In this document: piece by piece, positions 1 through 64,000 of the stretch
Numbering within the stretch: the first letter of the stretch is position 1
Layout of the letters: each line of letters opens with the position of its first letter
The notes under the pieces: model-generated
Told to the model about the DNA's origin: nothing
Database searches by the model: none
Seen by the model: only the letters and a program-made list of their open reading frames with translations
Position numbers and translations under genes: made by a program
Origin: Bacteroidota bacterium
GTDB taxonomy: Bacteria > Bacteroidota > Ignavibacteria > OLB7
DNA: 64,000 nt
Direction: 5' to 3'
Assembly (NCBI GenBank): GCA_048498995.1
Contig: JBEHWX010000013.1
Coordinates: 19,437 to 83,436 of the forward strand

Positions 1-439
1 ACCAGGAGGGAGAATCGGGACGGGCCATCACGCCCCGCTCGATCTCCAGCTCGAGCAGGCTGCGCGGCTCCTCGGCAAGCCGATCGAGCCAGGGGTAGCG
101 TCGCAGGAGCGTGCCGTCGCGCGCGATCATCTCGTAGCTCGGCATCCATCCGGCTCGCGACCCGACGAGTCCGAGCACGAACGGCCGGCGCAGGTGAAGC
201 TCATCCAGCGAGAGCCGGACGAGCGTATCCGGCTCGGCGCCACGCGTGGGCGCGCCACGACGGAAGTCGATGCCGGCAAGCTCGGCGCCGCGGTCGTGGC
301 AGATCCGTCGAAGCTCGGGGAAGACATGCTCGGCCAGGTGCTCCCGCTCGCCGGACATCTCATCGGCGGCGCTGGCCACGTACACGCGGAGCTCGCGAGG
401 GATCGGTCCCGTTTGCATCGTGGTCTGGAGGTCGATCAT
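1..439 (-). CDS. DUF4062-domain protein, N-terminal part (gene continues beyond window start)
   Basis: Minus-strand frame from ATG at 439 reads MIDLQTTMQTGPIPRELRVYVASAADEMSGEREHLAEHVFPELRRICHDRGAELAGIDFRRG...VLGLVGSRAGWMP. This matches the remembered DUF4062 pattern (S-T-F-x-D-M-x-x-E-R-x-x-L-x-x-x-V-F-P-x-L / LLG-x-R-YGW-P). The ORF track lists only a different-frame artefact here. Confidence 0.5.
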   Translation of the reverse strand, partial: MIDLQTTMQTGPIPRELRVYVASAADEMSGEREHLAEHVFPELRRICHDRGAELAGIDFRRGAPTRGAEPDTLVRLSLDELHLRRPFVLGLVGSRAGWMPSYEMIARDGTLLRRYPWLDRLAEEPRSLLELEIERGVMARPDSPSW

Positions 440-532
440 GTCGGTACGGTCGGAGTGTTGAGGAGAGAAGCGCGGGACGAGGATGCCTTGCGCGGGAGAG
501 GCACAAGCAGGAGACGCGCGAGCATCACCGCG

Positions 533-2197
533 TCAAAGCGTCGCCAGGAGCAGGGAGAGGCTTTCGCCGGCGGCAAGGCCGAGCTTGCGCCGCATCCGGT
601 AACGATGGTTCTCGATCGTCCGCTCGGAGGTGTAGAGGATGTTCGCGATCTCCTTCGAGGACATGTTGCCGCGCAGCAGCGCGCAGATCCGCACTTCCGT
701 GGTCGTCAGCTTCGGGAAACGCTCGAGCAGCCGCGCCACGAACTCCGGATGCAGTCGGTCGAACGTCCGCTCGAACTCGCGCCAGGCATCGTCGCCGGCG
801 GCCGGCGCCAGTCGGTCGACGAGCTCGCCGAGGTCATGCTGGTCCGATCCGGCCACGCCGTCCACGTTCCGCCGGAGCGCGCGGAGCGCCTCTTCCCGCT
901 GGACCAGGGAGGTCGCCATTGCCGCCAGCTCCCTGGTGCGGAGGTCGAGCTCCTCGCGCAGCTCCTCGGCCTCCCGTCGGGCACGCTCCAGCGCGTGCTC
1001 GGCGCCGTCGACCCTCGTTCGGGCATCGAGCTCGACCACGGCGCGTCGCGCATCGGTCCGCTCCAGGTGCTCCCGAAGATCGGAGGCGAGCTTGAAATGT
1101 CGGAGCGCCGCCCCCTGCTCCCCCAGCCGGTCGTAGATCGCCGCCAGCATCTCATGAACGCGACGGGACACGGCACCATCACCCGACCGCTCCGCCGGCT
1201 CCACCGCGCGATCGAGCATGGCGATCGCATCCCACCAGACTTCCAGCCTCGCGCACTGAGCAGCGCCGGCGACCAACGCACGCGCCTCGAGCGCCGGATC
1301 GCCAGCGGCCACGCCGATCTCCGCCGCGCGCCGATAGACCGCCATCGCGACCTCCGGACGCTCCCCGGCGTCGAGATCCGCCACCGCGATCATCGCCTCG
1401 CCGGCGCCGCGAAGGTCGCCGACCTGTTCGTGCAGCAGCAGGGCACGCATGGCATGCTCGCGCGCCTCGTCGGAGCGTCCGAGCGCCGAACAGACGGCGG
1501 CGAGGTTGCCGCGGGCCGAAGCCTCCAGGTGGCGGTCGCCGGTCTCGCGCGCGAGCCCGAGAGCACGCTCGAGGAGGCCGAGCGCGGACTCCGGATCTCC
1601 CATCCGCGCGTGGGCCACGCCGGCATCGACACAGGCCGCGGCCAGCATCACCCGATCCCCATCCTCCTCGGCTTCCATGATCTCGACCGCGGCGCGATGG
1701 TGTCCGGCCCCCTCGGCAATGTCCCCGATGCCGACCAGCACGCCACCGAGCGCGGCGTGCGCCACTGCCTCCATCTCCCGAAGCCCAGCTTGCCGCGCGC
1801 GCCGAAGCGCGTCGCGATAGGCAACCACCGCCGATTCGGGTGTGCCGAGCCTGGCCCGCGCATGGCCGATCGCCAGCGCCAGCTCCGCCCCCTCCTCCAG
1901 GTCGCCGAGCTCATCGCTGAGGTCGAGCGCGCGCCTGTGCGCGTCGAGCGCCTCGCGATGCCGCGACAGGGCGGCAAGACAACGTCCAAGCTGCCGGAGC
2001 GCAAGCGCCAGCGAGCGCCGGTCGTCGAGCCCCTCGGCCGCATCGAGCGCTTCCTCGGCAAGCGAGAGCGCCTGGCCGGGATCGCTCCTGAGCGCGCGAC
2101 GCGACGCGGCGACCGCCCGCGAGAGCGCTTCCTTCCGCTCGACATGTGTCGGAAGACGGCGCGCGGAGCTATCCGCATCAGGCTCGTGAGAGACCAT
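533..2197 (-). CDS. TPR-repeat LuxR-family transcriptional regulator
   Basis: 604-aa ORF with many Ala/Leu-rich TPR-like repeats and a C-terminal LuxR HTH (TTTEVRICALLRGNMSSKEIANILYTSERTIENHRYRMRRKLGL). Start placed at internal Met (MVSHEPDADSS) at 2197. Confidence 0.75.
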   Translation of the reverse strand: MVSHEPDADSSARRLPTHVERKEALSRAVAASRRALRSDPGQALSLAEEALDAAEGLDDRRSLALALRQLGRCLAALSRHREALDAHRRALDLSDELGDLEEGAELALAIGHARARLGTPESAVVAYRDALRRARQAGLREMEAVAHAALGGVLVGIGDIAEGAGHHRAAVEIMEAEEDGDRVMLAAACVDAGVAHARMGDPESALGLLERALGLARETGDRHLEASARGNLAAVCSALGRSDEAREHAMRALLLHEQVGDLRGAGEAMIAVADLDAGERPEVAMAVYRRAAEIGVAAGDPALEARALVAGAAQCARLEVWWDAIAMLDRAVEPAERSGDGAVSRRVHEMLAAIYDRLGEQGAALRHFKLASDLREHLERTDARRAVVELDARTRVDGAEHALERARREAEELREELDLRTRELAAMATSLVQREEALRALRRNVDGVAGSDQHDLGELVDRLAPAAGDDAWREFERTFDRLHPEFVARLLERFPKLTTTEVRICALLRGNMSSKEIANILYTSERTIENHRYRMRRKLGLAAGESLSLLLATL

Positions 2198-2568
2198 GAG
2201 ACAACGGGGAGAATGATTCGGAGATATGACGACGCGTGGCCGCGAAAGGCCCGGCGGAGAGGCTGTCGCCGACGCGGGCCGGTCGCACCGGAGGACGAAC
2301 GCCGAAGCTAACCAGGAGACCAGGGATTGACAAGTAACCTTCCCCACGGCCGCATCTTGATACTTCCCTTATCCCCCACCTCCCACTCTTGAGTCCGGTC
2401 TTATGCGGGCGAGACGAAGTTGTAGATGCGATCGACGACGAGCGTGAGCGGCCGCGAAGGCATGATGCCGGCGGCGGCCTCCCGAGCTCTCGCCGATCGG
2501 GGAATGAACATGAACGAACGGGGATTCCGCCCATGACTTCGTTGTATGACACCTTTTCCGGTCGCGGC

Positions 2569-3984
2569 GCGATGCGAATGCTGTTGGTGACGCTCGCGGC
2601 CTGCGTGCCGCTCGGCCGCGGCTCGGCGCAATCGCTCCCGACCGCCGCGATACGTGACTCGGCGCGGACCGCCGCGACGCCGGCCGGGCTACGGGCCGAT
2701 CCCGCTGTCCCGGCCGATTCGACGACGGCCGCGCATGCGGCCTCCGACGAGCCGTTCGCATGGGGAGACTTCACCTGGCTGCAGGGAAACAACCGCATGC
2801 ACAACCAGGTGCTCTCCTCGAAATACTTCACCGGTGACGTGACGCTCGACGTCAACTACAACCACAGTTTTCACCGCCCGGTCGATCACACGACATCCGG
2901 CTCCACGGCCACGTTCCGCTCGGGAGAGCTGAACATATCATACATCGAGGCCGGCGGTGATTTTCACGATCCGGAGAGCGGCGCCCGCGCCCGGCTGATG
3001 CTCCAGTTCGGAACGCGCGCCACCGGCGTGCCCCGCAACGACAATACCCCGCTCCGCGGACAGTTCGACCTGTACACCGCGCTCCGGTTCGTGACCGAGG
3101 GATATGCCGGCATGCACTTCGACGCCTGGCATGGGATCAATGTCGACGTCGGCATCTTCAAATCGTATGTCGGCCTTCTTTCCTACAACAATTTCGAGAA
3201 CTGGAATTACCAGCCCTCCTTTACCTCCGACAACACGCCCTGGTTTTTCACCGGCATACGCGTTCAGACATTTCCGAGCGATCGACTGAAGCTGGAATAC
3301 TGGATCGTGAACGGCTGGCAGACCTACGGCATGTTCAACGAGCAGCCGGGCTTCGGCGTGCAGGCCATCTGGCGCCCCGAGGAATGGATCTCCATTCTCG
3401 GCAGCGCCTACACCGGATGGGACACGCCGAACACGCCGGGCCGGATCCGGTTCCACACCGACAACAGCGTGCAGATCCGCTATCTCCACAACCCAGGCGG
3501 CGCGATACCGAAGGCGGCATTCTCGCTGACGGGCGACCTCGGCTTCGAGAACGGCGGCGGCGTGGTGCCGTTCGGCGGTGACTCGGCGACGCCGGAGCAG
3601 AATTTCCTGAGCTGGATGCTCTACAACCGCGTGTGGCTCGGCGCAGAGGAGAAATTCGCCTGGACGTTCGGCGGCGGCATGCTTCACAATCCCGGTCGAT
3701 ATCTGGCGCTGCTCCCCACCGGCGCGGGCGTGCTGACGCAGAACCCGGGAGATCAGTTCGACGCATGGGATTTCTCCACCGGCGTTCAGTACATGCCGAA
3801 CGAGCATGTCACCTGGGGAGTGGAATATGTCCGCCGCCATGCGAGCGTCCCCTATTTCTCGGGCCCGGGCGGACTTACCTCACCGAACGGCTGGAATCCA
3901 CCGATCGGTGACCCGACGGGATTCGCCGCCGATCTGGTGAAAGACGAGAGCCGGGTCATCGGCTCGATGATCGTCAGGTTCTGA
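2569..3984 (+). CDS. outer-membrane beta-barrel protein (putative porin) immediately upstream of kdp
   Basis: Signal peptide MRMLLVTLAACVPLGRGSAQS. Aromatic-rich alternating beta-strand pattern. C-terminal ...GSMIVRF ends in Phe, typical of OM beta-barrels. Start chosen at the signal-peptide Met, not the ORF-track start 2389. Confidence 0.55.
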   Translation, partial: AMRMLLVTLAACVPLGRGSAQSLPTAAIRDSARTAATPAGLRADPAVPADSTTAAHAASDEPFAWGDFTWLQGNNRMHNQVLSSKYFTGDVTLDVNYNHSFHRPVDHTTSGSTATFRSGELNISYIEAGGDFHDPESGARARLMLQFGTRATGVPRNDNTPLRGQFDLYTALRFVTEGYAGMHFDAWHGINVDVGIFKSYVGLLSYNNFENWNYQPSFTSDNTPWFFTGIRVQTFPSDRLKLEYWIVNGWQTYGMFNEQPGFGVQAIWRPEEWISILGSAYTGWDTPNTPGRIRFHTDNSVQIRYLHNPGGAIPKAAFSLTGDLGFENGGGVVPFGGDSATPEQNFLSWMLYNRVWLGAEEKFAWTFGGGMLHNPGRYLALLPTGAGVLTQNPGDQFDAWDFSTGVQYMPNEHVTWGVEYVRRHASVPYFSGPGGLTSPNGWNPPIGDPTGFAADLVKDESRVIGSMIVRF

Positions 3985-4039
3985 GGTCTCCGATTACGCA
4001 CGTCGATTCAGCGATACTCGGCATCATCAAGGTGACATC

Positions 4040-4123
4040 ATGCTCGACGCACTCTTTATCGTGATCATCGTCGCGTTCATCGCGGCATGTATCGGCTACG
4101 TTTTCGCCTGCGAGCGTCTGTGA
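4040..4123 (+). CDS. 27-aa hydrophobic peptide (possible second KdpF-like or leader peptide)
   Basis: ATG 4040, TGA 4121-4123. MLDALFIVIIVAFIAACIGYVFACERL has a single TM-like helix. AAGGTG Shine-Dalgarno 5 nt upstream. Lies directly 5' of kdpF. Confidence 0.3.
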   Translation: MLDALFIVIIVAFIAACIGYVFACERL

Positions 4124-4177
4124 CGCATTCGGCGCACGACACGATCGCGGGCACGACACACACGGGAGATATTCCCC

Positions 4178-4267
4178 ATGGAATTCGATTTCATTCTCGG
4201 AGGGATCGTGGCGATCATCCTCCTGGTCTATCTGACCTACACTCTCCTTCGTCCGGAAAAATTCTAG
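4178..4267 (+). CDS. kdpF: K+-transporting ATPase subunit F
   Basis: 29 aa, [29 protein letters not shown]. Same architecture as E. coli KdpF (hydrophobic helix, GY/VY, C-terminal F). GGGAGA RBS. Ends 13 nt before kdpA. Not in the ORF track (too short). Confidence 0.7.
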
Positions 4268-4280
4268 CCGGAGCACTGTC

Positions 4281-6011
4281 ATGACGATCAACGGCATCTT
4301 TCAGATCGTTCTCTTTTTTCTCCTGGTGCTCGCTCTGGCGCGGCCGCTCGGCCTCTACATGAAGCGGCTGTTCGAGGGGGAGCGCACCATCCTGAGCCGC
4401 GCGCTCGGCCCGGTGGAGCGTCTGATCTATCGCCTCTGCGGCGTCGATCCGTCGCATGAGCAGCACTGGACCACGTACACGATCGCCATGCTCCTGTTCA
4501 ACGGGGCGGGTATTCTGCTGCTCTACCTGTTGCAGCGGCTGCAGCACGCGCTCCCGCTCAACCCGCAGGGGCTCGCGCCGGTGGCGCCCGACCTCGCATT
4601 CAACACCGCGGTGAGCTTCGTGACGAACACCAACTGGCAATCCTACGCCGGCGAGTCGACGATGGGATATCTGGTGCAGATGGCCGGTCTGACGGTGCAG
4701 AATTTCGTCTCGTCGGCCACGGGCATCGCGCTCGCGATGGCGCTGATCCGCGCGTTCTCCCGAAGCTCGATGCAGACGCTCGGTAATTTCTGGTCCGATA
4801 TCACCCGCGCCGTGCTGTACCTGCTGCTTCCGATCTCGCTCGTCTTCGCGCTCGTGCTCGTGGCGCAGGGCGTTCCGCAGAATCTCTCCCCCTATGCCAC
4901 GGCGCATACCGTCGAGGGAAGGACGCAGGTGATCGCCCAGGGCCCGGTAGCGTCGCAGGAGGCGATCAAGATGCTCGGGACCAACGGCGGCGGATTCTTC
5001 AACGCGAACTCCGCGCATCCCTACGAAAACCCGACGCCGCTGACGAACCTGCTGCAGATGGTCTCGATTTTCGCGATCGGCGCGGGGCTTACCTACACGT
5101 TCGGCAGCATGGTGAAGGATACGCGCCAGGGGTGGGGAATATTCGCGGCGATGTCGGTCCTCTTTTTCGCCGGCGCGCTAGTGACGTATCACGCGGAATC
5201 CTCCGGCACGCCGTTGCTCGATCGCGCGGGCGTCTCCACCGTCGCCTCTCACGGGCAGGCCGGCGGAAACATGGAGGGAAAAGAGACCCGCTTCGGCATC
5301 GCGACCACGACGCTCTTCGCCACGGTGACCACCGACGCATCGTGCGGCGCGGTCAACGGCATGCACGACAGCTTCACGCCGCTCGGCGGCATGGTGCCGC
5401 TGGTCAACATCGAGCTCGGCGAAGTGATCGTCGGCGGAGTCGGCGCCGGCATGTACGGCATTCTGCTGTTCGCGCTGCTGGCGGTGTTCATCGCCGGACT
5501 GATGGTCGGGCGCACGCCGGAATTCGTCGGCAAGAAAATCGAGGCCAAGGAGATGAAGATGACGGTGCTGGCGCTCGTGCTCGTACTGCCGCTGAGCATT
5601 CTCGGGTTTACGGCGCTTGCCAGCGTGCATCCGGCCGGCATCCGGGGACCGCTCAACGCCGGCCCGCACGGCTTCACGGAAATTCTCTATGCCTACGTCT
5701 CCGGCACCGGCAACAACGGCAGCGCCTTCGCGGGGCTGAGCGCCAACACCCCCTTCTACAACATCACGCTCGCGCTGGCGATGTTGTTCGGACGGTTCCT
5801 CTTCATCGTGCCGGCCATGGCGGTGGCCGGATCGCTCGTCAGGAAGAAGCACATCCCGGCATCGGCCGGCACCTTCCCGACCACCGGGCCGCTCTGGGTC
5901 GGCCTGCTGGTCGGAACCGTCCTGATCGTCGGCGGCCTCACCTTCTTCCCCGCGCTCGCGCTCGGCCCGGTCGTCGAGCATCTGAAGATGCTTGCCGGCG
6001 GGCTGTTCTAA
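4281..6011 (+). CDS. kdpA: K+-transporting ATPase subunit A
   Basis: 576 aa, [36 protein letters not shown]..., polytopic. Canonical KdpA N-terminus and length. Confidence 0.97.
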
Positions 6012-6029
6012 CCAATCGAGAATCCGATC

Positions 6030-8090
<2,061 letters not shown>

Positions 8091-8110
8091 TCATTCATGC
8101 AGGTGCAACG

Positions 8111-8698
8111 ATGCTTTCGCAACTGAAACCGGCGCTCCTGATGGCGCTCGTGATGACCGCGCTGACGGGGCTTCTCTATCCGCTTCTGGTCACCGGCATC
8201 GCGCAGGCGGTCGTTCCGCGTCAGGCCAACGGAAGCCTGATCCGCCGGAACGGCGTGGTGATCGGCTCCGAGCTGATCGGACAGAATTTCTCGGGCCCGG
8301 GTTATTTTCATCCCCGCCCGTCGGCGGCCGGCGCCGGCTACGATGCCGCCGCCTCCGGTGGCTCCAATCTCGGCCCGACCAGCCGGGCACTTGCCGCGCG
8401 CGTCGACAGCCTGGCCGCCGCGCTGCGCGCCGAGAACCCCGGCGTGCCGGTGCCGGTGGACATGGTGACCGCCTCGGCGAGCGGCCTCGATCCGGATATC
8501 TCCCCCGCCGCCGCGGAGTTTCAGCTACCGCGCGTGGCGCGCTCCCGGAATTTTCCGGCCGACCGGCTGCGCGAGCTTGTGCGGCGCGCGACGACTCCGC
8601 GGCAGCTCGGCACCCTCGGCGAGCCCCGCGTCAATGTTCTTCTGTTGAACCTCGCACTCGACTCCCTGGCCGGCGCGCCGGCCGGCGGCGCCCGCTGA
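8111..8698 (+). CDS. kdpC: K+-transporting ATPase subunit C
   Basis: [44 protein letters not shown]... is a KdpC-like N-terminal TM plus periplasmic domain. Start at ATG 8111, within a longer artefactual ORF. Confidence 0.9.
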
Positions 8699-8715
8699 CA
8701 CAGGAGCACCCGATC

Positions 8716-11445
8716 ATGGCCGACAACGACGACAGCAAGAGACGTCCGTCGCCGGAGGCGCTGCTGCGAACCGCGGCCGACGAGGCGCGGGCGCGACGCG
8801 GACGCCTGAAGATCTTCCTCGGCGCGGCGCCCGGCGTGGGAAAAACCTTCACGATGCTCGACGGCGCGCGCTTCCGCGCGATGGGTGGCGAGGAGAACAT
8901 CGTGATCGGCGTGGTCGAGACGCACGGCCGCTCCGAGACGGCCGAGCTGATGCTCGGGCTCGACATCGTGCCGCGCCGGAAGGTCGAGTACCAGGGACAT
9001 CTTCTCGAGGAGATGGATCTCGACGCGATCCTCGCGCGGCGCCCCTCCCTCGTGCTCGTCGACGAGCTCGCGCACACCAACGCCCCCGGCTGCCGGCATC
9101 CGAAGCGCTACATGGACGTCGAGGAGCTGCTCGACGCCGGCGTGGATGTCTACACCACGCTCAACATCCAGCACCTCGAAAGCCTGAACGACGCCGTGGC
9201 GCGGATCACCGGCATCCGCGTGCGGGAGACTGTTCCCGACCGGTTCCTGGAGCGGGCCGACGAGGTGGAGCTGGTGGATATCTCCGTGCAGGATCTTCTC
9301 GATCGACTCCGCGAGGGGAAGGTCTACGTGCCGGATCAGGCGGAGCGCGCCATCCGGAACTACTTCCGTCCCGGCAATCTGAGCGCGCTCAGGCAGCTCG
9401 CGCTCCGGCACATGGCCGAGCGGGTCGACGAGCAGATGCATTCCTACATGCAGGCGCACGCCATCCCCGGCCCCTGGCCGGCCACGGAGCGCCTGCTGGT
9501 GAGCGTGGGGCCGAGCCCGCTTTCCCCCAGGCTGGTGCGCGCCACCCGCCGCCGCGCCGAGCGCCGGCACGCCGAGTGGATCGCGGTCTACGTGGAGACT
9601 CCGGCGCACTACCGACTTTCCGAGACCGATCGGGACCGCGTGGCCGGCACGCTCAGACTGGCCGAGGAGCTCGGCGGCGAAACGCTCACGGTCCCCGGCG
9701 CGAGCGTCAGCGAGGAGCTGCTGCACGTGGCCCGCGCGCGCAACGTCACCGAGATCGTCGTCGGCAAGTCGCACCGCGGTCGGCTGTTCGAGCTGATGCA
9801 CGGCTCGATCGTCGCCGATCTGGTGCGCAACAGCGGAGAGATCGACGTGTTCGTGATCAGCGGCGAGGGGGAGCGCGCGGAGCCGCGGGAGGCGCCGCGC
9901 GGCGTCTCGACCGCGCCCACGATGCTGCGCCGGTACCTGACCGGCGCCGCCACCGTCGCGCTGGCGGCCGCCATCTCCTCGGCCCTGAAGGTGAACCTCG
10001 CGCTGCCGAATCTCTCGCTGATCTTTCTGCTGGCGGTGCTCGCCTCCGGCATCACGCTCGGCCTCGGCCCGTCGATCTTCGTGTCGGTGGCCAGCGTGCT
10101 GGTGTACGATTTCTTCTTCGTGCCGCCGCACTACACGTTCACGATCAGCAGCCCGCAGGACGTGCTGGCGCTGGTGACGTTTCTGGTGGTGGCGGTGCTG
10201 ACGAGCAACCTCACCTCCCGCGTGCGCGATCAGGTGGTGGCCGCGCGCAAGCGTGAGGCGCGCACCGGCGCGCTCCTGTCGCTCACGCGCGTCTTGTCGA
10301 CGTCGGTCGGCATGGAGGATGTCGCCCACGCGGTGGTGCATCAGCTCTCGCAGAACCTGCAGGCGCGGGCGGTGCTGCTGGTGCCGCGCGACGAGATGCT
10401 GATGCAACAGGCGGCCGAGCCGGCCGACGCGAGCCTCACCGAGGCCGAGCGGGGCGCGGCCACATGGTCCTGGCGCAACGGCCGGCCTGCCGGACGCGCC
10501 ACCGATACCCTCTCCGGCGAGCGATGGCTCTACCACCCGCTCCGGACCGCCAACGGCGTGGTCGGCGTGATCGCGCTCCGGTTCGAGCAGGAGGAGGCGT
10601 TCGATCCGGAGCATCGACGGCTGATCGAGGCGCTCTGCGCGCAGGCGGCGCTGGCGCTCGAGCGCGCCGCGCTGACGCGCGATCTCGAACAGGCACGACT
10701 TCTCGAGGAGCAGGAACGGCTGCAGGCGATTCTCCTCTCCTCCATCTCCCACGATCTGCGCACGCCGCTGGCCTCGATCATCGGTGCCGCCTCAAGCCTC
10801 CAGGAGTCGCCGGAAGTGTTCGACGCCGAGGCCCGCCGCGATCTGCTGGCCACGATCCACGAGGAGGCCGAGCGGCTCAACAGGTTCGTCGGCAACCTCC
10901 TGGACACCACGCGGATCGAGTCCGGGGCGCTGAAGCTGGATCGGGACTGGGTGGAGGTGCAGGACGTGATCGGCAGCGCCGCCGGACGCCTTGCCGCGCG
11001 TCTGAAGGAGCATCCCTTCTCCTACCGCCAGGATGACCGGCTCCCGATGGTCCGGCTGGACTTCGTGCTGATGGAACAGGTCTTCGTGAACCTGCTCGAC
11101 AACGCGGCAAAGTATTCGCCGGCCGGCGCGCCGATCCGGGTGCGCGCTCGCCGCCGTGAGGAGATGCTCGAGGTGACCGTGGAGGATGAGGGAGCGGGGG
11201 TTCCGAGGGAGGATCTGGAGAAGATCTTCGACAAGTTCTTCCGCGTGCACCGCGGCGACCGGCAGATGGCCGGCTCCGGGCTCGGGCTGTCGATCTGCCG
11301 CGCGATCGTGGCGGAGCATGGCGGCCGTATCACCGCCTCCAGCCCCGGCCCGCACGGACGGGGAACGGTCTTCTCCCTGCTCCTGCCGATCGAGGAGGAT
11401 CCCGCGCTCGCCCATGCCGATGCGATCAACAGCGAGGAACAATGA
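8716..11445 (+). CDS. kdpD: sensor histidine kinase KdpD
   Basis: 909 aa. N-terminal KdpD domain (GAAPGVGKTFTML, P-loop), Usp-like region, 4 TM, GAF-like region, HisKA (SHDLRTPL), HATPase_c (GLGLSI). Confidence 0.95.
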   Translation: MADNDDSKRRPSPEALLRTAADEARARRGRLKIFLGAAPGVGKTFTMLDGARFRAMGGEENIVIGVVETHGRSETAELMLGLDIVPRRKVEYQGHLLEEMDLDAILARRPSLVLVDELAHTNAPGCRHPKRYMDVEELLDAGVDVYTTLNIQHLESLNDAVARITGIRVRETVPDRFLERADEVELVDISVQDLLDRLREGKVYVPDQAERAIRNYFRPGNLSALRQLALRHMAERVDEQMHSYMQAHAIPGPWPATERLLVSVGPSPLSPRLVRATRRRAERRHAEWIAVYVETPAHYRLSETDRDRVAGTLRLAEELGGETLTVPGASVSEELLHVARARNVTEIVVGKSHRGRLFELMHGSIVADLVRNSGEIDVFVISGEGERAEPREAPRGVSTAPTMLRRYLTGAATVALAAAISSALKVNLALPNLSLIFLLAVLASGITLGLGPSIFVSVASVLVYDFFFVPPHYTFTISSPQDVLALVTFLVVAVLTSNLTSRVRDQVVAARKREARTGALLSLTRVLSTSVGMEDVAHAVVHQLSQNLQARAVLLVPRDEMLMQQAAEPADASLTEAERGAATWSWRNGRPAGRATDTLSGERWLYHPLRTANGVVGVIALRFEQEEAFDPEHRRLIEALCAQAALALERAALTRDLEQARLLEEQERLQAILLSSISHDLRTPLASIIGAASSLQESPEVFDAEARRDLLATIHEEAERLNRFVGNLLDTTRIESGALKLDRDWVEVQDVIGSAAGRLAARLKEHPFSYRQDDRLPMVRLDFVLMEQVFVNLLDNAAKYSPAGAPIRVRARRREEMLEVTVEDEGAGVPREDLEKIFDKFFRVHRGDRQMAGSGLGLSICRAIVAEHGGRITASSPGPHGRGTVFSLLLPIEEDPALAHADAINSEEQ

Positions 11446-11455
11446 ACGGGAAGCC

Positions 11456-12151
11456 ATGAAGGAGATTCCGATCCGCATCCTGATTGTCGACGACGAGCCG
11501 CAGATCCGGCGTCTGCTCCGTGCCACGCTCACCGCGCACGGCTACACGACCGTCGAGGCGGCCTCCGGCGCCGAGGCGCTCCGCATGGCCACGACGGAGC
11601 ATCCGGAGCTGATCATCCTCGACCTCGGCCTTCCCGATATCGACGGCACCGATGTCATCCGTCGAGTGCGGGAGTGGTCGAGCGTGCCGATCATCGTCCT
11701 GTCGGTCCGCTCCGCTGAGCGTGAGAAGATCGACGCGCTGGACCACGGCGCCGATGATTACGTCACCAAGCCGTTCGGCGCCGGTGAGCTGCTGGCGCGC
11801 ATCCGCGCGGCGTTGCGCCATCGCCTGCAGGCCGAGGCATCCGATCCGATCTACCGCAACGGCGGACTGGTCGTGGACATGGCGCGGCGCGTGGTGACGA
11901 TGGACGGCGAGGAGGTGAAGCTGACGCCGAAGGAATACGAGCTGCTGCGGCAGCTGGTGATCCACGCCGGCAAGGTGCTCACGCACCAGCATCTGCTGCG
12001 CGAGGTATGGGGGCCGACGCACGTCGGCGAGACGCACTATCTGCGCGTCTTCATCGGCACGCTCCGCGGCAAGATCGAGCGCGACACCGCGCGCCCCCGC
12101 TACATCGTGACCGAGCCGGGCGTGGGATACAGAATGAAGGAAGAAGGATAG
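11456..12151 (+). CDS. kdpE: response regulator KdpE (OmpR family)
   Basis: MKEIPIRILIVDDEPQIRRLL... receiver domain plus C-terminal winged-helix (YRMKEEG). Start ATG 11456, inside a longer ORF-track entry. Confidence 0.9.
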   Translation: MKEIPIRILIVDDEPQIRRLLRATLTAHGYTTVEAASGAEALRMATTEHPELIILDLGLPDIDGTDVIRRVREWSSVPIIVLSVRSAEREKIDALDHGADDYVTKPFGAGELLARIRAALRHRLQAEASDPIYRNGGLVVDMARRVVTMDGEEVKLTPKEYELLRQLVIHAGKVLTHQHLLREVWGPTHVGETHYLRVFIGTLRGKIERDTARPRYIVTEPGVGYRMKEEG

Positions 12152-12154
12152 CGC

Positions 12155-13063
12155 CTACGTGGTCGAGGCGATCAGCGGCGCCAGTCGCGAGGCGAGCGCG
12201 GCGTCATCGGCATCGAGCTCCACGTCGGCGAAGAGATGCCAGCGCTCCACGTGATCGACCGAGTCACCAGGCTCAAGCACCACGAGCGGTCCGAGCGATT
12301 CCACCTCCATGAAGTCTCCGGCCGTATACGTCTCGGCGTTGCAGCCGAAGTCGGGATAGATCTCCCCCTCCTCCCAGCCGAACCGCTTCACGAAGAGCGT
12401 CCCCTCCCGATGATAGCCGGCCCATCCGAGCGAGTTGCCGACGCCGACCTTCTGCGGCTCCGGGCGACTCGCGTCGGCGCGGAGCCTGATGAAGCCGGGG
12501 CCGACCGTCCAGCGCGGATCGCTCAGGTCGGTGAAATGCCAGAGCACCATCGGACGCGCCGGCAGCAGATAGTCGTCGTGCGACAGGAACCGCTCCTGCG
12601 GCAGGATGGTGGTTCCTCCACCGCGGACGATCGTGAGCCCCCAGGGCGCCAGCTCCACGGGCCAGACGCCGTGATTGGTGATCATGTGGAGCACGGTGAC
12701 GCCGGTTCCGGTCTCATCGAGCGTGACCACCATCTCCTTCTGCAGCTTCGACTCGTGCTCGATCGGCGCGCGGAGCATGATGGAGCGATCGGTGATCAGT
12801 TCGTACTCGACCGGCCGGTTGTCCGGCACGTAGGTGCGGGGCATCGCCTCCGGCGCGGCCCAGAGCCGATGGCCACCCCACGGCTTCCAGAGTCCGTACG
12901 GCGTTTCCAGCCCCTCCTCCGGGATCTGCGCGAGGATGTTCTCGCCGCCGAGGAGGGCGTAATGAAGAATGCGAGGTCCGATCGCCGTGGCGACGATCAA
13001 CTCAGCGTCGTCGTTGTGCAGACGGACGCAGTCAGGCAGGCCGAGCAGGTTCAGTCGTTCCAT
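12155..13063 (-). CDS. conserved hypothetical protein (about 300 aa, soluble)
   Basis: Start at MERLNLLGLPD (ATG at 13063). The ORF-track 505-aa version adds an N-terminus that overlaps the upstream gene and is compositionally implausible. No family recognised with confidence. Confidence 0.45.
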   Translation of the reverse strand: MERLNLLGLPDCVRLHNDDAELIVATAIGPRILHYALLGGENILAQIPEEGLETPYGLWKPWGGHRLWAAPEAMPRTYVPDNRPVEYELITDRSIMLRAPIEHESKLQKEMVVTLDETGTGVTVLHMITNHGVWPVELAPWGLTIVRGGGTTILPQERFLSHDDYLLPARPMVLWHFTDLSDPRWTVGPGFIRLRADASRPEPQKVGVGNSLGWAGYHREGTLFVKRFGWEEGEIYPDFGCNAETYTAGDFMEVESLGPLVVLEPGDSVDHVERWHLFADVELDADDAALASRLAPLIASTT

Positions 13064-13080
13064 GCCTGAAACGCCAGCAG

Positions 13081-14358
13081 TTACCGTGCCCGAGCCGTGC
13101 TGTCGACCTGCGTGAAGGTGAAGAGGCCGCTGGTGAAGATCGGCACCGGCGCCCGCTCGCGGATGGCGGCGTAATACGGGAGGCGGAGAAATCCGTCGGT
13201 GCCGCCGCGCGCGGCGAGCGCCATCCGCGCATCGGCCGTGGGCATGTTCCCGCTCCGGATCATCCGGTTGAACTCGATCGTGTTGGTGACATAGTAGGCG
13301 AACGTGGCGATGGCCAGCGTGGCGACCACCGGCCAGAGCCGGCGCGCGCGCCGCGGAAACTCCGCCAGCGCCGTGGCCACGAGGTTGATCGCGAAGAAGA
13401 GGACGAGCCGCTCCCCCGGCCGGACGATCCCGGCCATCGCCAGCGGCAGCGCCAGGATCACGATCGGCAGCGGCGCGGCAAGCAGCAGCGCGAAGCGGAG
13501 ACGCCGCGTGCGCCACCATCGCGCCGCCAGCAGCCCCGCGATCGCCACCACTCCCACGGCCCATGCGTAGTTGATCACCTTCAGCGGCAGCCCCGGCTCC
13601 GAGACTCCCTTGAAGCGCTGGAACGGCGCCAGGACGCCGGCGAAGAGCGACAGGCGCTGCTGAGCCTGCCACGCGGGATCGAACGCTCCGGCCGCGGCGG
13701 CCACGGCGCTATCCCCCGTCACCGAGGAGACGAACCAGGCAAGCAGCAGGAGCGCCGGGATGTTCACCAGGAAGACCCGCCAGAGGAGCTGCGATCGCCT
13801 GACCGCCAGCAGATAGAGCCCGACGGCGTAGAGGAGAATGGCGTAGGCGAAGAAGTGGGAGAGATACGCCAGCAGAAACAGGCTCGCCGAGCCGAAGAAG
13901 CTCTCCAGCCACCGACGGCCGATCAGCAGCTCGAATCCGATCAGCGCCACGCCGAGCCCGAAGATGAAGTTGACGTTCCCCAGCCAGAAGTTCAGGTTGA
14001 AGACGAAGATCAGCGAGATGAACGGGGCCAGCGCGCTCCAGCGTCCGGAAACGAACCGGATGTAGCGGGCCGAGCCGACATAGAGGAGCGTCATCGCCAT
14101 GGCCAGGACGATCTTCCCGGCCAGCTCCGGATCGAGGAAGGTGGAGAGAAGTCCGATCAGGATGGTCGAGATCGCGTTCGGCGGGATGAACGGCTGGAGC
14201 GCGAAGAAGTGCTCGAAGGAGTTCCCCGAGAAGACGTATTCCCGGAAGAGAAATCCCTGGTAGAGCCAGTCGGGATAATCCTGCAGCGGAAGGAAGCGGA
14301 AGAGAAAGACGTAGGCGATGATCGGCAGCGAGAGGACCGGGACCATCCACCGGCGCAT
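13081..14358 (-). CDS. polytopic integral membrane protein (possibly GT-C-like glycosyltransferase)
   Basis: At least 10 predicted TM helices (LPIIAYVFLFRFLPL, LAMAMTLLYVG, FISLIFVFNLNFWLGN...). Start placed at MRRWMVPV (14358). Function not recognisable. Confidence 0.5.
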   Translation of the reverse strand: MRRWMVPVLSLPIIAYVFLFRFLPLQDYPDWLYQGFLFREYVFSGNSFEHFFALQPFIPPNAISTILIGLLSTFLDPELAGKIVLAMAMTLLYVGSARYIRFVSGRWSALAPFISLIFVFNLNFWLGNVNFIFGLGVALIGFELLIGRRWLESFFGSASLFLLAYLSHFFAYAILLYAVGLYLLAVRRSQLLWRVFLVNIPALLLLAWFVSSVTGDSAVAAAAGAFDPAWQAQQRLSLFAGVLAPFQRFKGVSEPGLPLKVINYAWAVGVVAIAGLLAARWWRTRRLRFALLLAAPLPIVILALPLAMAGIVRPGERLVLFFAINLVATALAEFPRRARRLWPVVATLAIATFAYYVTNTIEFNRMIRSGNMPTADARMALAARGGTDGFLRLPYYAAIRERAPVPIFTSGLFTFTQVDSTARAR

Positions 14359-14530
14359 CGCCAGCAGACGCTCCGATCGCCGGCGCGAGGGGCGTCGCGC
14401 CGATGAAGTGCCAGACTCGGTCGATCCGGGAGCGGTTCGCACGCTGCTCTTCTGCCTCGGGATGATGTGGTCTCTTCATCACGGCGCGCCATGTCGCCAA
14501 CCGGATGATCGTTCGAGCGCGCGCGAGGCA

Positions 14531-15118
14531 TCAGTCCTTCTTCCTGTCGGCCCCGTCGCGCTCCTCGGAGAAGCGTCCGCGCCCACGCTCGATCAGCTCG
14601 AGCGCGCGTCCGCGATTGCTCTTGCCGGTCGGCTCGAACCGCCGGCCGCGCGCGTCGTTGTACGAGATGAAGAAGTGCGTGATCTCCTCGACGAGCTCAT
14701 CGGCGAGATCTCCGATATCGCGGACGTTGCCGTGCGTGCGGGCCGTCGAGGCCACGCAGATCACGCGATCGTTCTTCTCGATCTTCCCATCCTTTTCGGT
14801 CTGGTCCGCCTCGATCACGCCGATCGGGCGCACCGCGAGGACGCATCCGGGAAAGGCCGGCTCGTCCATCAGCACCAGCACATCGAGCGGATCGCCGTCG
14901 TCGCCGACGGTCGATGGGACGAAGCCGAAATCGTATGGGAAGGAAGCGCCCGCCGGCAGGACCGACGAGAGGGTGAACGCGTCGATCTCCTGATCGTACT
15001 TGTATTTGTTCCGGCTCCCCTGCGGCGTCTCGATCACCACGGTGATCTCCCCCTCCTTCCCCTCCCGCTTCGGATCGATCCGCTCGAGCATTCTTCCGTT
15101 CGATGTCTGCCTCACCAT
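14531..15118 (-). CDS. ppa: inorganic pyrophosphatase
   Basis: 195 aa, KYEYD...DGDPLDVLVL...ASTARTHG... family I soluble PPase signature region. Confidence 0.9.
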   Translation of the reverse strand: MVRQTSNGRMLERIDPKREGKEGEITVVIETPQGSRNKYKYDQEIDAFTLSSVLPAGASFPYDFGFVPSTVGDDGDPLDVLVLMDEPAFPGCVLAVRPIGVIEADQTEKDGKIEKNDRVICVASTARTHGNVRDIGDLADELVEEITHFFISYNDARGRRFEPTGKSNRGRALELIERGRGRFSEERDGADRKKD

Positions 15119-15217
15119 GCCGTCACCTCCGTTGTTATCGTTACGGAATGGACGACGCAGAGATCGTGCCGCCGGCGCTCCGCCACATCGAGCGCGGCGA
15201 TGCCGGCGGCGTCCGGA

Positions 15218-16030
15218 TCACTGAATGATCGGCAGGAGCGGATCGCTCGAGGGGCCGGGATCGCCGGCGTCCTCGGGAAGCTCCGGGGCGCTCTCCTTCG
15301 GGAGCGGCTTGCTGACGCGCGCAAGGATCTGCGCGCTTCTGACCTCGAAGAGGAACTGCTCCCTGACGCCGGCCGCGAAGGGGGACGCCGGATCGTTCAT
15401 CCGCTCCGGGTGCCACTGCACGCCGAGCAGGTATTGTTTCCCCTCGGGGTTCCCCCATTCGATCGCCTCGATCACGCCGTCGGAGGAGCGGCCGCTGACG
15501 ACCAGCCCGACGCCGAGCGCGTCGATCGCCTGATGATGCGCGGAGTTGACCGTGCCGGAGAGCTCGCGTGTCGCTTTGTAGAGGAGGGTTCCGGGGTTCA
15601 CCTCGATCGCGTGCTCCCGGTCGAGCTCCCCATCCTTCGCGTGCGCCTCGCTTCCGCCGAGCCGGTCCGGCAGGTGCGGAATCAGCGATCCGCCGCGGAA
15701 GACGTTGACGATCTGCAGGCCACGACAGACGGCGAGCACCGGAACGTCGCGCGCCTCGGCGACCTCCAGCATCACGAACTCCCGCGTGTCCCGCTCCTCG
15801 TCGATATCAAAGCACTTCTCGGCGTACTCGGGGCGGGCGTAGCGGCGGGGGTCGACATCCGACCCGCCGGTAAGAAGCAGCCCGTCCACCTTCTCCATCG
15901 CCGCGGCCGGATCGTCGACCATGGCCAGGTCGATCACCGACACATCGGGATCGTCGCCGACGATCCAGCGCGCGTAGTTGCCGTATTTCGGGCTACCACT
16001 TCCCTTCGAGATTCCAATCGTAATCGGCAT
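15218..16030 (-). CDS. class I glutamine amidotransferase / gamma-glutamyl-GABA hydrolase-like (peptidase C26)
   Basis: MPITIGIS...LLLTGGSDVDP...VLAVCRGLQIVNV...HHQAIDALG...WHPE motifs with a Cys-His-Glu triad. Start at internal Met 16030. Confidence 0.75.
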   Translation of the reverse strand: MPITIGISKGSGSPKYGNYARWIVGDDPDVSVIDLAMVDDPAAAMEKVDGLLLTGGSDVDPRRYARPEYAEKCFDIDEERDTREFVMLEVAEARDVPVLAVCRGLQIVNVFRGGSLIPHLPDRLGGSEAHAKDGELDREHAIEVNPGTLLYKATRELSGTVNSAHHQAIDALGVGLVVSGRSSDGVIEAIEWGNPEGKQYLLGVQWHPERMNDPASPFAAGVREQFLFEVRSAQILARVSKPLPKESAPELPEDAGDPGPSSDPLLPIIQ

Positions 16031-16050
16031 GCAGATTCTCTCCTCGATAC

Positions 16051-17049
16051 TCAGGTCGACTTCGACTCGATAGCGGACCAAACCCGGGCCATCAGCCGAT
16101 CGGGCTCCGAAATTATCACATTCACGCCGACCACGTAGAGCAGCGGCGCCAGATCGGTGTGCCACTGGAGCTTGACGGCATCCTTGGCGGTCGTGATGAT
16201 GGGGCCGGCCTTCACGCGCCCCCGCTCGTAGCGGATCTCCGACAGCTCGCGCGGCAGGTATCGCTGGTGATCGCGGAAGAAGAGCGTCCCCTTCGGCGTG
16301 ATCCCCATGCCGGCCAGCGCGTCGACCACCCGCTGCGGCTGCGCGATGCCGGTCACCAGCAGCGCCGGCACGGCCGGGTCGAGCGGACGTCCCCCCTTCC
16401 AGGCGACCGGCGGCGTGGAGCGGAAGCCGAGTCGGATGATGTCTGCGTCGGGGGCGGCATGGCGCCGGGCAAGCTCCTCGGCGCGATCGGAGGTCGGAAG
16501 TATCACCTGCGCTCGCTGGAGCGCATCGATGCGCTCGCGGAGGATGCCGGCCGGCATCGGCCAGGGGAGCTCCGCGGTCCGGTCGTCGAGGATCACGATA
16601 TCGAGATCGCGCGCCAGGCAGTGATGCTGGAAGCCGTCATCGAGCAGCGCCACGGCATCGGGGAACTCCGGCTCGAGCTTCCGGAGCAGCGCGGCGCGAT
16701 CCCCCCCGACCGCCACCGACGCGCCGCCGACGGCATCGGCGATCAGCGTCGGCTCGTCGCCGAACTGGAGGTATTCCGGGGGCGCATCCCCGGAGCGCCA
16801 GAGGAGATCCTCCTTGGAGTCGCGGCCGTAGCCACGCGAGAGGACGAGGACGGGACGCCGCTTCAGGATCTCGCGGGCCAGATGGATCACCAGCGGGGTT
16901 TTACCGGTGCCGCCGACCGATAGGTTGCCGACGGAGATGACGGGCAGCCGCGACTGCCAGCGCTCGGCGAGCTTCCGGCGTCGGTCGCGGTCGGCCATCA
17001 TGGCGTAGATGGCTCCGACGGGGCGAAGCAGTACGCGCTCGTTGATCAT
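16051..17049 (-). CDS. lpxK: tetraacyldisaccharide 4'-kinase
   Basis: VISVGNLSVGGTGKTPLVIHLA P-loop and LpxK-like length. Sits in the lipid A cluster. Confidence 0.85.
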   Translation of the reverse strand: MINERVLLRPVGAIYAMMADRDRRRKLAERWQSRLPVISVGNLSVGGTGKTPLVIHLAREILKRRPVLVLSRGYGRDSKEDLLWRSGDAPPEYLQFGDEPTLIADAVGGASVAVGGDRAALLRKLEPEFPDAVALLDDGFQHHCLARDLDIVILDDRTAELPWPMPAGILRERIDALQRAQVILPTSDRAEELARRHAAPDADIIRLGFRSTPPVAWKGGRPLDPAVPALLVTGIAQPQRVVDALAGMGITPKGTLFFRDHQRYLPRELSEIRYERGRVKAGPIITTAKDAVKLQWHTDLAPLLYVVGVNVIISEPDRLMARVWSAIESKST

Positions 17050-18029
17050 AGCTCCTCAGAAGTCGATGCGTGATTCAAGCGGTCGAGCTCGGCCTCGAAG
17101 CGCGCCAGCAGATCCGGGCCGACCCAGAAGCGTCCGGCGGCCGGATCACCGGCTCCGGTATCGGCGGCGCCGTCTGGCACGGCCTCTGGCACGTCCCCGG
17201 AACGGGCCCCGGACATGCCCTCAGGCACGGCGTCGGCTCCGGCGTCGGCGGCGCCCTCGGGCACGGCTTCGGCTCCGGCATCGGCGGCGCCGTCAGGCAC
17301 GGCTTCGGACAGGGCCTCGGACATTGCCTCGGCTCCGGCGTCGCCCTCAGCCACGTCCCCGGAACGGGCCTCGGACATGCCCTCAGGCACGGCTTCGGCT
17401 CCGGCGTCGGTGGCGCCCTGGGGCACAGCTTCAGACATAGCCTCGGGCGCTTCCGTCCTCAGCGCTCCCACATGTTCGGACGGATCGAATATGCAATAAC
17501 GGATATAAACTTTCGCGAAGGGATACGGGATCTCCATCGCGTCCCAGCTTCCGAGCCGCCGGCGCGAGCGGCACTCCCAGCCGGCAAGCATCACCGGCAC
17601 CCCGGCGCGCGCCGCGGCCACCAGCGCCCCCGCTTTCGCCCGCCGTGCCGGTCCACGAGGGCCGTCCGGCGTGATCAGGCAACTCATCCTCCCCAGCGCA
17701 TCCACCAGCTCCGAGAGCGCCTCGCCCCCCTTGCGCGAGCTCGATCCGCGCACCACGCGACCGTAGCCGAGCCCGTCCGAAAGATATTCCGCCAGCAGTC
17801 CCCCATCCCGGCTCGCGCTCACCAACGCGCAGCTCCGCGCGCCGCGGAACCGGTACCAGACCGGCAGCATCTTCCCGTGCCAGAAGGCGATCACCGCTCT
17901 GACCTCGCCACGCACCAGCGGCGCGCACTCCGGCGGAATCTCCTCCCGGATTCGCCACGTGGCCGACAGTCCCCGCAGCAGAACGCGGAGAAGCACCCCC
18001 TCCAGCGAACGGGATCCGCCGGAGCTCAT
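17046..18029 (-). CDS. DUF374 / lysophospholipid acyltransferase-like protein with repetitive acidic C-terminal region
   Basis: Conserved core (VIAFWHGKMLP...SASRDGGLLAEYL...CLITPDGPRGP) as in DUF374 proteins next to kdtA/lpxK. C-terminal about 110 aa is imperfect repeats of (E/D)AVP(E/D)GA(A/T)DAGA. Confidence 0.6.
   Translation of the reverse strand: MSSGGSRSLEGVLLRVLLRGLSATWRIREEIPPECAPLVRGEVRAVIAFWHGKMLPVWYRFRGARSCALVSASRDGGLLAEYLSDGLGYGRVVRGSSSRKGGEALSELVDALGRMSCLITPDGPRGPARRAKAGALVAAARAGVPVMLAGWECRSRRRLGSWDAMEIPYPFAKVYIRYCIFDPSEHVGALRTEAPEAMSEAVPQGATDAGAEAVPEGMSEARSGDVAEGDAGAEAMSEALSEAVPDGAADAGAEAVPEGAADAGADAVPEGMSGARSGDVPEAVPDGAADTGAGDPAAGRFWVGPDLLARFEAELDRLNHASTSEEL
17100..17460 (-). 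repeat. intragenic imperfect tandem repeat (36-bp units, plus longer about 120-160 bp periodicity)
   Basis: Direct repeats ggctccggcgtcggcggcgccctcgggcacggcttc / ggctccggcatcggcggcgccgtcaggcacggcttc, and cacgtccccggaacgggcc repeated at about 17190 and 17352. Encodes the low-complexity acidic Ala/Glu-rich tail of the DUF374 protein. Confidence 0.7.
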
Positions 18030-19183
18030 CCGTACCTCCCGGCGATGTAGGCCGCCGCGCGCCGCGCCGCGCCAACTTCCCCCAGCAGCTCACGCAGCTC
18101 GTCGAGCGCCGCCAGCATCGCGCCGCGATACTCCCGATCCTCCAGCAGGCGATGAAGCTCCTCCACCAGCGACTCCGGACGCAGGTCGTCCTGGATATAC
18201 TCCCGTACCACCTGCCGACCGAGCAGCAGGTTCACCATCGCTATCGAGGAGACCTTGATCGCGCGCTTGGCGATCCAGTAGCTCACCGGCGATGTCCGGT
18301 AGATCACCGCGAACGGCACCCGATGCAGCGCGGTCTCGACCGTCGACGTGCCGGACTTCACCAGCGCCGCGTCGGCGCCGGCAAGCGCCTCCTCCACGCT
18401 CCCGACGATCTCGAACGGCGCAACGCCGGAGAACGTCTCCAGCGCCTCGCGAGGGAGAGTGCGCGCCAGCGGCACCACGTGACGATATCCTTCGCCCATC
18501 CGACGCATCACCTCCGCGAGCACCGGCATGTGCCGCCGGATCTCCTCGGGACGGCTCCCCGGCAGATACGCAATGGTCGGCCGGTCGTCGGCCTGGGCCG
18601 CGCGCGATGGAGTCGCGGCGGCGTCGGAGAACATGCGGTCGATCAGGGGATGGCCGAAGAACCGAGCGGTGATGCCGTGGCGGGCGAAGTAATCGATCTC
18701 GAATGGGAAGACCACGATCAGATCGTCGACCGCGGAGCGGAGGGTGGCGACGCGTCCCTCCTTCCACGCCCAGACCTGCGGGGCGATGTAGTAGACCACG
18801 GGAATGCCGGCCGCGCGAAGCTCGCGGGCAAGGCGGAGGTTGAAGCCGGGATAATCGACGAGGATGGCGAAGCGGGGACGCGTGCGGCGCGCTTCCTCGA
18901 CGATCGCCTGGAACACGCCCCGGAAAAACCTGTAGCGCCGGGCGACTTCGAGGAAGCCGACCACGCTCATCTGCGCGGCATCATGGCGGATCTCCACCCC
19001 TTCCTGGCGCATCCGCGCGCCGCCGATTCCCCAGAACCGGAGCTCCGGCAGGAGCGGGCGAAGCTCGCGGATCAGCGCGGCGCCATGCGCGTCGCCGGAG
19101 GCCTCCCCGGCGATCACCAGTACATGGTCGGAGAGGTCGCGCGCCGACCTCTCCCGGCCGGCCGAAGATGCGGTCACGCTCAC
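18026..19183 (-). CDS. lpxB: lipid-A-disaccharide synthase
   Basis: 385 aa, HVLVIAGEASGDAHGAALIRELR...VDYPGFNLRLA, GT19 family hallmarks. Confidence 0.9.
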   Translation of the reverse strand: MSVTASSAGRERSARDLSDHVLVIAGEASGDAHGAALIRELRPLLPELRFWGIGGARMRQEGVEIRHDAAQMSVVGFLEVARRYRFFRGVFQAIVEEARRTRPRFAILVDYPGFNLRLARELRAAGIPVVYYIAPQVWAWKEGRVATLRSAVDDLIVVFPFEIDYFARHGITARFFGHPLIDRMFSDAAATPSRAAQADDRPTIAYLPGSRPEEIRRHMPVLAEVMRRMGEGYRHVVPLARTLPREALETFSGVAPFEIVGSVEEALAGADAALVKSGTSTVETALHRVPFAVIYRTSPVSYWIAKRAIKVSSIAMVNLLLGRQVVREYIQDDLRPESLVEELHRLLEDREYRGAMLAALDELRELLGEVGAARRAAAYIAGRYG

Positions 19184-19968
19184 CGCGACAGCGGAATCAC
19201 GCCGCGCTGGCTGGAGCGGATGAAGTCGAGGATCTCATGGACCTCCGGCGTTCCATCGAGCGAGGCGGCCACGCGCTCCACCCCGTCGCCGATGTTGAGC
19301 CCGGAGCGATAGATGATCCGATATGCCTCGTCGATCGCGGCCACCGCCTGGTCGGAGAAGCCGCGACGGCGGAGGCCGATCACGTTGATGCCGCTGAAGC
19401 CGAGCGGCTGGTTGCCGGCGCGGACGAACGGCGGCACATCCTTCATCACGCGGAAGCCGGCGGCCACCATGGCATGCTTGCCGACCCGCTCGAACTGATG
19501 GACGCCGGTGAGCCCGCCGAGGAAGGCCCAGTCGTCAATGTGAACGTGCCCGCCGAGCTGCACGGCGTTGGCCAGGATCACGTGGTCGCCGACGATGCAG
19601 TCGTGCGCCACGTGCGTGTAGGCCATCAGCAGACAGTCCTTGCCGACGGTGGTCTGGTTGCGGGCGGTGGTACCACGATTGACCGTGGCATACTCGCGGA
19701 CCACGGTCCTGTCACCGATGACGGCCGTGGTCTTCTCCCCCTTGAACTTCAGATCCTGCGGAATGGCGCCGATGGAGGCGCCGGTGAAGATCTGGCAGTC
19801 GTTGCCGATCCGGGCACCGGAACAGAGATGCGCGTGCGACTGAACGTGGACGCCGTCCCCAATCACGACATCCTGCTCGATTACCGCGAACGGATCGATC
19901 CGGACTCCGGAGCCGATGACCGCATCGGGATGGACCGAGGCGAGCGGACTTATGTTTGTTTCCACCAT
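19180..19968 (-). CDS. lpxA: acyl-ACP:UDP-GlcNAc O-acyltransferase
   Basis: 262 aa left-handed beta-helix hexapeptide repeats, LpxA length. 4-nt overlap with lpxB. Confidence 0.92.
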   Translation of the reverse strand: MVETNISPLASVHPDAVIGSGVRIDPFAVIEQDVVIGDGVHVQSHAHLCSGARIGNDCQIFTGASIGAIPQDLKFKGEKTTAVIGDRTVVREYATVNRGTTARNQTTVGKDCLLMAYTHVAHDCIVGDHVILANAVQLGGHVHIDDWAFLGGLTGVHQFERVGKHAMVAAGFRVMKDVPPFVRAGNQPLGFSGINVIGLRRRGFSDQAVAAIDEAYRIIYRSGLNIGDGVERVAASLDGTPEVHEILDFIRSSQRGVIPLSR

Positions 19969-19999
19969 GCGTGGTCGTTCTCGTTGCTGAATGGCCGCG

Positions 20000-21402
20000 T
20001 TACGACTGACGGTCGACGACGGCGATCGAGAGGTCGGCCTCGGCCACCAGCGTCCCGTTGACGGTGGCGCGGCCAGACAGAGAGAAGGTGTTGAAGCGCT
20101 TGGACTTGAGGGTCACCTCGAAGACGAGCTGATCGCCCGGGACGACCGGTCTGCGGAACTTGGCGTTGTTGATCCCCATGAAGAACGCCAGCTTCGAGCC
20201 GTCTTCCGGCAGAAAATTGATCAGGAGCATGCCGCCGGTCTGCGCCATCGCCTCGACGATCAGCACGCCCGGCATCACCGGCTGCCCGGGGAAATGTCCG
20301 GCGAAGAAGGGCTCGTTGATCGTGACGTTCTTCAGCCCGATCACCCGTCCGGCCTCGTTGTCCAGCTCGATGATCCGGTCGACCAGCAGGAACGGATAGC
20401 GATGCGCCAGCACCTTCATGATGGCGGTGATATCCATCACGTGGCTGCCGTCGCCGCCGGTCGAGCGGCGCACGAGGCGCTTCTGCTCTGCCAGGCGCTT
20501 GATCTTCCGGGCGAACTCGATGTTGCTGGCGTGTCCGGGGCGCGCGGCCAGAATGTGCGCCTTGATCGGCGCGCCGACCAGCGCGAGATCGCCGATCAGG
20601 TCGAGCAGCTTGTGACGGGCCGGCTCGTTCGGATAGCGCATCGTCCCGTTGTTGAGCACGCCGGTGGAGCCGAGCACCACCGAGCCCTCGATGCCGAGCC
20701 GGCGCGAGAGCTCATCCATCTGCGACTGATCGATCTCCTTGTCGACGATCACGATCGCGTTGTCCAGGTTCCCCCCCTTGATCAGCCCCTCGCGGCGGAG
20801 CATCTCCACCTCGGTCAGGAAGCAGAAGGTGCGGGCCGCGGCGAACTCGGTGGCGAACTCGTTCTGGAGGTTGAACAGGCCGGAGTGCTGGCTGCCGAGC
20901 GCCGGGTTGTGATAGTCGATCATCACCGTCACCCGGAAATCGTCGTACGGGAGGGCCACCATCTCGACCCCCTTGCCGTCGTTCTTGTAGTTGACGATCT
21001 GGTCGATGACGATGTAATTGCGGGGCGCCTTCTGGTCGACGAAGCCGGCGTCCATCAGCACCTGGGTGTAGGGAAGCGCGCTGCCGTCGCCGACGGGGGG
21101 CTCGTTGGCGGTCAGCTCGATGCGGCAGTTGTCCACCTCGAGACCCACCAGCGCGGCCAGCACATGTTCCACGGTATGGACGCTGGCGTCCCCTTTGGTG
21201 AGCGTGGTTCCGCGAGAGATGTCGGTGACGAGGTCGACGTCCGCCGGGATCTCCGGCTGATCGGGAAGGTCGGTTCTGACGAAGCGGAGGCCGTAGTCCT
21301 CGGGGGCCGGCTTGAAGGTGATCGTCGACAGGTTGCCGGTGTGAAGGCCGATCCCCGACAGCGTGGCCGGGGCTGCTATCGTCCGCTGTTGCTGGCGCAT
21401 AT
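20000..21402 (-). CDS. lpxC-fabZ: bifunctional UDP-3-O-acyl-GlcNAc deacetylase / 3-hydroxyacyl-ACP dehydratase (LpxC-FabZ fusion)
   Basis: N-terminal LpxC (GIGLHTGN...HTVEHVLAAL...) fused to C-terminal FabZ hot-dog (LPHRYPFLLVDRI...FFAGHFPGQPVMPGVLIVEAMAQ). Start at MRQQQRTIAAP (21402). Confidence 0.92.
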
Positions 21403-21794
21403 GTGAAGAATGCTGCGAAATGCTCCGGCGCTTCCCCGCCGGACGAGACGGAATGGAGGAACGGGCCAATGGACCCGCCCGGATGGACTTGGCCGCGCAA
21501 GATAACGCTTTGCCCCCCATCTTTCACGGCGGACGCGGTTCACATACGAATTGGAATGCCTTGCCAGGCTCCGGAACGGCGTTTTTTTCAATGGCCGCCC
21601 GCGCCGGCGCGCGCCGAGGTCCGCCGATTAGTGCCACGCCGTACCGTTCGGTTCCCGCTTCATCCACGTTCGGCTCTCACTGAAACGACGCGTGGAGGCG
21701 CCCCGCTCACGGGATGCCTCCACGCTCATATCGCACGTATCGGATGACGACCGATCCGGATGCACGCTCGGCGCGCCGGACGGCGGCGAGGGAA

Positions 21795-22847
21795 TCAGGC
21801 CTCGTACTCGCCGAGCCCCGCGGCCTCCTCCAGTCTTTTGAGCCGGTTACGCATCTCGCGGATCTCGATGAGAAGATCCGGAAGCTGACGCGCGGCCGCC
21901 TCCTGCTTCAACGCCAGCGAATGCTCCTTGGCCGGATGGCCGAAGTAGCGACCGGGCCGCTTCACCGACTTGCTCACCCCGGACTGCGGCTCGACGATCA
22001 CCCCCGGCGCCGTCTCGATATGGCCGACGAAGCCGACCTGCCCGCCGATCATGTTGCCGACGCCGATCTTGGCGCTGCCGGCGATGCCGGCCTGCGCGGC
22101 GATCACGGTATTCTCCCCGACCACGACGTTGTGCGCGACGTGAACCAGGTTGTCAATCTTCACCCCGCGACGGATCAGCGTCTCCCCCATCGTTCCCCGA
22201 TCGATCGTCGCGTTGGCGCCGATCTCCACCTCGTCCTCGATTCTGACGATGCCGATCTGCGGGATCTTCTCCCAGCCCCCATCCCTTCTCGGCGCGAATC
22301 CGAAGCCGTCGGCGCCGATCACCGCGCCGGCATGGACGATCACGTTCCGGCCGATCACCGTGCCGTGATAGAGGGTGACGTTCGGGTGGATCGTGCTCCC
22401 CTCGCCGATGCTCACGTCGGAGCCGAGGACGGTGTTGGCGCGGATCACGACGCCGGCGCCGACATCGCAGCCGGGGCCCACCACCACGTTCGGGCCGATG
22501 CTCGCCGTCGGGTCGACGGTCGCATCAGGCGCGACGACGGCCGAGGGATGGATTCCCTGCATCGGGCGCTCGCCGCTCGGCGCGAAGATCCGGAGCACCT
22601 TCAGGAAGGCGACGTAGGGATCATCGGTCCGGATCAGTGCCACGTCGTCCCGGCTCATCTCGAGGTCGTGCCCCACGATCAGCGCGGTGGCGCGGGTGCT
22701 CTCGGCGTACTTCTCGTACTTCGGGTTGGCGATGAAGGAGATATCGCCGGGCCCCGCCTCCTCGATCTTCCTGACGGCGTGGATACGGCATTCGCCGTCG
22801 CCGACGAGAACTCCACCTACTTGCTCTACGATTTCTGCCAGGCGCAT
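21795..22847 (-). CDS. lpxD: UDP-3-O-acylglucosamine N-acyltransferase
   Basis: 350 aa, hexapeptide repeats, LpxD N-terminal domain (IANPKYEKYA). Confidence 0.92.
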   Translation of the reverse strand: MRLAEIVEQVGGVLVGDGECRIHAVRKIEEAGPGDISFIANPKYEKYAESTRATALIVGHDLEMSRDDVALIRTDDPYVAFLKVLRIFAPSGERPMQGIHPSAVVAPDATVDPTASIGPNVVVGPGCDVGAGVVIRANTVLGSDVSIGEGSTIHPNVTLYHGTVIGRNVIVHAGAVIGADGFGFAPRRDGGWEKIPQIGIVRIEDEVEIGANATIDRGTMGETLIRRGVKIDNLVHVAHNVVVGENTVIAAQAGIAGSAKIGVGNMIGGQVGFVGHIETAPGVIVEPQSGVSKSVKRPGRYFGHPAKEHSLALKQEAAARQLPDLLIEIREMRNRLKRLEEAAGLGEYEA

Positions 22848-22858
22848 CTTGGATTCCG

Positions 22859-23632
22859 TTATTTCGGGGTCGACTGTCCGTCCGGCTGGGTGCCGTCGGG
22901 AGTTCCACTCTGATTGGCCGGCTGCGTTCCCGGCTGGTTCTGACCGCCCCCCTTCAGGAGATCGTTCGGGTCGACCACCTTCGGCGTATCGGTCGGATCG
23001 TCGCGACGGCCGCGGTTCCGCATGGCATTGGCCTCGCTCCCCCCCTTTCCGGCACCGCCGGCGGCGCTCGGATCGGTCGGCATGTCCGACGCCGGCACTT
23101 CCACCCCGAGCCGCTTCAGCACCTGATAGGTGATATCGTAGGAGGGATTGACGTAGAGAACCAGGGTCGCGCGGCTGCTCTTGTCGAGCACGATATCGTA
23201 CTTCTGCGACTTGGCCTCCTCGTCGATCGCCTTGGAGACCTTGTCCTGGATGGGACCCATCAGCTCGGTCTGTGTCCGCTCGAACTCGCCGTTCGCGCCA
23301 TACTTGCTGGTGCGATAGGTGGAGAGCTTGGACTCCATGTCGGCGAGGCGGGCCTGGGCATCCTGCTGTTCCTGCGTGCTCCAGAGGAGGCGGTTGGCCT
23401 GAATATCCCCCTGAAGACGCTGGATCTCGGTCTCCTGGCGCTGAATCTCCCGCATCCAGGTGGTATGCATCTCCGCGAGCTTGGAGCGCGCGGTCTTGGC
23501 GTCCGGCAGACGATCGAAGATCGCCTCGCTGGCGACGATGGCGACTTTCTGCGCGTGCAGCGGGGTGCCGGCGGCCACCAGCACGAGGATGACGGCCGCC
23601 AGCCCCAGAACTATCGCTCGATTATTTCGCAC
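22859..23632 (-). CDS. skp: OmpH/Skp-family periplasmic chaperone (copy 1)
   Basis: Signal peptide (AIVLGLAAVILVLVAAGTPLHAQ), coiled-coil-rich region, Gln/Gly/Pro-rich C-terminal tail. Start uncertain: GTG at 23632 or ATG at 23680. Overlaps the upstream skp stop either way. Confidence 0.65.
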   Translation of the reverse strand: MRNNRAIVLGLAAVILVLVAAGTPLHAQKVAIVASEAIFDRLPDAKTARSKLAEMHTTWMREIQRQETEIQRLQGDIQANRLLWSTQEQQDAQARLADMESKLSTYRTSKYGANGEFERTQTELMGPIQDKVSKAIDEEAKSQKYDIVLDKSSRATLVLYVNPSYDITYQVLKRLGVEVPASDMPTDPSAAGGAGKGGSEANAMRNRGRRDDPTDTPKVVDPNDLLKGGGQNQPGTQPANQSGTPDGTQPDGQSTPK

Positions 23633-24140
23633 GGCGGAGATTATCGAGCACCTTGTAGGTGATTTCCAGTTTCTTGTCATAGTACACCACTACCCCGGCC
23701 TCGACGACCGCGGTCAACTTCTCATCCTTGGCGACTTGCTCGATGGCTTTGCGGACTTGTTCCTTGAGCGGCTGCAGCAGCTTCGCCTGGGTCTGGGCGA
23801 AGAGCCCCTGCTGGCCGAAGTACATCTGCTGTGTCTGGGCGAACTGCTCCCGGATCGCGTTGAGGTTGGCCTCCTCCTTGGCGCGCGTCTCCGGGTTCAT
23901 CAGGCTCTGCTGCTTCTGGTAGGCGTCGGCGCGCTCCTGAAACGTGGTCTGGATCCCCTTGAGGGTATCCTCATACTGCTTCTGAAGATCCTTGAGCTGC
24001 GCCTCGATCTGCTTGAACTCCGGCATCTGCTGGATAATGACGTCGAAATCGACGAATCCGAGCTTCGTCTGCGCGTCGGCGCTCATCGGAATACATGCCA
24101 TCACGATGGCGATGAACACCCCTGCGAGTAGTGCTTTCAT
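23622..24140 (-). CDS. skp: OmpH/Skp-family periplasmic chaperone (copy 2)
   Basis: MKALLAGVFIAIVMACIPMSADAQ signal, then coiled-coil (QIEAQLKDLQKQYEDTLKG...). Start at ATG 24140 inside a longer ORF-track entry. Confidence 0.75.
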   Translation of the reverse strand: MKALLAGVFIAIVMACIPMSADAQTKLGFVDFDVIIQQMPEFKQIEAQLKDLQKQYEDTLKGIQTTFQERADAYQKQQSLMNPETRAKEEANLNAIREQFAQTQQMYFGQQGLFAQTQAKLLQPLKEQVRKAIEQVAKDEKLTAVVEAGVVVYYDKKLEITYKVLDNLRRAK

Positions 24141-24426
24141 GGGCTGGATGTGCTGTGAAATCGTATGTGAAATGAAGGACTGACTCTGGCAGACGCCCGG
24201 CCCCGGACGCGCGTTTATCCGAGGCCGGTAAGAAACTATTGCGAACCGGAAGCCATGCGAGAAGAGCCGTGGGCGCGGCGACGCCCGATCTCTCCGTCGG
24301 ATCTCTCCGTCGGCTTTCTCCGTCGGATCTCTCCGCGTGGCGCGCGGCCCAACCACCGCGAGCCACCCCGTTCGACGATGCCGACCGGCGCGGACGGCGA
24401 CGCGACCGCGACGCCGGAGGAGACGA

Positions 24427-26865
24427 TTATCGGCCGAACTGGAAGTGGAACTGCCAGCCGGGCTTCGAGCCGAAGCTGTCGGAGTCGAAGCCGTACCCGT
24501 AGTCGAAGCCGAGCAGGCCGCCGACGCCTGGGATCATGATCCGGAGGCCGAGACCGGCCGAGCGCTTCAGGTCGAACGGATCCACCTCGCGGAGCGTTCC
24601 CCACACGTTCCCCGCCTCGGCGAACGCCAGGGCGAAGATCGGGATCGGGTTGAGCGAGATGCCGAACCGGAGCTCGGCGGTCACCTTCGAGTAGGCCTTG
24701 CCGAGCGGAATGTCGTCCAGTCCGGTCGGGCCGATCGAGCGGTCGCGATAGCCGCGCAGCGGAACGGTGTTGTAGCCGCTGACGGCCGTGCCTCCCATCG
24801 AGTAGAAGGTCAGCGGCGGAATGTTTTCGATCGGTCCGAAGGCGTTCAGGTAGCCGAACTCGTTGTTCAGGTAGAAGACCAGCGAGTTGGCCTCGGTCAC
24901 CTGCGCCAGCGGCGAATAGAAGTCGTAGCGGATCTCGTGCTTGGAGTACTTGGCGTCTCCGAGTCCGGCGATCGTGTTGGCGAAGGTGAAGCGGGAGCCG
25001 ACCGTCGGGAAGATCGGGTTGTCGATGCTCGAACGGGAGAAGGTGAGCGTGGCGCTCGCCTCGGTGCCGTTCCGGTAGTAGGAGCTCTGCGACTGGTCGC
25101 CGGTGATGTCGTTCCGGAGGAACCGGAGCGCCAGGTCGGCGCGGAAGTAATCGTCCGGCCAGGAGAGGCGACGTCCGAGCGTGAGCGATCCGCCGGCGCG
25201 ACGGAGGCTGTAGCCGCCGCCGTTGACCGTGGTCAGATCCTGCGTCTGGTAGAAGACGTTGGCGCCGAGCGTGGTCGGGGTATCGAACAGCCACGGCTCG
25301 GTGAGTCCGAGCGAGAACGTGGTCAGATAGCCGCCGTACTCCCAGGTGAAGTTCAGCACCTGGCCGCCGCCGCCGGTAAAGGGCTCGGAGATCGAGAAGT
25401 TGTTGAACGAGAGGCCGAGCGACAGGCTCAGTCCGAGCGAGCTGAGGCCGAGCGAGGCGTTGAACGAATCGCTCGGGCGCTCCTCCACCTGATAGGTGAC
25501 GTCGACCGTGGTGGCATCCACCGGGGTGACGTCCGGCACCAGGCGCTCGGGATTGAAGTAGTTCAGGTTCGCGAGGTTTCTGAGCGAGCGGATCACCGCC
25601 GCCTTGGAGAAGGTATCTCCCGGATGCGTGAAGAGCTCGCGCCGGATCACCTTGTCCATCGTCTTGGTGTTGCCGGCGATCGCGACGTAGCGGATCGAGG
25701 CCTGCGGCCCCTCGGTGATCCGGATCGCCACGTCCACCGAGTCCGGCGTCGGCCGGGTCTCGAGGGCGTCGGCGTTGAAGGAGAGGTAGCCGTTGTCCAG
25801 GTAGAGGGTGCTGATGCTCTCCTCTCCACCCCCCTTCAGATTGTCCTTCAACTGCACCTGGTTGTAGGGAGCGCCGATCTCGGCGTTCAGCCGGTTGACC
25901 AGGGTCTGCGTCGGATAGGTCGTGTTGCCGGCGATCGTCACCGAGCGGAGGTACACCTGATTCCCCTCGCTGACGGTGATGAGGATATCCGCCTTGCCGG
26001 TCTGCGGGTTGATCGAGATCGAATCGCCGACCACCTCGGCATCGATGAAGCCGTGCGAGCGGTAGAAATCGGTGATGCGGGTCTCGTCGGTCTTCAGCTT
26101 GGCGCGGTCGAACTTCGAGGAGCGCCACACCTGCCACCAGGATTTCTCCTTCACATCCTCCATCGCCCCCTTCAGGTCGCCGGCATCGTAATGCTGGTTT
26201 CCCTCGAAGCGGATGGCGCCGATGCTGACCTGCGGACCCTCCGATATCGCCAGCGACAGATCGACGCGGCCGGTGTCGGTGGTCGACGGGGTCTGCGAGG
26301 CGGTCACCTGGGTAAAGAGGTAGCCTTCCTCGGCATACTTCTGCCGGATCTTGGCGCGCGTGCGGTCGATCTCGTAGGGAGAGGCGATCTCGCCGGCATG
26401 GATCGTGGAAAGATCGGTCAGATCCTTCTGGCTCAGCTCGTCGTTGCCGACGAAGGTGACCGCGCCGATGCGCGGATACTCCTTGACCACGATCACCAGC
26501 GTGACGCCGTCGGTCGCCTGGTTCTCGGCGTAGATCTTCACGTCGCTGAAGAGGCGACGCTCGAAGAGGTTCCGGATGGCGCGCGAGATCAGGTCGCTGT
26601 TCGGCGTGATCATGTCGCCGATGCGGAGGCCGGAATAGGAGATGATCGCCGTGGGAGACGACGTCTGCGCCCCCTCGACACGGATGTCCCTGATTCTGAC
26701 CGGCGGGGCCGACTGTGGAGTCGGCTGCGGGGCCTGGGCGTGCGCGGCGACCGCCGAAAGGACTACGAGAGATGTGGCTGCTGCCGCGAGCCAGCGTCCC
26801 CCCGATGCCGAGACTCGGCTGGAGGGTGCGGGCGCCGGATCGCTATGAACGTGTAAGCGCATCAA
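24427..26865 (-). CDS. bamA: outer membrane protein assembly factor BamA
   Basis: 812 aa. Signal peptide, five POTRA-like repeats, C-terminal 16-strand barrel region ending ...WQFHFQFGR. Confidence 0.92.
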   Translation of the reverse strand: MMRLHVHSDPAPAPSSRVSASGGRWLAAAATSLVVLSAVAAHAQAPQPTPQSAPPVRIRDIRVEGAQTSSPTAIISYSGLRIGDMITPNSDLISRAIRNLFERRLFSDVKIYAENQATDGVTLVIVVKEYPRIGAVTFVGNDELSQKDLTDLSTIHAGEIASPYEIDRTRAKIRQKYAEEGYLFTQVTASQTPSTTDTGRVDLSLAISEGPQVSIGAIRFEGNQHYDAGDLKGAMEDVKEKSWWQVWRSSKFDRAKLKTDETRITDFYRSHGFIDAEVVGDSISINPQTGKADILITVSEGNQVYLRSVTIAGNTTYPTQTLVNRLNAEIGAPYNQVQLKDNLKGGGEESISTLYLDNGYLSFNADALETRPTPDSVDVAIRITEGPQASIRYVAIAGNTKTMDKVIRRELFTHPGDTFSKAAVIRSLRNLANLNYFNPERLVPDVTPVDATTVDVTYQVEERPSDSFNASLGLSSLGLSLSLGLSFNNFSISEPFTGGGGQVLNFTWEYGGYLTTFSLGLTEPWLFDTPTTLGANVFYQTQDLTTVNGGGYSLRRAGGSLTLGRRLSWPDDYFRADLALRFLRNDITGDQSQSSYYRNGTEASATLTFSRSSIDNPIFPTVGSRFTFANTIAGLGDAKYSKHEIRYDFYSPLAQVTEANSLVFYLNNEFGYLNAFGPIENIPPLTFYSMGGTAVSGYNTVPLRGYRDRSIGPTGLDDIPLGKAYSKVTAELRFGISLNPIPIFALAFAEAGNVWGTLREVDPFDLKRSAGLGLRIMIPGVGGLLGFDYGYGFDSDSFGSKPGWQFHFQFGR

Positions 26866-27691
26866 TAATCTTCTGAACGTACGTTCGTTGGGGACGTTGA
26901 TCTTCGCTGAGCTGCTCGCTCGTCTTGCCGAAGCGCCTCTCGCGATGGAGGAAATCGGTCAGGGCATCGTAGAGGTGATCTCGGCGGAACTCGGGCCAGA
27001 ATACGGGGGCCATGTGCATCTCGGCGTAGGCCATCTCCCAGAGGAGGAAATTGCTCAGACGCATCTCGCCGCTGGTCCTGATCATCAGATCGGGGTCGGG
27101 GATGGTATGCGTCGTCAGATAGGTACGGAACAGCTCCTCGGAGATATCCTCCGGCGAGAGCTTGCCGCGCCGGACGTCCAGCGCCAGCGTCTGCACCGCG
27201 CGCAGGATATCCCAGCGGCCGCTGTAGCTGAGCGCGAGGGTGAGCGTCAGGCCGGTGTTGCCGGAAAGGCGCTCGATGCTGGCGTAGAGCTGCTTCTGCA
27301 CCGGCTTCGGCAGCGCGTTGAGCTGACCGATGGCGTTGAGCCTGACGTTGTTCTTGTTCAGCTCCTCGAGCTCCGCCTTCAGGTACTCGAGCAGCAGGTT
27401 CATCAGAACCGTCACTTCGGCTTTCGGGCGCTTCCAGTTCTCGGTCGAGAATGCGTAGAGCGTGAGGAACGGAATGTCCAGCTGGCCGCAGGCCTGAACG
27501 ATGTCACGGACGGAATCGACCCCGGCCTTGTGTCCGGATACCCTCGGCTTCCCCTGCTCCTTGGCCCACCTTCCGTTGCCATCCATGATGATGGCCACAT
27601 GCTGCGGAAGTGCGCCGCTCTCCTTGAGCTCCCGCTGGATCCGTAGATCCTCCTCGGTCTGCTTTGTATTCCAACCCACGTGGATATGCAC
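26843..27691 (-). CDS. uppS: di-trans,poly-cis-undecaprenyl-diphosphate synthase
   Basis: HVAIIMDGNGRWA...TLYAFSTENWKRP...LTLALSYSGRWDI, the cis-prenyltransferase signature. Confidence 0.92.
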   Translation of the reverse strand: MHIHVGWNTKQTEEDLRIQRELKESGALPQHVAIIMDGNGRWAKEQGKPRVSGHKAGVDSVRDIVQACGQLDIPFLTLYAFSTENWKRPKAEVTVLMNLLLEYLKAELEELNKNNVRLNAIGQLNALPKPVQKQLYASIERLSGNTGLTLTLALSYSGRWDILRAVQTLALDVRRGKLSPEDISEELFRTYLTTHTIPDPDLMIRTSGEMRLSNFLLWEMAYAEMHMAPVFWPEFRRDHLYDALTDFLHRERRFGKTSEQLSEDQRPQRTYVQKIIDALTRS

Positions 27692-27721
27692 CCGATATAG
27701 GTTTGCAAAAAAATGGCAGCG

Positions 27722-27750
27722 AATCTACCTGTTTACCCCACGATAATCAA
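27722..27750 (-). promoter_or_regulatory. candidate sigma-70-type promoter for uppS-bamA-skp-lpxD operon
   Basis: On minus strand: TTGATT (rc of 27745-27750), N17, TAGATT (rc of 27722-27727). Sits in the only AT-rich patch, about 30 nt upstream of the uppS ATG. Confidence 0.35.
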
Positions 27751-28261
27751 GCTGACGGGGGGATCGACGGGGATTCGCGGCCGACACTGTCGCCGGCTCC
27801 GGGCGGCCGGACGTCCCTCCGGTCGCCGCCTCGGGAAGCCGGCCGGCTCCCGGCCGCGCGCCGGTGAAGGGTAGCCCCGGACCGGCCGCGGAGACGCGAA
27901 ACGGGGACAAGTACGGGAGCCACCCAGAGGTGAACAAGGGGAAAACACGATCTCCCCCATCCCATTTCCGGTCCCCGATCACCGGTCCGGCGCCCGCGAG
28001 ACCGGGCACGAAGCGGGTCCGGAGGCCGCTTGCGATTGCCGACGCCGAGCCCTATGTTCCCCGGCATTACCCGCTTCGACGCACGAGCCGGCCCGGCGTT
28101 CCCTCACGATCGTTCCAGACGATGCGTTCCCCCGAGGTCATCGCCGAACGCCGCCGCTCCGCTCGCCGAGGCCATGGATCCTCCTTCTCTCCCCGGCACC
28201 GGTCCGGCGATGCCCCCGCGGAGACGCTTCCGCTCCCCTCGAACCAACGACGAGCACGATC

Positions 28262-29857
28262 ATGCAACGGCGCTCCTTCCTTCAGCTCGGATCTCCCGGG
28301 TCACCGGCGTCCGCCCCTCCGGCGACCCGCGACCATTCCGGGATCGACGGCATCACGGTCAGGATCAGCACGGCCGGGCTCGAGCCCTATGTCCCCTCCG
28401 GGGAGCGCCCCTGGAGCGCGCGCCGAGCCGCCCATCTGCTCCGCCGCGCCGGATTCGGCGTCACCTCCGCGGAGCTCGACGCCGCGCTCGCCTCCACCCC
28501 CGAGGCGGTCATCGCCGGCCTCCTCGGCTCGACGACGCCGGCCGGCACCCCCGGCTCCTGGACCGCGCAGACGCCGTTCACCAACGAGACCGAGGCCACG
28601 CGGGCGCAGTACGCCGCCTGGCTCCGCGATCTGCAGGAGTGGTGGCTCACCGCCATGCTCGATCGTCGGATGATGCTGCGCGAGAAGATGGTCCTCTTCT
28701 GGCACAACCACTTCGTCAGCGACGCCACCGAGGTGATGGTGGCCCAGTACATGTACCGGCAGAACGAGCTCTTCCGGGAGCTTGCCGCCGGCGACTTCCG
28801 GGAGCTCGCCACCCGCGTCACCATCGACCCGGCGATGCTGATCTACCTGAACGGCGACGACAACAAGGCCGGCAACCCGAACGAGAACTACGCGCGGGAG
28901 CTGCTGGAGCTCTTCACGCTCGGCGCCGGCGCGTACGACGACGGCACGCCGCACTACACCGAGCGGGATATCATCGAGCTGGCCCGCGCGCTCACCGGCT
29001 GGACGGTCAACGCCGGCGCCATGGCCGGCGAGTTCAGGCCGCCCCGCTTCGACGGAGGGCAGAAGACGATCCTCGGCGCCACCGGCAACTTCGGCGTGGC
29101 CGGAAAGACGCCGGACGACGTGATCGCCACGATCCTCGCCGCCGTCGATCGAGACCACGCGCTACCTCGCGCCGCGATCTTTCTCTGCTCCAAGCTCTAC
29201 CGCCAATTCGTCCACGACGTTCCGGACATCCCGGTGGTGGTGGAGATGGCGCGCGCCCTCGTTGACGGCAACTGGAGCGTGGATCGCGTGATCCTGAGGC
29301 TCCTGGCCAGCGCGCACTTCTTCGACGACAACGTGATCGGCGCGCGGATCAAGAGCCCGGTCGAGCTCGTGGCCGGCGCGTTTCACGAGCTCGGGCTGGC
29401 GCCGGTCTGGGCGCGGAACAACCAGGACCCGACACGCCTCGAGACGCACGACGCGGTGACCGCCACGACGAATCTGGCGCAGCGCCTTCTCTACCCTCCC
29501 AACGTGAAGGGATGGCCGGGAGGACGTGCCTGGATCAGCAGCGCCACGATCCCCCTCCGGATCCGCTACGCGCGGCTCTGGATCGAGCCGATCGCCGGTT
29601 CGCTGCAGAACGGCTTCGACCCGGTCGCGTGGGTGAAGCGACTCCCGGAACCAACGAAGGTCCGCTCCGTGCTCGACCGGATGATCGCGCTGCTGCTGCC
29701 GCTCGACGTGAGCCAGCAGACCTACGCGCTGCTGCTGGACGAGCTGCTCGCCGGCGGCCCCGAGTACGACTGGAACCCCGACGCGCCGAACGCCGCCTCC
29801 CGGATTCGGGCCTGTCTGATCCGGATCACCGGCCTCGCCGAATATCAGTTGACGTAA
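28262..29857 (+). CDS. DUF1800-family protein (Tat-type signal)
   Basis: MQRRSFLQLG twin-arginine-like motif. Conserved DUF1800 blocks (RRAAHLLRRAGFG, WHNHF, NENYARELLELFTLG). Confidence 0.8.
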   Translation: MQRRSFLQLGSPGSPASAPPATRDHSGIDGITVRISTAGLEPYVPSGERPWSARRAAHLLRRAGFGVTSAELDAALASTPEAVIAGLLGSTTPAGTPGSWTAQTPFTNETEATRAQYAAWLRDLQEWWLTAMLDRRMMLREKMVLFWHNHFVSDATEVMVAQYMYRQNELFRELAAGDFRELATRVTIDPAMLIYLNGDDNKAGNPNENYARELLELFTLGAGAYDDGTPHYTERDIIELARALTGWTVNAGAMAGEFRPPRFDGGQKTILGATGNFGVAGKTPDDVIATILAAVDRDHALPRAAIFLCSKLYRQFVHDVPDIPVVVEMARALVDGNWSVDRVILRLLASAHFFDDNVIGARIKSPVELVAGAFHELGLAPVWARNNQDPTRLETHDAVTATTNLAQRLLYPPNVKGWPGGRAWISSATIPLRIRYARLWIEPIAGSLQNGFDPVAWVKRLPEPTKVRSVLDRMIALLLPLDVSQQTYALLLDELLAGGPEYDWNPDAPNAASRIRACLIRITGLAEYQLT

Positions 29858-29892
29858 CCCCTCACTCACCGGAAACGGACGGACGAACAGCG

Positions 29893-31431
29893 ATGCAACG
29901 ACGAGATTTCCTGAAGCGAGGCGCCCTGGCGGGCGCGGCTCTCCCGCTAGCCGGCGGCAGGCTGTTCGCGCGTCCGCTGGCGCCGGCGTTCTTCTCCCGC
30001 CCCGCCGCGCTCGGCGACCGGGTGCTGGTGCTGATCAATCTGAACGGCGGCAACGACGGGCTCAACACGGTGGTCCCGGTGAACGATCCGGCCTACCACA
30101 ACGCGCGCAAGACGATCGCCCTGAAGGCGCCGGATCTGGTGAAGATCACCGACGATCTGTCGCTGCACGGCTCGATGGCGCGCTTCGGCGAGCTCTACGG
30201 CCAGGGGAGCTGCGCCGTGGTGGAGAACGTCGGCTATCCGGATCAGGACCGCTCGCACTTCCGCTCCACCGACATCTGGCACAGCGCGTCGCGCGCCGAT
30301 CAGGTGCTCTACACCGGCTGGCTCGGCCGCTACCTGGCCACGTCCCACCCGGAGTATCCCGCCACGCTGCCGCGCGCGCCGTTCGCGATCCAGGTGTCCC
30401 CGAGCACGTCGCTGGCGCTCGAGAGCGAGGTCGGGGGGATGGGGATCGCGATCGACAATCCGGACCGGTTCTACTCGCTGGCGAGCGGCCTCAAGGTCGA
30501 TCCGGAGCCGCTTCCGGCCACGCTCGCCGGGCCGGAGCTGGAGTTCGTGCGGGAGGTGATCGAGCAGTCGAATTACTATTCGGCGGAGGTGAACAAGGCG
30601 ATGCTCGGCGGATCGACGAACGCGCAGTACGACGGCGATCCCCTCTCGGCGCAGTTGCGGGTGGTGGCCAGGCTGATCAACGGCGGGCTGCGGACCGGCA
30701 TCTTCGTGGTCGCGCTCCCCGGCTTCGACACGCACGTGGCGCAGCTGGTGCCCCATGCGCAGCGCCTGCAGTGGGTGTCGCGGAGCGTCGGGAACTTTCT
30801 GGATGATGTGGCCGCCGCCGGCAACGGGGACCGCGTGGTGGCGATGACCTATTCCGAGTTCGGGCGACGGTTGAACGAGAACGGATCGGCCGGCACCGAC
30901 CACGGCGCCGCCGCTCCTCTCTTCGTCCTCGGCCGGAAGGTCCGCGGCGGGCGCATCCTCGGCGGCGCGCCGAACCTGACCGACCTGGACGATCGTGGGG
31001 ACGTGAAGTTCGCGGTCGACTTCCGGCAGGTGTACGCGACGATACTCGAGGACTGGATGGGGTTCAGCGCCGCCGACACGGCCACCGCGCTCGGCGGGGA
31101 GTTCCCGAAGCTCGACCTGTTCGAGACGGCGCCGTCGGCCGCGCCCTCGGAGCGCGATGCCGAGCGTGACGGGCTTGCGATGTCGGAGCCGTGGCCCAAT
31201 CCCGCGTCCGGCTCCGCGACGGTGGCCTTCACGCTCCCGGAGCAGTGCCATGTACGGCTGAGGGTGGTCGACATGCCCGGCGCGACGCGCCTGGTCGCGA
31301 TCGACCGGACCGTCGAGGCGGGATCCCATCGGGTCACGCTCGATCTGAAGGGACTCGGCTCGGGATCATACGTGGCGATGCTGGAGGCGGGGCGCCGTCG
31401 GATACTGCGAGCGCTCGTCGTGGCGCGTTGA
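29893..31431 (+). CDS. DUF1501-family (sulfatase-like) protein with Tat signal and T9SS-type C-terminal sorting domain
   Basis: MQRRDFLKRGALAGAAL Tat motif. DUF1501 blocks (NGGNDGLNTVVP, DQDRSHFRSTDIWH, GTDHG). Last about 80 aa WPNPASGSATVAFTLPEQCHVRLRVVDMPG...SGSYVAMLEAG...LVVAR matches the Por_Secre_tail pattern. Start at ATG 29893. Confidence 0.8.
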   Translation: MQRRDFLKRGALAGAALPLAGGRLFARPLAPAFFSRPAALGDRVLVLINLNGGNDGLNTVVPVNDPAYHNARKTIALKAPDLVKITDDLSLHGSMARFGELYGQGSCAVVENVGYPDQDRSHFRSTDIWHSASRADQVLYTGWLGRYLATSHPEYPATLPRAPFAIQVSPSTSLALESEVGGMGIAIDNPDRFYSLASGLKVDPEPLPATLAGPELEFVREVIEQSNYYSAEVNKAMLGGSTNAQYDGDPLSAQLRVVARLINGGLRTGIFVVALPGFDTHVAQLVPHAQRLQWVSRSVGNFLDDVAAAGNGDRVVAMTYSEFGRRLNENGSAGTDHGAAAPLFVLGRKVRGGRILGGAPNLTDLDDRGDVKFAVDFRQVYATILEDWMGFSAADTATALGGEFPKLDLFETAPSAAPSERDAERDGLAMSEPWPNPASGSATVAFTLPEQCHVRLRVVDMPGATRLVAIDRTVEAGSHRVTLDLKGLGSGSYVAMLEAGRRRILRALVVAR

Positions 31432-31724
31432 GCTCGGCGCAACGCATCCGGTGAGACGCGGCGTCGCGAGTCGCGTGGCATGAGGCATCCGCGACCGTCC
31501 GACTCGATCCCGACCGCCGCGGACAACACGTCCTACGCGGAAGGTCGCGGACGTGTCGCGTCGCCGACGGCCGGTGTTCCCCGTGCGCGGTAGCGCGCGC
31601 CAGCTCCGGCGCGCGAGCCGGCATCATCTCATATTCCCACGGCTTCACCACGCTCACCCCGTTCCCCGGAACCGGCTCCATGCATCTCCGGGCACCGCGC
31701 GCCAGCCTCCCGGACATGTGGGGA

Positions 31725-31771
31725 GCGTCCCGAAACGGAGCGAGGGCTTGCAGCTGGTGCTGCAAGCCCTC
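31725..31771 (-). terminator. hairpin terminator downstream of tRNA-Leu
   Basis: 13-bp perfect stem gagggcttgcagc/gctgcaagccctc (31742-31771) with 4-nt loop. On minus strand it is followed by GCTCCGTTTCGGG. Confidence 0.35.
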
Positions 31772-31803
31772 GCGTCGATGTTCGCACGGATGCGACGAGC
31801 GTA

Positions 31804-31890
31804 GGTACCCGGGGCGGGATTTGAACCCGCATGACGCTTTCGCGACCTCAGATTTTAAGTCTGATGCGTATACCGTTCCGCCACCCGGGC
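31804..31890 (-). tRNA. tRNA-Leu (anticodon UAA)
   Basis: Minus-strand sequence GCCCGGGTGGCGGAACGGTATACGCATCAGACTTAAAATCTGAGGTCGCGAAAGCGTCATGCGGGTTCAAATCCCGCCCCGGGTACC. 7-bp acceptor stem (G1-U72), D arm, anticodon loop CTTAAAA, long variable arm (type II), T arm GCGGG-TTCAAAT-CCCGC. Confidence 0.9.
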
Positions 31891-31995
31891 TCATCCGTCG
31901 GCATCGGGTGATGCCGACGGAGGCATGCGCTATCTGCGCGATCCCCGGTTTCCCCTCATCTCACGCCCGAGAAGGCGCCGTCCCTCGCGGGAATC

Positions 31996-34062
31996 TCAGG
32001 CGTTGTCCGAGCTCTCGGCGGTGCCCTCCGAGCCCTCGCCGCCGCTGGCCGGCTCGGCGGCCGGCTGCTGCGCGATCTCCGGGTTCGGCTCACGGGTTCC
32101 CTGATCCTCCATCGGAGGCGTGCCCGAGGCTCCGGCGGCCGAGATCGTCTCCTCGGCCGCACCCGCCTTCGGCGCGCTCGGCGCGGCCGCGCTCTGCGTC
32201 GAGGAAGGCTGCTGCTTCGGCTCCGGCTGAGGCTTCTCCTCCTGCTGCATGTTCGGGAAGAGCTTCTCCTTGATCGACTGGCCGATCATGTCGCCGATCG
32301 AGAAGCTTCCCCTCGTCTCGGAGGACTTCATCTCGTTGACCGGCTGCGCGCTCGGCATCGGGCCGCGACGATCGTCGCGATCACGATCACGGCCGCCGCC
32401 TCCGCGGCGCTCGCCACGACCGCCGCCACCACCTTCGCCTCCCTCGCCACGCTCCGGCATCGGCAGGCCGAAGATCAGCGACAGACGCGTCGGATCGACC
32501 TCGATCACCCCGACGTTGATCTTGTCACCGGCCTTCATGTCCGGAAGGCGCTTGGCCTCGCGTCCCATGCGGCCGCGCGGCAGGAAGCCCTCGACATCCT
32601 CGAGGCCGACGACCAGCCCCTTGTTGGAGATCTCCTTGATCTCGCCTTCCCAGCTGGTGCCGACGGCATACTTCTGGGCGAGCGTCTCCCACGGGTTCTC
32701 CTGCGCCTGACGGAAGCTGAGGCTGAGGCGCTTCTTCCGTCCGGAGACGTCGAGCACCTTCACCGGGATCTCCTGTCCCTTCTTCAGCACTTCCTTCGGG
32801 TTGTGGATCCGCTTGGTCCAGGAGAGCTCCGAGGCGCGGATAAAGCCCTCGATGCCCGGCTCGAGCTCCACGAAGGCGCCCATCTTCCCAAGGCCGACCA
32901 CCTTCCCCTGCTGCACGCTGGCGGCCGGGTACTTGTTCTCGGCATCCTCCCACGGCGAGGGGAGAAGCTCCTTGCGGCCGAGATAGATCCGCTCCTTCTC
33001 CTTGTCGATCTCCCGCACGATCACCTCGACCTCCTCTCCCTTGGTCAGGAGCTGGCTCGGATGACGTCCGCGGGTGTAGCTGATCTCGGTGGTATGGAGC
33101 AGGCCGTCGATCCCCCCGAGGTCGACGAAGACGCCGAAATCGAGGATCGAGGAGACCCGTCCACGAATACGCTGTCCGACCTCGAGCGAGTCGAGGAGCG
33201 AGCGGCGGAGAATCGGCCGGCGCGTCGCCGTCACGCGGCGGGCGTCGGTGTCGAAATCGGTCATCTCGAGGACATTCGCGAGAACCTTCTCGTTGTTCCC
33301 CTTCGACTCACCCTGGGCGCTCTCCTCCGGCTGACGAAGGAGGGTCCAGTGCGACATCGGGATGAAGACCTCGATTCCCTTGTAGTGGCAGACGACGCCG
33401 CCACGATTGCGGGAGATGACCTCGAGCTCGATCGGCTCGTTGTTCTCCTTCTTTGCGGCCAGCTCCGACCAGAGCTCGCGCATTTCCGGCTCGCTCAGCT
33501 GCGGGAGCTTGCTGCCGCGACTGCCGCGGCGGCCACGTCCCTCACCGGCCTCGCCGCCAGCCTCCTCTGTCTGCGCATCGGACGCAACTGCCTCCCCCTC
33601 GGTGGCATCGCCGCCGGCGGCATCGCCACCAGTGGAAGCCTCGCTTGGAGAAGCCTCGCTGGTGGACGCATCGCCCGCGGGTGCGCCTCCGGTGGCATCA
33701 CCGGCCGGAGCGGGAGAAGCCGCGGGCGCGGACTCGGCCGTCGGAGGATGCTCCGCGGTGCTTCCGGCGTTACCGGAGGCTCCGGACTCGGCGGATGCGC
33801 CTGCCTCGGAGGCCGCCTCGGGGGCCGCCTCGGCCGTGCTCCCCGTCGGGGCTGCTTCCGCAGCGGATTCCGCTCCGGTGGAGGACTGTTCGGCCTGAGG
33901 TTCGGAGGTTCCATGTGCGAGCGACCCGGTCTCCGAAGTCGACGCGCCGGACTGCGACGTCTGATCTCCGGTTTCCTGTGTTCCGATGTTCTCCGATCCC
34001 TCGGGCATGGGGTTGGAGCCGGTCGGCTCCTGCTGCTCGAAGGTGTTTCCAGATTCCGTCAT
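31996..34062 (-). CDS. rpsA: 30S ribosomal protein S1 with long low-complexity N- and C-terminal extensions
   Basis: 688 aa. Four recognisable S1/OB repeats (GVVCHYKGIEVFIPMSHW; RIRGRVSSILDFGVFVDLGGIDGLLHTTEIS; GKVVGLGKMGAFVELEPGIEGFIRASELS; GEIKEISNKGLVVGLEDVEGFLPRG). About 180-aa Ala/Ser/Gly/Glu-rich N-terminus and Gly/Arg/Asp-rich C-terminus. Confidence 0.88.
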   Translation of the reverse strand: MTESGNTFEQQEPTGSNPMPEGSENIGTQETGDQTSQSGASTSETGSLAHGTSEPQAEQSSTGAESAAEAAPTGSTAEAAPEAASEAGASAESGASGNAGSTAEHPPTAESAPAASPAPAGDATGGAPAGDASTSEASPSEASTGGDAAGGDATEGEAVASDAQTEEAGGEAGEGRGRRGSRGSKLPQLSEPEMRELWSELAAKKENNEPIELEVISRNRGGVVCHYKGIEVFIPMSHWTLLRQPEESAQGESKGNNEKVLANVLEMTDFDTDARRVTATRRPILRRSLLDSLEVGQRIRGRVSSILDFGVFVDLGGIDGLLHTTEISYTRGRHPSQLLTKGEEVEVIVREIDKEKERIYLGRKELLPSPWEDAENKYPAASVQQGKVVGLGKMGAFVELEPGIEGFIRASELSWTKRIHNPKEVLKKGQEIPVKVLDVSGRKKRLSLSFRQAQENPWETLAQKYAVGTSWEGEIKEISNKGLVVGLEDVEGFLPRGRMGREAKRLPDMKAGDKINVGVIEVDPTRLSLIFGLPMPERGEGGEGGGGGRGERRGGGGRDRDRDDRRGPMPSAQPVNEMKSSETRGSFSIGDMIGQSIKEKLFPNMQQEEKPQPEPKQQPSSTQSAAAPSAPKAGAAEETISAAGASGTPPMEDQGTREPNPEIAQQPAAEPASGGEGSEGTAESSDNA

Positions 34063-34266
34063 GTCAATACGGGCTTCCGTGCGAGTGAAGAAGGTACGCA
34101 GTACGCGCAGTACGCTGTGATGGAGCCACCTTTCTGCTTAATGACACCATACGAGTGCGCAAACAAAGGGCGGGCAATATACGACGAGGAGTAGAATGCA
34201 CAAGCTCGGTCAGGAATGCGGATTTCGGTCGAGGCTGGTATGATTTTTTATCTTTGCCGCAGCCAT

Positions 34267-34869
34267 ATGCTTGTCCGACTGAGTTACGTTTTCATCCTCT
34301 GCGCGCTGGCGATCGCCGCGCTGCTCTACGTTCACTTCACCCGCTCCGGCGGTGAGGTCAACGCTTCCTACGTCGGCGTGAATCGATGCGGGACGTGCCA
34401 CGCCTCGGCCAGCTCCGGGGCGCAGTTCAAGATCTGGGCGTCGGGCCCGCATTCCAAAGCCTATGCCTCGCTCGGCTCGGATTCGGCCATGGCCTATATC
34501 CGCGCCAACGGGGCGGCGATGGAAGCATGCCTCAAATGCCACTCCACTCTCGGCCGCAAGGCCCTCAATCCCCACGAGGAGCGCGTCGACGCCGAGGGAA
34601 TCGGCTGCGAGCGCTGCCATGGGCCCGGAGGAAGCTACGCGACCTACAATGTAATGAAGGAGCGCGAGGCGTTTCTCGATAACGGCGGGATCGTTGGGAC
34701 GTTACGTGATTGTTACAACTGCCATGCTGCGAATCCGGCGAATGATCCGCATCATTGCCCCTTCCAACATGCAACGTTCAACGCAGATTCCGCCTGGACG
34801 CTGATCCGGCACGATGTTCGGACGACCGCCGGACAGCCGGACACCGTTCTCAAGCTCCGCGAACCATGA
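34267..34869 (+). CDS. membrane-anchored tetraheme c-type cytochrome
   Basis: N-terminal TM anchor (MLVRLSYVFILCALAIAALLYV). Four CxxCH motifs (CGTCH, CLKCH, CERCH, CYNCH). Start at ATG 34267. Stop overlaps murI start (ATGA). Confidence 0.75.
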   Translation: MLVRLSYVFILCALAIAALLYVHFTRSGGEVNASYVGVNRCGTCHASASSGAQFKIWASGPHSKAYASLGSDSAMAYIRANGAAMEACLKCHSTLGRKALNPHEERVDAEGIGCERCHGPGGSYATYNVMKEREAFLDNGGIVGTLRDCYNCHAANPANDPHHCPFQHATFNADSAWTLIRHDVRTTAGQPDTVLKLREP

Positions 34870-35690
34870 CCAACAGCTCTCTTCCGATCGGCCTGTTCGA
34901 CTCCGGCGTCGGCGGCCTTACCGTGGCACGCTGCGTCATGGAGCTTCTGCCGCACGAGAACATCGTCTACTTCGGGGACACCGCCCGTGTCCCCTATGGA
35001 TCGAAGTCCCCGGAGACCGTGATCCGCTACTCCCTTCAGGCGGCCGCGTTCCTGGAGTCGCAGGGGGTGAAGATGATCATCATCGCCTGCAACACCGCCT
35101 CGGCCGTCGCCCTTGAGAAAGTCCAGTCGGCCGTGAGCGTTCCGGTCATCGGCGTCATCCAGCCGGGAGCCGGCGCGGCCATCGCGGCCTCGCGCGGCGG
35201 CGCCATCGGCGTGATCGCCACCGAGGGGACCGTCCGCTCGAACGCGTATCAGGACGCGCTGCGCGCCACCAGCCCGTCGGTCTCGGTCGTGGCCAAGGCC
35301 TGCCCCCTCTTCGTCGCCTTCGCCGAGGAGGGACTCGACTATCATCAGGCCACCAGGATCATCGCGCGGGAATATCTCCGGCCGCTGCTCGACCGCTCGA
35401 TCGACACGCTGATCATGGGATGCACCCATTACCCGGTGCTGAAGCCGAGCATCGCCGAGGTGGCCGGTGAGCGGGTGACGCTGATCGATCCGGGGGTGGC
35501 GACCGCCGAGCGGGCCAAGGAAGTGCTCGGGGAGATGGGACTGCTCAACCACTCCACCTCCCTTCCGCGCCACGATTACTATCTGAGCGATATTCCCCTG
35601 AAGTTCATGGAGGTCGGCGGCCGCTTTCTCGGACGCCCCCTCCGCCATGTCCATCCCCTCTCGCTCGACGAGCTGACGCAGATGTTCTGA
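34866..35690 (+). CDS. murI: glutamate racemase
   Basis: MTNSSLPIGLFDSGVGGLTVARCVMELLPHENIVYFGDTARVPYG...IIIACNTAS...MGCTHYP, the MurI signature with two catalytic Cys regions. Start ATG 34866. Confidence 0.9.
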   Translation: MTNSSLPIGLFDSGVGGLTVARCVMELLPHENIVYFGDTARVPYGSKSPETVIRYSLQAAAFLESQGVKMIIIACNTASAVALEKVQSAVSVPVIGVIQPGAGAAIAASRGGAIGVIATEGTVRSNAYQDALRATSPSVSVVAKACPLFVAFAEEGLDYHQATRIIAREYLRPLLDRSIDTLIMGCTHYPVLKPSIAEVAGERVTLIDPGVATAERAKEVLGEMGLLNHSTSLPRHDYYLSDIPLKFMEVGGRFLGRPLRHVHPLSLDELTQMF

Positions 35691-35786
35691 GCCGCCGCGC
35701 GAAGATTGATCGCGAAGACTCGCGGCGCCTTATGCACTCGCGGCCGTTCCCGCAATCAACTCTCATTCATCAGGAGCCGATCCCCA

Positions 35787-35885
35787 ATGAGCAACCCACG
35801 ACTGGAGCGGACGATCGTGATCGCCGGCGTGCTCCTCACGATCGTCGCAACCTGGTATATCCTCGCCGTGCTGATACGCCGGTAG
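35787..35885 (+). CDS. 32-aa single-TM small protein (hypothetical)
   Basis: MSNPRLERTIVIAGVLLTIVATWYILAVLIRR. AGGAG about 11 nt upstream of ATG 35787. Intergenic between murI and the convergent regulator gene. Confidence 0.3.
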   Translation: MSNPRLERTIVIAGVLLTIVATWYILAVLIRR

Positions 35886-35967
35886 ATCCGGGCCACGCGG
35901 CCCGGCGGTCGCCACGCGCGCCATCACGGCCACGCGGCGCCTCCAGGCGGCGCATCGAGGCCGCGTC

Positions 35968-37293
<1,326 letters not shown>

Positions 37294-37304
37294 GGCGTGC
37301 TGAG

Positions 37305-39200
37305 TCAGGAGAGCCGGAGGCTCGTGTCGTCATCGGGATGGACAGACTCGACCGGCGGATGCGCCAGTCGATCGAGCGGGATGCGGACGGTGAAGCAGGA
37401 GCCCTTGTGCAGCTCGCTCACCACCGAGATCCGACCGCCGTAATGTTCGACAACGTCCTTGGCAATCGCAAGTCCGAGGCCGACGCTGCCGGGGGTCGAG
37501 ATGGCCGAGTCGCCGACCTGATGAAATTTCTGGAAGATCCTGCCGATGCTGTCGAGCGGGATGCCGTGCCCGGTATCGGTCACCGCCATCACCAGATCCT
37601 CCCCGTCGAGCCCGAGCGTCAACTCCACCGACCCGCCGCCGTCGGTGTGGCGCACGGCGTTGGAGATCAGGTTGTTGAGTACCCAGCGAAGCTCCTCCGG
37701 ATCGGCCCAGACCGAGGGAACGCCGTGCGCGATCGTCGAACGGAGCTCGACCCCCTTCTCCTGCGCCGGCAGCCGGTGCGGCTTGAGCACCGCCTCCACC
37801 AGCCCCTCCAGATCCACCTGCGCGAACGTCCGGTGATCGAGCGTCCCCTCGAGCCGCGAGAGCTCCAGCAGATCGGTGATCAGCTTCGACAGGCGCTTGC
37901 AGTCGTCCTTGCTGGAGGCGAGCAGATCGCGCTGCGCCTCGTTCATCGGCCCGAGCAGTTCCTCGCGCAGGATGTCGATGCTCATGATGATCGAGGTCAG
38001 CGGCGTCCGGAACTCGTGGGAGACCTTGGCCAGGAACTCCGACTTCAGGCGGTCGAGCTCCTTGAAATGGGTGATGTCGCTGAAGACCGCCACCACGCCG
38101 TCGACCGTCGAGGTGGTCTCCAGCGGCAGCACGGTGACGGCGAAGAAGCGCTCGGCCCCCTCCTCCCGCACCATGTAGATGTAGGGACTGCCGACACCCG
38201 CCTCCTCGCCGACGAGCGCGTGTCCGAGCGCGCGGACCACGCCATCGTCGGCCACCAGCTCGTCGATGTTCCGTCCCACGTAGGATGCGTGCAGCGGATG
38301 GCGGAAGAGGGTGAGCGCGGCGTTGTTGATCAGGAGCGTCCGTCCCTGCGCGTCGACCACCACGATCGGCGTGGCGATCGACTGCACGATGGTCTCCACC
38401 TTCCGCTTCTCCAGCAGCAGCTGCTCGATGTTCATCGCCTCGTAGCGACGAAGACGCTCGATCATCCTGTTGAACTCGAAGGAGAGATCCCCGAGCTCGT
38501 CGGCGGTCGTGATCAGGATCGTTTCGCCGAGGCGCCCGCCGGTGAGGTTCTTGACCGCCTGCGTCAGACGCTGGATCGGCCGGATGGCCCAGCGAGAGTA
38601 GTAGAAGCCGCCGACCACGCCGAGCAGCGTGGCCAGCACCGTGGCCGCCCCGACGATCACCAGCGCGTTCTGCAGCTCGTTGGCCAGCGATTCGCGCATC
38701 GCGCGGATCTCCACGCGATTCTGGTAGAAGAGGTTGTAGCAGTCCTCCTTCAACGAGGCGGCGGCCGGCTGCACCTGCGCGTAGAGCACCTCCCGTCCGC
38801 CGCCGGTCATCAGCGCGTGCCGGTACTCGGAGCTCCGCTGAATGAACCGGTCGTACCCCTCGTGGATCCCCTGGATCAGCTCCCCCCGCCCCGGAAGCCC
38901 GGAGCTTTCCGGGATCGAGGAGAGGCGCAGCTTGAAGTCGGCCGTGTTCTGTTCGAAGAGCGAGGTGAGCTCGGCGTTGGCCACGCCGGGCGTCATCTGC
39001 TGGAGCAGCTGGAACTGCCGGTCGATGATCGCCACCAGCTCCACGATCTTCGAGGTCAGCTCGTAGTTGGTCGAGGTGGCCTGCGTCATCGACTCGCCGA
39101 CCTGCGAGAACTGGAAGATCGACCAGAGACCGAACATGATGTTCACCGCCACGATGGCGGCGAAGCCGGCCAGGATTTTCGAGCGTAGGGTCGTGAACAT
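37305..39200 (-). CDS. sensor histidine kinase (TM, HAMP, PAS, HisKA, HATPase)
   Basis: 631 aa. Two TM segments flank a periplasmic region. HAMP-like linker, PAS-like segment, H-box (SHEFRTPLTSI), G-boxes (GLGLAIAK). Gene is 11 nt from its partner regulator. Confidence 0.9.
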   Translation of the reverse strand: MFTTLRSKILAGFAAIVAVNIMFGLWSIFQFSQVGESMTQATSTNYELTSKIVELVAIIDRQFQLLQQMTPGVANAELTSLFEQNTADFKLRLSSIPESSGLPGRGELIQGIHEGYDRFIQRSSEYRHALMTGGGREVLYAQVQPAAASLKEDCYNLFYQNRVEIRAMRESLANELQNALVIVGAATVLATLLGVVGGFYYSRWAIRPIQRLTQAVKNLTGGRLGETILITTADELGDLSFEFNRMIERLRRYEAMNIEQLLLEKRKVETIVQSIATPIVVVDAQGRTLLINNAALTLFRHPLHASYVGRNIDELVADDGVVRALGHALVGEEAGVGSPYIYMVREEGAERFFAVTVLPLETTSTVDGVVAVFSDITHFKELDRLKSEFLAKVSHEFRTPLTSIIMSIDILREELLGPMNEAQRDLLASSKDDCKRLSKLITDLLELSRLEGTLDHRTFAQVDLEGLVEAVLKPHRLPAQEKGVELRSTIAHGVPSVWADPEELRWVLNNLISNAVRHTDGGGSVELTLGLDGEDLVMAVTDTGHGIPLDSIGRIFQKFHQVGDSAISTPGSVGLGLAIAKDVVEHYGGRISVVSELHKGSCFTVRIPLDRLAHPPVESVHPDDDTSLRLS

Positions 39201-39447
39201 GCGCTTCAGGATTCGGAACGATCGACGCGGCGCGGCCCGATGCCGCTACCGGTCGGAAGTGACGGGCGGACGCCGAGGGCGGCCGTCACGGAAGAAACGA
39301 ACGATCGCCCCGCCCGATTGCGCGATCACGCTCCGATGTCGCCATCGAGCCGGGCACCAACGGCACGAGGCCCGACCCCGCCCTGTACGGACCGGGTCGG
39401 GCCTCGCGACGATGTCTGACGCTTCGGCATGGCCGGCGCGCGTCGGA

Positions 39448-41697
39448 TCAGAGCACCGGCTCCGACTCCATGGCGCGCTCGATCGCGTTCATGTAGATGT
39501 CGGCGATCGCGGCAACGGTCGTGTCGATCGCGTCGTTGAGCTTGAAGCGCTCGCGCGTCACCCGGCCGATCGTCGTGAACGGCACGTCGTGCGCCGCGGC
39601 GATCGCGGCCAGACGGTCACGATCCTCTACCCGGTAGCTGAGCACCACGCGGGACTGCGACTCGCCGAAGAGCGCGGCGATCATATCCTCGCCGCGATAC
39701 TCCGCCTCCACGCCGAGCGCGCGCCCCTCGGAGTGAATCGCGCTCTCGGCCAGCGCGATCGCGATACCTCCCTCGGCGCAATCGTGCGCGGAGCGGACGA
39801 GCCCGGCGCGGATCCCCTCCAGGAGGGCGCGCTGCAGGCGGATCTCCGCCTCGATGTCGAGCGCCGGAGCGTCGCCGGCGACGGAACCGGAGCGGAGCGA
39901 GAGAAGCTCGGAGCCACCGAGCTCGAAGCGCTCGAAGCCGAACAGCGCCACCTCGTTCCCCTCCTCGCGGAAGCCGGCCGAGGTCACGTGGCTCAGGTCC
40001 TCGATCACCCCGAGCATGCCGATCGTCGGCGTCGGGAACACGGCGCGCTGCTGCGACTCGTTGTGGAACGAGACGTTGCCGCCGGTGACCGGCGTGTCGA
40101 GCGCGCGGCAGGCATCTCCCATTCCCCGGATCGCCTCGCGGAACTGCCAGTAGACTTCCGGGTTGTACGGGTTGCCGAAGTTCAGGCAGTTGGTGATCGC
40201 CACCGGCACCGCGCCGGTGCAGGCCACGTTGCGCGCCGCCTCGACCACGGCGGTCATGCCGCCGACATACGGGTTCAGATAGACGTAACGGCTGTTGCAG
40301 TCGGTCGCCAGGGCGATACCACGGCCCGGGATCTCCTTCAGGCGCATCACGGCGGCGTCGGAGGCGAACGACTGGACCGTGTTGGTGCGGACCATCGAAT
40401 CGTACTGCTCGAACACCCAGCGCTTGCTGGCGACGTTCGGCGAGGCCAGCAGCATCTCGAACGCCTCGCGCTCCTCGATCTGGCCGATCATGCCCCGTAC
40501 GTCGGCCGAGCGGACCTCGGCGACGTAGGAGGCCTCGCGCCACTCGCGCTGATAGACTGGGGCGCCGCCGCCGAGCACGAGGCTCTCGGCCGGCACGCGG
40601 GCCACCATCTCGTTGTGACGCCACACCTCGAGCGAGCCGTCGTCGGTGGTGACGCCGATCTCGGTGATCGGCACGTCCCACTTGGCGCAGATCCGGCGGG
40701 CCTCCTCGACGTTCGAGGGATCGACCACCAGCAGCATCCGCTCCTGCGACTCGCTCAGCATGATCTCGTAGGCCGACATCCCGGCCTCGCGCAGCGGCAC
40801 CTTGTCCAGGTCGATCCGCATGCCGGTCTCTCCCTTGGCGGACATCTCGGTGGTCGAGCAGCTGATGCCGGCCGCCCCCATGTCCTGCATGCCGATGACG
40901 ATGCCGGCGGCGATCAGCTCGAGCGACGCTTCCAGCAGAAGCTTCTCGCTGAACGGGTCGCCGACCTGGACGGTCGGGCGCATGCTCTCGGTCTGCTCGT
41001 CGAACTCGCGCGAGGCCAGCAGCGACGCGCCATGGATGCCGTCGCGGCCGGTGCGGGAGCCGAGGATCATCACGGTGTTCCCCGGCGAGCCGGAGGTGGC
41101 CGAGACGGTGCCGTCGGCCTTCACGATGCCGACGGCCATCGCGTTGACCAGCGGATTATCGCGATAGCAATCCTCGAAGAAGATCTCGCCGCCGACGGTC
41201 GGGACGCCGAAGGAGTTCCCGTAATCGGCGATGCCGCGCACGACCCCTTCGAGCAGGAATCGGGTGCGGGGAAAATCGAGGCGACCGAAGCGGAGGGAAT
41301 CGAGCGCGGCGATCGGCCGGGCGCCCATCGTGAAGATGTCACGAAGGATGCCGCCGACGCCGGTGGCCGCTCCCTGGTAGGGCTCGACCGCCGAGGGATG
41401 GTTGTGGCTCTCGATCTTGAAGGCGACCGCGTAGCCGCCGCCGACATCGACCAGTCCGGCGTTCTCCGACCCGGCCTCGACCAGAAGCCGCCCGCCGCTG
41501 CGCGGCAGGGTCTTCAGCTGCGCGATCGAGTTCTTGTAGCTGCAGTGCTCGCTCCACATCACCGAGTAGATGCCGAGCTCCGTGTAGTTCGGCGCGCGGC
41601 CCAGAATCTCGGTGATACGGTTGTACTCAGCCTCCGTCAGGCCGAGCGCGATGCCGTCCTGCAGTGTCGTCGTTCGAGTATCGTGCGTCTGCGACAT
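39448..41697 (-). CDS. purL: phosphoribosylformylglycinamidine synthase subunit II
   Basis: 749 aa, canonical PurL N-terminus ([14 protein letters not shown]) and AIR-synthase-related duplicated domains. Confidence 0.95.
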
Positions 41698-41774
41698 GAA
41701 ATCGTCTTCGGTAAGGATTGCGGATGAGAGGATCGACCGTCATCGCCGGACCTGGGAGGCCGGCGGCGGCGGCA

Positions 41775-42056
41775 CTAGTACTTGAAGCGCCCGGAGGGCC
41801 AGTAGCTGACGACGAGCGCCACCACGGCGGCGAGCACGCCGAACGCGATCACCCCATACAGGGCGATGAGCGACCGGAGAACGGTCGGCGAGGCATTGCT
41901 CCGGAAGAGCCAGCCACGCCAGTTGCAGGCGTGGCAGCGATAGACTCCGTACAGAGGGAAGGCGTAGAACCTGAGGCGCTCCCCATTGCTCCGGAACCGG
42001 GATTTCTTCGGCGTTCCTGACTTGTAGCACTGAGGGCACGTGAGTTTCGAAGGCAT
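41775..42056 (-). CDS. small zinc-ribbon membrane protein (hypothetical)
   Basis: 93 aa. CPQC...CHAC (CxxC-N-CxxC) followed by a C-terminal TM helix (LIALYGVIAFGVLAAVVALVV). Confidence 0.45.
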   Translation of the reverse strand: MPSKLTCPQCYKSGTPKKSRFRSNGERLRFYAFPLYGVYRCHACNWRGWLFRSNASPTVLRSLIALYGVIAFGVLAAVVALVVSYWPSGRFKY

Positions 42057-42090
42057 AGATCAGTTGTCCCGCCGTCACAGGCCAGGGGCG

Positions 42091-43527
42091 TCAGCCTGTT
42101 GTGTGAAAGAGTTGTTCGATCCGTTCGTCGGCGCCGATGCCGGCCGCGATGGCCAGGCGGATCAGCTCCGGGTCGAGCTGCTGCTCCACCCCGCGCCAGT
42201 ACTCGCCGACGAAGCCGGTCGAGAAGTCGCCGCTCCGGAACGCGTCGCTGTGGAGCACGAACCGGCAGAACGGAATGGTGGTGCTCACGCCGGCCACGTG
42301 ATAGCGGTCGAGCGCCTCGAGCATCGTCGCGATCGCCTCCTCCCTCGTCTCCCCCCAGGTGATCAGCTTGGCGAGCATCGGATCGTAGTAGAGCGTCACC
42401 TGCATGCCCGGATAGAGTGACGAGTCCACGCGGATCCCGTCCCCGACCGGCTCGTGCAGATCGCGGATCGTCCCGATGCTCGGCATGAAGTTCTGGTAGA
42501 CGTCCTCGGCGCAGATGCGGCACTCGATGGCGTGCCCGCGCCGCCTGATCGACGCCGTGGTGATCTCCAGGGCTTCGCCGCGGGCCACGCGCAGCTGCAG
42601 CTCCACCAGATCGAGTCCGGTCACCAGCTCGGTCACCGGATGCTCCACCTGAAGCCTCGTGTTCACTTCGAGGAAGTAGAACCTGCCGTCGCGATCCAGA
42701 AGGAACTCGAGCGTGCCGGCGTTGGTGTAACCGGCCTCGCGGACGATCCGCTCGGCCGCCTCGAACATCGCGGCGCGGATCGTGTCGTCGATCGCGACCG
42801 ACGGCGCCTCCTCGATCACCTTCTGATGACGCCGCTGGATCGAGCACTCGCGCTCGCCGAGCACCGCCACGTTGCCGGTATCGTCGGCGATCACCTGCAG
42901 CTCGATATGTCGCGGTCCGATAATGTATTTCTCGAGGAACACCTCATCGCTGCCGAAGGAGCTCTGCGCCTCGCCGCGGGCCATGCGGATCGACTCCTCG
43001 AGCTTGTCGGGAGATTCGACCACCCGCATTCCCTTGCCGCCGCCACCGGCCGCGGCCTTCAGCAGCACCGGGTAGCCGATCCGGTCGGCGATCTCGCGAG
43101 CCTCCTCGAGCGACGTGATACCCGCGGTGGTGCCGGAGAGGACCGGCACGCCGGCCGCGATCGCCAGGCGCCGCGCGTTGGTCTTGCTGCCGAGATGCTC
43201 GATCGCGTCGGGACGGGGACCGACGAAGGTGACCCCCGCCTCCTGGCAGCGGCGCGCGAACTCCGCGTTCTCGCTCAGGAAGCCATAGCCAGGATGCACG
43301 GCATCGGCGCCGGACTCACGCACCGCGGCGATCACCTTCTCCATGTCGAGATAGGTCTCCGACGGACGAAGCCCGTCCAGGCGGACGGACATATCCGCCT
43401 CGGCCACGTGGAGGGAATCGGCGTCGGCATCGGAATAGATGGCGACGGTCTCGATCCCCATGGCGCGCGCGGTGCGGATCACGCGGCGGGCGATCTCGCC
43501 CCGGTTGGCGATAAGAAGACGCTTCAT
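42091..43527 (-). CDS. accC: biotin carboxylase (acetyl-CoA carboxylase subunit)
   Basis: MKRLLIANRGEIARRVIRTARAMGIETVAIYSDAD... with ATP-grasp motifs. Start at ATG 43527; the ORF-track N-extension overlaps mutS2. Confidence 0.9.
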   Translation of the reverse strand: MKRLLIANRGEIARRVIRTARAMGIETVAIYSDADADSLHVAEADMSVRLDGLRPSETYLDMEKVIAAVRESGADAVHPGYGFLSENAEFARRCQEAGVTFVGPRPDAIEHLGSKTNARRLAIAAGVPVLSGTTAGITSLEEAREIADRIGYPVLLKAAAGGGGKGMRVVESPDKLEESIRMARGEAQSSFGSDEVFLEKYIIGPRHIELQVIADDTGNVAVLGERECSIQRRHQKVIEEAPSVAIDDTIRAAMFEAAERIVREAGYTNAGTLEFLLDRDGRFYFLEVNTRLQVEHPVTELVTGLDLVELQLRVARGEALEITTASIRRRGHAIECRICAEDVYQNFMPSIGTIRDLHEPVGDGIRVDSSLYPGMQVTLYYDPMLAKLITWGETREEAIATMLEALDRYHVAGVSTTIPFCRFVLHSDAFRSGDFSTGFVGEYWRGVEQQLDPELIRLAIAAGIGADERIEQLFHTTG

Positions 43528-43660
43528 GTGGGACTTGATGCTGAACGATTCGGATGGAAGCCGCCCCGGCGCCGGAGGTATCTCCGATGAGACTCCCGGC
43601 GCGGGACCCGCTAGGGGGGTCCCGCGCGCGGCGGGCTCGGGGAGCGCGAACGAGGCGCGC

Positions 43661-46000
43661 TTACTTGAATTCGACGATCGTGACGCCGGCTCCCCCTTCG
43701 GAGAGGGCGCCGAGACGATAGGCCGAAATGCTCGGATGCGTGGAAAGATAATCATGAACGGCGCGCCGAAGGGCACCGGTCCCCTTTCCATGGATGATCT
43801 CCATGAACGGGATATGGGAGTTGATCGCCGCGGTGATCGACTGTTCGAGCTGCACGATCGCCTCGTCGGCGTACATGCCGCGGAGATCGACGCGGGTCTG
43901 CGCCTCGGCCGGATTGACGATCGCCTGGCGCGTGGCGGTCTCCCGCTTGGCCTCGCGACGGGTCACCGCCTCCAGCTCGCTGATGTTCGAGCGCATCCGG
44001 AGAGTGCCGAACTGCACCACGACGTTCCCCTTGTCGTCCGGATCGAACTCCAGCTCGCCGATCTGGTTCCCCCCCTTCACCCGGACGGTATCTCCCTTCC
44101 GGAATCCGCCGGGCGTCCCTTCCTTCGCCTCCACCGGCTTCATCCCGCCGCGGGCTTCCTCGATCGCGCGGCGCATCTCCTTGATCTGATCGTTGGACGC
44201 GCCGGCGCGGATCTCCCGGACGGTATTCTCGATCATGCTGTTGGCGCGGGCCAGCGTCTCGCGGGCCTCCTGACGCGCCTCGTTCACGATCTGGTTCTTC
44301 CGGTCGGTCAGATCCTTCCGCTCCGCCTCCAGCCGCTTCCGGAGGGCCTCCGCGGTGGAGCGCTCCTTCTCGTAGTCGGCGCGGATCCGGCGGCTCTGCG
44401 CCAGATCCTCCTCAAGCTGACCGATGATCTCGGTCATCCGGTTCCGATCATCACCAAGGCGCGCGCGGGCATCGCCGATCACCCGCTGATCGAACCCGAG
44501 GCGCTCGATCAGCTCGAAGGCATAGCTGTTCCCCGGCATGCCGATCAGCAGACGATAGGTCGGCGTGATCGTGGCCGTGTCGAACTCCATGCCGGCGTTG
44601 ACCACCGCCTGCGTGTCGTAGGCGAAGATCTTCAGGTAGCTGTGGTGCGTCGTGGCCAGGATGAAGGTCTTGCGCGCCAGCAGATGGTCGAGGATCGCCG
44701 CGGCGATCGCGCCCCCCTCGTCCGGGTCGGTGCCGGTGCCGATCTCGTCGAGCAGCACGATATCGCCGTAGCCGATGTGCCGGATGATCTCGTGGATCCG
44801 GGACATGTGGGAGCTGAAGGTGGACAGATCATTCTCCACCGACTGCTGATCGCCGATATCGGTGAAGAGCCGGCAGGGATGCACCGTGCAGTCGTCGGCC
44901 GGCGGATGGATGCCGCAGAGGGCCATCATCACCACGAGGCCGAGCGTCTTCATCGCAACGGTCTTGCCGCCGGCGTTCGGGCCGGAGATCACCACGCAGC
45001 GCGTCCGCTGATCGAGCTCGATCGACATCGGCACCACGCTCTCCAGGCGCATCAGCAGGATCGGATGCCGCGCGTTGACCAGCGTGATCAGGTCGTCGTC
45101 GGTCACCTTCGGCTCGGTACAGTCGTACTTGCGGGCGTAGCGCGCGCGCGCGAAGATCGAGTCGACCGCCTGGAGGCTCCAGAGCGATTCGAGATACGCG
45201 TCGGCCTCGGAGCCGAGCTCCTCGGTGAGGGTGCGGAGAATCCGCTCCACCTCGCGGCGCTCGGCGAAGGTCAGCTCGGCGATCTCGTTGTTCATGTCGA
45301 AGATCTCCGCCGGCTCCAGGAACACGGTGCCGCCGGTCTGCGACTCGCCGTGGATGATGCCGGGGATCCGACGCTTGTACTCGGACTTGACCGGCAGCAC
45401 CAGACGTCCCTCGCGGAGCGTCACATACTCGTCGGCCACCAGCTCGTCGGCGGCAACGCGACGGAGGATCTTCTGCAGCCGGTCGCGGAGCGCGGCCGAG
45501 CGGTCGATGATCTCCCGCCGGATCCGCTGAAGCTCGCGGCTGGCGTTGTCGCGGACGCGGCCGGTCTCGTCGATCGCGTCCTGGATATGCCGCTCCAGCA
45601 GACGGTTGCCATGGATGGCGCTGGTGAGCTGGTGGAGCGTCGGGGCCGCGTCGCGGCGCGCGGTGAAGAACTCACGCGTCTGACGCAGCGACTGGATCGT
45701 GGTGAGGACGTGCAGAAAGTTCTCGCCGCTCAGATAGCTCCCGGTGATCCGGGAGATCGAGAGCGCCTCGCGGATGTCGTAGATGCCGTTGAGCGGGGGC
45801 TCCTCCCCACGCTCGAGCAGCAGGCGCATCTCGCTGACCATTCTGAGCTCCCCTCGGATCGCCTCCTCGTCGGCCAGGGGCATCATCTCGCTGATATGCT
45901 CCACGCCGAGCGAGGAGGTCGCCATGCCGGCGATCTCCTCGAGAACACGGTAGAATTCAAGCTGATCCAGACTCAGTCGAAACAGATCCTCACTCGTCAT
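43661..46000 (-). CDS. mutS2: endonuclease MutS2 (MutS domain V ATPase plus C-terminal Smr)
   Basis: 779 aa. Walker A (ISGPNAGGKTVAMK), MutS ATPase motifs. C-terminal Smr domain (VDLRGMYADEAIVQLEQSI...HGKGTGALR). Confidence 0.92.
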   Translation of the reverse strand: MTSEDLFRLSLDQLEFYRVLEEIAGMATSSLGVEHISEMMPLADEEAIRGELRMVSEMRLLLERGEEPPLNGIYDIREALSISRITGSYLSGENFLHVLTTIQSLRQTREFFTARRDAAPTLHQLTSAIHGNRLLERHIQDAIDETGRVRDNASRELQRIRREIIDRSAALRDRLQKILRRVAADELVADEYVTLREGRLVLPVKSEYKRRIPGIIHGESQTGGTVFLEPAEIFDMNNEIAELTFAERREVERILRTLTEELGSEADAYLESLWSLQAVDSIFARARYARKYDCTEPKVTDDDLITLVNARHPILLMRLESVVPMSIELDQRTRCVVISGPNAGGKTVAMKTLGLVVMMALCGIHPPADDCTVHPCRLFTDIGDQQSVENDLSTFSSHMSRIHEIIRHIGYGDIVLLDEIGTGTDPDEGGAIAAAILDHLLARKTFILATTHHSYLKIFAYDTQAVVNAGMEFDTATITPTYRLLIGMPGNSYAFELIERLGFDQRVIGDARARLGDDRNRMTEIIGQLEEDLAQSRRIRADYEKERSTAEALRKRLEAERKDLTDRKNQIVNEARQEARETLARANSMIENTVREIRAGASNDQIKEMRRAIEEARGGMKPVEAKEGTPGGFRKGDTVRVKGGNQIGELEFDPDDKGNVVVQFGTLRMRSNISELEAVTRREAKRETATRQAIVNPAEAQTRVDLRGMYADEAIVQLEQSITAAINSHIPFMEIIHGKGTGALRRAVHDYLSTHPSISAYRLGALSEGGAGVTIVEFK

Positions 46001-46006
46001 CGGACA

Positions 46007-46456
46007 TCATCCCTTTGCTTGGAGTTCTTCGCGCACCATTGCCTGGACGCGCGCGCCATCGGCGCGTCCGCGCATCGCGGCCATCGCCTTGGGCATCACC
46101 ACCTTGAAATCGGTCGGGCCGGACGCGCCGGTCTCCGTGATGATCGCGCGCACCTGGTCGCGGATCTCGTCGTCGTTCAACTGCTGCGGCAGATAGGTCT
46201 CGATGATGCCGAGCTCATCGGCCTCGCGCGCGGCAAGATCCTCGCGCTGGGCCAGACGGTACTGCTCGATGGCATCCTTGCGGCGCTTGGCCTGGTTCTG
46301 CAGCGTGCGGAGCTCGTCGTCCGCGGTGAAGGCCTTGCCGCTCTTCTCAAGCTCCAGGAGCGCGGCGCGCAGCATCCGGAGCGTCTCCAGCCGGAGCTTC
46401 TCCCCGGCGCGCATTGCCTCTTTCAGGTCCTCGCTGATTCGTTCGGTGATCGTCAT
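46007..46456 (-). CDS. yqeY: GatB/YqeY domain protein
   Basis: MTITERISEDLKEAMRAGEKLRLETLRMLRAAL... is the YqeY family. Start at internal ATG 46456. Confidence 0.8.
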   Translation of the reverse strand: MTITERISEDLKEAMRAGEKLRLETLRMLRAALLELEKSGKAFTADDELRTLQNQAKRRKDAIEQYRLAQREDLAAREADELGIIETYLPQQLNDDEIRDQVRAIITETGASGPTDFKVVMPKAMAAMRGRADGARVQAMVREELQAKG

Positions 46457-46770
46457 GATGCTCTGAACGTAGATCGTGATTGACGCCGGCCACCCGTTCC
46501 CGCCCACGCGGGAGCCGATCGGCGCCGGCCGTTATGTGCGACGATGATCCGGGCGCCGATGTTGCCGGTCCGGATGCATCGAACATTGCCCCGCGCGGCG
46601 TGCGCGTCGTATGTTGGGTTCCGCCGCGGCTTCCAGGCCCGGCGATACCACCGGAGCATCGCATCCCGGTGACACGCCCGAGTCCGGAGGGCGATACTCT
46701 CTGCGAGGTCCAGCGCCGGCGCCTGCCCAATGGGTCGGCCGCGCGAAAACGCCAAATTTACGATCTGCCG

Positions 46771-47694
46771 ATGAAACGCGTTCTCTCTCTCCTGCCAAGC
46801 ACCACCGAAATCCTCTTTCTCATCGGCGCCGGAGACCAGCTCGTCGGCGTCACCCATGAGTGCGATTATCCGGCCGAGGCTCGTCAGAAGCCGCGCGTCA
46901 CCTCGGCGCGCATCAATCCGATGATGGCCAGCGACGAGATCGACGCGCTGGTGCGCCAGCAGCTGGAGGACTCCGGATCGCTCTACGCGCTGGACATGGA
47001 GCTGGTGCGCGATCTGAGCCCCGAGCTGGTGCTGACCCAGCAGCTCTGCACCGTCTGCGCCGTCGGCTATGCCACCGTTCACGCCGCGATGCGCACGCTC
47101 CCCGAGCCCCCGCTCGTGATGAACATCGAGCCCCGCTCGCTCGACGAGGTCTTCGCGTCGTTCGTCGAGATCGGCCGGCGGCTCGAGCTCGAGGAAGCGG
47201 CCCGGAACCGGGTGGCCGAACTGCGCGCGCGCCTTGCCGCCATTCCGCCGCTCGCCCCGGCGCCACGGGTGCTCCTGCTCGAGTGGCTGATTCCCCCCTT
47301 CTCCGCCGGACATTGGATGGCGGAGATCGTCGAGGCGGCCGGCGCCCTTCCGGTGCTTCACAACAAGGGGGAGCACTCGCGACAGCTGAGCTGGGAGGCG
47401 ATCGGCGCGGCCGAGTTCGACACGCTGGTGATCACCTGCTGCGGCTTCCCGGTGGAGCGGACGCTGCTCGATCTGGAGCGGAGCGAGGAATTACGGGAGT
47501 TGATCGCCGCGCGCCCCTGGCTACGCCTGATCGTCTTCGACGGCAATCACTTCTTCAGCCGTCCCGGCCCCCGGCTCGTCGAAAGCGCGGAGCTGCTCCA
47601 CGCGGCGCTTGCCGGCGCCGATCCCGAGACGGTGGGCTCGACAATTTCGAGACCATATCTCGAGGTGATCCCGGCCGAGGTCGCTCACCGCTGA
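46771..47694 (+). CDS. cobalamin/Fe-siderophore-type periplasmic-binding-protein-fold protein (BtuF-like), no signal peptide detected
   Basis: MKRVLSLLPSTTEILFLIGAGDQLVGVTHECDYP... is the class III (cluster A) substrate-binding fold N-terminus. Start ATG 46771. Confidence 0.65.
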   Translation: MKRVLSLLPSTTEILFLIGAGDQLVGVTHECDYPAEARQKPRVTSARINPMMASDEIDALVRQQLEDSGSLYALDMELVRDLSPELVLTQQLCTVCAVGYATVHAAMRTLPEPPLVMNIEPRSLDEVFASFVEIGRRLELEEAARNRVAELRARLAAIPPLAPAPRVLLLEWLIPPFSAGHWMAEIVEAAGALPVLHNKGEHSRQLSWEAIGAAEFDTLVITCCGFPVERTLLDLERSEELRELIAARPWLRLIVFDGNHFFSRPGPRLVESAELLHAALAGADPETVGSTISRPYLEVIPAEVAHR

Positions 47695-47840
47695 ATCGGA
47701 TCCGGGGCATGCTCCTTGTGCCATTCGATGCGCGGAGCGTCATGTCGCTCCCGAAGGCGCGCCACGTCGGCCCGCGCGGCATGGTCCGGCGTGGATCGTC
47801 GTCGTGGCGATCATCGATAACGACAGGTCGGAGGAGAACC

Positions 47841-48056
47841 ATGGACCCGAAGGAACGAGCCGAGGAGCGGCATGACCAGTCGCGGCCGGACACTCACGGA
47901 GCCGATGCGTCGGCCAACGAGCGACACGAGAAGAGGAACCCGGCACAGGTAACCCGGAACGAAGAGGCCAACCCCGGTGCCGGCGGCCGCGCCGACCGCG
48001 ATCCGGCCGAGGGAGCGCGCGACGAATACGGCACGCGCCCCGGCGAGGAGCAGTAA
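47841..48056 (+). CDS. 71-aa highly charged, disordered hypothetical protein
   Basis: GGAGGAG 3 nt upstream of ATG 47841. MDPKERAEERHDQSRPDTHGADASANERHEKRNPAQVTRNEEANPGAGGRADRDPAEGARDEYGTRPGEEQ. Composition could be a GC-frame artefact. Confidence 0.25.
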   Translation: MDPKERAEERHDQSRPDTHGADASANERHEKRNPAQVTRNEEANPGAGGRADRDPAEGARDEYGTRPGEEQ

Positions 48057-48099
48057 TCCCACGCGCGGAAACAGCCAAGTTACGTTACGAGGTCCGGCG

Positions 48100-48172
48100 G
48101 GAGAAGCCGTTCGCGCCGAATGGTGGAAACACAGTGTGACGCGCCGGAAGCTCCGCCGAGGCGGCATCCGGC
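48100..48172. repeat. 73-bp conserved repeat, copy 1 (module-boundary element)
   Basis: gggagaagccgttcgcgccgaatggtggaaacacagtgtgacgcgc...gctccgccgaggcggcatccgg, near-identical to 51229-51301. In copy 2 it lies in frame with a transposase-like ORF. Confidence 0.8.
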
Positions 48173-48236
48173 AAGCGCACGGGCCACGTCTCGATTGCGG
48201 CGAGGCCGGTCACCATACCGGAGCTGACAAAGCAGA

Positions 48237-48283
48237 CCGGGATCGGAGAGCTCCTCTCCGATCCCGGTATCGTTTTCATTCGG
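48237..48283. terminator. strong hairpin plus T-tract (likely bidirectional terminator) at 3' end of module 2
   Basis: ccgggatcggagag-ctc-ctctccgatcccgg perfect 14-bp stem (48237-48267), then TATCGTTTTCATTCGG. Lies 15-60 nt beyond the stop of gene 48298..49629. Confidence 0.55.
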
Positions 48284-48297
48284 TCGGATGTGCACTT

Positions 48298-49629
48298 CTA
48301 CCGGACGACCACCTTCACCAGGCCGATCACGCTTCCATCGAGTGAGACTCTAACGATGTAGGTTCCCGCGGACAGATCCCCAAGCTCCGTGAGCGGAACT
48401 GACGTTTCTCCAGGCTCGACCATGATCTCCGGCCCGCGCCACACTTCCCTTCCAAGCAGATCGCTCAACGTTACGTCGAGGCGCCCGCCATGCCCGAGAT
48501 CCACGCGAAGGGAAGCAGCGCCGTCCGGCGAGAGCGGATTGGGCACCAAGCGGAAATTCGCGACGTGCTTCCGAGGCATTGCCACCGATGAAACCGATCC
48601 CGATTGATGGATGTAGATTCTGCCGTCGGAGCCCGTAGCCAGCACACGCGTCGGGCTCAGGTAATGAAGCCCAGATAGGGCAATGATCCTCGCGAAATCG
48701 GCACTCGAGTCGCGGACCCACACGCGCCCTCCGTCACTAGTCCGGAACACAGCGGATGAGTAGTCACCGATGATCCCATTTAGTGTATCGAGAAACGCCA
48801 TCGACAAGATCTGCCAGAACTGGCGATCCAGATCGCTGTCGATCCTCACCTCCCAGGTCCTGGCCCCGTCTTCCGTATAGGCAAGTTGCAGCCTTGAAAG
48901 CTCTCCAGTTGACTCAACAAGAAATCGAGACGCCATCCATCCGTGCAGCGAATCGAGGAAGTACAGTTTTTGGGCTTTGTCGCGCGAGGGCATTCTCCGC
49001 CATGTGTGTCCGGTATCGTCGGTCCGAAAGAGCCGTGTCGAATCTCCGTACGTGACGCAGAGCGCATAAAAATTTGCCGGCGTGGGAGTCGAGATCTCGA
49101 CAACCCCGATTGGAAAGTCCACCGGCGGCAGCTCCGATTCGCGCCATGTCCGTCCACTATCAGTCGTTACCATAATGGTGTGATAGCCAAAGGTCGTAAC
49201 ACCGGTCCGTGCGTCGGCCATTGTCACGAGCTTGATCTTGTCCGTGGTGAAGGTGTCCCGGCTCCACGTATTCCCGCCGTCACGTGTAATCACCACTTGC
49301 CCGCTATCACCACCAACCATGCATACGCTGGGCGTCGGATACGAGATATATCGAAGCGGGATCGGCAACGCGTGCGGCCATGTGGCTGCTCCGGAATCCA
49401 GAAAGACGATCCGCCATGTACGTCCGCCGTCCGTGGATTTACGCACGTCGAACTCCGAAAATCCCCGTGTACCAAGGGCCATGCAGTTCACGGAATCGGC
49501 ACAGTCAAGGCATCGAAACTGATACAACGGAATCGAGTCAATGACCTCCCATCGCCCCGTCTGGGCATAGATTCGTCCGCAGAACAGAAGGAACCCAGCA
49601 ACAATCAGAAGGCGAGCAATACGCTCCAT
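48298..49629 (-). CDS. secreted BNR/Asp-box beta-propeller protein with T9SS C-terminal sorting domain (subtype I, paralog A)
   Basis: Signal peptide MERIARLLIVAGFLLFCGRIYAQ. Repeated S/T-x-D-x-G-x-T-W motifs (STDGGRTW, TRDGGNTW, TDSGRTW, TDDTGHTW, TEDGARTW, TSDGGRVW). C-terminal about 85 aa LVPNPLSPDGAASLRVDL...SAGTYIVRVSLDGSVIGLVKVVVR matches the Por_Secre_tail pattern. Confidence 0.8.
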   Translation of the reverse strand: MERIARLLIVAGFLLFCGRIYAQTGRWEVIDSIPLYQFRCLDCADSVNCMALGTRGFSEFDVRKSTDGGRTWRIVFLDSGAATWPHALPIPLRYISYPTPSVCMVGGDSGQVVITRDGGNTWSRDTFTTDKIKLVTMADARTGVTTFGYHTIMVTTDSGRTWRESELPPVDFPIGVVEISTPTPANFYALCVTYGDSTRLFRTDDTGHTWRRMPSRDKAQKLYFLDSLHGWMASRFLVESTGELSRLQLAYTEDGARTWEVRIDSDLDRQFWQILSMAFLDTLNGIIGDYSSAVFRTSDGGRVWVRDSSADFARIIALSGLHYLSPTRVLATGSDGRIYIHQSGSVSSVAMPRKHVANFRLVPNPLSPDGAASLRVDLGHGGRLDVTLSDLLGREVWRGPEIMVEPGETSVPLTELGDLSAGTYIVRVSLDGSVIGLVKVVVR

Positions 49630-49722
49630 TGGATCGACTCCGGTATGTGACTATGCGAATCACCGTGGCGCTTGAGAATCATCGCTGACATGCGGAGGCA
49701 TGAATGACCTCGCGCGGGCACG

Positions 49723-50682
49723 TTAACGAGACACAAATGTGCCCGTTGTGAAATTGCATCCACCGAACGAAACTCTGTAGAAGTAGACGCCAGGGACCAA
49801 CCGTCCGCGGTCAATGACAAACCTATACACTCCATCGCCATCCAACACGGGCCGAAGTTCATCAACCTTTCTACCCGACACATCATTCAACTCCAGCAGG
49901 CCCTTGGCCGCAACCTCGGGTTTGCAGAGTATCGTCATTTCCAGGCCCAGATTGAAGATCTGCACATCATTGATGCGGTCCGCCTTGATAGCTCCCGTCA
50001 CGGGCTTACCTGATGTATCACTAAAGACAATGTTATCACACATCGCGAAACAGGATGATGTCGTAAAATCTCCAATGATAGGATTGATGGGAAATCCCGG
50101 GTTCCCGGATTCGGCATCCACCTCACAAGAAGTTGCGGTTGAGCGTTGATATTCGGTAACGATGCTAACATTACCATTCAGATCCTTGCAAACGCGATAG
50201 CGTGCAACGCAACACCCCGAGCCCTGGCAGGGGCGGATCGTCGGGATGGATCCGACATTCGTCTGCTTCCAGCAACCAGCAACACTGACACGGTAGTAAT
50301 TGATACATGAACCTGCGACAGGATTGGAGAACGGAAGAATCCCGGCAGTGAGGAGATATTGTGCCACCTCACGGAGCCAATCCCCCGGGAAGCACCCCGC
50401 GCATGTCCCAGACACATACTCGATCTTATATATCTGAATGTCGACATAGTTATCCGGCGGGCAGGCATTTCGAAAGACGTACCAGGCTCTAACCTGGCAA
50501 CTGCTCCCGCATGTAGTCAATGTGAAGGCCCAATTGCTGACTCCGACGGTGTTCCAGGAATGCTCTGGACAATCAGGGTAACAGAGCAGGTCTTCTTCCG
50601 AAGGCTGTGCATGGGCCGAGGTGGCAGTGGCAAAGAAGGTCGCGAAGAGCGCCATCATTGCCAGAAGTGTGACTCTCGACAT
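49723..50682 (-). CDS. secreted cysteine-rich protein of unrecognised family with T9SS-type C-terminal domain (paralog B)
   Basis: Signal peptide MSRVTLLAMMALFATFFATATSAHAQ. About 18 Cys in the mature region (LLCYPDCP, TTCGSSCQ, GTCAGC, GCCVARYRVCK, SSCFAMC). C-terminal VYRFVIDRGRLVPGVYFYRVSFGG... resembles the T9SS CTD. Paralogous to 55708..56664. Confidence 0.7.
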   Translation of the reverse strand: MSRVTLLAMMALFATFFATATSAHAQPSEEDLLCYPDCPEHSWNTVGVSNWAFTLTTCGSSCQVRAWYVFRNACPPDNYVDIQIYKIEYVSGTCAGCFPGDWLREVAQYLLTAGILPFSNPVAGSCINYYRVSVAGCWKQTNVGSIPTIRPCQGSGCCVARYRVCKDLNGNVSIVTEYQRSTATSCEVDAESGNPGFPINPIIGDFTTSSCFAMCDNIVFSDTSGKPVTGAIKADRINDVQIFNLGLEMTILCKPEVAAKGLLELNDVSGRKVDELRPVLDGDGVYRFVIDRGRLVPGVYFYRVSFGGCNFTTGTFVSR

Positions 50683-50925
50683 GATTCGTACCTCGTCGAT
50701 AGTAAGTAGTGGATCGACCGCGAACCCTCACTCCTCCCCCATGCGCAATTCCCGTTCTCTCCCGGACTCCGGCCGCTGGTGCGTGATGGCCGACCGTGTC
50801 GAAGTGCGTCGAATGCTGGAAGCCCTGCTTCCGGAATATGCCGGTGAATCGGTGTGTCTTACCTGACGTCGCCAATGGGCGGAACGTGGGTACAAAGGTA
50901 CAGCTCGATACCATTGCTGTCAAGT
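50683..50925 (-). promoter_or_regulatory. conserved about 200-nt leader plus candidate promoter upstream of Cys-rich gene B (copy 1)
   Basis: Near-identical to 56665-56905. On minus strand: TTGACA (rc 50918-50923), N17, TACCTTTG (rc 50893-50900). The conserved leader has hairpins GGAAGC-AGG-GCTTCC and CCGG-CATATT-CCGG. Confidence 0.5.
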
Positions 50926-51228
50926 GGGCCTCAAACGAAAAGAGCCGGGCGCATTGCCTCACAAATAATGTAACCAGAGGTCGTTGGCGGCCAGGGTCGT
51001 TGCCTCATAATAGATGTAACCGATCTAGCACTGAGGCAACGCTATGTCAGAAGCATCCAGACGTGAGTACCTACGGGCCATCTACAGGCGCTATCACACG
51101 GCATCCGTCGAGCAGAAAGGACGCATCCTCGATGAGTTCACCGCTGCCTGCGGCTACAACCGCAAGTACGCCATCCGGCTGCTCAATGCGCCACTGGATC
51201 CTCCTGCCAGGCCACCGAAGCGTCCGGT

Positions 51229-51301
51229 GGGAGAAGCCGTTCGCGCCGAATGGTGGAAACACAGTGTGACGCGCGCGACGCTCCGCCGAGGCGGCATCCG
51301 G
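51229..51301. repeat. 73-bp conserved repeat, copy 2 (module-boundary element)
   Basis: Near-identical to 48100-48172 (differences only around gcgc-c/g-g-a/c-a/g-gctcc). Confidence 0.8.
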
Positions 51302-51379
51302 TGGGATCACCGGCCTGGCGGCCGCGATAGTGACGCCCGATCGCCATCGATCAATATGCCGGTACGAACAAAGCAGGCC

Positions 51380-51420
51380 GGGATCGGAGAGCGGCTCTCC
51401 GATCCCAGTTTCGTTTTCAT
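51380..51420. terminator. strong hairpin plus T-tract (likely bidirectional terminator) at 3' end of module 1
   Basis: gggatcggagagc-g-gctctccgatccc (51380-51406) then AGTTTCGTTTTCAT. Lies 20-60 nt beyond the stop of gene 51439..52773. Homologous to the 48237 hairpin. Confidence 0.55.
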
Positions 51421-51438
51421 TCGGTCGGATGTGCCCTT

Positions 51439-52773
51439 CTAGCGCGCAAGCACCTTCACCAAGCCGATCACGCTTCCATCGAGTGAGACTCTGACAATGT
51501 AGGTTCCCGCGGACAGTCTCCCACGCGGCGCCAGCGGGATCGTCCTCTCGCCAGGCCCAATCACCTCTCCCTGCTCGGTCGCCACCTCCCTTCCGAGCAT
51601 GTCCGTGACCACCACTGTGAGGCGTCCGCCACGCTCCGTCGAGAGCCTGATCATCGCCATGCCGTCGCGGTCTACGGGATTGGGTGACAAACTTAGGCCG
51701 GTACGGCTCGTACCGATCTCCGCAACACCGGACTCCGGTTCGGACTCCGAGACGTAGATCTTGCCGTCGGCCGTCGCGGAGATCAGGCGTGTCGGCGTCA
51801 GATACTCGACACCCACGAAAATTTCAAGATTAGAGGCGAACACGTTCCAATCCCGATACCAGGTGCGCCCCCCGTCGCTGGTCAACCATACAGAGAGCGA
51901 ATAATCACCAATAATACCGTTGAGTGAATCACGGAATGCCATCGACATAATCCTCCAGAACTTGCCATTCAAGTCACTGTCGATCAATGTCTCCCAGGTC
52001 TTCCCTCCGTCACGCGTGTAGGCAAGGTTTAGCCGAGAAAGCTCTCCGTTTGGATCGATAATGAATCGGGACGCCATCCATCCCCGAAGCGAATCGAGAA
52101 AATAAATATTGAAGGCTTGGTCGCGCGATGGCAGTCGTTGCCAGGTTCTGCCCGTGTCGTCGGTTCGAAACAAAAGTGTTGAATCTCCACGAGTTGCACA
52201 TAGGCCCAGGAATGTCCCTGAAGCCGGTGTGGACACATCAGCCACTCCATGGGGATCGGATAAGTCAGGCCACAGGGATTGCCTCCATGTCGCACCTCCA
52301 TCGGTCGTCACCAATACCGAATCTGCGCCGATCACGATCATCCCGACGTTCGCATCCGACATTGACACAGCATTCACTTTGAGATTGCCGAACGTGTCGC
52401 GACTCCATGTACTACCTCCGTCATGTGTAACGAGCAACTGTCCTTTGTCGCCTCCGACCATGCATACATCGGCAGTCGGATGTGAGATATGACGCAGCGG
52501 TGCGGGCAGCGGGTGAGGCCATCCGCTCCCACCAGAGTCAATGTAGACGGTACGCCAAGTCCGGCCGCCATCAGTGGATCTGCGCACGTCAAACTCACCG
52601 AACCCGAATGTTCCAACCGCCATGCAATGCAGAGAATCAGCGCAATCGAGACACATGTACGTGAAACGGTAGACTGAGTCCTGCAACCGCCAATCCGAAA
52701 TTTGAGCAACGCTTCGGTTCCCAATGGTGGCAAGAGCCAGAATCGCGATGGCAAGAATCACGCGCTTCTTCAT
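51439..52773 (-). CDS. secreted BNR/Asp-box beta-propeller protein with T9SS CTD (subtype II, paralog C)
   Basis: Start at MKKRVILAIAILALATIGNRSVAQ (ATG 52773). BNR motifs (STDGGRTW, THDGGSTW, TDGGATW, TDDTGRTW, TRDGGKTW, TSDGGRTW). CTD ...SAGTYIVRVSLDGSVIGLVKVLAR. Confidence 0.8.
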   Translation of the reverse strand: MKKRVILAIAILALATIGNRSVAQISDWRLQDSVYRFTYMCLDCADSLHCMAVGTFGFGEFDVRRSTDGGRTWRTVYIDSGGSGWPHPLPAPLRHISHPTADVCMVGGDKGQLLVTHDGGSTWSRDTFGNLKVNAVSMSDANVGMIVIGADSVLVTTDGGATWRQSLWPDLSDPHGVADVSTPASGTFLGLCATRGDSTLLFRTDDTGRTWQRLPSRDQAFNIYFLDSLRGWMASRFIIDPNGELSRLNLAYTRDGGKTWETLIDSDLNGKFWRIMSMAFRDSLNGIIGDYSLSVWLTSDGGRTWYRDWNVFASNLEIFVGVEYLTPTRLISATADGKIYVSESEPESGVAEIGTSRTGLSLSPNPVDRDGMAMIRLSTERGGRLTVVVTDMLGREVATEQGEVIGPGERTIPLAPRGRLSAGTYIVRVSLDGSVIGLVKVLAR

Positions 52774-52811
52774 GGCGATGTCGGTATTAGGCTGTTGGAA
52801 CAAGATCCGTT

Positions 52812-54143
52812 TTATGGGACAATCGCCTTCACCATGCCGATCACTCTTCCGTCCACCGAGATCCGAATGACGTAGGATCCGGGGGGCATGTCCCGAAACC
52901 CCGTAAGTGGAACTAGGGTTTCTCCAGGCCCGGCAATGACCTCCGCCCCGCGCCACACATCCCTTCCAAGAAGATCGACCATTGTAAGGTCGAGACGACC
53001 GCCGTGTTCGAGCTTCATCCGCAGCGAGGGGGTGCCATCCGACGAGACCGGATTGGGCGCTAGGCTGACATCGGCAACGTCATTGCGAACCATGATCACT
53101 GATGAAACCGGACCCGATTCATCGATAAAAACCTTTCCGTCGGAAGACACAGCCAGCAGACGCGTCGGGTTGAGATACTGAAGTCCCGAAGGAGCAAAGA
53201 TCTGAGCACTCAGAGCGCTTGAATCACGAAGCCACGTATACCCTCCATCACTCGTCCCGAAGACAGCGGAAGAGTTATCTCCAATCACGCCATGCAAGGT
53301 ATCGAGAAACGCGATCGACATGATCCGCCAGAACTGACGATTCAGATCACTGTCGATCCTCACTTCCCACGTTCTGGCGCCATCATTCGTGTAGGCAAGT
53401 TGCAGTCTCGAAAGCTCTCCATTCGGATCGATACTATTTCTGGAGGCCATCCAACCGTGCAGCGAATCGAGGAAATAAATATCCCGGGCCTTATCTCGCG
53501 ATGGCATTTTTCGCCACGTATGCCCGGCGTCGTCAGATCGAAAGAGCGGCGTCGAATCGCCATACGTGGCGCAGAGTGCGTAGAAGGTCGACGGCGTCGG
53601 AGTCACCATCTCGCTAACACCAATTGGAAAGTCCACCGGGGGCAGCTCTGATTCTCGCCAGGAACGACCGGTATCGGTCGTGACCAATATCGTATGATAT
53701 CCAAAGGACGTAACGCCGGTCCGCGCGTCCGCCATTGCCACAAGCTTAATCTTATCTGTCGTGAGCGTATCACGGCTCCAGGTGCCTCCTCCGTCTCGTG
53801 TTATCAGCACCTGGCCGCTATCTCCACCAACAATGCACACATTCGGATCAGGATACGAAACGTGGCGGAGAAGGATAGGCAGCGAATGGGGCCACGTGGC
53901 TGCTCCTGAATCCAGAAACACAGTTCGCCAGGTGCGTCCTCCATCGGCGGACTTCCGGATAAGCGATGCCGCGAACCCCTTTGTTCCGACGACCATGCAG
54001 TTCATGGAATCCGCGCAGTCAAGCGACAGATATTGGACATTCGGTATCGAGTCGACGACCTCCCATCGCCCCGTCTGGGCGTGAAGCTGCACACCGAGTA
54101 CGATCCCGAGCACGATCAGAAAGTGACGGGCCATGCAATGCAT
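52812..54143 (-). CDS. secreted BNR/Asp-box beta-propeller protein with T9SS CTD (subtype I, paralog D)
   Basis: Signal MHCMARHFLIVLGIVLGVQLHAQ (start 54143 or 54134). Roughly 80% identical by eye to paralog A over the N-terminal half. CTD ...SYVIRISVDGRVIGMVKAIVP. Confidence 0.8.
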   Translation of the reverse strand: MHCMARHFLIVLGIVLGVQLHAQTGRWEVVDSIPNVQYLSLDCADSMNCMVVGTKGFAASLIRKSADGGRTWRTVFLDSGAATWPHSLPILLRHVSYPDPNVCIVGGDSGQVLITRDGGGTWSRDTLTTDKIKLVAMADARTGVTSFGYHTILVTTDTGRSWRESELPPVDFPIGVSEMVTPTPSTFYALCATYGDSTPLFRSDDAGHTWRKMPSRDKARDIYFLDSLHGWMASRNSIDPNGELSRLQLAYTNDGARTWEVRIDSDLNRQFWRIMSIAFLDTLHGVIGDNSSAVFGTSDGGYTWLRDSSALSAQIFAPSGLQYLNPTRLLAVSSDGKVFIDESGPVSSVIMVRNDVADVSLAPNPVSSDGTPSLRMKLEHGGRLDLTMVDLLGRDVWRGAEVIAGPGETLVPLTGFRDMPPGSYVIRISVDGRVIGMVKAIVP

Positions 54144-54268
54144 GCGAGATTCTCCAGCAAGTGAACCAAATGCTGCCTGGTAAGGGCCGAGGAGTCTCAC
54201 CCTTCCGCGGGATTCCATCCCGGCATGGCGGACTATCGGTCAGCCAGCACCTGAGGTGCAGACTCTCC

Positions 54269-55606
54269 TTATCGAACGAAGGCCTTCACCACGCCGATCA
54301 TATCTCCATCAAGCGCGATTCTGACGATGTAGGTTCCCGCGGACAGTCTCCCACGCGGCGCCAGCGGGAGCGTCCTCTCGCCAGGCCCAATCACCTCTTC
54401 CTGCTCGGTCGCCACCTCCCTTCCGAGCAGGTCCGTAACGACCACGTCAAGGCGCCCACCCCGCTCCGTCGAGAGCCTGATCATCGCCATGCCGTCGCGG
54501 TCGACGGGATTGGGTGACAAGCTTAGGCCGGTACGGCTCGTACCGATCTCCGTAACACCGGACTCCGGCTGAGATTCGAAGGCGTAGATCTTGCCGTCGG
54601 CCGTCGCGGAGATCAGGCGCGTCGGGGTCAGGTACTCGACACCCGAGAATGTCGTAAGCTTCAGAGCATACACACTCCAGTCCCGATACCAGGTACGTCC
54701 ACCGTCACTGGTCAACCATACGGCAAACGAGTAGTCACCGATGATGCCATTGAGCGTATCCTTGAACGCCATCGAATGGATCTTCCAGAACTTGCCGTTC
54801 AAATCGCTGTCGATCAACTGTTCCCACTGCTCCCCACCATCACGTGTATAGGCGAGATCCAGCCGCGAAAGCTCCCCATTCGGATCGACACGAATTCGAG
54901 ATGCCATCCACCCATGGAGCGAATCGATGAAGTAGATATTCTGCGCTCTATAGCGGGAAGGCATTTGCCGCCAGGTTCGTCCCGTATCATCCGTACGAAA
55001 CAGATAGCTAGAATCGCTCATTACAACACAAAGCACAAGAAAGGTTCCGGGAGCAGGTGCTGTGATATCGACAACTCCATACGCGCGAGGCATCGATGGC
55101 ATCTCCGATTCCCCCCAGGTTCTTCCCCCGTCAGTAGTCACAAATATCGAATCGGCACCAATCGCAAACATGCCCACATTTGCATTAGACATTACAACTG
55201 TTTTCACATTGAGATCGCCGAATATCTGACGGCTCCATGTTGCCCCCCCGTCTCGTGTTACAAGCACTTGCCCTTTGTCCCCGCCGACCGCACATATATC
55301 TGCAGAAGGATATGAGATATGTCGCAATGGAGCAGGTAGTGGGTGCGGCCAGCCAATGCCCCCAGAATCCAGATAAACCGTGCGCCAGGTTCGGCCTCCA
55401 TCGGTGGACTTGCGTATATCGAACTCGCCGAACCCGAACGTACTGATGGCCATGCAGTGCAGCGAATCCGCGCAGTCGAGGCTCATGTAAGACATCTGAT
55501 AAACGGAGTCCTGCAGTTCCCAGTCACTGATCTGTGCAAGCAGGCGGCTTCCCGCGAGAAACAGCATCAATGACAACACCGAAATCAAAGTTTTTCTAAA
55601 CATCAT
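54269..55606 (-). CDS. secreted BNR/Asp-box beta-propeller protein with T9SS CTD (subtype II, paralog E)
   Basis: Signal MMFRKTLISVLSLMLFLAGSRLLAQ. Roughly 75% identical by eye to paralog C. The 3' about 120 bp are virtually identical to C at DNA level. Confidence 0.8.
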   Translation of the reverse strand: MMFRKTLISVLSLMLFLAGSRLLAQISDWELQDSVYQMSYMSLDCADSLHCMAISTFGFGEFDIRKSTDGGRTWRTVYLDSGGIGWPHPLPAPLRHISYPSADICAVGGDKGQVLVTRDGGATWSRQIFGDLNVKTVVMSNANVGMFAIGADSIFVTTDGGRTWGESEMPSMPRAYGVVDITAPAPGTFLVLCVVMSDSSYLFRTDDTGRTWRQMPSRYRAQNIYFIDSLHGWMASRIRVDPNGELSRLDLAYTRDGGEQWEQLIDSDLNGKFWKIHSMAFKDTLNGIIGDYSFAVWLTSDGGRTWYRDWSVYALKLTTFSGVEYLTPTRLISATADGKIYAFESQPESGVTEIGTSRTGLSLSPNPVDRDGMAMIRLSTERGGRLDVVVTDLLGREVATEQEEVIGPGERTLPLAPRGRLSAGTYIVRIALDGDMIGVVKAFVR

Positions 55607-55707
55607 TCAACCTCAGAGTTTCCCCTGTGAGATATCAACAGACAAACATAAACGCCACAAGGTTATTAGGTATCCGTTGCTGCCGCAACGGATACCTAAT
55701 AATACAC

Positions 55708-56664
55708 TCACCGACCGAAGAACTCTCCGGTCGTGAAATTTTGACCGTTGAATGAGATTCGGTAATAGTAGATGCCACTCCCGAATCTGATCCGGTCGAC
55801 CAAGAACCTGCATGCATTATCGCCCACAATTACGGGGCGAAGTTCGGCGACTTTCTTACCCTGAGCATCGAAAATTTCTGCAACCCCTTCCAACAGGGAT
55901 TGGGGGCGACACAAGATCTGCATTTCAGCTCCCTGATGAAATACCTGAACATCATCAGTGATATTATATTGACCGCCCCAATACTTCTTGCCGAATGAAT
56001 CATTAATTGTGATCGCATCGCACTGCGGAGTGCAGGATGATGTCGTTTGGTCTCCAATCACGGGGTTATACGGAAAATTTAGATCGAGCGACTCCGGATC
56101 ATTATCGCATGGGGGCTGAGTTGGCGATTGATATTCAGTCGTAATCGTTATTCGATCGTCGGTACCCTTGCACACCTTATATCGTGCAACGCAACATCCC
56201 GCGGACTGGCAAGCTCGTATTGACGGTACAGAGCCGACTTTGACCTCTTTCCAACAGCTTGCGATACTAACCCTAAAGTAGGTAACACAGTTATCAGGGT
56301 CAGGGTTTGGAAACAGAGAGATGTTATCGACCAGCAAATGTTCGGCTGCTCCTTGGATCCAATCCGAAATCGAACAGCTCGTACATGTTCCAGACACGTA
56401 TTCGATCTTATAAATCTGAACATCCTGATAGTTACTGGGCGCACACGCCGTCCGATACACGTACCAGGCCCGAAGTTGACAGGAGCTACCACATGTGGTC
56501 AGTGTAAACATGTGATTGGATACGCCTACCGTACTCCATTGATCGGCTGGGCAGTCCGGGTAACAGAGCAAGTCTCCGTACGAAGGTTGGGCCATGGCGG
56601 TTACCGCGAGCCCGAGAAACGCGGCGATGAGTGAGAGCATGCCTCTCAAAATGATTCTCGACAT
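55708..56664 (-). CDS. secreted cysteine-rich protein of unrecognised family with T9SS-type CTD (paralog F)
   Basis: Signal MSRIILRGMLSLIAAFLGLAVTAMAQ. Conserved Cys framework shared with paralog B (LLCYPDCP...FTLTTCGSSCQ.RAWYV.R.AC.P.NY.D.QIYKIEYVSGTC..C...CCVARY.VCK). CTD ...GIYYYRISFNGQNFTTGEFFGR. Confidence 0.7.
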   Translation of the reverse strand: MSRIILRGMLSLIAAFLGLAVTAMAQPSYGDLLCYPDCPADQWSTVGVSNHMFTLTTCGSSCQLRAWYVYRTACAPSNYQDVQIYKIEYVSGTCTSCSISDWIQGAAEHLLVDNISLFPNPDPDNCVTYFRVSIASCWKEVKVGSVPSIRACQSAGCCVARYKVCKGTDDRITITTEYQSPTQPPCDNDPESLDLNFPYNPVIGDQTTSSCTPQCDAITINDSFGKKYWGGQYNITDDVQVFHQGAEMQILCRPQSLLEGVAEIFDAQGKKVAELRPVIVGDNACRFLVDRIRFGSGIYYYRISFNGQNFTTGEFFGR

Positions 56665-56905
56665 GATTCGTACCTCGTCGATAGTATGTAGTGGATCGAC
56701 CGCGAATCCTCACTCCCCTTCGTGGGCAAATCCTCCCTCCCGGACTCCGGCCGCTGATGCGTGATGGTCGGTCGTATCGATGTCCGTCGAGTGCTGGAAG
56801 CCCTGCTTCCGGAATATGCCGGTGAATCGGTGTGTCGTACCTGACGTCGCCATCTGGCTGAACGCGGGTACAAAGGTACAACTTGACACCATCGCGACCA
56901 AGCGG
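56665..56905 (-). promoter_or_regulatory. conserved about 200-nt leader plus candidate promoter upstream of Cys-rich gene F (copy 2)
   Basis: Near-identical to 50683-50925. On minus strand: TTGGTC (rc 56896-56901), N17, TACCTTTG (rc 56871-56878). Confidence 0.5.
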
Positions 56906-56973
56906 CGCCAAACGCAACGAGCCGGTGAGGCACTTCCCTCACCGGCTCGTACAATCGCTCTTCTGATTCTCCC

Positions 56974-58179
56974 TCACGCGACTTCGGCCTCGCGGCCCTC
57001 AAGACCCGGAGGAGTATCGGCACCTTTCGAGAGCGCCAGCAGACCGCCGGCCAGCGAGAAGAACGCGCCGGCAAAGCCATAGAGCACGATCTCTCCATGC
57101 TCGATGAAGAAGGCGCCGATCAGCGGACCGAGGATCTGCGCGATGCTCGCCAGCGACTGGCTTACGCCGAGCGCCGCTCCCTGCTCGTGCCGCCCCACCG
57201 ATCGGGTGATCAGCGTGGTCAGACATGGCCGCACCACCGCGCCGCCGAAGCTGCCGATGCCGGTGAGGATCAGCAGGAACGCGAGCGAGTTCACGTAGCC
57301 GAGAAGCGAATATCCGATCGCCATCGTGATGAACCCGATAATCGCGAGCCGCATCTCGCCGAGACGCTTCACCAGACGCCCGATCAGCCCTCCCTGAATC
57401 GCCGCGCCGATCACGCCGGAAAATGCGTAGATGTAGCCGGTATGCTCCGCGTCGTATCCCATCTGCCGCTCCAGGTAGAGCGGCAGCGCGGTGGTCATCG
57501 TGGCGAAGGAGAGCGTGAAGGCGAGGAATTCGAGCAGGTGACGCCGCACCATCGGACGCTCGAAATACTGCGTCATCCGCTTGATCCTTCCGATGCCGTC
57601 GTTGAGCGGCGCGCTCCGGGGCACTTTCGGCAGCAGCGTGATCGTGCCGATGATCGACAGCAGCGACAGCCCGGCCGCGGCGTAGGCCGGCCATTGATAG
57701 CCGTACTTGGAGAGGAATCCCGCGATCGGCGGTCCTATCACGAACCCGGAGCCGAACGCGATGCCGATCAGCGCGAACGCCTTGGTCCGCTCCTCCGGCT
57801 TCGTCACGTCGGAGATGTAGGCCTGCGCGATCGTGAGGTTGCCGGCGGTGAAGCCGTCGATGATGCGCGCCAGAAAAATCAGCCAGAGCGCGTTGGCCCC
57901 GCCGAGTACCAGAAATCCGACGAACGACCCGATCTGGCTCACCAGCAGCGTCGGCTTCCTCCCGACGCGGTCGGAGATACGTCCGAGAATCGGTCCGGCA
58001 ATGAACTGACAGATGGCGAACGAGGAGGTGATCAGCCCGACCGTCATCGGCGAGGCGCCGTAATGCTCCGCGTAAAACGGAAGGAACGGCAGGATGAGGG
58101 TGAACCCGAGAACGTCGACCGCGACGACCAGAAATATCGGAATCAGGGGTGAGGCGAAGCGCCGTGACTGCGTGCTCAT
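56974..58179 (-). CDS. MFS transporter (DHA1/TetA-like)
   Basis: 12 TM segments. MFS motif A-like GRISDRVGRKP. Start at MSTQSRRFASPLIPIFLVVAV (ATG 58179). Confidence 0.85.
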   Translation of the reverse strand: MSTQSRRFASPLIPIFLVVAVDVLGFTLILPFLPFYAEHYGASPMTVGLITSSFAICQFIAGPILGRISDRVGRKPTLLVSQIGSFVGFLVLGGANALWLIFLARIIDGFTAGNLTIAQAYISDVTKPEERTKAFALIGIAFGSGFVIGPPIAGFLSKYGYQWPAYAAAGLSLLSIIGTITLLPKVPRSAPLNDGIGRIKRMTQYFERPMVRRHLLEFLAFTLSFATMTTALPLYLERQMGYDAEHTGYIYAFSGVIGAAIQGGLIGRLVKRLGEMRLAIIGFITMAIGYSLLGYVNSLAFLLILTGIGSFGGAVVRPCLTTLITRSVGRHEQGAALGVSQSLASIAQILGPLIGAFFIEHGEIVLYGFAGAFFSLAGGLLALSKGADTPPGLEGREAEVA

Positions 58180-58329
58180 GGGTGCGTCGAAAATGAGAAC
58201 TGCGCCCCGGGGATCGGGGCGCGACTGAATCGGAGCGGGCGCGGTCATTCCCGGGCAAATGACGCGCCGCGTCGCCGCATGTATGCGTCGGACGGCGTCC
58301 CGGCCGGACGCCCCCGAGTATCGGCCGGC

Positions 58330-58372
58330 GCAAAAAAGAAACGCGGGGAACCCATCGTCCGAGTTCCCCGCG
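58330..58372 (-). terminator. intrinsic terminator downstream of atpG
   Basis: Minus strand: GCGCGGGGAACTCGGACGATGGGTTCCCCGCG hairpin (58342-58372) followed by TTTCTTTTTTGC (rc of 58330-58341). About 25 nt after the atpG stop. Confidence 0.6.
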
Positions 58373-58395
58373 CCTTCAGCGTTCGGCGTGCGGAA

Positions 58396-59277
58396 TTACT
58401 GCCCCTTGAGAGCCTCGGCGCCCGAGACGATCTCGAGGATCTCCGTGGTGATCGCGGCCTGACGTGCCTTGTTGTAGATCAGGCGGAGCGACCTGACGAG
58501 GTCCTTGGCGTTGCGCGTCGCGTTCTCCATGGCGGTCATGCGCGCCCCCTGCTCGGCGGCGTTCGACTCCAGAAGAATATTCCACATCTGCGTGTTCAGA
58601 TGCTTCGGCAGCAGCGCGCTCAGAATCTCGTCCTGCGACGGCTCGAAGATGTAGTCGACGGACGGACCGGTTGCGGCCTGCGCCTCGAGCTTCGGAATCG
58701 GCAGGATCTGCTCGGTGTTGACGTTCTGCTTCACCACCGACTTGAACTCGTTGTAGATCACCTCGACCTTGTCGTAGCGTCCCTGCAGGAATCCCTCGGT
58801 GGCCTCGGACACGATCTTCCGCGCGGTCGAGAACTCCAGGTTGTTGAAGATACCCGGATAGGAACCGACCACGTTGTAGCCGCGACGCGAATAGAAGTCC
58901 ACCGCGCGCTTGCCGACCAGGATCAGGTCGAGGTTGCCGGCGGCCTGAAGCGCGCCGTACTTGTTCTTGATGATGTAGTTGGCCGCCTTGAACAGGTTGC
59001 TGTTGAAGGCGCCGCAGAGGCCGCGGTCGGCCGCCACGATCACCAGCGCAACGCGATGCACGTCACGCTCCTCCAGAAGAGGGCTGACGGCCGATTCGAT
59101 CTGCGAGGCCAGGAACATGAGCACCTCGCGCAGCTTCCGTCCGTACGGACGCGCGGCGATGATGCTGTCCTGCGCCCGGCGGAGCTTCGCCGCGGCCACC
59201 ATCTTCATGGCCTGCGTGATCTTCGCCGTGTTTTCGATACCCTGGATGCGGCCTCGTATCTCGCGGAATTTTGCCAT
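58396..59277 (-). CDS. atpG: F0F1 ATP synthase subunit gamma
   Basis: MAKFREIRGRIQGIENTAKITQAMKMVAAAKLRRAQ..., the canonical gamma N-terminus. Start ATG 59277. Confidence 0.92.
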   Translation of the reverse strand: MAKFREIRGRIQGIENTAKITQAMKMVAAAKLRRAQDSIIAARPYGRKLREVLMFLASQIESAVSPLLEERDVHRVALVIVAADRGLCGAFNSNLFKAANYIIKNKYGALQAAGNLDLILVGKRAVDFYSRRGYNVVGSYPGIFNNLEFSTARKIVSEATEGFLQGRYDKVEVIYNEFKSVVKQNVNTEQILPIPKLEAQAATGPSVDYIFEPSQDEILSALLPKHLNTQMWNILLESNAAEQGARMTAMENATRNAKDLVRSLRLIYNKARQAAITTEILEIVSGAEALKGQ

Positions 59278-59411
59278 CGTCGAGTCGATGAATGAGCGGT
59301 CCCCGAAGGGACCGCCAGTTCGTGATATGTGCTGGATACCGTAGCTGCCCGGCGCCGGAGAGCTCACCGCGTGCGCGGCAAACCCGTGGCGCTGTCGGAC
59401 CCGGGGCCGTC

Positions 59412-60971
<1,560 letters not shown>

Positions 60972-61044
60972 GGTTCTTCTATTGGCGATGTTGAGAGAAT
61001 ACTGTTCAATAAAAAGGAGCCCCGACGCGACCGGGGCACAGAAA

Positions 61045-61593
61045 CTAATTCATCGGTCCGCTCATGAGCGATTCGCGTAGTCGCTCCAGCTGATGACGAA
61101 TCGAGGCATCGATCATCCTATCCTCGAACTTGACGGTGAACCCGCCGACCAGCGAGGGATCGACCGAATATTCCGCCCGGACGGTGTGGCCGCTGAGGGC
61201 AGCCACCTTCTGCTCGAGCTTCCGGCGGTGCTCCTGATCCAGCTCGACCGCCGTGACGATCTTGGCCGGGACGATGTTCTGTGCCTCGTCGAGCAGATGC
61301 TGATACGCGTCGAGGATGGCCGGGAGATCCTGAGCTCTCCCCTTCTCGGTCATCAGTGCGATGAAGCGCTCGGCGACCGGGCCGACCTTGCCGGCGAAGA
61401 TGCTCTTCAGGACGCTCCCCTTGACCCGCACGTCGATGACGGGGGTGGCCAGGAAGTTCCGGAGATCGGACGAATGATCGATCGCGAAGCGGATCGTGCG
61501 GAAGTCGTCGGTCAGTTGATCGAAAGCGTTCTGCTCTCGAGCGACCTCCATGATCGCCTTGGCGTAGCGTTGTGCGGCGCGTGTAGTAGACAT
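61045..61593 (-). CDS. atpH: F0F1 ATP synthase subunit delta
   Basis: [27 protein letters not shown]..., OSCP/delta family. Start at internal ATG 61593; the ORF-track N-extension is Arg/Ser-rich artefact. Confidence 0.85.
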
Positions 61594-61615
61594 AGGAGAA
61601 GATCCGGTCGTGTGA

Positions 61616-62107
61616 CTACGCTTCGGCAGTCTGTTGGAGGTACTCGTCGAGGATCCGCTGATGGCGCGCGCCGTCGAGCGACTCCCTGAGGATCTTCTCG
61701 GCGCCGCCGACGGCCAGGTTCGCGACCTCGCCGCGGAGCTCGTTGAGCGCCTGCTGCTTGCTCCGCTCGATCTCCTGGTTGGCCAGATCGAGCATGCGGC
61801 GGCTCTCCTCCTGCGCCTTGGCCGAGGCCTCGGACTGAATCCGCTCGGCGTATTCACGGCTTTCGCGGAGCACGCGCTGCGACTCCTCTTCGGCCTTCAG
61901 AAGCGCCTTCTGATTTTCCGAGAGGATTCGCTCCGCCTCGCTCTTGGCCACCTCGGCACGGTCGAGCGCGTCGTTGATCGACGTCTCTCGCGTCTCGAGC
62001 GCCCTCAGAATCGGCTTCCATGCCACCGCGCGAAGCAGCACCAGAAGGATCAGGAAGTTGACGATCGTCCAGAGGATTGGGCCTGTCTGGATATCAACAA
62101 AGTTCAT
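61616..62107 (-). CDS. atpF: F0F1 ATP synthase subunit b
   Basis: MNFVDIQTGPILWTIVNFLILLVLL TM then a long charged coiled-coil. Start ATG 62107. Confidence 0.85.
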   Translation of the reverse strand: MNFVDIQTGPILWTIVNFLILLVLLRAVAWKPILRALETRETSINDALDRAEVAKSEAERILSENQKALLKAEEESQRVLRESREYAERIQSEASAKAQEESRRMLDLANQEIERSKQQALNELRGEVANLAVGGAEKILRESLDGARHQRILDEYLQQTAEA

Positions 62108-62311
62108 AGCAACCGGGCCTTTCTTGTTTCCTAGTTCGATGCAAGAGCGTGTACAGACGCAGTGCCTTTCCGGTTCGACCGGCCAGGCGGCCAAGCGCGA
62201 TCGCGCGCCGGGCGAGCCCCGCCGGCCCCCGCCTTCCCACCAGTCGGCCGCGCATGTGCGTCACACGCGCCGCGGCCGACATCCCCGCCAGTATCGCCGG
62301 TTCCGATGGAA

Positions 62312-62539
62312 TTACTTCGTGGCCAGCAGGATGCAGATAACCTCGGAGAAGAGCGCCACACCCTCGATGAGCGCCGCCGAGATGATCATCGTCGTGCGGA
62401 CATCGCCGAGCGCTTCCGGCTGACGACCGCTGGCCTCGAGAGCGGCAGCCGCAAGACGACCGATACCACCGGCCGCACCAAACACCGTAATGCCAGCACC
62501 GATTCCAGCTGCGAGGTAAGCAAGGGACGCGTTATCCAT
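62312..62539 (-). CDS. atpE: F0F1 ATP synthase subunit c
   Basis: 75 aa, two TM helices, GAAGGIGRLAAAALEA...conserved carboxylate E in helix 2 (ALIEGVALF). Confidence 0.92.
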   Translation of the reverse strand: MDNASLAYLAAGIGAGITVFGAAGGIGRLAAAALEASGRQPEALGDVRTTMIISAALIEGVALFSEVICILLATK

Positions 62540-62669
62540 TAGGATTCCTCCGAACGAGATAAAATAATGTGTAGAAAATGCTGAATTGGATCCGAATTAG
62601 ACGGGCAAAGTTACGGATTCGTGCAGGATCCACCGCAGCACGTAGTTCCGAAAAAGATTTCAAGACGTT

Positions 62670-62713
62670 GCGCTCCGGCGCGTTTTTTGCCCACCGCGCC
62701 GGCGCATTTTTTC
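62670..62713 (+). terminator. two tandem GC-hairpin/T-tract elements oriented for the plus strand between atpB and atpE
   Basis: gcgctccggcgc followed by gtttttt (62670-62689), and gcgccggcgc followed by atttttt (62696-62713). There is no plus-strand gene upstream; they are antisense to the atp operon. Confidence 0.3.
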
Positions 62714-62795
62714 ACTCCCCCACCCCGGCTCCGAAGCCCACCTCCGATCCGAGGCGGGCTCCCGGGCCCCCGCCCGCGCGGCCGCCGCGGCGCGA

Positions 62796-63890
62796 TCAGT
62801 GCGCGGCCGCGTGCTCGGTGGCGCCGACGCCGTGCGGCTCGTGGCCGTGGTCGTCGTGCGAGGCCATGCCGATGCCGGTGAACACCGCGGTCAGCATCGT
62901 GAAGATGTAGGCCTGCAGGAACACCACCAGAAGCTCGAGGATGTTGATGAAGAGCGAGAAGCCGATCGTCACCGGGATGAAGACGCCGGAGACGAAGACC
63001 AGGCCGATGAGCGACAGCAGGATCACGTGGCCGGCGGTCATGTTGGCGAAGAGTCGGACGCAGAGCGCGAACGGCTTGGTGAACAAGCCGAGCACCTCGA
63101 CCGGAACCATGATCGGCCAGAGCCAGACCGGCACGCCGCCGGTCAGATGCTTGAGCCAGCCGCCGAGGCCGTTCTTGAAGATCGCCGCCAGCTGGATCAC
63201 GAAGAAGGCCACGATCGCAAGGCCGGCCGTCACGTTCAGGCTGCCGGTGGCGGTGTGCCCGCCCGGCACCAGGCCGACCACGTTCATCGTGAAGATGAAG
63301 AAGAAGAAGGTGAGGAAGATCGGCATCATCTTCTTGCCTTCCTCGCCGGTGTTCGGCAGCACGATCTCGTCGCGCACGTAGACCACCAGCGCCTCCATGG
63401 CGTTGAAGAATCCGCGCGACGGACGCACGCCGGACTTCTTGTACTTCCGCCCCATCGGGAACAGGATCACCAGCAGCAGAAGCATCGCGATCCACTGGAA
63501 GAAGACCAGGCTGGTCACCGACATATCGAACGACGGAGCCTGCTCGGTGCCGGCGCGGACGATATGGTGATGCTTGTACTCGAACAGCCCCCCCTCCTGC
63601 ATCTTCTCGACACTCGGGTAGACATGCAGGCCGTTGTCGATCAGGATCACCGGAAGGTCGAACAGATGATGCGGACCGAAAGAGATCTCGCGATGATCGC
63701 CGAGCTCCGACAGAAGCGTGGTGAACGGCGATTCCTTGGCCGCGCCATGCTCCGCGCTCTCGGCGTGTCCGGCCTCGGCGTGTCCGGCTTCGGTCTTGGT
63801 CGCTCCGCCGCCATGCTCCGCTCCGCCGGCATGCTCCGTGGAAGGATGCTCGGCCTGAGCAATCAGTTGATCGTGCCTGGGATCGTTCAT
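62796..63890 (-). CDS. atpB: F0F1 ATP synthase subunit a (long N-terminal extension, His-rich termini)
   Basis: C-terminal core with the conserved R-containing helix (LCVRLFANMTAGHVIL) and 5-6 TM. About 110-aa N-terminal extension. His-rich N- and C-termini. Confidence 0.85.
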   Translation of the reverse strand: MNDPRHDQLIAQAEHPSTEHAGGAEHGGGATKTEAGHAEAGHAESAEHGAAKESPFTTLLSELGDHREISFGPHHLFDLPVILIDNGLHVYPSVEKMQEGGLFEYKHHHIVRAGTEQAPSFDMSVTSLVFFQWIAMLLLLVILFPMGRKYKKSGVRPSRGFFNAMEALVVYVRDEIVLPNTGEEGKKMMPIFLTFFFFIFTMNVVGLVPGGHTATGSLNVTAGLAIVAFFVIQLAAIFKNGLGGWLKHLTGGVPVWLWPIMVPVEVLGLFTKPFALCVRLFANMTAGHVILLSLIGLVFVSGVFIPVTIGFSLFINILELLVVFLQAYIFTMLTAVFTGIGMASHDDHGHEPHGVGATEHAAAH

Positions 63891-63904
63891 GGGTTCTTCA
63901 CCTG

Positions 63905-64000
63905 TTAGAGGGATTGGGCGAACGCGACGTTCTCGTCACCGTCATGCTCCTCGTCCTCGCGCGGAAGCATCACCTTCCGGCCGGCAAGCACGCGCAGGGC
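63905..64000 (-). CDS. 3' end of an upstream gene (partial; possibly atpI/atpZ-like or unrelated)
   Basis: Minus frame ...ALRVLAGRKVMLPREDEEHDGDENVAFAQSL* with TAA at 63905-63907. Only 31 codons are in the window; identity cannot be assigned. Confidence 0.3.
   Translation of the reverse strand, partial: ALRVLAGRKVMLPREDEEHDGDENVAFAQSL

What the first reader, a model, noticed from the sequence alone, without database searches (positions are those of the whole stretch)
47841..56960. Duplicated two-module array of six T9SS-tagged secreted proteins (4 BNR beta-propellers, 2 novel Cys-rich proteins)
Six consecutive minus-strand genes all carry Sec signal peptides and about 80-aa Por_Secre_tail-like C-terminal domains. 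Four are about 440-aa BNR/Asp-box propellers. These fall into two subtypes (A/D versus C/E) in an interleaved order: transcription runs F-E-D-C in module 1 and B-A in module 2. Two are about 320-aa proteins with a conserved 18-Cys framework and no recognisable domain. Each module begins with a Cys-rich gene behind a near-identical leader and ends with the same 73-bp repeat and hairpin terminator. This indicates a segmental duplication of a 'Cys-rich + propeller' cassette that is still diversifying. The linkage of a disulfide-rich protein with Ycf48/sialidase-like propellers as T9SS cargo is not a described system as far as I know. This is the best candidate in the window for a novel surface, adhesion or glycan-handling module.
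Basis: partly seen in the sequence, partly recalled or inferred. Interest (0 to 1): 0.85.

Follow-up and report, generated by a model that had tools for sequence, protein, structure and literature searches.

The report
Paired cysteine-rich and propeller secreted proteins
Six neighbouring genes encode secreted surface proteins built from one conserved gene pair, a previously undescribed 14-cysteine domain followed by a seven-bladed propeller, and the pair recurs in distantly related bacteria, so the two proteins very probably work together, though their function is unknown.

Summary
Window 48298-56664 (minus strand) carries six genes. Four are ~444-aa BNR/Ycf48-like seven-bladed propellers, in two subtypes. 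Two are ~318-aa proteins with 18 Cys each. All six have signal peptides ending AxA|Q and C-terminal tails resembling the T9SS type A sorting domain. The repeated leaders, the 94-nt repeats and the hairpins are real.

The interpretation needs correction. This is not a young duplication. The paralogs are old (dS above 1.1) and under purifying selection (dN/dS 0.15-0.24). Only the flanks and the C/E 3' ends are near-identical, which points to gene conversion or recombination. A 98%-identical strain lacks exactly the 5984-bp F-E-D-C block, which is bounded by ~295-nt direct repeats, and a transposase remnant sits at the junction. All six genes have foreign-looking codon use (GC3 0.53-0.66 versus 0.82-0.90 in neighbours).

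The Cys-rich region is a real domain family absent from the libraries searched: about 164 positions, 14 conserved Cys, 194 cluster representatives. It has no Pfam, NCBIfam or PDB match. In 9 of 10 informative loci from other organisms (GC 36-61%), a member sits next to a seven-bladed propeller gene of BNR or FG-GAP type.

The best reading is a conserved two-protein T9SS surface module. Its function is inferred, not shown.

The parts
48092..48185 (.). 94-nt repeat, copy 1, downstream of gene A
   Evidence: Direct repeat family D8, 89% identical to 51222-51315. The 39-nt exact core is found twice against 0 expected.
48236..48268 (-). Hairpin terminator after gene A (15-bp stem). It could act in both directions, because a small plus-strand ORF converges on it.
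   Evidence: Terminator scan; inverted repeat I3.
48298..49629 (-). Gene A: 443-aa BNR/Ycf48-like seven-bladed propeller (subtype 1) with a signal peptide (IYA|Q) and a T9SS-type C-terminal sorting domain (CTD)
   Evidence: Pfam Sortilin-Vps10 35 bits and PSII_BNR 34 bits. TIGR04183 20 bits. 69% identical to D.
49723..50682 (-). Gene B: 319-aa protein with a signal peptide (AHA|Q), the undescribed 14-Cys domain (18 Cys in total) and a CTD-like tail
   Evidence: No Pfam hit. TIGR04183 15 bits. 55% identical to F. Family search.
50668..50962 (-). Leader repeat, copy 1 (about 295 nt upstream of B). It contains a TAnnTTTG motif at 50893-50900.
   Evidence: Repeat families D6 and D9. The strain L001 leader aligns to both window copies. 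Motif count 10 against 2.6 expected.
51044..51175 (+). Remnant of a transposase N-terminus (44 aa) in the junction between the two modules
   Evidence: tblastn gives 50-54% identity over residues 1-44 to features annotated 'transposase family protein' in plasmids, E 2e-6. There is no Pfam hit.
51222..51315 (.). 94-nt repeat, copy 2, downstream of gene C
51378..51408 (-). Hairpin terminator after gene C (14-bp stem)
   Evidence: inverted repeat I1.
51439..52773 (-). Gene C: 444-aa propeller (subtype 2) with a signal peptide (SVA|Q) and a CTD
   Evidence: Pfam PSII_BNR 43.5 bits and BNR 36.6 bits. TIGR04183 23.1 bits, which meets the cut-off. 74% identical to E. The last third is 88-97% nt-identical to E.
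52812..54143 (-). Gene D: 443-aa propeller (subtype 1) with a signal peptide (LHA|Q) and a CTD
   Evidence: PSII_BNR 50 bits. TIGR04183 14 bits. It equals database protein P0006.
54269..55606 (-). Gene E: 445-aa propeller (subtype 2) with a signal peptide (LLA|Q) and a CTD. A TAnnTTTG motif lies 37 nt upstream, at 55643-55650.
55708..56664 (-). Gene F: 318-aa protein with a signal peptide (AMA|Q), the 14-Cys domain (18 Cys in total) and a CTD
56652..56946 (-). Leader repeat, copy 2 (upstream of F). It contains a TAnnTTTG motif at 56871-56878.

Best explanation
The region is an expanded copy of a conserved two-gene cassette. The first gene encodes a small secreted protein with an undescribed, disulfide-rich alpha+beta domain of about 164 positions and 14 conserved cysteines. 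The gene or genes after it encode a seven-bladed BNR/Ycf48-like beta-propeller. Both kinds of protein have a Sec signal peptide that exposes an N-terminal glutamine and a C-terminal Ig-like domain of the T9SS type A kind. They are therefore most likely exported to the periplasm, oxidised there, translocated by the type IX secretion system, and attached to or released from the cell surface. I infer that the Cys-rich protein and the propeller act together outside the cell as a binding module, with the propeller face as a ligand platform and the disulfide-stapled domain as its partner or adaptor. I do not think they are enzymes. In this genome the cassette lies on a variable island with foreign codon use. 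One module (B-A) is shared with a 98%-identical strain. The other (F-E-D-C, 5984 bp) is present only here. It was gained or lost by recombination between ~295-nt leader repeats, and an insertion-sequence remnant sits at the junction. Shown: the gene content, the family, the synteny, the strain polymorphism and the selection regime. Inferred: T9SS dependence, surface location, physical partnership and binding function.
For: Gene content and domains.

The Cys-rich domain is a real family. An exhaustive profile search gave 194 representatives at E <= 1e-3 and 28 at E <= 1e-10. My own HMM re-hit 154 of them. 14 Cys are invariant in a 14-sequence alignment. The confident model has pLDDT 86.

Conserved pairing. 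The two closest non-self relatives of the propeller among 5.8 billion proteins, P0007 and P0008, each lie directly downstream of a Cys-rich homolog. The same arrangement is found at L019/L020, with GC 36% and ~25% identity. At L016 one small gene lies between the two. In three further lineages the Cys-rich gene directly precedes an FG-GAP seven-bladed propeller with a CTD-like tail.

All six genes appear functional: dN/dS is 0.15-0.24.

Island and polymorphism. GC3 is 0.53-0.66 against 0.82-0.90 in neighbours. Strains L001 and L002 lack window 50963-56946.

The host is Bacteroidota-like. Four of four host secreted proteins in the window follow the Q-rule (PMC5837995), and the window carries an LpxC-FabZ fusion.
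Against: - No T9SS machinery gene lies in the 64-kb window, and the rest of the genome could not be examined.
- Five of the six CTD hits fall below the curated cut-off, and B and F lack the PNP-type start of the CTD.
- About half of the Cys-rich family are stand-alone proteins of ~200 aa without a CTD.
- One informative locus (L021-L024) has no propeller neighbour.
- Physical interaction was not tested.
- The pairing is not one-to-one here, because F is followed by three propellers.
- Nothing identifies a ligand.
- The synteny sample is small (10 informative loci) and was partly chosen through the propeller.
Confidence: 0.55

Rival explanations
1. The two protein kinds are co-regulated but independent cargo. 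The Cys-rich protein is a stand-alone secreted factor, for example a lectin, a protease inhibitor or a small-molecule binder. The propellers are unrelated surface proteins. They share an operon only because they are needed under the same conditions.
For: Half of the family occurs as stand-alone ~200-aa secreted proteins. One locus has no propeller. The partner propeller belongs to two unrelated sequence classes, BNR and FG-GAP. The stoichiometry here is 1:3 and 1:1.
Against: Adjacency and gene order (Cys-rich first) are kept across lineages with only 23-31% identity and GC from 36 to 66%. That is unusual for mere co-regulation. The neighbour is always a seven-bladed propeller, whatever its sequence class.
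Confidence: 0.25
2. The cassette is a glycan-degrading module. The propellers are glycoside hydrolases (sialidase, GH74 or F510_1955-like) and the Cys-rich protein is a carbohydrate-binding accessory.
Against: The NF045728 scores are far below its 175-bit cut-off. The model is a single seven-bladed propeller, whereas to my knowledge sialidases are six-bladed and GH74 needs two propellers. The highest sequence identity among the structural hits is to the non-enzymatic Ycf48 (20%). There are no susC/susD or other glycan-utilisation genes nearby. The Cys-rich domain matches no CBM.
Confidence: 0.1
3. The tandem arrangement is an assembly artefact. Two allelic versions of one locus from co-existing strains were joined through their shared flanks, so the six-gene array does not exist in any cell.
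For: Two Logan assemblies of a 98%-identical strain show only one module. The modules share ~295-nt and ~94-nt flanks that could mislead an assembler.
Against: The junction 50963-51221 is unique sequence. It includes a transposase remnant and a diverged distal leader end, and it is not explained by joining two alleles. The window's 3' region of gene A differs from that of strain L001, which carries a C-type patch. That patch suggests that the C-type 3' sequence occurs in the L001 lineage too, though the window's own A copy could instead have diverged. Read-level evidence was not available.
Confidence: 0.05

Closest known systems
T9SS type A cargo proteins (CTD-bearing; TIGR04183 / PF18962), such as the gingipain RgpB and mirolase
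   Different: The passenger domains are not proteases or known adhesins. The HMM scores are mostly below the curated thresholds. T9SS dependence is untested and no T9SS genes lie in the window.
Ycf48/HCF136 (photosystem II assembly factor) and the 'YCF48-related' BNR propellers of non-photosynthetic bacteria
   Different: The score against the Ycf48 equivalog model is 42-55 bits against a cut-off of 326, so these are not Ycf48. The proteins here have a T9SS CTD and are extracellular. They are paired with a Cys-rich protein. There is no photosynthesis context.
PorZ of Porphyromonas gingivalis (T9SS surface component with two beta-propellers and a CTD; PMC5121618, PMC8545088)
   Same: Both are beta-propeller passengers carrying a T9SS CTD and located at the cell surface. 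PorZ works with a partner (PorU) and binds a glycan (A-LPS).
   Different: PorZ has two propellers and is a conserved, essential machinery component. The genes here are single propellers in a multi-copy array that is variable between strains, on an island with foreign codon use. No sequence relationship was tested or seen.
FG-GAP / VCBS + UnbV_ASPIC (CRTAC1-like) propeller proteins
   Same: In three lineages, members of this class occupy the position downstream of the Cys-rich gene that the BNR propeller occupies here. They are also seven-bladed and carry a CTD-like tail.
   Different: They belong to an unrelated sequence family and are larger (660-760 aa). None is present in the window.

Membership tests
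T9SS type A cargo (CTD; TIGR04183 / PF18962) | The C-terminal domain matches the type A sorting-domain HMM at or above the curated cut-off. | tested here: inconclusive
   TIGR04183 scores: A 20.0, B 15.3, C 23.1, D 14.3, E 20.4, F 18.3 bits, against a cut-off of 23. PF18962 scores are 15.8-16.7 bits for C and E, against a cut-off of 27. Only C reaches a cut-off. Relatives reach 25-41 bits.
T9SS type A cargo (CTD; TIGR04183 / PF18962) | The last ~80 residues form a compact Ig-like beta-sandwich (3+4 strands; PMC11285876). | tested here: met
T9SS type A cargo (CTD; TIGR04183 / PF18962) | An N-terminal Sec signal peptide is present. | tested here: met
   All six proteins have a hydrophobic N-terminus ending AxA|Q. 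The E model shows an N-terminal helix at residues 2-23. This was judged by eye, without a predictor.
T9SS type A cargo (CTD; TIGR04183 / PF18962) | The host genome encodes the T9SS core (SprA/Sov, PorV, PorU, GldK/L/M/N). | not testable with these tools
   None of these genes is in the 64-kb window. The genome is not among the GTDB representatives scanned. The only indirect support is the Q-rule in host proteins and the LpxC-FabZ fusion.
Ycf48/HCF136 (NF010237 equivalog) | The whole-protein score reaches the equivalog cut-off of 326 bits. | tested here: not met
   The scores are 42-55 bits. The fold and the Asp-box repeats are shared, but these proteins are not Ycf48.
Sialidase / GH33 or F510_1955 glycosylhydrolase | The family HMM is matched at its cut-off, and the fold is a six-bladed propeller with catalytic residues. 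| tested here: not met
   NF045728 scores 39-47 bits against a cut-off of 175. BNR_2 scores 20-21 bits against a cut-off of 31.4. The best structural matches are seven-bladed propellers and the E model has roughly four strands per blade for seven blades. Catalytic residues were not examined.
Any described protein family, for the Cys-rich domain | The domain matches Pfam-A, NCBIfam, PDB sequences or PDB folds. | tested here: not met

The most novel reading that the evidence does not exclude
The 14-Cys domain is a new fold that forms an obligate extracellular heterodimer with seven-bladed propellers of two unrelated sequence classes, BNR and FG-GAP. That would define a previously unrecognised two-component surface receptor or adhesin of Bacteroidota-like bacteria. 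Multi-copy variants that differ between strains, as here, would tune ligand or phage/predator recognition.
Probability: 0.2. Interest if true: 0.65.

Novelty: new variant of a known kind. Interest (0 to 1): 0.45.

Why it matters
T9SS-bearing bacteria export dozens to hundreds of CTD proteins, and most have unknown passenger domains. This work defines one such passenger as a coherent, rare domain family missing from every library searched: 14 conserved Cys, no Pfam, NCBIfam or PDB counterpart. It also shows that the family is genomically tied to seven-bladed propellers across deep divergence. That gives a concrete, testable hypothesis of a two-protein surface module for a set of 'hypothetical' proteins, and a candidate new Pfam family. 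The locus is also a clean example of surface-protein cassette turnover. It combines old paralogs, homogenised flanks, strain-level gain or loss of 6 kb between direct repeats, and an insertion-sequence scar. It does not bear on a long-standing open question, and no function is established.

Tried and rejected
- The k-mer-prefiltered homolog search with F found only F itself and its paralog. The exhaustive profile search was needed to find the family.
- The same search with a 14-sequence alignment returned only 9 proteins.
- Scans for related loci were almost empty. Genome contigs gave one distant locus and did not contain the window's genome, so the organism could not be named. Metagenome contigs gave one locus.
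- The exact-sequence lookup of F found no contig on record, and cluster lookups gave no names.
- The fold searches of the full-length F model were dominated by the CTD.
- Rfam found nothing in 47000-58500, so the conserved ~295-nt leader is not a known riboswitch or RNA.
- The sigma-70 promoter scan found no minus-strand site in the leaders.
- The plus-strand ORF 51044-51442 has no Pfam hit. Only its first 44 residues resemble a transposase. I found no support for my initial idea that the 94-nt repeat is transposase-derived, because the match stops before it.
- Weak PF24316 (T6SS Tli3 immunity) hits are short stretches (14-41 residues) that I take to reflect the Asp-box repeats, so I did not pursue them.
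- P0225 and P0233 in the family list are false positives. They are HYR and InlB-repeat proteins.
- A possible fusion of the Cys-rich domain with an SBBP propeller (P0161, P0224) rests on one sub-threshold SBBP hit and remains only a hint.
- Literature searches for this pairing found nothing.
Full report
**1. What is in the sequence**

Window 48298-56664 carries six consecutive minus-strand genes.
- A: 48298-49629, 443 aa.
- B: 49723-50682, 319 aa.
- C: 51439-52773, 444 aa from the MKKRV start.
- D: 52812-54143, 443 aa.
- E: 54269-55606, 445 aa.
- F: 55708-56664, 318 aa.

The gaps between genes are 38-125 nt, so the layout is operon-like: F-E-D-C, then B-A.

A, C, D and E hit PSII_BNR (34-50 bits, cut-off 27), Sortilin-Vps10 and BNR/Asp-box. 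They fall into two subtypes. A/D share 69% and C/E 74% identity, against 51-55% across subtypes.

B and F are 55% identical and have 18 Cys each. They have no Pfam or NCBIfam domain apart from a weak C-terminal sorting-domain hit.

All six begin with a hydrophobic signal sequence ending AxA|Q. This was read directly from the sequence, without a predictor.

- A leader of about 295 nt lies upstream of B and of F. One 65-nt stretch is 95% identical and a 172-nt stretch is 87% identical.
- A 94-nt repeat at 89% identity lies downstream of A and of C. Its 39-nt exact core occurs twice against 0 expected.
- A 14-15-bp GC-rich hairpin sits immediately after the stop codons of A and C.

**2. The C-terminal tails**

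Every tail hits the T9SS type A sorting-domain (CTD) model TIGR04183. The scores are 14-23 bits, and only C reaches the cut-off of 23.

A profile of 83 family members hits PDB sequences only in this region. The hits include a 'Por secretion system C-terminal sorting domain' chain, mirolase and RgpB.

Among the family members that carry tails, 22 hit PF18962 (best E 4e-10), 19 hit TIGR04183 and 3 hit the type B CTD model CHU_C.

I conclude that the tails are T9SS-type CTDs. T9SS dependence itself is inferred. No T9SS machinery gene lies in the window, whose other genes are housekeeping: Kdp, the lipid A pathway, BamA, OmpH, S1, PurL, AccC, MutS2 and ATP synthase.

The host is nevertheless Bacteroidota-like.
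- Four of four host secreted proteins in the window (two OmpH, BamA and a BBP2 porin) expose Gln after the signal peptide. This is the 'Q-rule', reported as specific to Bacteroidetes (PMC5837995).
- LpxC is fused to FabZ. To my knowledge this fusion is typical of that group.
- TAnnTTTG, the Bacteroidetes -7 promoter motif (from my own knowledge), occurs 10 times against 2.6 expected. The occurrences include both leaders, about 210 nt upstream of B and F, and one site 37 nt upstream of E.

**3. The Cys-rich domain**

The k-mer-prefiltered search found only F and B. The exhaustive profile search of 1.84 billion cluster representatives found 194 proteins at E <= 1e-3 and 28 at E <= 1e-10. An HMM rebuilt from 14 sequences re-hit 154 of them over about 164 positions.

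The hallmark is 14 invariant cysteines, which implies seven disulfides. The conserved motifs include C-x-P-D-C, W-R-[VI]-S-x-x-x-C-W and C-C-[LV]-x-x-Y-x-V-C.

Three architectures occur:
- signal peptide plus domain only, about 200 aa: 79 proteins;
- domain plus a tail of 60 aa or more: 44 proteins;
- N-terminal extension plus domain plus tail: 25 proteins.

No Pfam-A or NCBIfam model covers the domain, even at E <= 1 across 83 members.

The model shows an alpha+beta domain. Three long strands are followed by one helix and five more strands, with most 10-residue blocks above pLDDT 90.

**4. The propellers**

The model of E (pLDDT 85) is a single seven-bladed propeller plus the CTD sandwich.

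The scores against the Ycf48 equivalog (42-55 bits against 326) and the F510_1955 glycosylhydrolase model (39-47 bits against 175) exclude membership of either family.

**5. The pairing is conserved**

The two closest non-self relatives of the propeller in the 5.8-billion-protein collection are P0007 (31% identity) and P0008 (28%). Both lie immediately downstream of a Cys-rich homolog. P0007 follows a 297-aa Cys-rich protein with a CTD (L003-L006). P0008 follows a Cys-rich protein without a CTD (L007).

Further loci show the same link.
- L019/L020: a 36%-GC NCBI contig has a 325-aa Cys-rich protein with a CTD followed by a 434-aa BNR propeller with a CTD, at only ~25% identity to the window proteins.
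- L016: a stand-alone Cys-rich gene, a small CTD protein, then a 593-aa BNR propeller whose CTD scores 41.5 bits on PF18962.
- L008/L009, L010 and L017: in three other lineages the Cys-rich gene directly precedes an FG-GAP or FG-GAP/UnbV_ASPIC propeller of 660-760 aa. This is a different sequence class with the same seven-bladed architecture.
- L021-L024: one lineage has no propeller neighbour.
- Undetermined: three sets of contigs end too early to tell. All three contigs shown for the closest relative, P0124, break about 200 nt after the gene, just after the start of a new signal peptide.

In total, 9 of 10 informative arrangements put a seven-bladed propeller next to the Cys-rich gene, at GC from 36 to 66%. 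It is the main reason to think the two proteins function together.

**6. History of the array**

The coding regions are old paralogs under purifying selection.
- A/D and C/E have dS of 1.1-1.2 and dN/dS of 0.15-0.17.
- Pairs across subtypes have dS of 1.7-2.4.
- Synonymous sites between B and F are saturated.

By contrast, the leaders (87-95% identity), the terminator and 94-nt repeat region (89-93%) and the last third of C against E (88-97% nt identity) are far more alike than the rest. This points to gene conversion or to recombination through conserved flanks. It does not fit a recent segmental duplication that is still diverging.

All six genes have GC3 of 0.53-0.66, against 0.82-0.90 in flanking genes, and regional GC drops from about 0.66 to 0.54-0.58. 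The cassette therefore looks acquired.

Two Logan assemblies, L001 and L002, are 98% identical to the flanks and contain only MFS - leader - B - A - small ORF. They lack window 50963-56946 (5984 bp: the junction plus C, D, E and F). That block is bounded by the two leader copies.
- Their single leader is chimeric. It is F-like at the distal end and B-like at the proximal end.
- The region 3' of their A gene carries a C-type patch, and the protein ends in the same KVLAR as C.

This suggests exchange between the modules in the population. Deletion from a two-module ancestor and insertion into a one-module ancestor both fit the data.

The unique junction contains the first 44 codons of a transposase-family gene. 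That argues that the tandem arrangement is real rather than an assembler join, although read-level confirmation is missing.

**7. Mechanism and confidence**

Shown: six intact, constrained genes; a CTD-type fold; a new domain family; conserved synteny with seven-bladed propellers; strain-level turnover.

Inferred, in order:
- Sec export, with the N-terminal Gln becoming pyroglutamate;
- periplasmic disulfide formation;
- T9SS translocation, followed by surface attachment or release;
- cooperation of the Cys-rich protein with the propeller as a non-enzymatic binding module.

I put about 0.8 on 'T9SS-type cargo', about 0.8 on 'functionally linked pair' and about 0.4 on 'physical complex with a binding role'. 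Overall confidence is 0.55.

The rivals are independent co-regulated cargo (0.25), a glycan-degrading enzyme plus an accessory protein (0.1) and an assembly artefact (0.05).

**8. Novelty**

The propellers are new members of a very common class: BNR/'YCF48-related' proteins with CTDs. The Cys-rich domain is absent from every library searched (Pfam-A, NCBIfam and the PDB). Two full-text searches for the combinations tried found nothing relevant.

I rate the finding as a new variant of a known kind (T9SS cargo) and not as categorically new, with moderate interest.

Noticed in passing
window 51044-51175 (+): The first 44 codons of a transposase-family gene (50-54% identity to annotated plasmid transposases) lie in the 259-nt junction between the two modules. 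The rest of the ORF reads into the 94-nt repeat and has no match.
   Followed up: partly
window 47841-48056 (+): A 71-aa highly charged ORF that looks disordered, with a good RBS and host-like GC3 (0.79). It converges on the terminator of gene A and is conserved in strain contigs L001 and L002. It has no Pfam hit.
   Followed up: partly
window 51439-51800 vs 54269-54630: The 3' third of C and E, covering the CTD and the preceding linker, is 88-97% nt-identical while the rest of the genes is ~60-75% identical. This looks like a gene-conversion tract between non-adjacent paralogs.
   Followed up: partly
L001 5540-5920 vs window 48060-48420 and 51190-51560: In the single-module strain, the last codons of the A-type propeller and its terminator and spacer are C-type, and the protein ends KVLAR as C does. 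This C-type patch sits within A-type flanks, a mosaic that suggests exchange between modules.
   Followed up: partly
window, 10 sites (e.g. 50893-50900, 55643-55650, 56871-56878, 46753-46760, 62606-62613): TAnnTTTG, the Bacteroidetes-type -7 promoter motif, occurs 10 times against 2.6 expected. No shuffle reached 10. Several sites lie upstream of gene starts.
   Followed up: partly
window 22859-26865 and 2389-3984: Host secreted proteins (two OmpH, BamA and a BBP2 porin) all expose Gln after the predicted signal-peptide cleavage site. This is the 'Q-rule' and suggests a Bacteroidota-like host despite 66% GC.
   Followed up: partly
window 16051-27691 (-): An outer-membrane biogenesis cluster: LpxK, a DUF374 protein, LpxB, an LpxC-FabZ fusion (20000-21520), LpxD, two tandem OmpH/Skp genes, BamA and UppS.
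   Followed up: no
window 4281-12151 (+): A Kdp potassium-uptake locus: KdpA, KdpB, the KdpD sensor kinase and an OmpR-type response regulator.
   Followed up: no
L008 9286-20915; L010 696-11607: In the FG-GAP-linked lineages the cluster continues downstream of the Cys-rich and FG-GAP pair: OmpH, an unknown ~200-aa protein, then a giant protein of 1636-2217 aa with no domain hit and a further large ORF. In L008 and L009 it is preceded by a weak sigma-70 region 2 protein. This may be a larger envelope-associated locus.
   Followed up: no
L012-L014 (contig ends): All three contigs shown for P0124, the closest external relative of B and F (44-48% identity), end about 200 nt after the gene, just after a new signal peptide (MPMRASATISLLILLLNLAFGRLQAQ). 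This fits an assembly break in repeated propeller paralogs.
   Followed up: partly
P0131, P0141, P0144, P0149 and similar (family members of 500-700 aa): N-terminal extensions of some family members contain other repeated Cys-rich modules, with motifs such as CCPCP...W and C...GC.V. These also have no Pfam hit. They may be further undescribed domains.
   Followed up: no

What the first reader, a model, noticed from the sequence alone, without database searches (positions are those of the whole stretch)
47977..48300. Module boundaries marked by a conserved 73-bp repeat, a shared strong hairpin terminator and a transposase-like fragment
Both modules terminate the same way, in regions 47977-48300 and 51044-51442. 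Each has the repeat gggagaagccgttcgcgccgaatggtggaaacacagtgtgacgcgc...ggcggcatccgg (48100-48172; 51229-51301) followed about 70 nt later by a near-identical 13-14 bp hairpin plus T-tract (48237-48283; 51380-51420). At 51044 the repeat is in frame with an ORF whose first about 60 aa (RREYLRAIYRRYHTASVEQKGRILDEFTAACGYNRKYAIRLL) look like the N-terminal HTH of a DDE transposase or integrase. This suggests the cassette was duplicated or mobilised via an IS-like element that has since decayed, leaving a terminator-containing scar that now ends both operons.
Basis: partly seen in the sequence, partly recalled or inferred. Interest (0 to 1): 0.55.

Follow-up and report, generated by a model that had tools for sequence, protein, structure and literature searches.

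The report
Repeated operon tail beside dead transposase
Two neighbouring, anciently duplicated operons for secreted proteins share the same downstream DNA (a conserved 73-94 bp block and a two-way terminator hairpin), and the stump of a dead insertion sequence sits at the joint between them. This is an ordinary product of duplication, gene conversion and mobile-element decay, not a new kind of element.

Summary
A 94-bp direct repeat (48092-48185 / 51222-51315; its 73-bp core is 94.5% identical) and a near-identical 12-15 bp GC-rich hairpin occur exactly twice in the window.

The genes they follow lie on the minus strand. Unit A is 48092-50949 and unit B is 51222-56927. Both encode T9SS-type secreted proteins in a low-GC island.

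The repeat plus hairpin is each unit's own 3' flank. The hairpin scans as a terminator on both strands, and in copy A a 71-aa gene converges on it.

The 272 bp between the units (50950-51221) is the left end of an ISNCY-family insertion sequence. It holds two 22-bp subterminal repeats and transposase codons 1-62 (profile E 4.8e-30). Transposase homology stops exactly where the repeat starts. No right end or other transposase piece is in the window, and IS relatives do not carry the repeat. The repeat is therefore not an IS scar.

Synonymous sites between the paralogues are saturated, yet the flanks are 85-95% identical. Two 98%-identical metagenome contigs lack unit B and the IS stump, and carry a B-type patch in their A tail. 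This points to gene conversion and recombination between units. More distant relatives have no island.

The parts
48092..48185 (.). Repeat copy A: the distal edge of duplicated unit A. Its conserved 73-bp core is 48100-48172. It starts 36 nt downstream of the stop codon of the convergent 71-aa gene.
   Evidence: (D10)
51222..51315 (.). Repeat copy B: the distal edge of duplicated unit B. It begins where transposase homology ends, and GTCCGG is shared at the joint.
48173..48228 (.). Diverged spacer of tail A, only 49% identical to tail B 51303-51371. In the single-module strains this stretch is B-type.
48236..48283 (.). Hairpin A (15-bp stem, 3-nt loop) with T-rich runs on both sides. It scans as a terminator on both strands, serving A2 (minus) and the 71-aa gene (plus).
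51378..51420 (.). Hairpin B (12-14 bp stem), the terminator after B4. It has the same arms as hairpin A and a different loop.
47841..48056 (+). 71-aa charged small protein gene converging on module A. It has a strong GGAGGAG ribosome-binding site. Its C-terminal motif RDPAEGARDEYGT is conserved in a 67-aa orthologue of a relative.
48298..49629 (-). A2: 443-aa secreted BNR/Ycf48-like beta-propeller protein with a T9SS type-A C-terminal sorting domain. It is the last gene of unit A.
49723..50682 (-). A1: 319-aa Cys-rich secreted protein with a weak T9SS C-terminal domain match. It is the first gene of unit A.
50683..50949 (-). Promoter and leader of unit A, 85% identical to 56665-56927. Its distal end contains the 3' arm and T-tract of a copy of the MFS terminator.
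   Evidence: (D6, D13)
50950..51043 (+). Left end of a dead ISNCY-family IS. It has two direct 22-bp repeats TTGCCTCAnAAnAnATGTAACC (50954-50975, 51000-51021), an inverted GAGGCAACG (51032-51041) and a promoter-like site at 50984-51011.
51044..51229 (+). Transposase codons 1-62 (N-terminal HTH region), cut off at the start of repeat copy B. The rest of ORF 51044-51442 is read-through of non-coding DNA.
51439..52773 (-). B4: paralogue of A2 (55% aa identity). Its last 24 residues are nearly identical to those of A2. It is the last gene of unit B.
52812..54143 (-). B3: paralogue of A2 (70% aa identity).
54269..55606 (-). B2: closest to B4. Its last 100 codons have dS 0.26 against 2.6 for the rest of the gene.
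55708..56664 (-). B1: paralogue of A1 (55% aa identity; synonymous sites saturated).
56665..56956 (-). Promoter and leader of unit B (to 56927), followed by the intact terminator hairpin of the MFS transporter gene (56927-56956).

Best explanation
The two regions are the 3' flanks ('tails') of two tandem, anciently diverged copies of one operon unit, read on the minus strand. Each unit consists of promoter and leader, a Cys-rich secreted protein, one to three BNR/Ycf48-like T9SS-sorted proteins, a terminator hairpin, and about 190 bp of downstream DNA.

The hairpin is an intrinsic terminator that works in both directions. In copy A it also ends the convergent 71-aa gene. The 73-94 bp block is simply the outermost conserved piece of the duplicated unit.

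Both flanks of the units (leader 85% identical; tail blocks 88-95%) stay alike while the coding sequences have diverged to synonymous saturation. The reason is that the flanks keep recombining: gene-conversion patches, and a unit-deleting crossover, are both visible in sister strains.

Between the units lies the left end, plus the first 62 codons, of a dead ISNCY-family insertion sequence. It had inserted into the terminator hairpin of the neighbouring MFS gene, and was then truncated by the illegitimate join that placed tail B next to it. A 6-nt microhomology GTCCGG may mark that join.

Shown: the anatomy, the identity of the IS fragment, the end point of transposase homology, the strain polymorphism and the conversion patch.
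Inferred: terminator function, the order of events, and the microhomology-mediated join.
For: Unit structure:
- Minus-strand ORFs and their paralogy.
- Unit-wide homology 48092-49512 to 51222-52653 and 50402-50948 to 56384-56925.
- The promoter alignment ends at GAGCCGG, inside the MFS terminator.

Terminator:
- Hairpins are strong on both strands (z -3.2 to -5.4) and are called terminator-like on both strands.

IS fragment:
- Profile match of residues 1-62 only, E 4.8e-30.
- BLASTP 2e-11 against an annotated ISNCY transposase.
- Two 22-bp subterminal repeats sharing the ATGTAACC motif with both ends of related IS copies.
- No other transposase piece or right end in the window.

Recombination between units:
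- dS is 1.1 to above 2.5 between paralogues, but 0.29 for the last 30 codons of A2 versus B4 and 0.26 for the last 100 codons of B4 versus B2.
- Block identities: 73-bp block 94.5%, spacer 49%, hairpin plus CDS end 87.5%, leader 85%.
- Contigs L002 and L003 (98% identical to the window) carry one A-type module. They lack 5.98 kb (unit B plus the IS stump) and have a promoter that is A-like near the gene and B-like near MFS.
- The A tail of those contigs has a B-type spacer, hairpin loop and last codons (KVLAR).

Island context:
- The island has low GC (47-60% against 64-70% in the flanks).
- It is absent from relatives with 84% and 72% MutS2 identity.
Against: - In the window, the A and B tails show two well-conserved blocks separated by a 49%-identical spacer. 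That pattern also fits selection on two separate functional elements, and a single conversion tract does not explain it.
- Termination and transcription were not measured.
- The order of events cannot be reconstructed. A sister-chromatid duplication model needs a later precise loss of a full IS copy. An import model needs a donor that has not been seen; B3 and B4 were found only in this genome.
- Only 64 kb of the genome was visible, so further copies of the repeat elsewhere in the genome are not excluded.
Confidence: 0.78

Rival explanations
1. One reading: the repeat plus hairpin is the decayed remnant (scar) of an IS-like element that mobilised or duplicated the cassette and now ends both operons.
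For: A real IS fragment abuts tail B, and its ORF runs in frame into the repeat. The fragment lies at the unit junction.
Against: - Transposase homology stops at 51229.
- No frame of either tail matches any transposase region.
- Relatives continue differently after the N-terminus.
- The IS end motif ATGTAACC / GGTTACAT is absent from the tails and from the rest of the window.
- Tail A has no IS remnant beside it.
- IS-free strains keep the tail.
Confidence: 0.04
2. The 73-bp block is a functional element under purifying selection. Candidates are a small RNA or 3'-UTR element ending at the hairpin on the plus strand, or a protein-binding or recombination site that serves as a 'handle' for exchanging the variable secreted-protein cassettes.
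For: - The block is 94.5% identical next to a 49%-identical spacer, while neighbouring synonymous sites are saturated.
- The plus-strand T-tract after the hairpin is at least as good as the minus-strand one.
- The conversion patch seen in L002/L003 has its end points in the conserved blocks.
Against: - No Rfam match even at E 10.
- The fold is no better than shuffles (z -0.5 to -1.5).
- The sequences upstream of the two copies are unrelated, so no shared promoter lies upstream.
- No conserved ORF.
- No copy in any other genome or metagenome scanned.
- Demonstrated gene conversion in these same tails gives a sufficient neutral explanation.
Confidence: 0.12
3. The repeat and hairpin are members of a genome-wide REP/MITE-like family of intergenic repeats and lie near both operons by chance.
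For: The hairpin is palindromic and GC-rich like REP elements. Only 64 kb of the genome could be inspected.
Against: - There are exactly two copies of the block and two of the hairpin in 64 kb. Both are embedded colinearly in a 2.9-kb duplicated unit.
- Low-stringency BLAST of the tails against the rest of the window gives only weak GC-rich noise.
- Exact-word scans of the genome and metagenome collections gave zero matches.
Confidence: 0.03

Closest known systems
ISNCY-category insertion sequences with TnsB/Mu-like DDE transposases (NCBI 'ISNCY family transposase', e.g. WP_095678114 of Sinorhizobium; compare the IS1202 family described in PMC10132070)
   Same: The N-terminal HTH region aligns (45% identity over 47 aa, E 2e-11; profile E 4.8e-30). 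Two transposase-binding-type repeats lie near the end, as described for IS1202-family ends and as seen at both ends of the related copy in L004.
   Different: Only about 272 bp survive: the left end and 62 codons. There is no DDE domain, no right end and no target-site duplication, so the fragment is dead and cannot be typed to a subgroup. Direct kinship with IS1202 itself was not tested.
Tandem paralogue arrays homogenised by gene conversion, with copy-number polymorphism from recombination between the repeats
   Same: Flanks and 3' coding ends are mosaic and far more alike than the gene bodies. A sister lineage has lost one unit by a crossover within the 290-bp promoter repeat, and carries a conversion patch in its tail.
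   Different: No evidence of programmed variation: there is no recombinase, no invertible promoter and no silent-cassette architecture. Only three strain-level sequences are available.
Bidirectional intrinsic terminators between convergent genes
   Same: A perfect 12-15 bp GC-rich stem is flanked by an A-rich run upstream and a T-rich run downstream. It lies between the convergent A2 and 71-aa genes and is called terminator-like on both strands.
   Different: Function is not measured. Copy B has no intact convergent gene, only the transposase stump.
Homology-facilitated illegitimate recombination or microhomology-mediated duplication junctions
   Same: The novel joint (transposase codon 62 joined to tail B) shares GTCCGG with the parental tail sequence at 48092-48097. 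The other side of unit B is seamless with the MFS terminator.
   Different: This is pure inference from one junction. Six nucleotides of GC-rich identity can occur by chance, and no donor sequence is known.

Membership tests
ISNCY-family insertion sequence (DDE / rve-type transposase) | Transposase N-terminal DNA-binding region homologous to family members | tested here: met
   BLASTP 2e-11 against the annotated ISNCY transposase WP_095678114. HMM built from 20+ relatives gives E 4.8e-30 over residues 1-62.
ISNCY-family insertion sequence (DDE / rve-type transposase) | Catalytic DDE (RNase H-fold) domain present | tested here: not met
   tblastn with a full-length transposase and with both halves of the L004 copy finds only residues 1-60 in the window. 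Pfam and NCBIfam give nothing for the ORF. The element is a truncated remnant.
ISNCY-family insertion sequence (DDE / rve-type transposase) | Terminal or subterminal inverted repeats at both ends | tested here: not met
   The left end has two 22-bp repeats. The motif and its complement occur nowhere else in the window, and no inverted partner lies in the tails.
ISNCY-family insertion sequence (DDE / rve-type transposase) | Target-site duplication flanking the element | not testable with these tools
   The right end is missing, so no pair of flanks exists to compare.
Intrinsic (Rho-independent) terminator, bidirectional | GC-rich stem-loop followed by a T-run on each transcribed strand, just after the stop codons | tested here: met
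   Stems of 12-15 bp; terminator scan positive on both strands at both sites; z -3.2 to -5.4. The hairpins start 29-30 nt beyond the stop codons of A2 and B4.
Intrinsic (Rho-independent) terminator, bidirectional | Transcripts actually end there | not testable with these tools
   Needs RNA 3'-end mapping.
REP/MITE-like dispersed intergenic repeat | Many dispersed copies at unrelated loci | tested here: not met
   Two copies in 64 kb, both inside the duplicated unit. No matches in the genome or metagenome collections. The rest of the source genome was not available.
Structured non-coding RNA (Rfam family or novel) | Match to a known family, or an exceptional or covarying fold | tested here: not met
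   No Rfam hit at E up to 10 apart from one noise match. The 94-nt block folds no better than shuffles on either strand. Too few diverged copies exist for a covariation test.

The most novel reading that the evidence does not exclude
The conserved leader at one end, and the 73-bp block, hairpin and last ~25 codons at the other, could be maintained 'handles'. They would let highly divergent T9SS-secreted protein cassettes be exchanged, converted, duplicated or deleted within a Kapabacteria population. That would be a simple cassette-shuffling locus for surface or secreted-protein variation, with the 73-bp block acting as a functional recombination or RNA element rather than a passive passenger.
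Probability: 0.1. Interest if true: 0.5.

Novelty: new member of a known kind. Interest (0 to 1): 0.17.

Why it matters
It matters little beyond annotation.
- ORFs 47977-48345 and 51044-51442 should not be called as genes. The latter is a transposase pseudogene stump of 62 codons.
- The hairpins are shared terminators.
- The locus is a strain-variable, low-GC island of secreted T9SS-type proteins in an uncultured Kapabacteria-like lineage.
- It is a clean small example of flanks of tandem paralogues being kept alike by recombination while the gene bodies diverge to saturation, with a dead IS marking a rearrangement joint.
- Only if the conserved flanks proved to be selected exchange handles would it be of wider interest.

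Tried and rejected
1. Rfam at E up to 10 over 47000-57500, and at gathering thresholds over the whole window: only a noise hit and one tRNA.
2. Pfam and NCBIfam on the two plus-strand ORFs and on N-terminal fragments of relatives: no families. Identification needed tblastn against annotated plasmids.
3. Exact-word scans for the repeat core in genome contigs and metagenome contigs, and for the hairpin tail in metagenome contigs: all zero.
4. The search for related loci with A2 in genome contigs: no relatives. The BNR-protein family has no homologue between 99% and 31% identity outside this genome, so no comparative test of the non-coding blocks at intermediate distance was possible.
5. Exact look-up of the window's own proteins in the contig index failed. 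The 90%-cluster representative P0034 gave the informative contigs.
6. Search for an IS right end, inverted repeats or transposase C-terminus in the tails: none. A 25-aa, E = 2.1 match of the L004 transposase C-terminus to 48123-48197 was judged Arg-rich noise.
7. A 73-nt, ~70% match of tail B to 27762-27834 was inspected and judged GC-rich chance similarity.
8. Fold of the conserved 5' leader: not exceptional (z +0.49).
9. The empty-site intergenic region of L006 was compared with the tails and promoters. The only similarity is inside the 71-aa coding sequence. At that distance this cannot show whether the 73-bp block belongs to the island or to the older flank.
Full report
**1. What is there**

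- A 94-nt direct repeat lies at 48092-48185 and 51222-51315 (89% identical).
- Its 46-nt core is exact in both copies and occurs nowhere else in the window, against 0.00 matches expected from shuffles. The 3' 22-mer behaves the same way.
- About 65 and 79 nt further on lies a near-identical hairpin, at 48236-48268 (15 pairs) and 51378-51408 (12-14 pairs). Again there are only these two sites.
- The hairpins fold far better than shuffled controls on both strands (z -3.2 to -5.4). The consensus scan calls them terminator-like on both strands.
- The 94-nt block has no exceptional fold on either strand (z -0.5 to -1.5). It has no Rfam match even at E 10.

**2. Context: the genes are on the minus strand and the repeats are the ends of a much larger duplicated unit**

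The ORF map and domain scans show two operon-like units.
- Unit A: A1 (49723-50682, a 319-aa Cys-rich secreted protein) and A2 (48298-49629, a 443-aa BNR/Ycf48-like propeller with a T9SS type-A sorting tail).
- Unit B: B1 (55708-56664), then three A2 paralogues, B2, B3 and B4, ending at 51439.

Each hairpin starts 29-30 nt beyond the stop codon of the last gene of its unit. BLAST and alignments show that homology between the units runs from 48092 to 50949 in A and from 51222 to 56927 in B. It therefore also covers about 270 bp of promoter and leader (85% identical).

On the promoter side, homology stops at GAGCCGG. In unit B this is the first arm of the intact terminator hairpin of the neighbouring MFS transporter gene. 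Unit A carries only the 3' arm and the T-tract of that terminator.

On the plus strand a 71-aa gene (47841-48056) converges on A2. It has a strong Shine-Dalgarno sequence, and its C-terminal motif RDPAEGARDEYGT is conserved in a relative's 67-aa orthologue. The 73-bp block therefore lies in the convergent intergenic region, and hairpin A sits where a shared two-way terminator would be.

**3. The transposase-like fragment is real, but it is a stump**

The 132-aa ORF at 51044 has no Pfam or NCBIfam hit. In the large protein collection, 31 short proteins match its first 33-53% only. The longer ones continue with ...GPSYG..VI.AL..WEAAGYP..RLKA..P.WLP... and the start of a DDE region.

One of these relatives (P0018) matches 249 plasmid records by tblastn. 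Most of the annotated features under the listed matches are named 'ISNCY family transposase' (others: 'DDE-type integrase/transposase/recombinase', 'integrase'). Against one such 504-aa protein, the window ORF gives E 2e-11 over residues 1-47. That protein has a weak, sub-threshold rve match.

A profile built from the relatives matches window residues 1-62 (E 4.8e-30). It matches nothing else in any frame of either tail. tblastn with full-length transposases finds no other piece in the 64 kb.

Upstream of the ATG are two direct 22-bp repeats, TTGCCTCAnAAnAnATGTAACC, at 50954-50975 and 51000-51021, plus an inverted GAGGCAACG. The ATGTAACC motif recurs upstream of the transposase genes in L004 and L005. 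It appears twice in inverted form at the right end of the L004 copy. Two transposase-binding sites per end are described for the IS1202 group of ISNCY elements (PMC10132070).

Neither the motif nor its complement occurs anywhere else in the window. So 50950-51229 is the left end plus 62 codons of a dead IS. It is bounded on the left by the end of unit A and on the right by the start of unit B.

**4. The repeat is not IS-derived**
- Transposase homology ends at 51229, within a few nucleotides of the first shared base of the repeat (51222).
- Relatives continue with an unrelated sequence.
- The tails contain no IS end motif.
- Tail A has no IS remnant next to it.
- Strains that lack the IS fragment still have the tail (see section 6).
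- The hexamer GTCCGG is shared by the transposase reading frame (K-R-P-V) and the parental tail sequence at 48092-48097. It may be a microhomology at an illegitimate joint. This is an inference.

**5. Age and homogenisation**

Nei-Gojobori estimates give saturated synonymous divergence between paralogues:
- A2/B4: 1.7
- A2/B3: 1.1
- B4/B3: 2.6
- A1/B1: not computable (saturated)

The flanks are nevertheless much more alike: 73-bp block 94.5%, hairpin plus last ~80 nt of coding sequence 87.5%, leader 85%. The spacer between block and hairpin is only 49% identical.

Synonymous divergence also collapses at the 3' coding ends: 0.29 for the last 30 codons of A2/B4, and 0.26 against 2.6 for the last 100 codons of B4/B2 compared with the rest. 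Protein-level selection would not produce this, so it argues for gene conversion. A2 is closest to B3 overall, but it shares its last 24 residues with B4.

**6. Strain and species comparison**

The 90%-cluster representative of A2 led to two metagenome contigs, L002 and L003, that are 98% identical to the window.
- Their gene order is ATP synthase gamma, MFS, A1, A2, 71-aa gene, periplasmic binding protein, YqeY, MutS2. They have a single A-type unit and lack 5.98 kb, namely unit B plus the IS stump.
- Their promoter is A-like next to the gene and B-like next to MFS. This is what a crossover between the two 290-bp promoter repeats would leave.
- Their tail has an A-type 73-bp block and an A-type coding sequence. 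Between these, the spacer, hairpin loop and last codons are B-type (KVLAR instead of KVVVR).
- That is a conversion patch whose ends fall in the conserved blocks. It implies that the lineage once had unit B.

MutS2 homologues place the organism near Candidatus Kapabacteria (69% identity to a Kapabacteria MAG). Relatives with 84% and 72% MutS2 identity have MFS directly beside the 67-aa gene or the binding-protein gene, with no unit at all. Their intergenic DNA shows no similarity to the tails or promoters.

Units A and B are 47-60% GC, against 64-70% in the flanks. The whole 48.3-56.9 kb stretch is therefore a lineage-specific low-GC island. B3 and B4 were found only in this genome.

**7. Most likely history (inferred)**
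- An IS inserted into the MFS terminator distal to a unit's promoter.
- A later illegitimate join, possibly through GTCCGG, fused IS position ~272 to a point 36 nt downstream of the 71-aa gene's stop in a second copy of the unit.
- That second copy came either from unequal exchange between sister chromosomes or from imported DNA anchored by homology on the MFS side.
- The first route needs later loss of a full IS copy. The second needs an unseen donor. I cannot decide between them.
- Afterwards, recombination between the units kept the flanks alike, and in a sister lineage it deleted unit B.

**8. Comparison with known things and verdict**

All parts are familiar:
- a truncated ISNCY-type IS, which meets the N-terminal homology criterion of the family but lacks the DDE domain, the right end and a target-site duplication;
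- a bidirectional intrinsic terminator;
- tandem paralogues homogenised at their ends by gene conversion, with copy-number polymorphism.

The 'transposase-like fragment' and its link to the rearrangement are supported. The idea that the repeat and terminator are an IS scar is not.

The one feature that a neutral account explains less neatly is the sharply conserved 73-bp block next to a diverged spacer. A functional role, as a recombination handle or an RNA or protein-binding site, is not excluded, and I rate it at about 0.1.

Overall this is an ordinary finding, useful mainly for correct annotation.

Noticed in passing
window 48300-56930: The two units form a low-GC island (47-60% GC against 64-70% in the flanking housekeeping genes). 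The island is absent from the nearest sequenced relatives, where MFS lies directly beside the 67-aa gene or the binding-protein gene (L006-L008, L012).
   Followed up: partly
window 50683-50949 and 56665-56927 (minus strand): A ~270-bp promoter and leader is 85% identical between the units (80-95% in 60-nt windows), although the downstream genes are saturated at synonymous sites. It contains a conserved TTGACA/TTGGTC, 17 nt, then TACCTTTG promoter-like motif about 200 nt upstream of the start codon. The motif reading is from inspection and recalled Bacteroidota consensus. The leader has no Rfam hit and no exceptional fold (z +0.49).
   Followed up: partly
L002 and L003 versus window 50950-56930: Presence or absence polymorphism of 5.98 kb (unit B plus the IS stump) between 98%-identical strains, with a chimeric promoter at the deletion joint.
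   Followed up: yes
window 47841-48056 (+): A 71-aa, highly charged, probably disordered small protein with a strong ribosome-binding site. Only its C-terminal motif RDPAEGARDEYGT is conserved in a 67-aa orthologue (L006 3247-3450). It matches no Pfam or NCBIfam family.
   Followed up: partly
window 49723-50682 and 55708-56664 (minus strand): A1 and B1 are ~319-aa secreted, Cys-rich proteins with only a weak T9SS C-terminal domain match and no other recognised domain. They are 55% identical to each other, and each leads an operon of BNR-propeller proteins. Their function is unknown.
   Followed up: no
L004 6001-7166: The related IS copy in an unrelated metagenome contig has its transposase split into two 191-aa ORFs (frameshift or stop). 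It has paired GGTTACAT...GGCTTGAC repeats at its right end. This was useful for defining the end architecture of this IS group.
   Followed up: partly
window 43439-48056 and elsewhere in the high-GC flanks: Very long overlapping ORFs on the strand opposite real genes, or in alternative frames (for example 43439-46483 at 1014 aa, and 46860-48056 at 398 aa). These are artefacts of high GC content, not genes.
   Followed up: no
window 27762-27834: A ~70% identical, gapped, GC-rich similarity to tail B 51286-51352 (relaxed-score BLAST, E 5e-6). It lies just upstream of ORF 27864-28673 and was judged chance similarity.
   Followed up: partly

Follow-up and report, generated by a model that had tools for sequence, protein, structure and literature searches.

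Two tandem cassettes of T9SS cargo genes

The window, i.e. the whole stretch of 64,000 nucleotides analysed here (positions 19,437 to 83,436 of contig JBEHWX010000013.1 of a Bacteroidota bacterium), contains two gene cassettes arranged in tandem, with all of their genes on the minus strand. Cassette A consists of CysA (49723..50682), whose product is a secreted, cysteine-rich protein of 319 amino acids that has a signal peptide and ends in a T9SS-type sorting domain, and of BNR1 (48298..49629), the second and last gene of this cassette. Cassette B comprises CysB (55708..56664, 318 amino acids), a paralogue of CysA, and three BNR genes, BNR4 (54269-55606), BNR3 (52812-54143) and BNR2 (51439 to ~52773, with a start inferred from an internal methionine). 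The four BNR/Ycf48/sortilin-like genes located 3' of the Cys-rich genes are paralogous to each other and all carry T9SS tails.

The two Cys-rich proteins, earlier put at about 60% identity, are only 55% identical as measured here. Their synonymous sites are saturated (pS 0.785; dN 0.40). The CysA protein and its counterpart in a sister strain share 98.4% identity. No Pfam family matched the Cys-rich proteins, and at their C-terminus a sub-threshold match to TIGR04183, the T9SS type-A sorting domain, was found. An AlphaFold model (pLDDT 84.8) had neighbours in the PDB for the C-terminal beta-sandwich only (DUF3244, mirolase CTD). Word-indexed protein searches returned nothing but the two paralogues and protein P0004; an exhaustive profile search yielded 253 distant relatives (E<=0.001). 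In an alignment of 40 of these 253, 15 invariant cysteine columns and an N-terminal domain of ~190 amino acids became apparent, and this domain usually precedes a T9SS tail. Judging from the model, the N-terminal domain may represent a new fold or family. Scanning metagenome contigs with protein alignment revealed no relatives of the Cys-rich proteins.

The two-cassette locus (48.3-56.9 kb) has a G+C content of 47-60% compared with ~65% in the flanks, and its GC3 values are 0.53-0.66 as opposed to 0.8-0.9 in the neighbouring genes. This suggests that the low-G+C island is of foreign origin or subject to a different selective regime.

Downstream of CysB lies a perfect 18-bp hairpin (55663..55702, z -6.4), and it is directly followed by a TATGTTTG box (55650-55643) located 37 nt 5' of the BNR4 start codon. 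Because of the strong hairpin after CysB and the TATGTTTG box in front of BNR4, it appears that CysB is transcribed by itself, which suggests that cassette B holds separate transcription units. No comparable hairpin is present between CysA and BNR1 in cassette A. The preliminary description of this DNA had proposed that the leader upstream of the Cys-rich genes controls both modules. For module B this is doubtful given that hairpin and the separate box of BNR4, and in cassette B the Cys-rich gene is probably the only one that the leader serves.

An insertion sequence remnant is located on the plus strand (50951..51225) where the cassettes meet, between the 3' end of cassette B (R2, see below) and the upstream region of CysA. 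It contains three copies of the subterminal repeat TGAGGCAAYG, a 32-nt direct repeat and, from 51044, the truncated N-terminus of a transposase, about 44-60 codons that read on into unrelated repeat DNA. The first 44 amino acids share 50-55% identity with genes annotated as 'transposase family protein'. Homology to the 3' end of cassette A (R1) and to the sister strain contig L014 ends abruptly at 51222. Directly 5' of the CysB upstream region, a terminator-like hairpin of the MFS transporter gene with a perfect stem of 14 bp is present (56917..56950, minus strand; -36 kcal/mol, z -5.6); the matching stretch 5' of the CysA upstream region has z +0.7. A remnant of the 3' arm of this terminator appears to be retained there (p=0.007), which is only suggestive as it partly coincides with the subterminal repeat of the insertion sequence.

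A repeat upstream of both Cys-rich genes

The regions preceding CysA and CysB had been described as aligning almost base-for-base, and this was borne out by a nearly gap-free alignment of the minus strand: positions 50670-50935 (copy A) and 56652-56915 (copy B) share 86% identity across 249 aligned nt (K=0.156). Each copy forms the 5' arm of its cassette and takes in the promoter, the predicted 5' UTR and the initial 13 nt of CysA or CysB, respectively. In windows of 50 nt, identity amounts to 82-94% within the repeat (50701-50900) and to 48-70% in the coding regions, and upstream of ~50950 it equals the background. The repeat is somewhat longer than first noted and begins 5' of the -35 box; its upstream edge is solid to 50935/56913 and has faded by 50962/56942, with weak homology of copy A to copy B continuing to ~50962. 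On the downstream side it ends 13 nt past the start of the coding sequence (ATGTCGAGA[G/A]TCA) and covers codons 1 to 4. As direct repeats, the copies lie 5978-5982 bp from each other. Sub-blocks measuring 33 and 43 nt are each present exactly two times in the window and in 0 of 100 shuffles.

The differences between the copies are clustered. The longest identical run spans 45 nt (p=0.016), the three longest runs total 96 nt (p=0.004), and in copy A the invariant blocks are located at ~50845-50801, 50776-50746 and 50711-50670. Such clustering fits functional footprints and is also predicted by mosaic recombination.

Several other identities of the repeat were considered and rejected. The end of a mobile element or a MITE, for which many dispersed copies with terminal inverted repeats would be expected, does not fit, as there are only two copies in the window and none were found in genome and metagenome scans. 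An invertible, phase-variable promoter would be flanked by inverted repeats, and no inverted-repeat pair common to both copies flanks the promoter. Cys-containing open reading frames on the opposite strand (plus strand, from 50796 and 56780) bear no coding signature, and the two diverge outside the repeat. More generally, the repeat has no coding signature in any frame of either strand (pN/pS 0.6-1.2, stops in most frames).

Predicted promoter and leader

The promoter boxes with the motif TAnnTTTG that had been proposed were found in both copies. Copy A has a -35 box TTGACA (50923-50918), a spacer of 17 nt and a -7 box TACCTTTG (50900-50893). In copy B, the corresponding elements are TTGGTC (56901-56896), again 17 nt and TACCTTTG (56878-56871). 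TAnnTTTG is the -7 box of the Bacteroidota sigma-A factor; in Flavobacterium psychrophilum it extends from -12 to -5 (PMC9723704). The arrangement expected for promoters of this type, TTG at -33 and TAnnTTTG at -7 with 17-20 nt between them, was found in copy A, copy B and L014. The -7 box and the spacing are thus kept in both copies and in the sister strain. Within the window the motif is enriched (10 sites observed, 2.6 expected).

Placing TAnnTTTG at -12 to -5 as in Flavobacterium (PMC9723704) puts the predicted transcription start sites at ~50888 for copy A and ~56866 for copy B, with 5' UTRs of 206 nt (50888-50683) and 202 nt (56866-56665), respectively. Leaders of 202-206 nt are long: in Flavobacterium and Bacteroides, the median length of 5' UTRs is 24-32 nt (PMC9723704). 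The claim of a long non-coding leader following the promoter is supported in that a plausible Bacteroidota-type promoter is situated ~205 nt 5' of the start codon and the intervening region is devoid of a coding signature. Most likely, the repeat represents the promoter of each Cys-rich gene together with its 5' UTR, with the transcription start placed by analogy.

Elsewhere in the window, an apparently non-coding gap of ~690 nt (34062-34755) contains a TATCTTTG box at 34249-34256 on the plus strand, ~500 nt before the next plus strand gene. The sole open reading frame in this gap has an atypical GC3 (0.58).

Search for an RNA element in the leader

The unusual length of the leader and the invariant blocks left by the clustered differences both speak for a functional cis-regulatory RNA, be it riboswitch-like, a binding site for a protein or small RNA, or a translational switch hiding the start codon, that would have been held by purifying selection while the proteins diversified. 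The preliminary description had likewise pointed to a cis-regulatory RNA leader, namely a riboswitch, an attenuator or an sRNA target. A riboswitch, an attenuator or a structured leader gained no support: signals in Rfam, folding stability, covariation, terminators and coding potential were all lacking. A scan of the window with Rfam at the gathering threshold identified tRNA only, and both copies remained without meaningful match even at E<=10. Folding energies relative to dinucleotide shuffles amounted to z +0.32 for copy A, +0.61 for copy B and +0.68 for the opposite strand, compared with z -4 to -6 for real hairpins of the same locus.

The two hairpins that had been pointed out, GGAAGC-AGG-GCTTCC and CCGG-CATATT-CCGG, are indeed present in the leader. 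They leave no room for covariation because the 45-nt block in which they reside is invariant between the copies. With RNAalifold on copy A, copy B and L014, three close sequences that afford little power, none of 62 consensus pairs was compensatory and the covariation term was +0.12. The consensus fold contains a 15-bp pairing between an invariant block and the start-codon region, a feature that would suit a translational switch. Long-range pairing of this kind was nevertheless rejected as a specific feature, since 17-42% of shuffled leaders pair with the start at least as strongly. At -8 to -10 kcal/mol, the hairpin formed locally around the start codon is ordinary for genes in the window (mean -11, sd 6). 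Terminator-like sites were found in neither leader region. In line with this, an attenuator is not apparent: the leader has neither an internal terminator nor the coding signature of a leader peptide.

A sister strain with a single cassette

Protein P0152, which falls into the 90%-identity cluster of CysA, led to six contigs from six samples that stem from a sister strain; five of the six are referred to here as L014-L018. In these contigs the order is ATP synthase gamma, MFS transporter, terminator, leader, a CysA-like gene, a BNR1-like gene and the flank with YqeY and MutS2. Outside the cassette ends they are 98-99% identical with the window (0-2 mismatches per 100 nt), with a divergence of under 1% in the flanking DNA, and the dS values of the flanking genes are 0.014-0.045. 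The sister strain holds a single cassette in which BNR1 is present and BNR2, BNR3 and BNR4 are absent. Because of this, copies A and B can be recognized as direct repeats that bracket a strain-specific segment of 5.98 kb, which comprises the insertion sequence remnant, BNR2, BNR3, BNR4 and CysB.

Between the strains, K of the leader is 0.088-0.108 (8-14 mismatches per 100 nt) and thereby exceeds the dS of the flanking genes. The leader is hence a hot spot of divergence between near-identical strains, the opposite of what purifying selection would lead one to expect, and its faster change relative to neighbouring synonymous sites argues against a constrained regulatory RNA. The original alternative, that the leader is conserved more strongly than the genes or was recently homogenised, can accordingly be divided. 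The hot spot of divergence in the leader speaks against stronger constraint, whereas homogenisation gains support from the bracketed 5.98-kb segment and from the mosaic structure of the sister leader described in the following.

Mosaic structure of both cassette ends

Copy A, copy B and the sister strain's leader were compared in a three-way alignment. Copy A alone differs at 16 sites, of which 13 cluster in the 5' third (alignment columns 112-202); copy B alone differs at 18, and 14 of these are found in the 3' part (columns 248-336). It follows that the sister leader is B-like in its 5' portion and A-like in its 3' portion, the signature of a crossover within the repeat. As there are also seven sister-specific sites (columns 157-244), its history must have been more complex than a single crossover between the present copies A and B.

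The 3' ends of the cassettes exhibit the same kind of similarity. Each 3' arm combines the final ~70 nt of a BNR gene with a terminator hairpin and a spacer of about 200 nt. In the 3' arm of cassette A (R1, 48092..48370, minus strand) the gene is BNR1, the hairpin lies at 48236-48267 and the spacer is conserved; in that of cassette B (R2, 51222..51510, minus strand) the gene is BNR2 and the hairpin lies at 51378-51406. Over ~280 bp R1 and R2 are ~84% identical, compared with 55-70% nucleotide identity in the interiors of the genes, and K of the arms (~0.15) contrasts with saturated pS values of 0.67-0.79 in the interiors. Because both ends of the cassettes share this property, a non-coding region that is more similar than the genes is not special to the leader. 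Within the spacer, the 94 nt 3' of the BNR terminators (48092-48185 in R1, 51222-51315 in R2, 5790-5884 in L014) are 89-95% identical, and one plus strand frame stays open; this stretch could be a spacer, an old insertion sequence fragment or a small RNA.

The centre of the 3' arm of the sister strain matches R2 at 29-30 of 30 positions and not R1, although it is located 3' of BNR1. Together with the B/A composition of the sister 5' arm, this makes both arms reciprocally mosaic. The same holds for the end of the BNR1 protein (compared between 48165-48330 of the window and 5631-5810 of L014): the C-terminal residues are VKVVVR in the window and VKVLAR in the sister strain, the latter being the end of BNR2. 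The patch runs through the terminator and is, as judged from these sequences, the product of a recent exchange involving both 3' arms. In addition, the last ~370 nt of BNR2 and BNR4 (51453-51820 and 54283-54650) are 83-97% identical compared with ~70% upstream, and they include a perfect run of 34 nt. It represents a clear gene-conversion tract over the T9SS C-terminal domain.

The next homologues outside the locus

Protein P0003, encoded on the identical contigs L008-L012, is 49% identical with CysA (pS 0.83) and thus about as distant from it as CysB is (55%, pS 0.79). A promoter homologous to those of copies A and B lies 227 nt before its start codon; the match between -35 and +25 is 33/57 without gaps and was reached by 0 of 500 shuffles. 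For the rest of the leader upstream of P0003, nhmmer gave no match at E<=10 and the best blastn hit had E=0.11. Homology beyond the promoter was therefore rejected; islands such as CATCACGCAC are colinear and not significant. As the P0003 leader is not detectably similar, the 86% identity of copies A and B reflects recent shared DNA ancestry and not deep constraint.

The leader profile found nothing upstream of P0004 either. This protein is 31% identical, and a TTTG-N20-TATATTCG site is present ~150 nt 5' of its start codon. For the regulatory RNA, these comparisons cut both ways: the architecture with a long leader recurs at the P0003 locus, which would suit such an element, yet the leader sequence is kept upstream of neither P0003 nor P0004. 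Among the closest relatives the long leader as such may go back a long way, with a sequence that is free to change. Since promoter and long-leader architecture are kept at the P0003 locus, the leader probably has some function.

P0006, a more distant member of the family, has an upstream spacer of only 118 nt. On its contig (L019, 1623-3915) it is located 118 nt 3' of a small gene with a weak match to sigma-70 region 2. This small gene possibly encodes an ECF sigma factor, which hints that some members of the Cys-rich family could be under dedicated sigma-factor control.

Searches for further copies of the leader itself gave chance matches at best. A pattern scan of genome contigs with CACCGG-N6-CCGGAAGC-N3-GCTTCC produced seven matches, all confined to the pattern. 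A stretch that agrees with the invariant block in 28 of 30 nt (L002, 1790-1835) was rejected as a chance resemblance; it is an intergenic hairpin or terminator between convergent genes of the Firmicutes member Baileyella intestinalis. A scan of metagenome contigs with the leader islands CATCACGCAY..CARCGGMCGGASTCC had 0 matches.

Recombination between cassette ends as the best explanation

The reading that we favour, with a probability of roughly two in three, is that promoter and 5' UTR act as homology arms that are kept alike by recombination, i.e. by concerted evolution; we infer that the copies resemble each other chiefly because of recombination and not because of selection. Each copy would constitute the front of a cassette for T9SS cargo, consisting of a sigma-A promoter, a leader of ~205 nt and the first four codons, and two such cassettes would have come to lie in tandem, joined by a truncated insertion sequence. 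The cassette interiors would be ancient, highly diverged alleles, and the non-coding ends would share a much younger ancestry (K ~0.15) through homologous recombination, by crossover as well as by gene conversion. The arms would thus have provided the homology by which the 5.98-kb segment was gained here or lost in the sister strain, and they would in addition be sites of repeated exchange of patches. Both an insertion and a deletion are compatible with the 5.98-kb event.

Some observations count against recombination as the main cause. The boundary of the similarity falls exactly 13 nt inside the coding sequence, the differences are gathered such that three long blocks remain invariant, and the seven sister-specific sites do not fit a single simple crossover. 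The retention of the promoter and of a long leader at the P0003 locus belongs here as well. Moreover, public data contain three distinct leaders, with which selection and recombination are not statistically separable.

Among the competing explanations, a cis-regulatory RNA under purifying selection is unlikely in view of the folding, homologue and strain comparisons given above. A related possibility combines both forces: the leader would be a 5' UTR, so far undescribed, that regulates T9SS cargo genes in an uncultured lineage of the FCB group; selection would hold its three invariant blocks, through a trans-acting factor or a translation switch, and recombination would spread the module. This, too, we consider improbable. 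Equally doubtful is a regulatory region acting at the DNA level, in which operators for a transcription factor at or downstream of the promoter would co-regulate both Cys-rich genes. Short palindromes in the invariant blocks, CCGGA-G-TCCGG and, near the start codon, GTCGAT-N12-ATCGAC, are in its favour, as is the conservation of the -7 box and spacing in copies A and B and in the sister strain. These candidate palindromes are, however, short and were read directly from the sequence, and no regulator gene adjoins the locus. The strain comparison and the calibration with P0003 argue against strong constraint, and operators would leave the equally similar 3' arm unexplained.

The order of the two cassettes rests on one contig, which is probably metagenome-assembled: the cassette proteins are recorded only from one NCBI contig of 85.8 kb and from short Logan metagenome contigs, the one-cassette form comes from six independent samples and the two-cassette form has a single record. 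That the tandem is an assembly artefact, in which two strain alleles of one locus were stitched together via their shared arms, is nonetheless very improbable, because the joint contains ~270 bp of unique sequence with the insertion sequence remnant fused to the end of R2, which an assembler would not invent, and because the longest identical run of 45 nt is below typical final k-mers.

Comparison with known systems and significance

The closest analogue is the upstream homology box (UHB) of the erp/ospE/ospF genes of Borrelia burgdorferi (Marconi et al. 1996, J Bacteriol 178:5615, via PMC10016077), taken together with concerted evolution of tandem paralogues. The genes of the UHB family encode variable surface or secreted proteins and, like the cassettes described here, combine a conserved promoter and upstream region with divergent coding regions; recombination has been documented among members of the family. 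The UHB genes are present in many copies on multiple cp32 prophage plasmids, with known regulators binding to the region. In the present case, by contrast, there are two chromosomal copies in tandem in an uncultured bacterium bearing a T9SS, and no regulator is known. Tandem paralogues that evolve in concert in prokaryotes (PMC6053082) are likewise too similar for their age and show patchy mosaic tracts with sharp boundaries. Here, however, the homogenised tracts are the non-coding ends of the cassettes while the interiors stay saturated.

Variable loci of the replacement type, such as the pneumococcal cps locus between dexB and aliA and the O-antigen clusters, are situated between conserved arms. 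They resemble the present locus in that deeply divergent alleles for surface structures lie between conserved flanks and are swapped by homologous recombination in these flanks. They differ in that both alleles are found here in tandem in one genome, and in that the arms are short (~280 bp) non-coding promoter and terminator regions and not flanking housekeeping genes. With the riboswitches and structured leaders of Rfam, the leader has in common a long 5' UTR with short hairpins in front of a gene; what it does not share with them is a model match, excess stability, covariation, an expression platform, a terminator or conservation in the next homologue.

If the leader were a regulatory RNA after all, it would give initial access to how T9SS cargo is controlled post-transcriptionally in a lineage about which little is known. 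Recombination between the arms, the reading preferred here, opens no new mechanism. It carries the warning that a non-coding region more conserved than the adjacent coding sequence is not evidence of a riboswitch. The locus is a clean example of cassettes of variable secreted proteins that retain shared promoter and terminator ends, by way of which they are gained, lost and shuffled, and it is of use in reading strain-level variation and metagenome-assembled genomes (MAGs).

Follow-up and report, generated by a model that had tools for sequence, protein, structure and literature searches.

The window, a 64,000-nucleotide stretch of DNA from a metagenome-type assembly, carries four propeller genes (A, C, D and E) whose 3' ends look more alike than the rest of their coding regions. 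The question raised by this locus is whether recombination has homogenised the 3' ends of diverged propeller paralogs, as the initial annotation proposed. The locus consists of two paralogous operon cassettes for T9SS cargo, and both follow one plan: a conserved leader, a cysteine-rich gene (F or B), one or more propeller genes, a terminator and a 73-nt element. One cassette has three propeller genes (E-D-C) and the other has A alone. The genes and leaders are as follows.

48298 to 49629, minus strand: gene A, 443 aa, a propeller paralog whose closest relative is D
49723 to 50682, minus strand: gene B, 319 aa, a cysteine-rich secreted protein that heads the short cassette B-A
50683 to 50948, minus strand: 'up' leader repeat before B, 87-95% identical to the copy before F
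51439 to 52773, minus strand: gene C, 444 aa from the ATG at 52773
52812 to 54143, minus strand: gene D, 443 aa from the ATG at 54143, with A as its closest paralog
54269 to 55606, minus strand: gene E, 445 aa, the nearest paralog of C and its partner in the young tract described below
55708 to 56664, minus strand: gene F, 318 aa, a paralog of B that heads the long cassette F-E-D-C
56665 to 56925, minus strand: 'up' leader repeat before F, beginning directly past the terminator of an MFS gene

The reading frame of C stays open upstream to a GTG at 52956, and that of D to 54218. The D protein is identical to record P0003 of the protein collection, and record P0001 is the E protein with a later start codon. 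The coding parts of F and B are about 55-60% identical in nucleotides. Both fall below the TIGR04183 cut-off of 23 bits, F at 18.3 bits and B, a weak sorting-domain match, at 15.3 bits; a Pfam profile search with B returned zero matches. The leader before B opens with a remnant of the descending arm of the MFS terminator. A structured RNA in the leader or the 73-nt element was considered and is not supported: an Rfam search of 47500-57200 found zero families at E <= 1, and the 73-nt element, folded on each strand, and both leaders reached z-scores of -1.9 to +0.35 and so fold no more stably than shuffled sequence does. A sigma-70 promoter scan returned a number of sites not above that in shuffled sequence. 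From 48.4 to 56.8 kb the cassettes form a low-GC island, at 47-59% against 63-69% in the flanks. Judged by sequence similarity, the host genome is related to Kapabacteria: the ATP synthase alpha subunit in the window is 86% identical to that of Candidatus Kapabacteria and close to that of Ignavibacteria. The T9SS is common in the Kapabacteria / Ignavibacteria group.

Read from the N-terminus, the gene C protein has a predicted signal peptide followed by a Ycf48/BNR-like propeller of seven blades; a disordered linker then leads to a T9SS type A sorting domain. PF14870 matches all four propeller proteins at 33.7-49.9 bits against a cut-off of 27, with C at 43.6 bits. All four also begin with a hydrophobic stretch ending in A-Q, which is predicted to be an N-terminal Sec signal peptide. 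The AlphaFold model of C (pLDDT 84.5) has a helix at residues 2-18, the propeller at 28-343, a low-confidence linker at 346-357 and a seven-strand sandwich at 360-443. A Foldseek search with this model found the Ycf48 structures 5ojr, 2xbg and 5oj3 at E about 1e-14, with target-normalised TM-scores of 0.69-0.76. Identity as the photosystem II assembly factor itself was ruled out, since NF010237 reaches only 42-55 bits against a cut-off of 326.

The C-terminal domain of the propeller proteins is a T9SS type A sorting domain (TIGR04183 / PF18962). With whole proteins as queries, TIGR04183 scores C at 23.1 bits, above the cut-off of 23, and E, A and D below it at 20.4, 20.0 and 14.2 bits. With isolated 92-aa domains C rises to 27.5 bits, and 12 of 12 aligned family members match (best E = 6e-11). 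A profile of the sorting domain also finds solved T9SS sorting domains, with 8glk_D at E = 1.4e-4, the mirolase domain 8qb1 at 1.6e-4 and RgpB 5hfs at 0.016, while PorU and HBP35 match weakly. Type A sorting domains are cleaved off upon export by the T9SS.

Within this architecture, C and E share a tract of much higher identity than the rest of the two genes.

51497 to 51813, minus strand: young C/E tract, C copy, 317 nt, 92.1% identical to E
54327 to 54643, minus strand: young C/E tract, E copy, in gapless register with 51497-51813 at an offset of 2830

The tract is patchy. Three patches, at 51497-51599 (98.1% C/E identity), 51632-51738 (97.2%) and 51753-51813 (95.1%), are separated by an island of 32 nt at 51600-51631 (69%) and another at 51739-51752 (50%). 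The first island has 10 nucleotide differences and just 2 amino-acid differences, and looks like unconverted old sequence rather than a selected site. Exact C/E runs of at least 25 nt occur inside the tract only, where they measure 28-43 nt. The initial annotation had described the interval 51439-51570 as virtually identical between the two genes. The stretch that it quoted, 51499-51567, is identical except for the T at 51540, but the interval as a whole is 84.8% identical, with 20 mismatches, 18 of them within the last 58 nt. Those 58 nt (51439-51496) are 69% identical to E and hence are not E-like. Instead of about 120 bp running to the gene end, the similarity extends over 317 nt, is shifted inward and does not reach the stop codon. 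The suggestion of a sorting-domain exchange is right in that the domain is covered, but the tract, which codes for C residues about 321-426, covers the last blade strands and the linker as well as sorting-domain strands 1-5. Since the type A domain is removed on export, most of the tract would be missing from the mature protein.

Identity along the two genes is not uniform. C and E are 73.5% identical over the whole gene, close to the earlier estimate of about 75% for the upstream region, which itself turns out to be 66.7% once the tract is excluded. The maximum chi-square segment, 51490-51813, has 8.0% mismatches against 33.3% in the remaining gene, and 0 of 200 permutations were as extreme. 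A GENECONV-like test, which permutes the order of sites over all copies, gave a global p <= 0.0005 for the C-E fragment. At synonymous sites, C and E are saturated in the propeller (pS 0.76) and much closer in the tract (pS 0.18); in sliding windows pS drops from 0.6-0.9 to 0.08-0.31. Fourfold-degenerate sites are identical at 51 of 61 positions inside the tract and 41 of 120 outside (p = 1.4e-10). Because divergence drops at synonymous and fourfold-degenerate sites, constraint at the protein level cannot explain the tract.

The other pairs of paralogs provide a comparison over the same codons. A and D have pS 0.41 and pN 0.22 there, and cross pairs such as A-C and D-E have pS 0.54-0.67. The A-D pair has no significant tract (fourfold-degenerate sites, p = 0.08). 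Its pS does fall mildly in the sorting domain, from 0.63 to 0.41, so a general reduction at silent sites, through composition or older events, contributes in part.

The extreme 3' end of C resembles a different paralog, A, over a module that runs well past the gene.

51222 to 51516, minus strand: A-like 3' module of C, comprising the last 66-78 coding nt, the stop codon, a terminator hairpin (51378-51408) and the conserved 73-nt element (51229-51301)
48092 to 48375, minus strand: the matching 3' module of A, with its terminator hairpin at 48236-48268 and 73-nt element at 48099-48171

The initial annotation noted that A shares its terminal 60 bp or so with C, and this is borne out: there are 3 mismatches in 66 nt between 48310-48375 and 51451-51516, and the similarity runs on for ~215 nt in the 3' flank (48092-48297 vs 51222-51438). 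The longest exact A/C match is 46 nt. For the tail, a site-permutation test on coding sequence only was not significant (p = 0.39); the support comes from the flank and from fourfold-degenerate sites, which are identical at 13 of 15 positions against 47 of 126 (p = 4e-4). Along gene C, the nearest relative is E up to about 51497 and then A through the stop codon and flank. Strands 1-5 of its sorting domain are E-like and strands 6-7 are A-like, which makes C a three-part mosaic with a sorting domain that is itself chimeric.

A sister strain, with flanking genes about 99% identical and orthologue dS of 0.014-0.045, shows two further recombination events at this locus.

50859 to 56836, no strand assigned: segment of 5,978 bp absent from the sister strain, which takes in part of the leader, the four genes F, E, D and C, and a spacer
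48173 to 48309, minus strand: strain-variable patch covering the 3' end of A and its flank, which differs between the two strains

The 5,978-bp segment is bounded by an identical 41-nt block of the repeated leader, at 50818-50858 and 56796-56836, and the sister strain is without exactly the interval between the two leader repeats. The resulting MFS-to-B junction is the same in five independent Logan assemblies. At the end of A, the 151-nt patch of the sister strain is 96.6% identical to the C copy (51303-51450) and 74.5% identical to the window's own A, with a 14-nt gap, and the regions on either side of it are 96.5-100% identical between the strains. The orthologue comparison covered the A side only, and there one allele of the patch matches the paralog C. 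Since gene C was not detected in the sister strain, the C-like patch there can be explained in two ways: conversion came first and the cassette was lost afterwards, or it was in the window's own A that the patch was replaced. The leader of the sister strain has about ten private differences in 100 nt, beside genes that are 99% identical. The strain comparison also qualifies the claim that the exchange was recent, which holds in a relative sense: dS in the C/E tract is 0.21, against 0.014-0.045 between the orthologues of the two strains, and only the patches at 95-98% identity are about as young as the strain split.

Orthologues of C and E were sought in GTDB species representatives, JGI metagenomes and a large protein collection, and none was found in them. 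The GTDB representatives and JGI metagenomes held relatives at <=35% identity only, and the large protein search returned only the window's own D and E, plus the sister strain's A. A 103-aa C-terminal query alone gave zero matches, not even to E, which reflects the limit of word-based retrieval for short queries and is not a true negative.

Altogether, the drop at silent sites, the lack of a comparable drop between A and D, the permutation tests and the events in the sister strain uphold the proposal that recombination homogenised the 3' ends. Gene conversion, meaning ectopic recombination between non-allelic cassette copies, very probably made C a mosaic. The mosaic structure, the step at synonymous sites, the differences between strains and the domain assignments are observed directly, whereas the pathway of recombination, any direction of transfer and the role of exact-identity runs are inferred. 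Non-allelic copies would recombine homologously, so that short stretches of DNA move while copy number stays unchanged, and gene C would record at least two such conversions. Its propeller is an old paralog of that of E, with saturated synonymous sites, while 317 nt of C and E would have been homogenised much later than the propellers split; the patchiness of this tract may reflect several short events or patchy mismatch repair of a single heteroduplex. The last ~66 nt and the 3' flank of C are of A type.

Such recombination would require runs of exact identity. As exact C/E runs of 25 nt or more are confined to the tract, the tract may still be convertible while the propellers have diverged past reach. 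The sorting domain may tolerate homogenisation because one secretion machinery has to accept every copy, and because the domain does not stay on the exported protein. Crossing-over within the 41-nt identical leader block would account for gain or loss of the 5,978-bp F-E-D-C segment between strains. The initial annotation had further suggested that such exchange serves to shuffle secretion tags or to diversify surface proteins. This part is not supported: the effect is homogenisation, most of the tract would be cut away with the tag, and no sign of selection for exchange was found.

Similar 3' ends are also found on other contigs. An AT-rich contig (L020) holds three complete genes and one partial gene whose last ~264 nt, from an S-P-N-P motif to the stop codon, are shared at 88-93% identity. 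One of these genes has an unrelated N-terminal domain, and its sorting domain still has 92% nucleotide identity; the sorting domain is 47% GC within a gene of about 30% GC. The same sorting domain occurs on L015, from the same metagenome. L020 is an independent replicate of shared 3' ends. In C and E, GC3 over the last 378 nt, tract included, is 77% against 57% in their propellers. A broader reading is that in T9SS bacteria the sorting-domain DNA and its downstream flank form a recombination-competent module, recurrently converted (possibly with GC bias) and graftable onto unrelated genes. We consider this generalisation rather doubtful. If it were true, new proteins could quite generally be brought to the T9SS by way of this module, and whole cargo cassettes gained or lost through it.

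The homogenised ends could have other origins than gene conversion. C may have been born chimeric, if unequal crossing-over or domain 'capture' placed a duplicate of a sorting-domain block, its flank included or not, on a propeller gene that was already old. The A-type 3' module of C, with its clean boundary at 51222, is compatible with such a birth, and so are the remnant of the MFS terminator in the leader before B, as the mark of a segmental duplication, and the L020 sorting domain on an unrelated N-terminus, for which conversion between homologous genes alone is insufficient. The authors of PMC4404884 also proposed that catalytic domains of the KLIKK proteases, discussed below, were fused to shared terminal extensions. 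The C/E tract, however, has no accompanying flank on the E side and begins within the last blade, in genes that are homologous throughout; its old islands suit heteroduplex repair or repeated short conversions better, and it can be explained without any change in copy number or gene order. A chimeric birth of C is therefore unlikely. The tract, the A patch or the whole F-E-D-C cassette might also have been imported from a diverged strain by homologous recombination between genomes. The low GC of the cassette region, the presence or absence of F-E-D-C between strains about 99% identical, and the private differences in the sister strain's leader could all be read as traces of import. Yet a partner sequence for every patch lies within the window, 2.8-3.1 kb away, so donors inside the genome are sufficient, and no foreign donor was found in the GTDB representatives, JGI metagenomes or large protein collection. 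Import seems very unlikely.

Constraint on the nucleotide sequence itself, from an antisense gene, an RNA structure or a regulatory site, might keep the 3' ends of C and E alike. Antisense ORFs do overlap the 3' ends, for example at 53966-54517 on the plus strand, and the leader and 73-nt element are unusually conserved for non-coding sequence. But antisense ORFs are common by chance at this GC content, the Rfam and folding results given above lend no support to a conserved structure, A and D have the same domain architecture without comparable conservation, and the C/E tract includes islands at 50-69% identity. Constraint would also leave unexplained why the A patch of the sister strain matches C and not A. 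It was rejected as the source of the C/E tract on the silent-site evidence, and we judge it highly improbable. An assembler crossing between paralogs in their similar 3' ends is a concern with a metagenome-type contig such as this one, and the C protein is missing from the protein collection, where A, B, D, E and F are all present. The longest exact matches, however, are 43 nt (C/E) and 46 nt (A/C), and final assembly k-mers are usually longer than this. Structures on the A side recur in the five independent assemblies, and the copies differ at scattered positions throughout, so a mis-join did not create the similarity. An artefact was rejected on the lengths of the exact matches and the independent assemblies, and is scarcely credible.

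With gene conversion as the preferred explanation, the locus can be set beside known systems. In Tannerella forsythia, the KLIKK proteases (karilysin, mirolysin, forsilysin, mirolase, miropsin-1 and miropsin-2) are T9SS cargo with nearly identical sorting domains and different functional domains; a small ORF, a potempin, lies upstream of each gene, and a close relative lacks the whole array (PMC4404884, PMC9890683). The present locus is likewise an array of T9SS cargo with similar C-terminal domains and an upstream partner gene, and its F-E-D-C cassette is missing from a near relative. It differs in that the cargo is a Ycf48-like propeller, to which no function is assigned, in an environmental lineage related to Kapabacteria; in that the upstream partner is a 318-aa cysteine-rich protein with a sorting domain of its own and not a lipoprotein inhibitor; and in that homogenisation affects just two of the four sorting domains, and these in part. 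A limited term search of PMC4404884 found no silent-site or breakpoint analysis there.

For the RgpA, Kgp and HagA genes of Porphyromonas gingivalis, variation is reported to arise through domain rearrangement, allelic exchange and gene conversion (PMC5266723). They too encode T9SS cargo, have a conserved sorting domain and share modules at the C-terminal end, but they are dispersed, and the units exchanged are large adhesin modules kept on the mature protein. The reported outcome there is antigenic and functional diversity, whereas here a mostly cleaved tag is exchanged and the outcome is homogenisation. More generally, tandem paralogs in bacteria, such as tuf genes, rRNA operons and surface-protein families, undergo concerted evolution by RecA-dependent gene conversion. 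These paralogs have tracts of low divergence at synonymous sites, and unequal crossing-over between the same repeats alters their copy number, as it would here. Unlike in concerted evolution of the tuf/rRNA type, conversion at this locus is limited to the secretion-tag end and the non-coding ends of the cassettes, and the propellers have escaped it.

This is clear but ordinary recombination between gene copies, with close precedents in Tannerella and Porphyromonas. It leaves the understanding of the T9SS and of gene conversion unchanged, as shared sorting domains on different cargo were already known. What the locus adds is a clean, quantified example from a tandem family of secreted proteins: recombination keeps the secretion tags and the operon ends connected, and the functional domains are free to diverge. 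Whole-gene trees of such families mix these histories, and the 3' end is better treated on its own. Even where two strains are 99% identical, these short repeats can also remove or supply a cassette of four genes.

The array comprises six minus-strand genes, with an MFS transporter gene (56974-58248) on one side and a gene for a periplasmic binding protein (46453-47376) on the other:

Genes and terminators of the array
55708-56664, minus strand: gene F, 318 aa, cysteine-rich
54269-55606, minus strand: gene E, 445 aa, propeller
52812-54143, minus strand: gene D, 443 aa, propeller
51439-52773, minus strand: gene C, 444 aa, propeller
51378-51408: terminator hairpin, 3' of C
49723-50682, minus strand: gene B, 319 aa, cysteine-rich
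48298-49629, minus strand: gene A, 443 aa, propeller
48236-48268: terminator hairpin, 3' of A

The four propeller genes, A, C, D and E, are paralogous; each matches PF14870 (Ycf48/BNR propeller) at 33.7-49.9 bits, with a cut-off of 27. B and F, which encode cysteine-rich secreted proteins, are paralogs of each other; both match the sorting domain weakly, and no family was found for either in Pfam. The leader repeats before B (50683-50948) and F (56665-56925) are 87-95% identical, while the genes behind them are about 58% identical, and the leader carries TACCTTTG, a candidate match to the -7 promoter motif of Bacteroidota. Past the terminators of A and C comes an element of 73 nt (48099-48171 and 51229-51301, respectively). 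The two copies are identical save three positions, and a search pattern with those positions left free (N) found no third copy in the window; the element has no Rfam match and folds no better than shuffled sequence. The locus can thus be read as a pair of cassettes, F-E-D-C and B-A, each with a leader repeat in front and a terminator and 73-nt element behind.

Both cassettes form a low-GC island (48400-56800, 47-59% GC) among housekeeping genes of 63-69% GC, which may be an old horizontal acquisition or may reflect different codon usage of secreted proteins. The window's ATP synthase alpha subunit is 86% identical to Candidatus Kapabacteria homologues. The protein of gene C (51439-52773) is missing from a large protein collection which holds A, B, D, E and F of the same 85,831-nt NCBI contig; the source record may call it differently or list it as a pseudogene. 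Elsewhere in the window, a tandem repeat at 17150-17446 (periods of 36 nt and 12 nt, 91% matches) codes for low-complexity, acidic sequence (AEAVPEGAADAG and the like) inside the minus-strand ORF 17046-18029. As in the two cassettes here, a B/F-type gene also stands immediately before a Ycf48-like propeller gene in four distant loci (tblastn, 23-29% identity), and the pair looks like a conserved two-gene module:

Distant B/F-type genes
L001 202-1164
L016 125-829
L020 10749-11624
L002 9374-9661

The initial annotation had described the 3' ends of C and E as virtually identical over 51439-51570. This holds for the sequence it quoted, 51499-51567, where the sole mismatch is at 51540, but the whole interval is 84.8% identical, and the last 58 nt of the genes only 69%. 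The homogenised tract is instead 317 nt long (C 51497-51813, E 54327-54643; 92.1% identity) and consists of three patches at 98.1%, 97.2% and 95.1% with two short islands of 69% and 50% between them. The end shared by A and C was found as described, with 3/66 mismatches between 48310-48375 and 51451-51516, and the likeness runs on via the stop codon, terminator and 73-nt element to 48092 / 51222.

A maximum chi-square scan gave 8.0% C/E mismatch inside the best segment and 33.3% outside, and the observed chi-square value was reached in none of 200 shuffles. In a GENECONV-like test, which permuted the order of polymorphic sites across all four copies, the C-E fragment had a global p <= 0.0005. 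Silent sites speak against constraint: C-E pS (Nei-Gojobori) falls from 0.76, at saturation, in the propeller to 0.18 in the tract, where dS is 0.21. Of the fourfold-degenerate sites, counted only in codons with an unchanged amino acid, 41/120 agree in the propeller but 51/61 in the tract (Fisher's test, p = 1.4e-10). The region is not intrinsically slow, since over the same codons A-D has pS 0.41 and pN 0.22, and the cross pairs have pS 0.54-0.67. A 32-nt island within the tract, with 10 nucleotide differences but just 2 amino-acid differences, fits old sequence left unconverted. The A-C coding tail alone, which is too short, was not significant in the GENECONV-like test (p = 0.39), but its flank backs it, as do fourfold-degenerate sites (13/15 against 47/126, p = 4e-4). 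The initial observation is partly confirmed, on corrected coordinates, and the proposed recombination is supported.

The predicted model of C (mean pLDDT 84.5) places these segments on the protein:

Predicted model of C
residues 2-18: signal-peptide helix
residues 28-343: propeller
residues 346-357: linker, low confidence
residues 360-443: seven-strand sandwich

The propeller matches solved Ycf48 structures (E about 1e-14). The sandwich at the C-terminus is a sorting domain of T9SS type A: TIGR04183 gives 27.5 bits for the domain of C in isolation and also matches 12/12 aligned family members, and the domain profile retrieves solved T9SS sorting domains such as mirolase (8qb1) and RgpB (5hfs). 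The tract covers residues about 321-426; it takes in the strands that close the last blade, then the linker, then strands 1-5 of the sorting domain. Since the tract ends after strand 5 and strands 6-7 are A-like, the sorting domain of C is itself a chimera, and the gene overall has three histories.

A sister strain carries the same locus in five independent Logan assemblies, all from one set of sequencing runs, with 98.7-99.6% identity (dS 0.014-0.045) in flanking and shared genes. In 5/5 assemblies B and A come straight after the MFS gene, and 5,978 bp with F, E, D and C are absent; the junction falls within a 41-nt block identical in both leader repeats (50818-50858 / 56796-56836). The sister-strain leader (L011 3014-3280) has about ten private differences in 100 nt near its start, beside 99%-identical genes. 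In sister-strain A, a 151-nt patch takes in the last 12 coding nt, the terminator and roughly 100 nt of what follows. It shares 96.6% identity with the C copy of the window and only 74.5% (with a 14-nt gap) with the A copy, whereas the sequence on either side is A-like (96.5-100%). The cassette's presence or absence and this patch add two recombination events at the ends of the cassettes, both on the time scale on which the strains diverged.

The AT-rich metagenome contig L020 is an independent replicate of the pattern. Over their last ~264 nt, from an S-P-N-P motif to the stop codon, four genes (three complete, one partial) are 88-93% identical, with upstream parts at background identity. One of them is a non-propeller gene with an unrelated N-terminal domain, and two genes of L015, which comes from that metagenome too, have this sorting domain as well. 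At least six genes of this AT-rich organism carry one sorting-domain sequence at 88-93% nucleotide identity, and their downstream flanks are repeated too:

Shared sorting-domain DNA
L020 15-205
L020 4618-4883
L020 8068-8350
L020 12829-13107
L015 6990-7240
L015 11051-11303

The shared L020 DNA contains a perfect 24-nt palindrome, AACAAGGGGTTGCAACCCCTTGTT, and downstream of one such gene (L020 13090-13300) a GAATAGCYACTACTTTCAAG-like motif occurs twice, about 100 nt apart. The L020 segment has 47% GC inside genes of about 30% GC, and in the window GC3 is 77% over the final 378 nt of C and E, tract included, against 57% in their propellers; this base composition hints at GC-biased conversion.

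The phenomenon as such belongs to a known type. Its closest precedent is found in Tannerella forsythia, whose KLIKK protease arrays join cargo of different catalytic classes to nearly identical sorting domains, have a small ORF in front of each gene, and are missing as an array from a close relative (PMC4404884, PMC9890683). RgpA, Kgp and HagA of Porphyromonas gingivalis have C-terminal modules in common, and variation by domain rearrangement and gene conversion has been reported (PMC5266723). This last paper was the sole full-text match joining gene conversion to type IX secretion and the C-terminal domain, so a published analysis, at silent sites, of conversion confined to the sorting domain may not exist yet.

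The locus is best read as the product of ectopic homologous recombination between direct repeats that lie 2.8-6 kb from one another; in this reading, non-reciprocal exchange would leave conversion tracts and reciprocal exchange between leaders would gain or lose a cassette. T9SS type A sorting domains are removed upon export. The initial annotation's proposal of tag shuffling or surface-protein diversification found no evidence: what is seen is homogenisation, mostly in a part of the protein that would be discarded, and an adaptive reading is not supported. Exact C/E runs of at least 25 nt (longest 43 nt) are confined to the tract, which suggests a self-sustaining pattern: still-similar segments would go on converting, while the propellers would have diverged past the needed identity. 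Homogenisation may be tolerated at the tag end because one secretion machine must recognise all copies.
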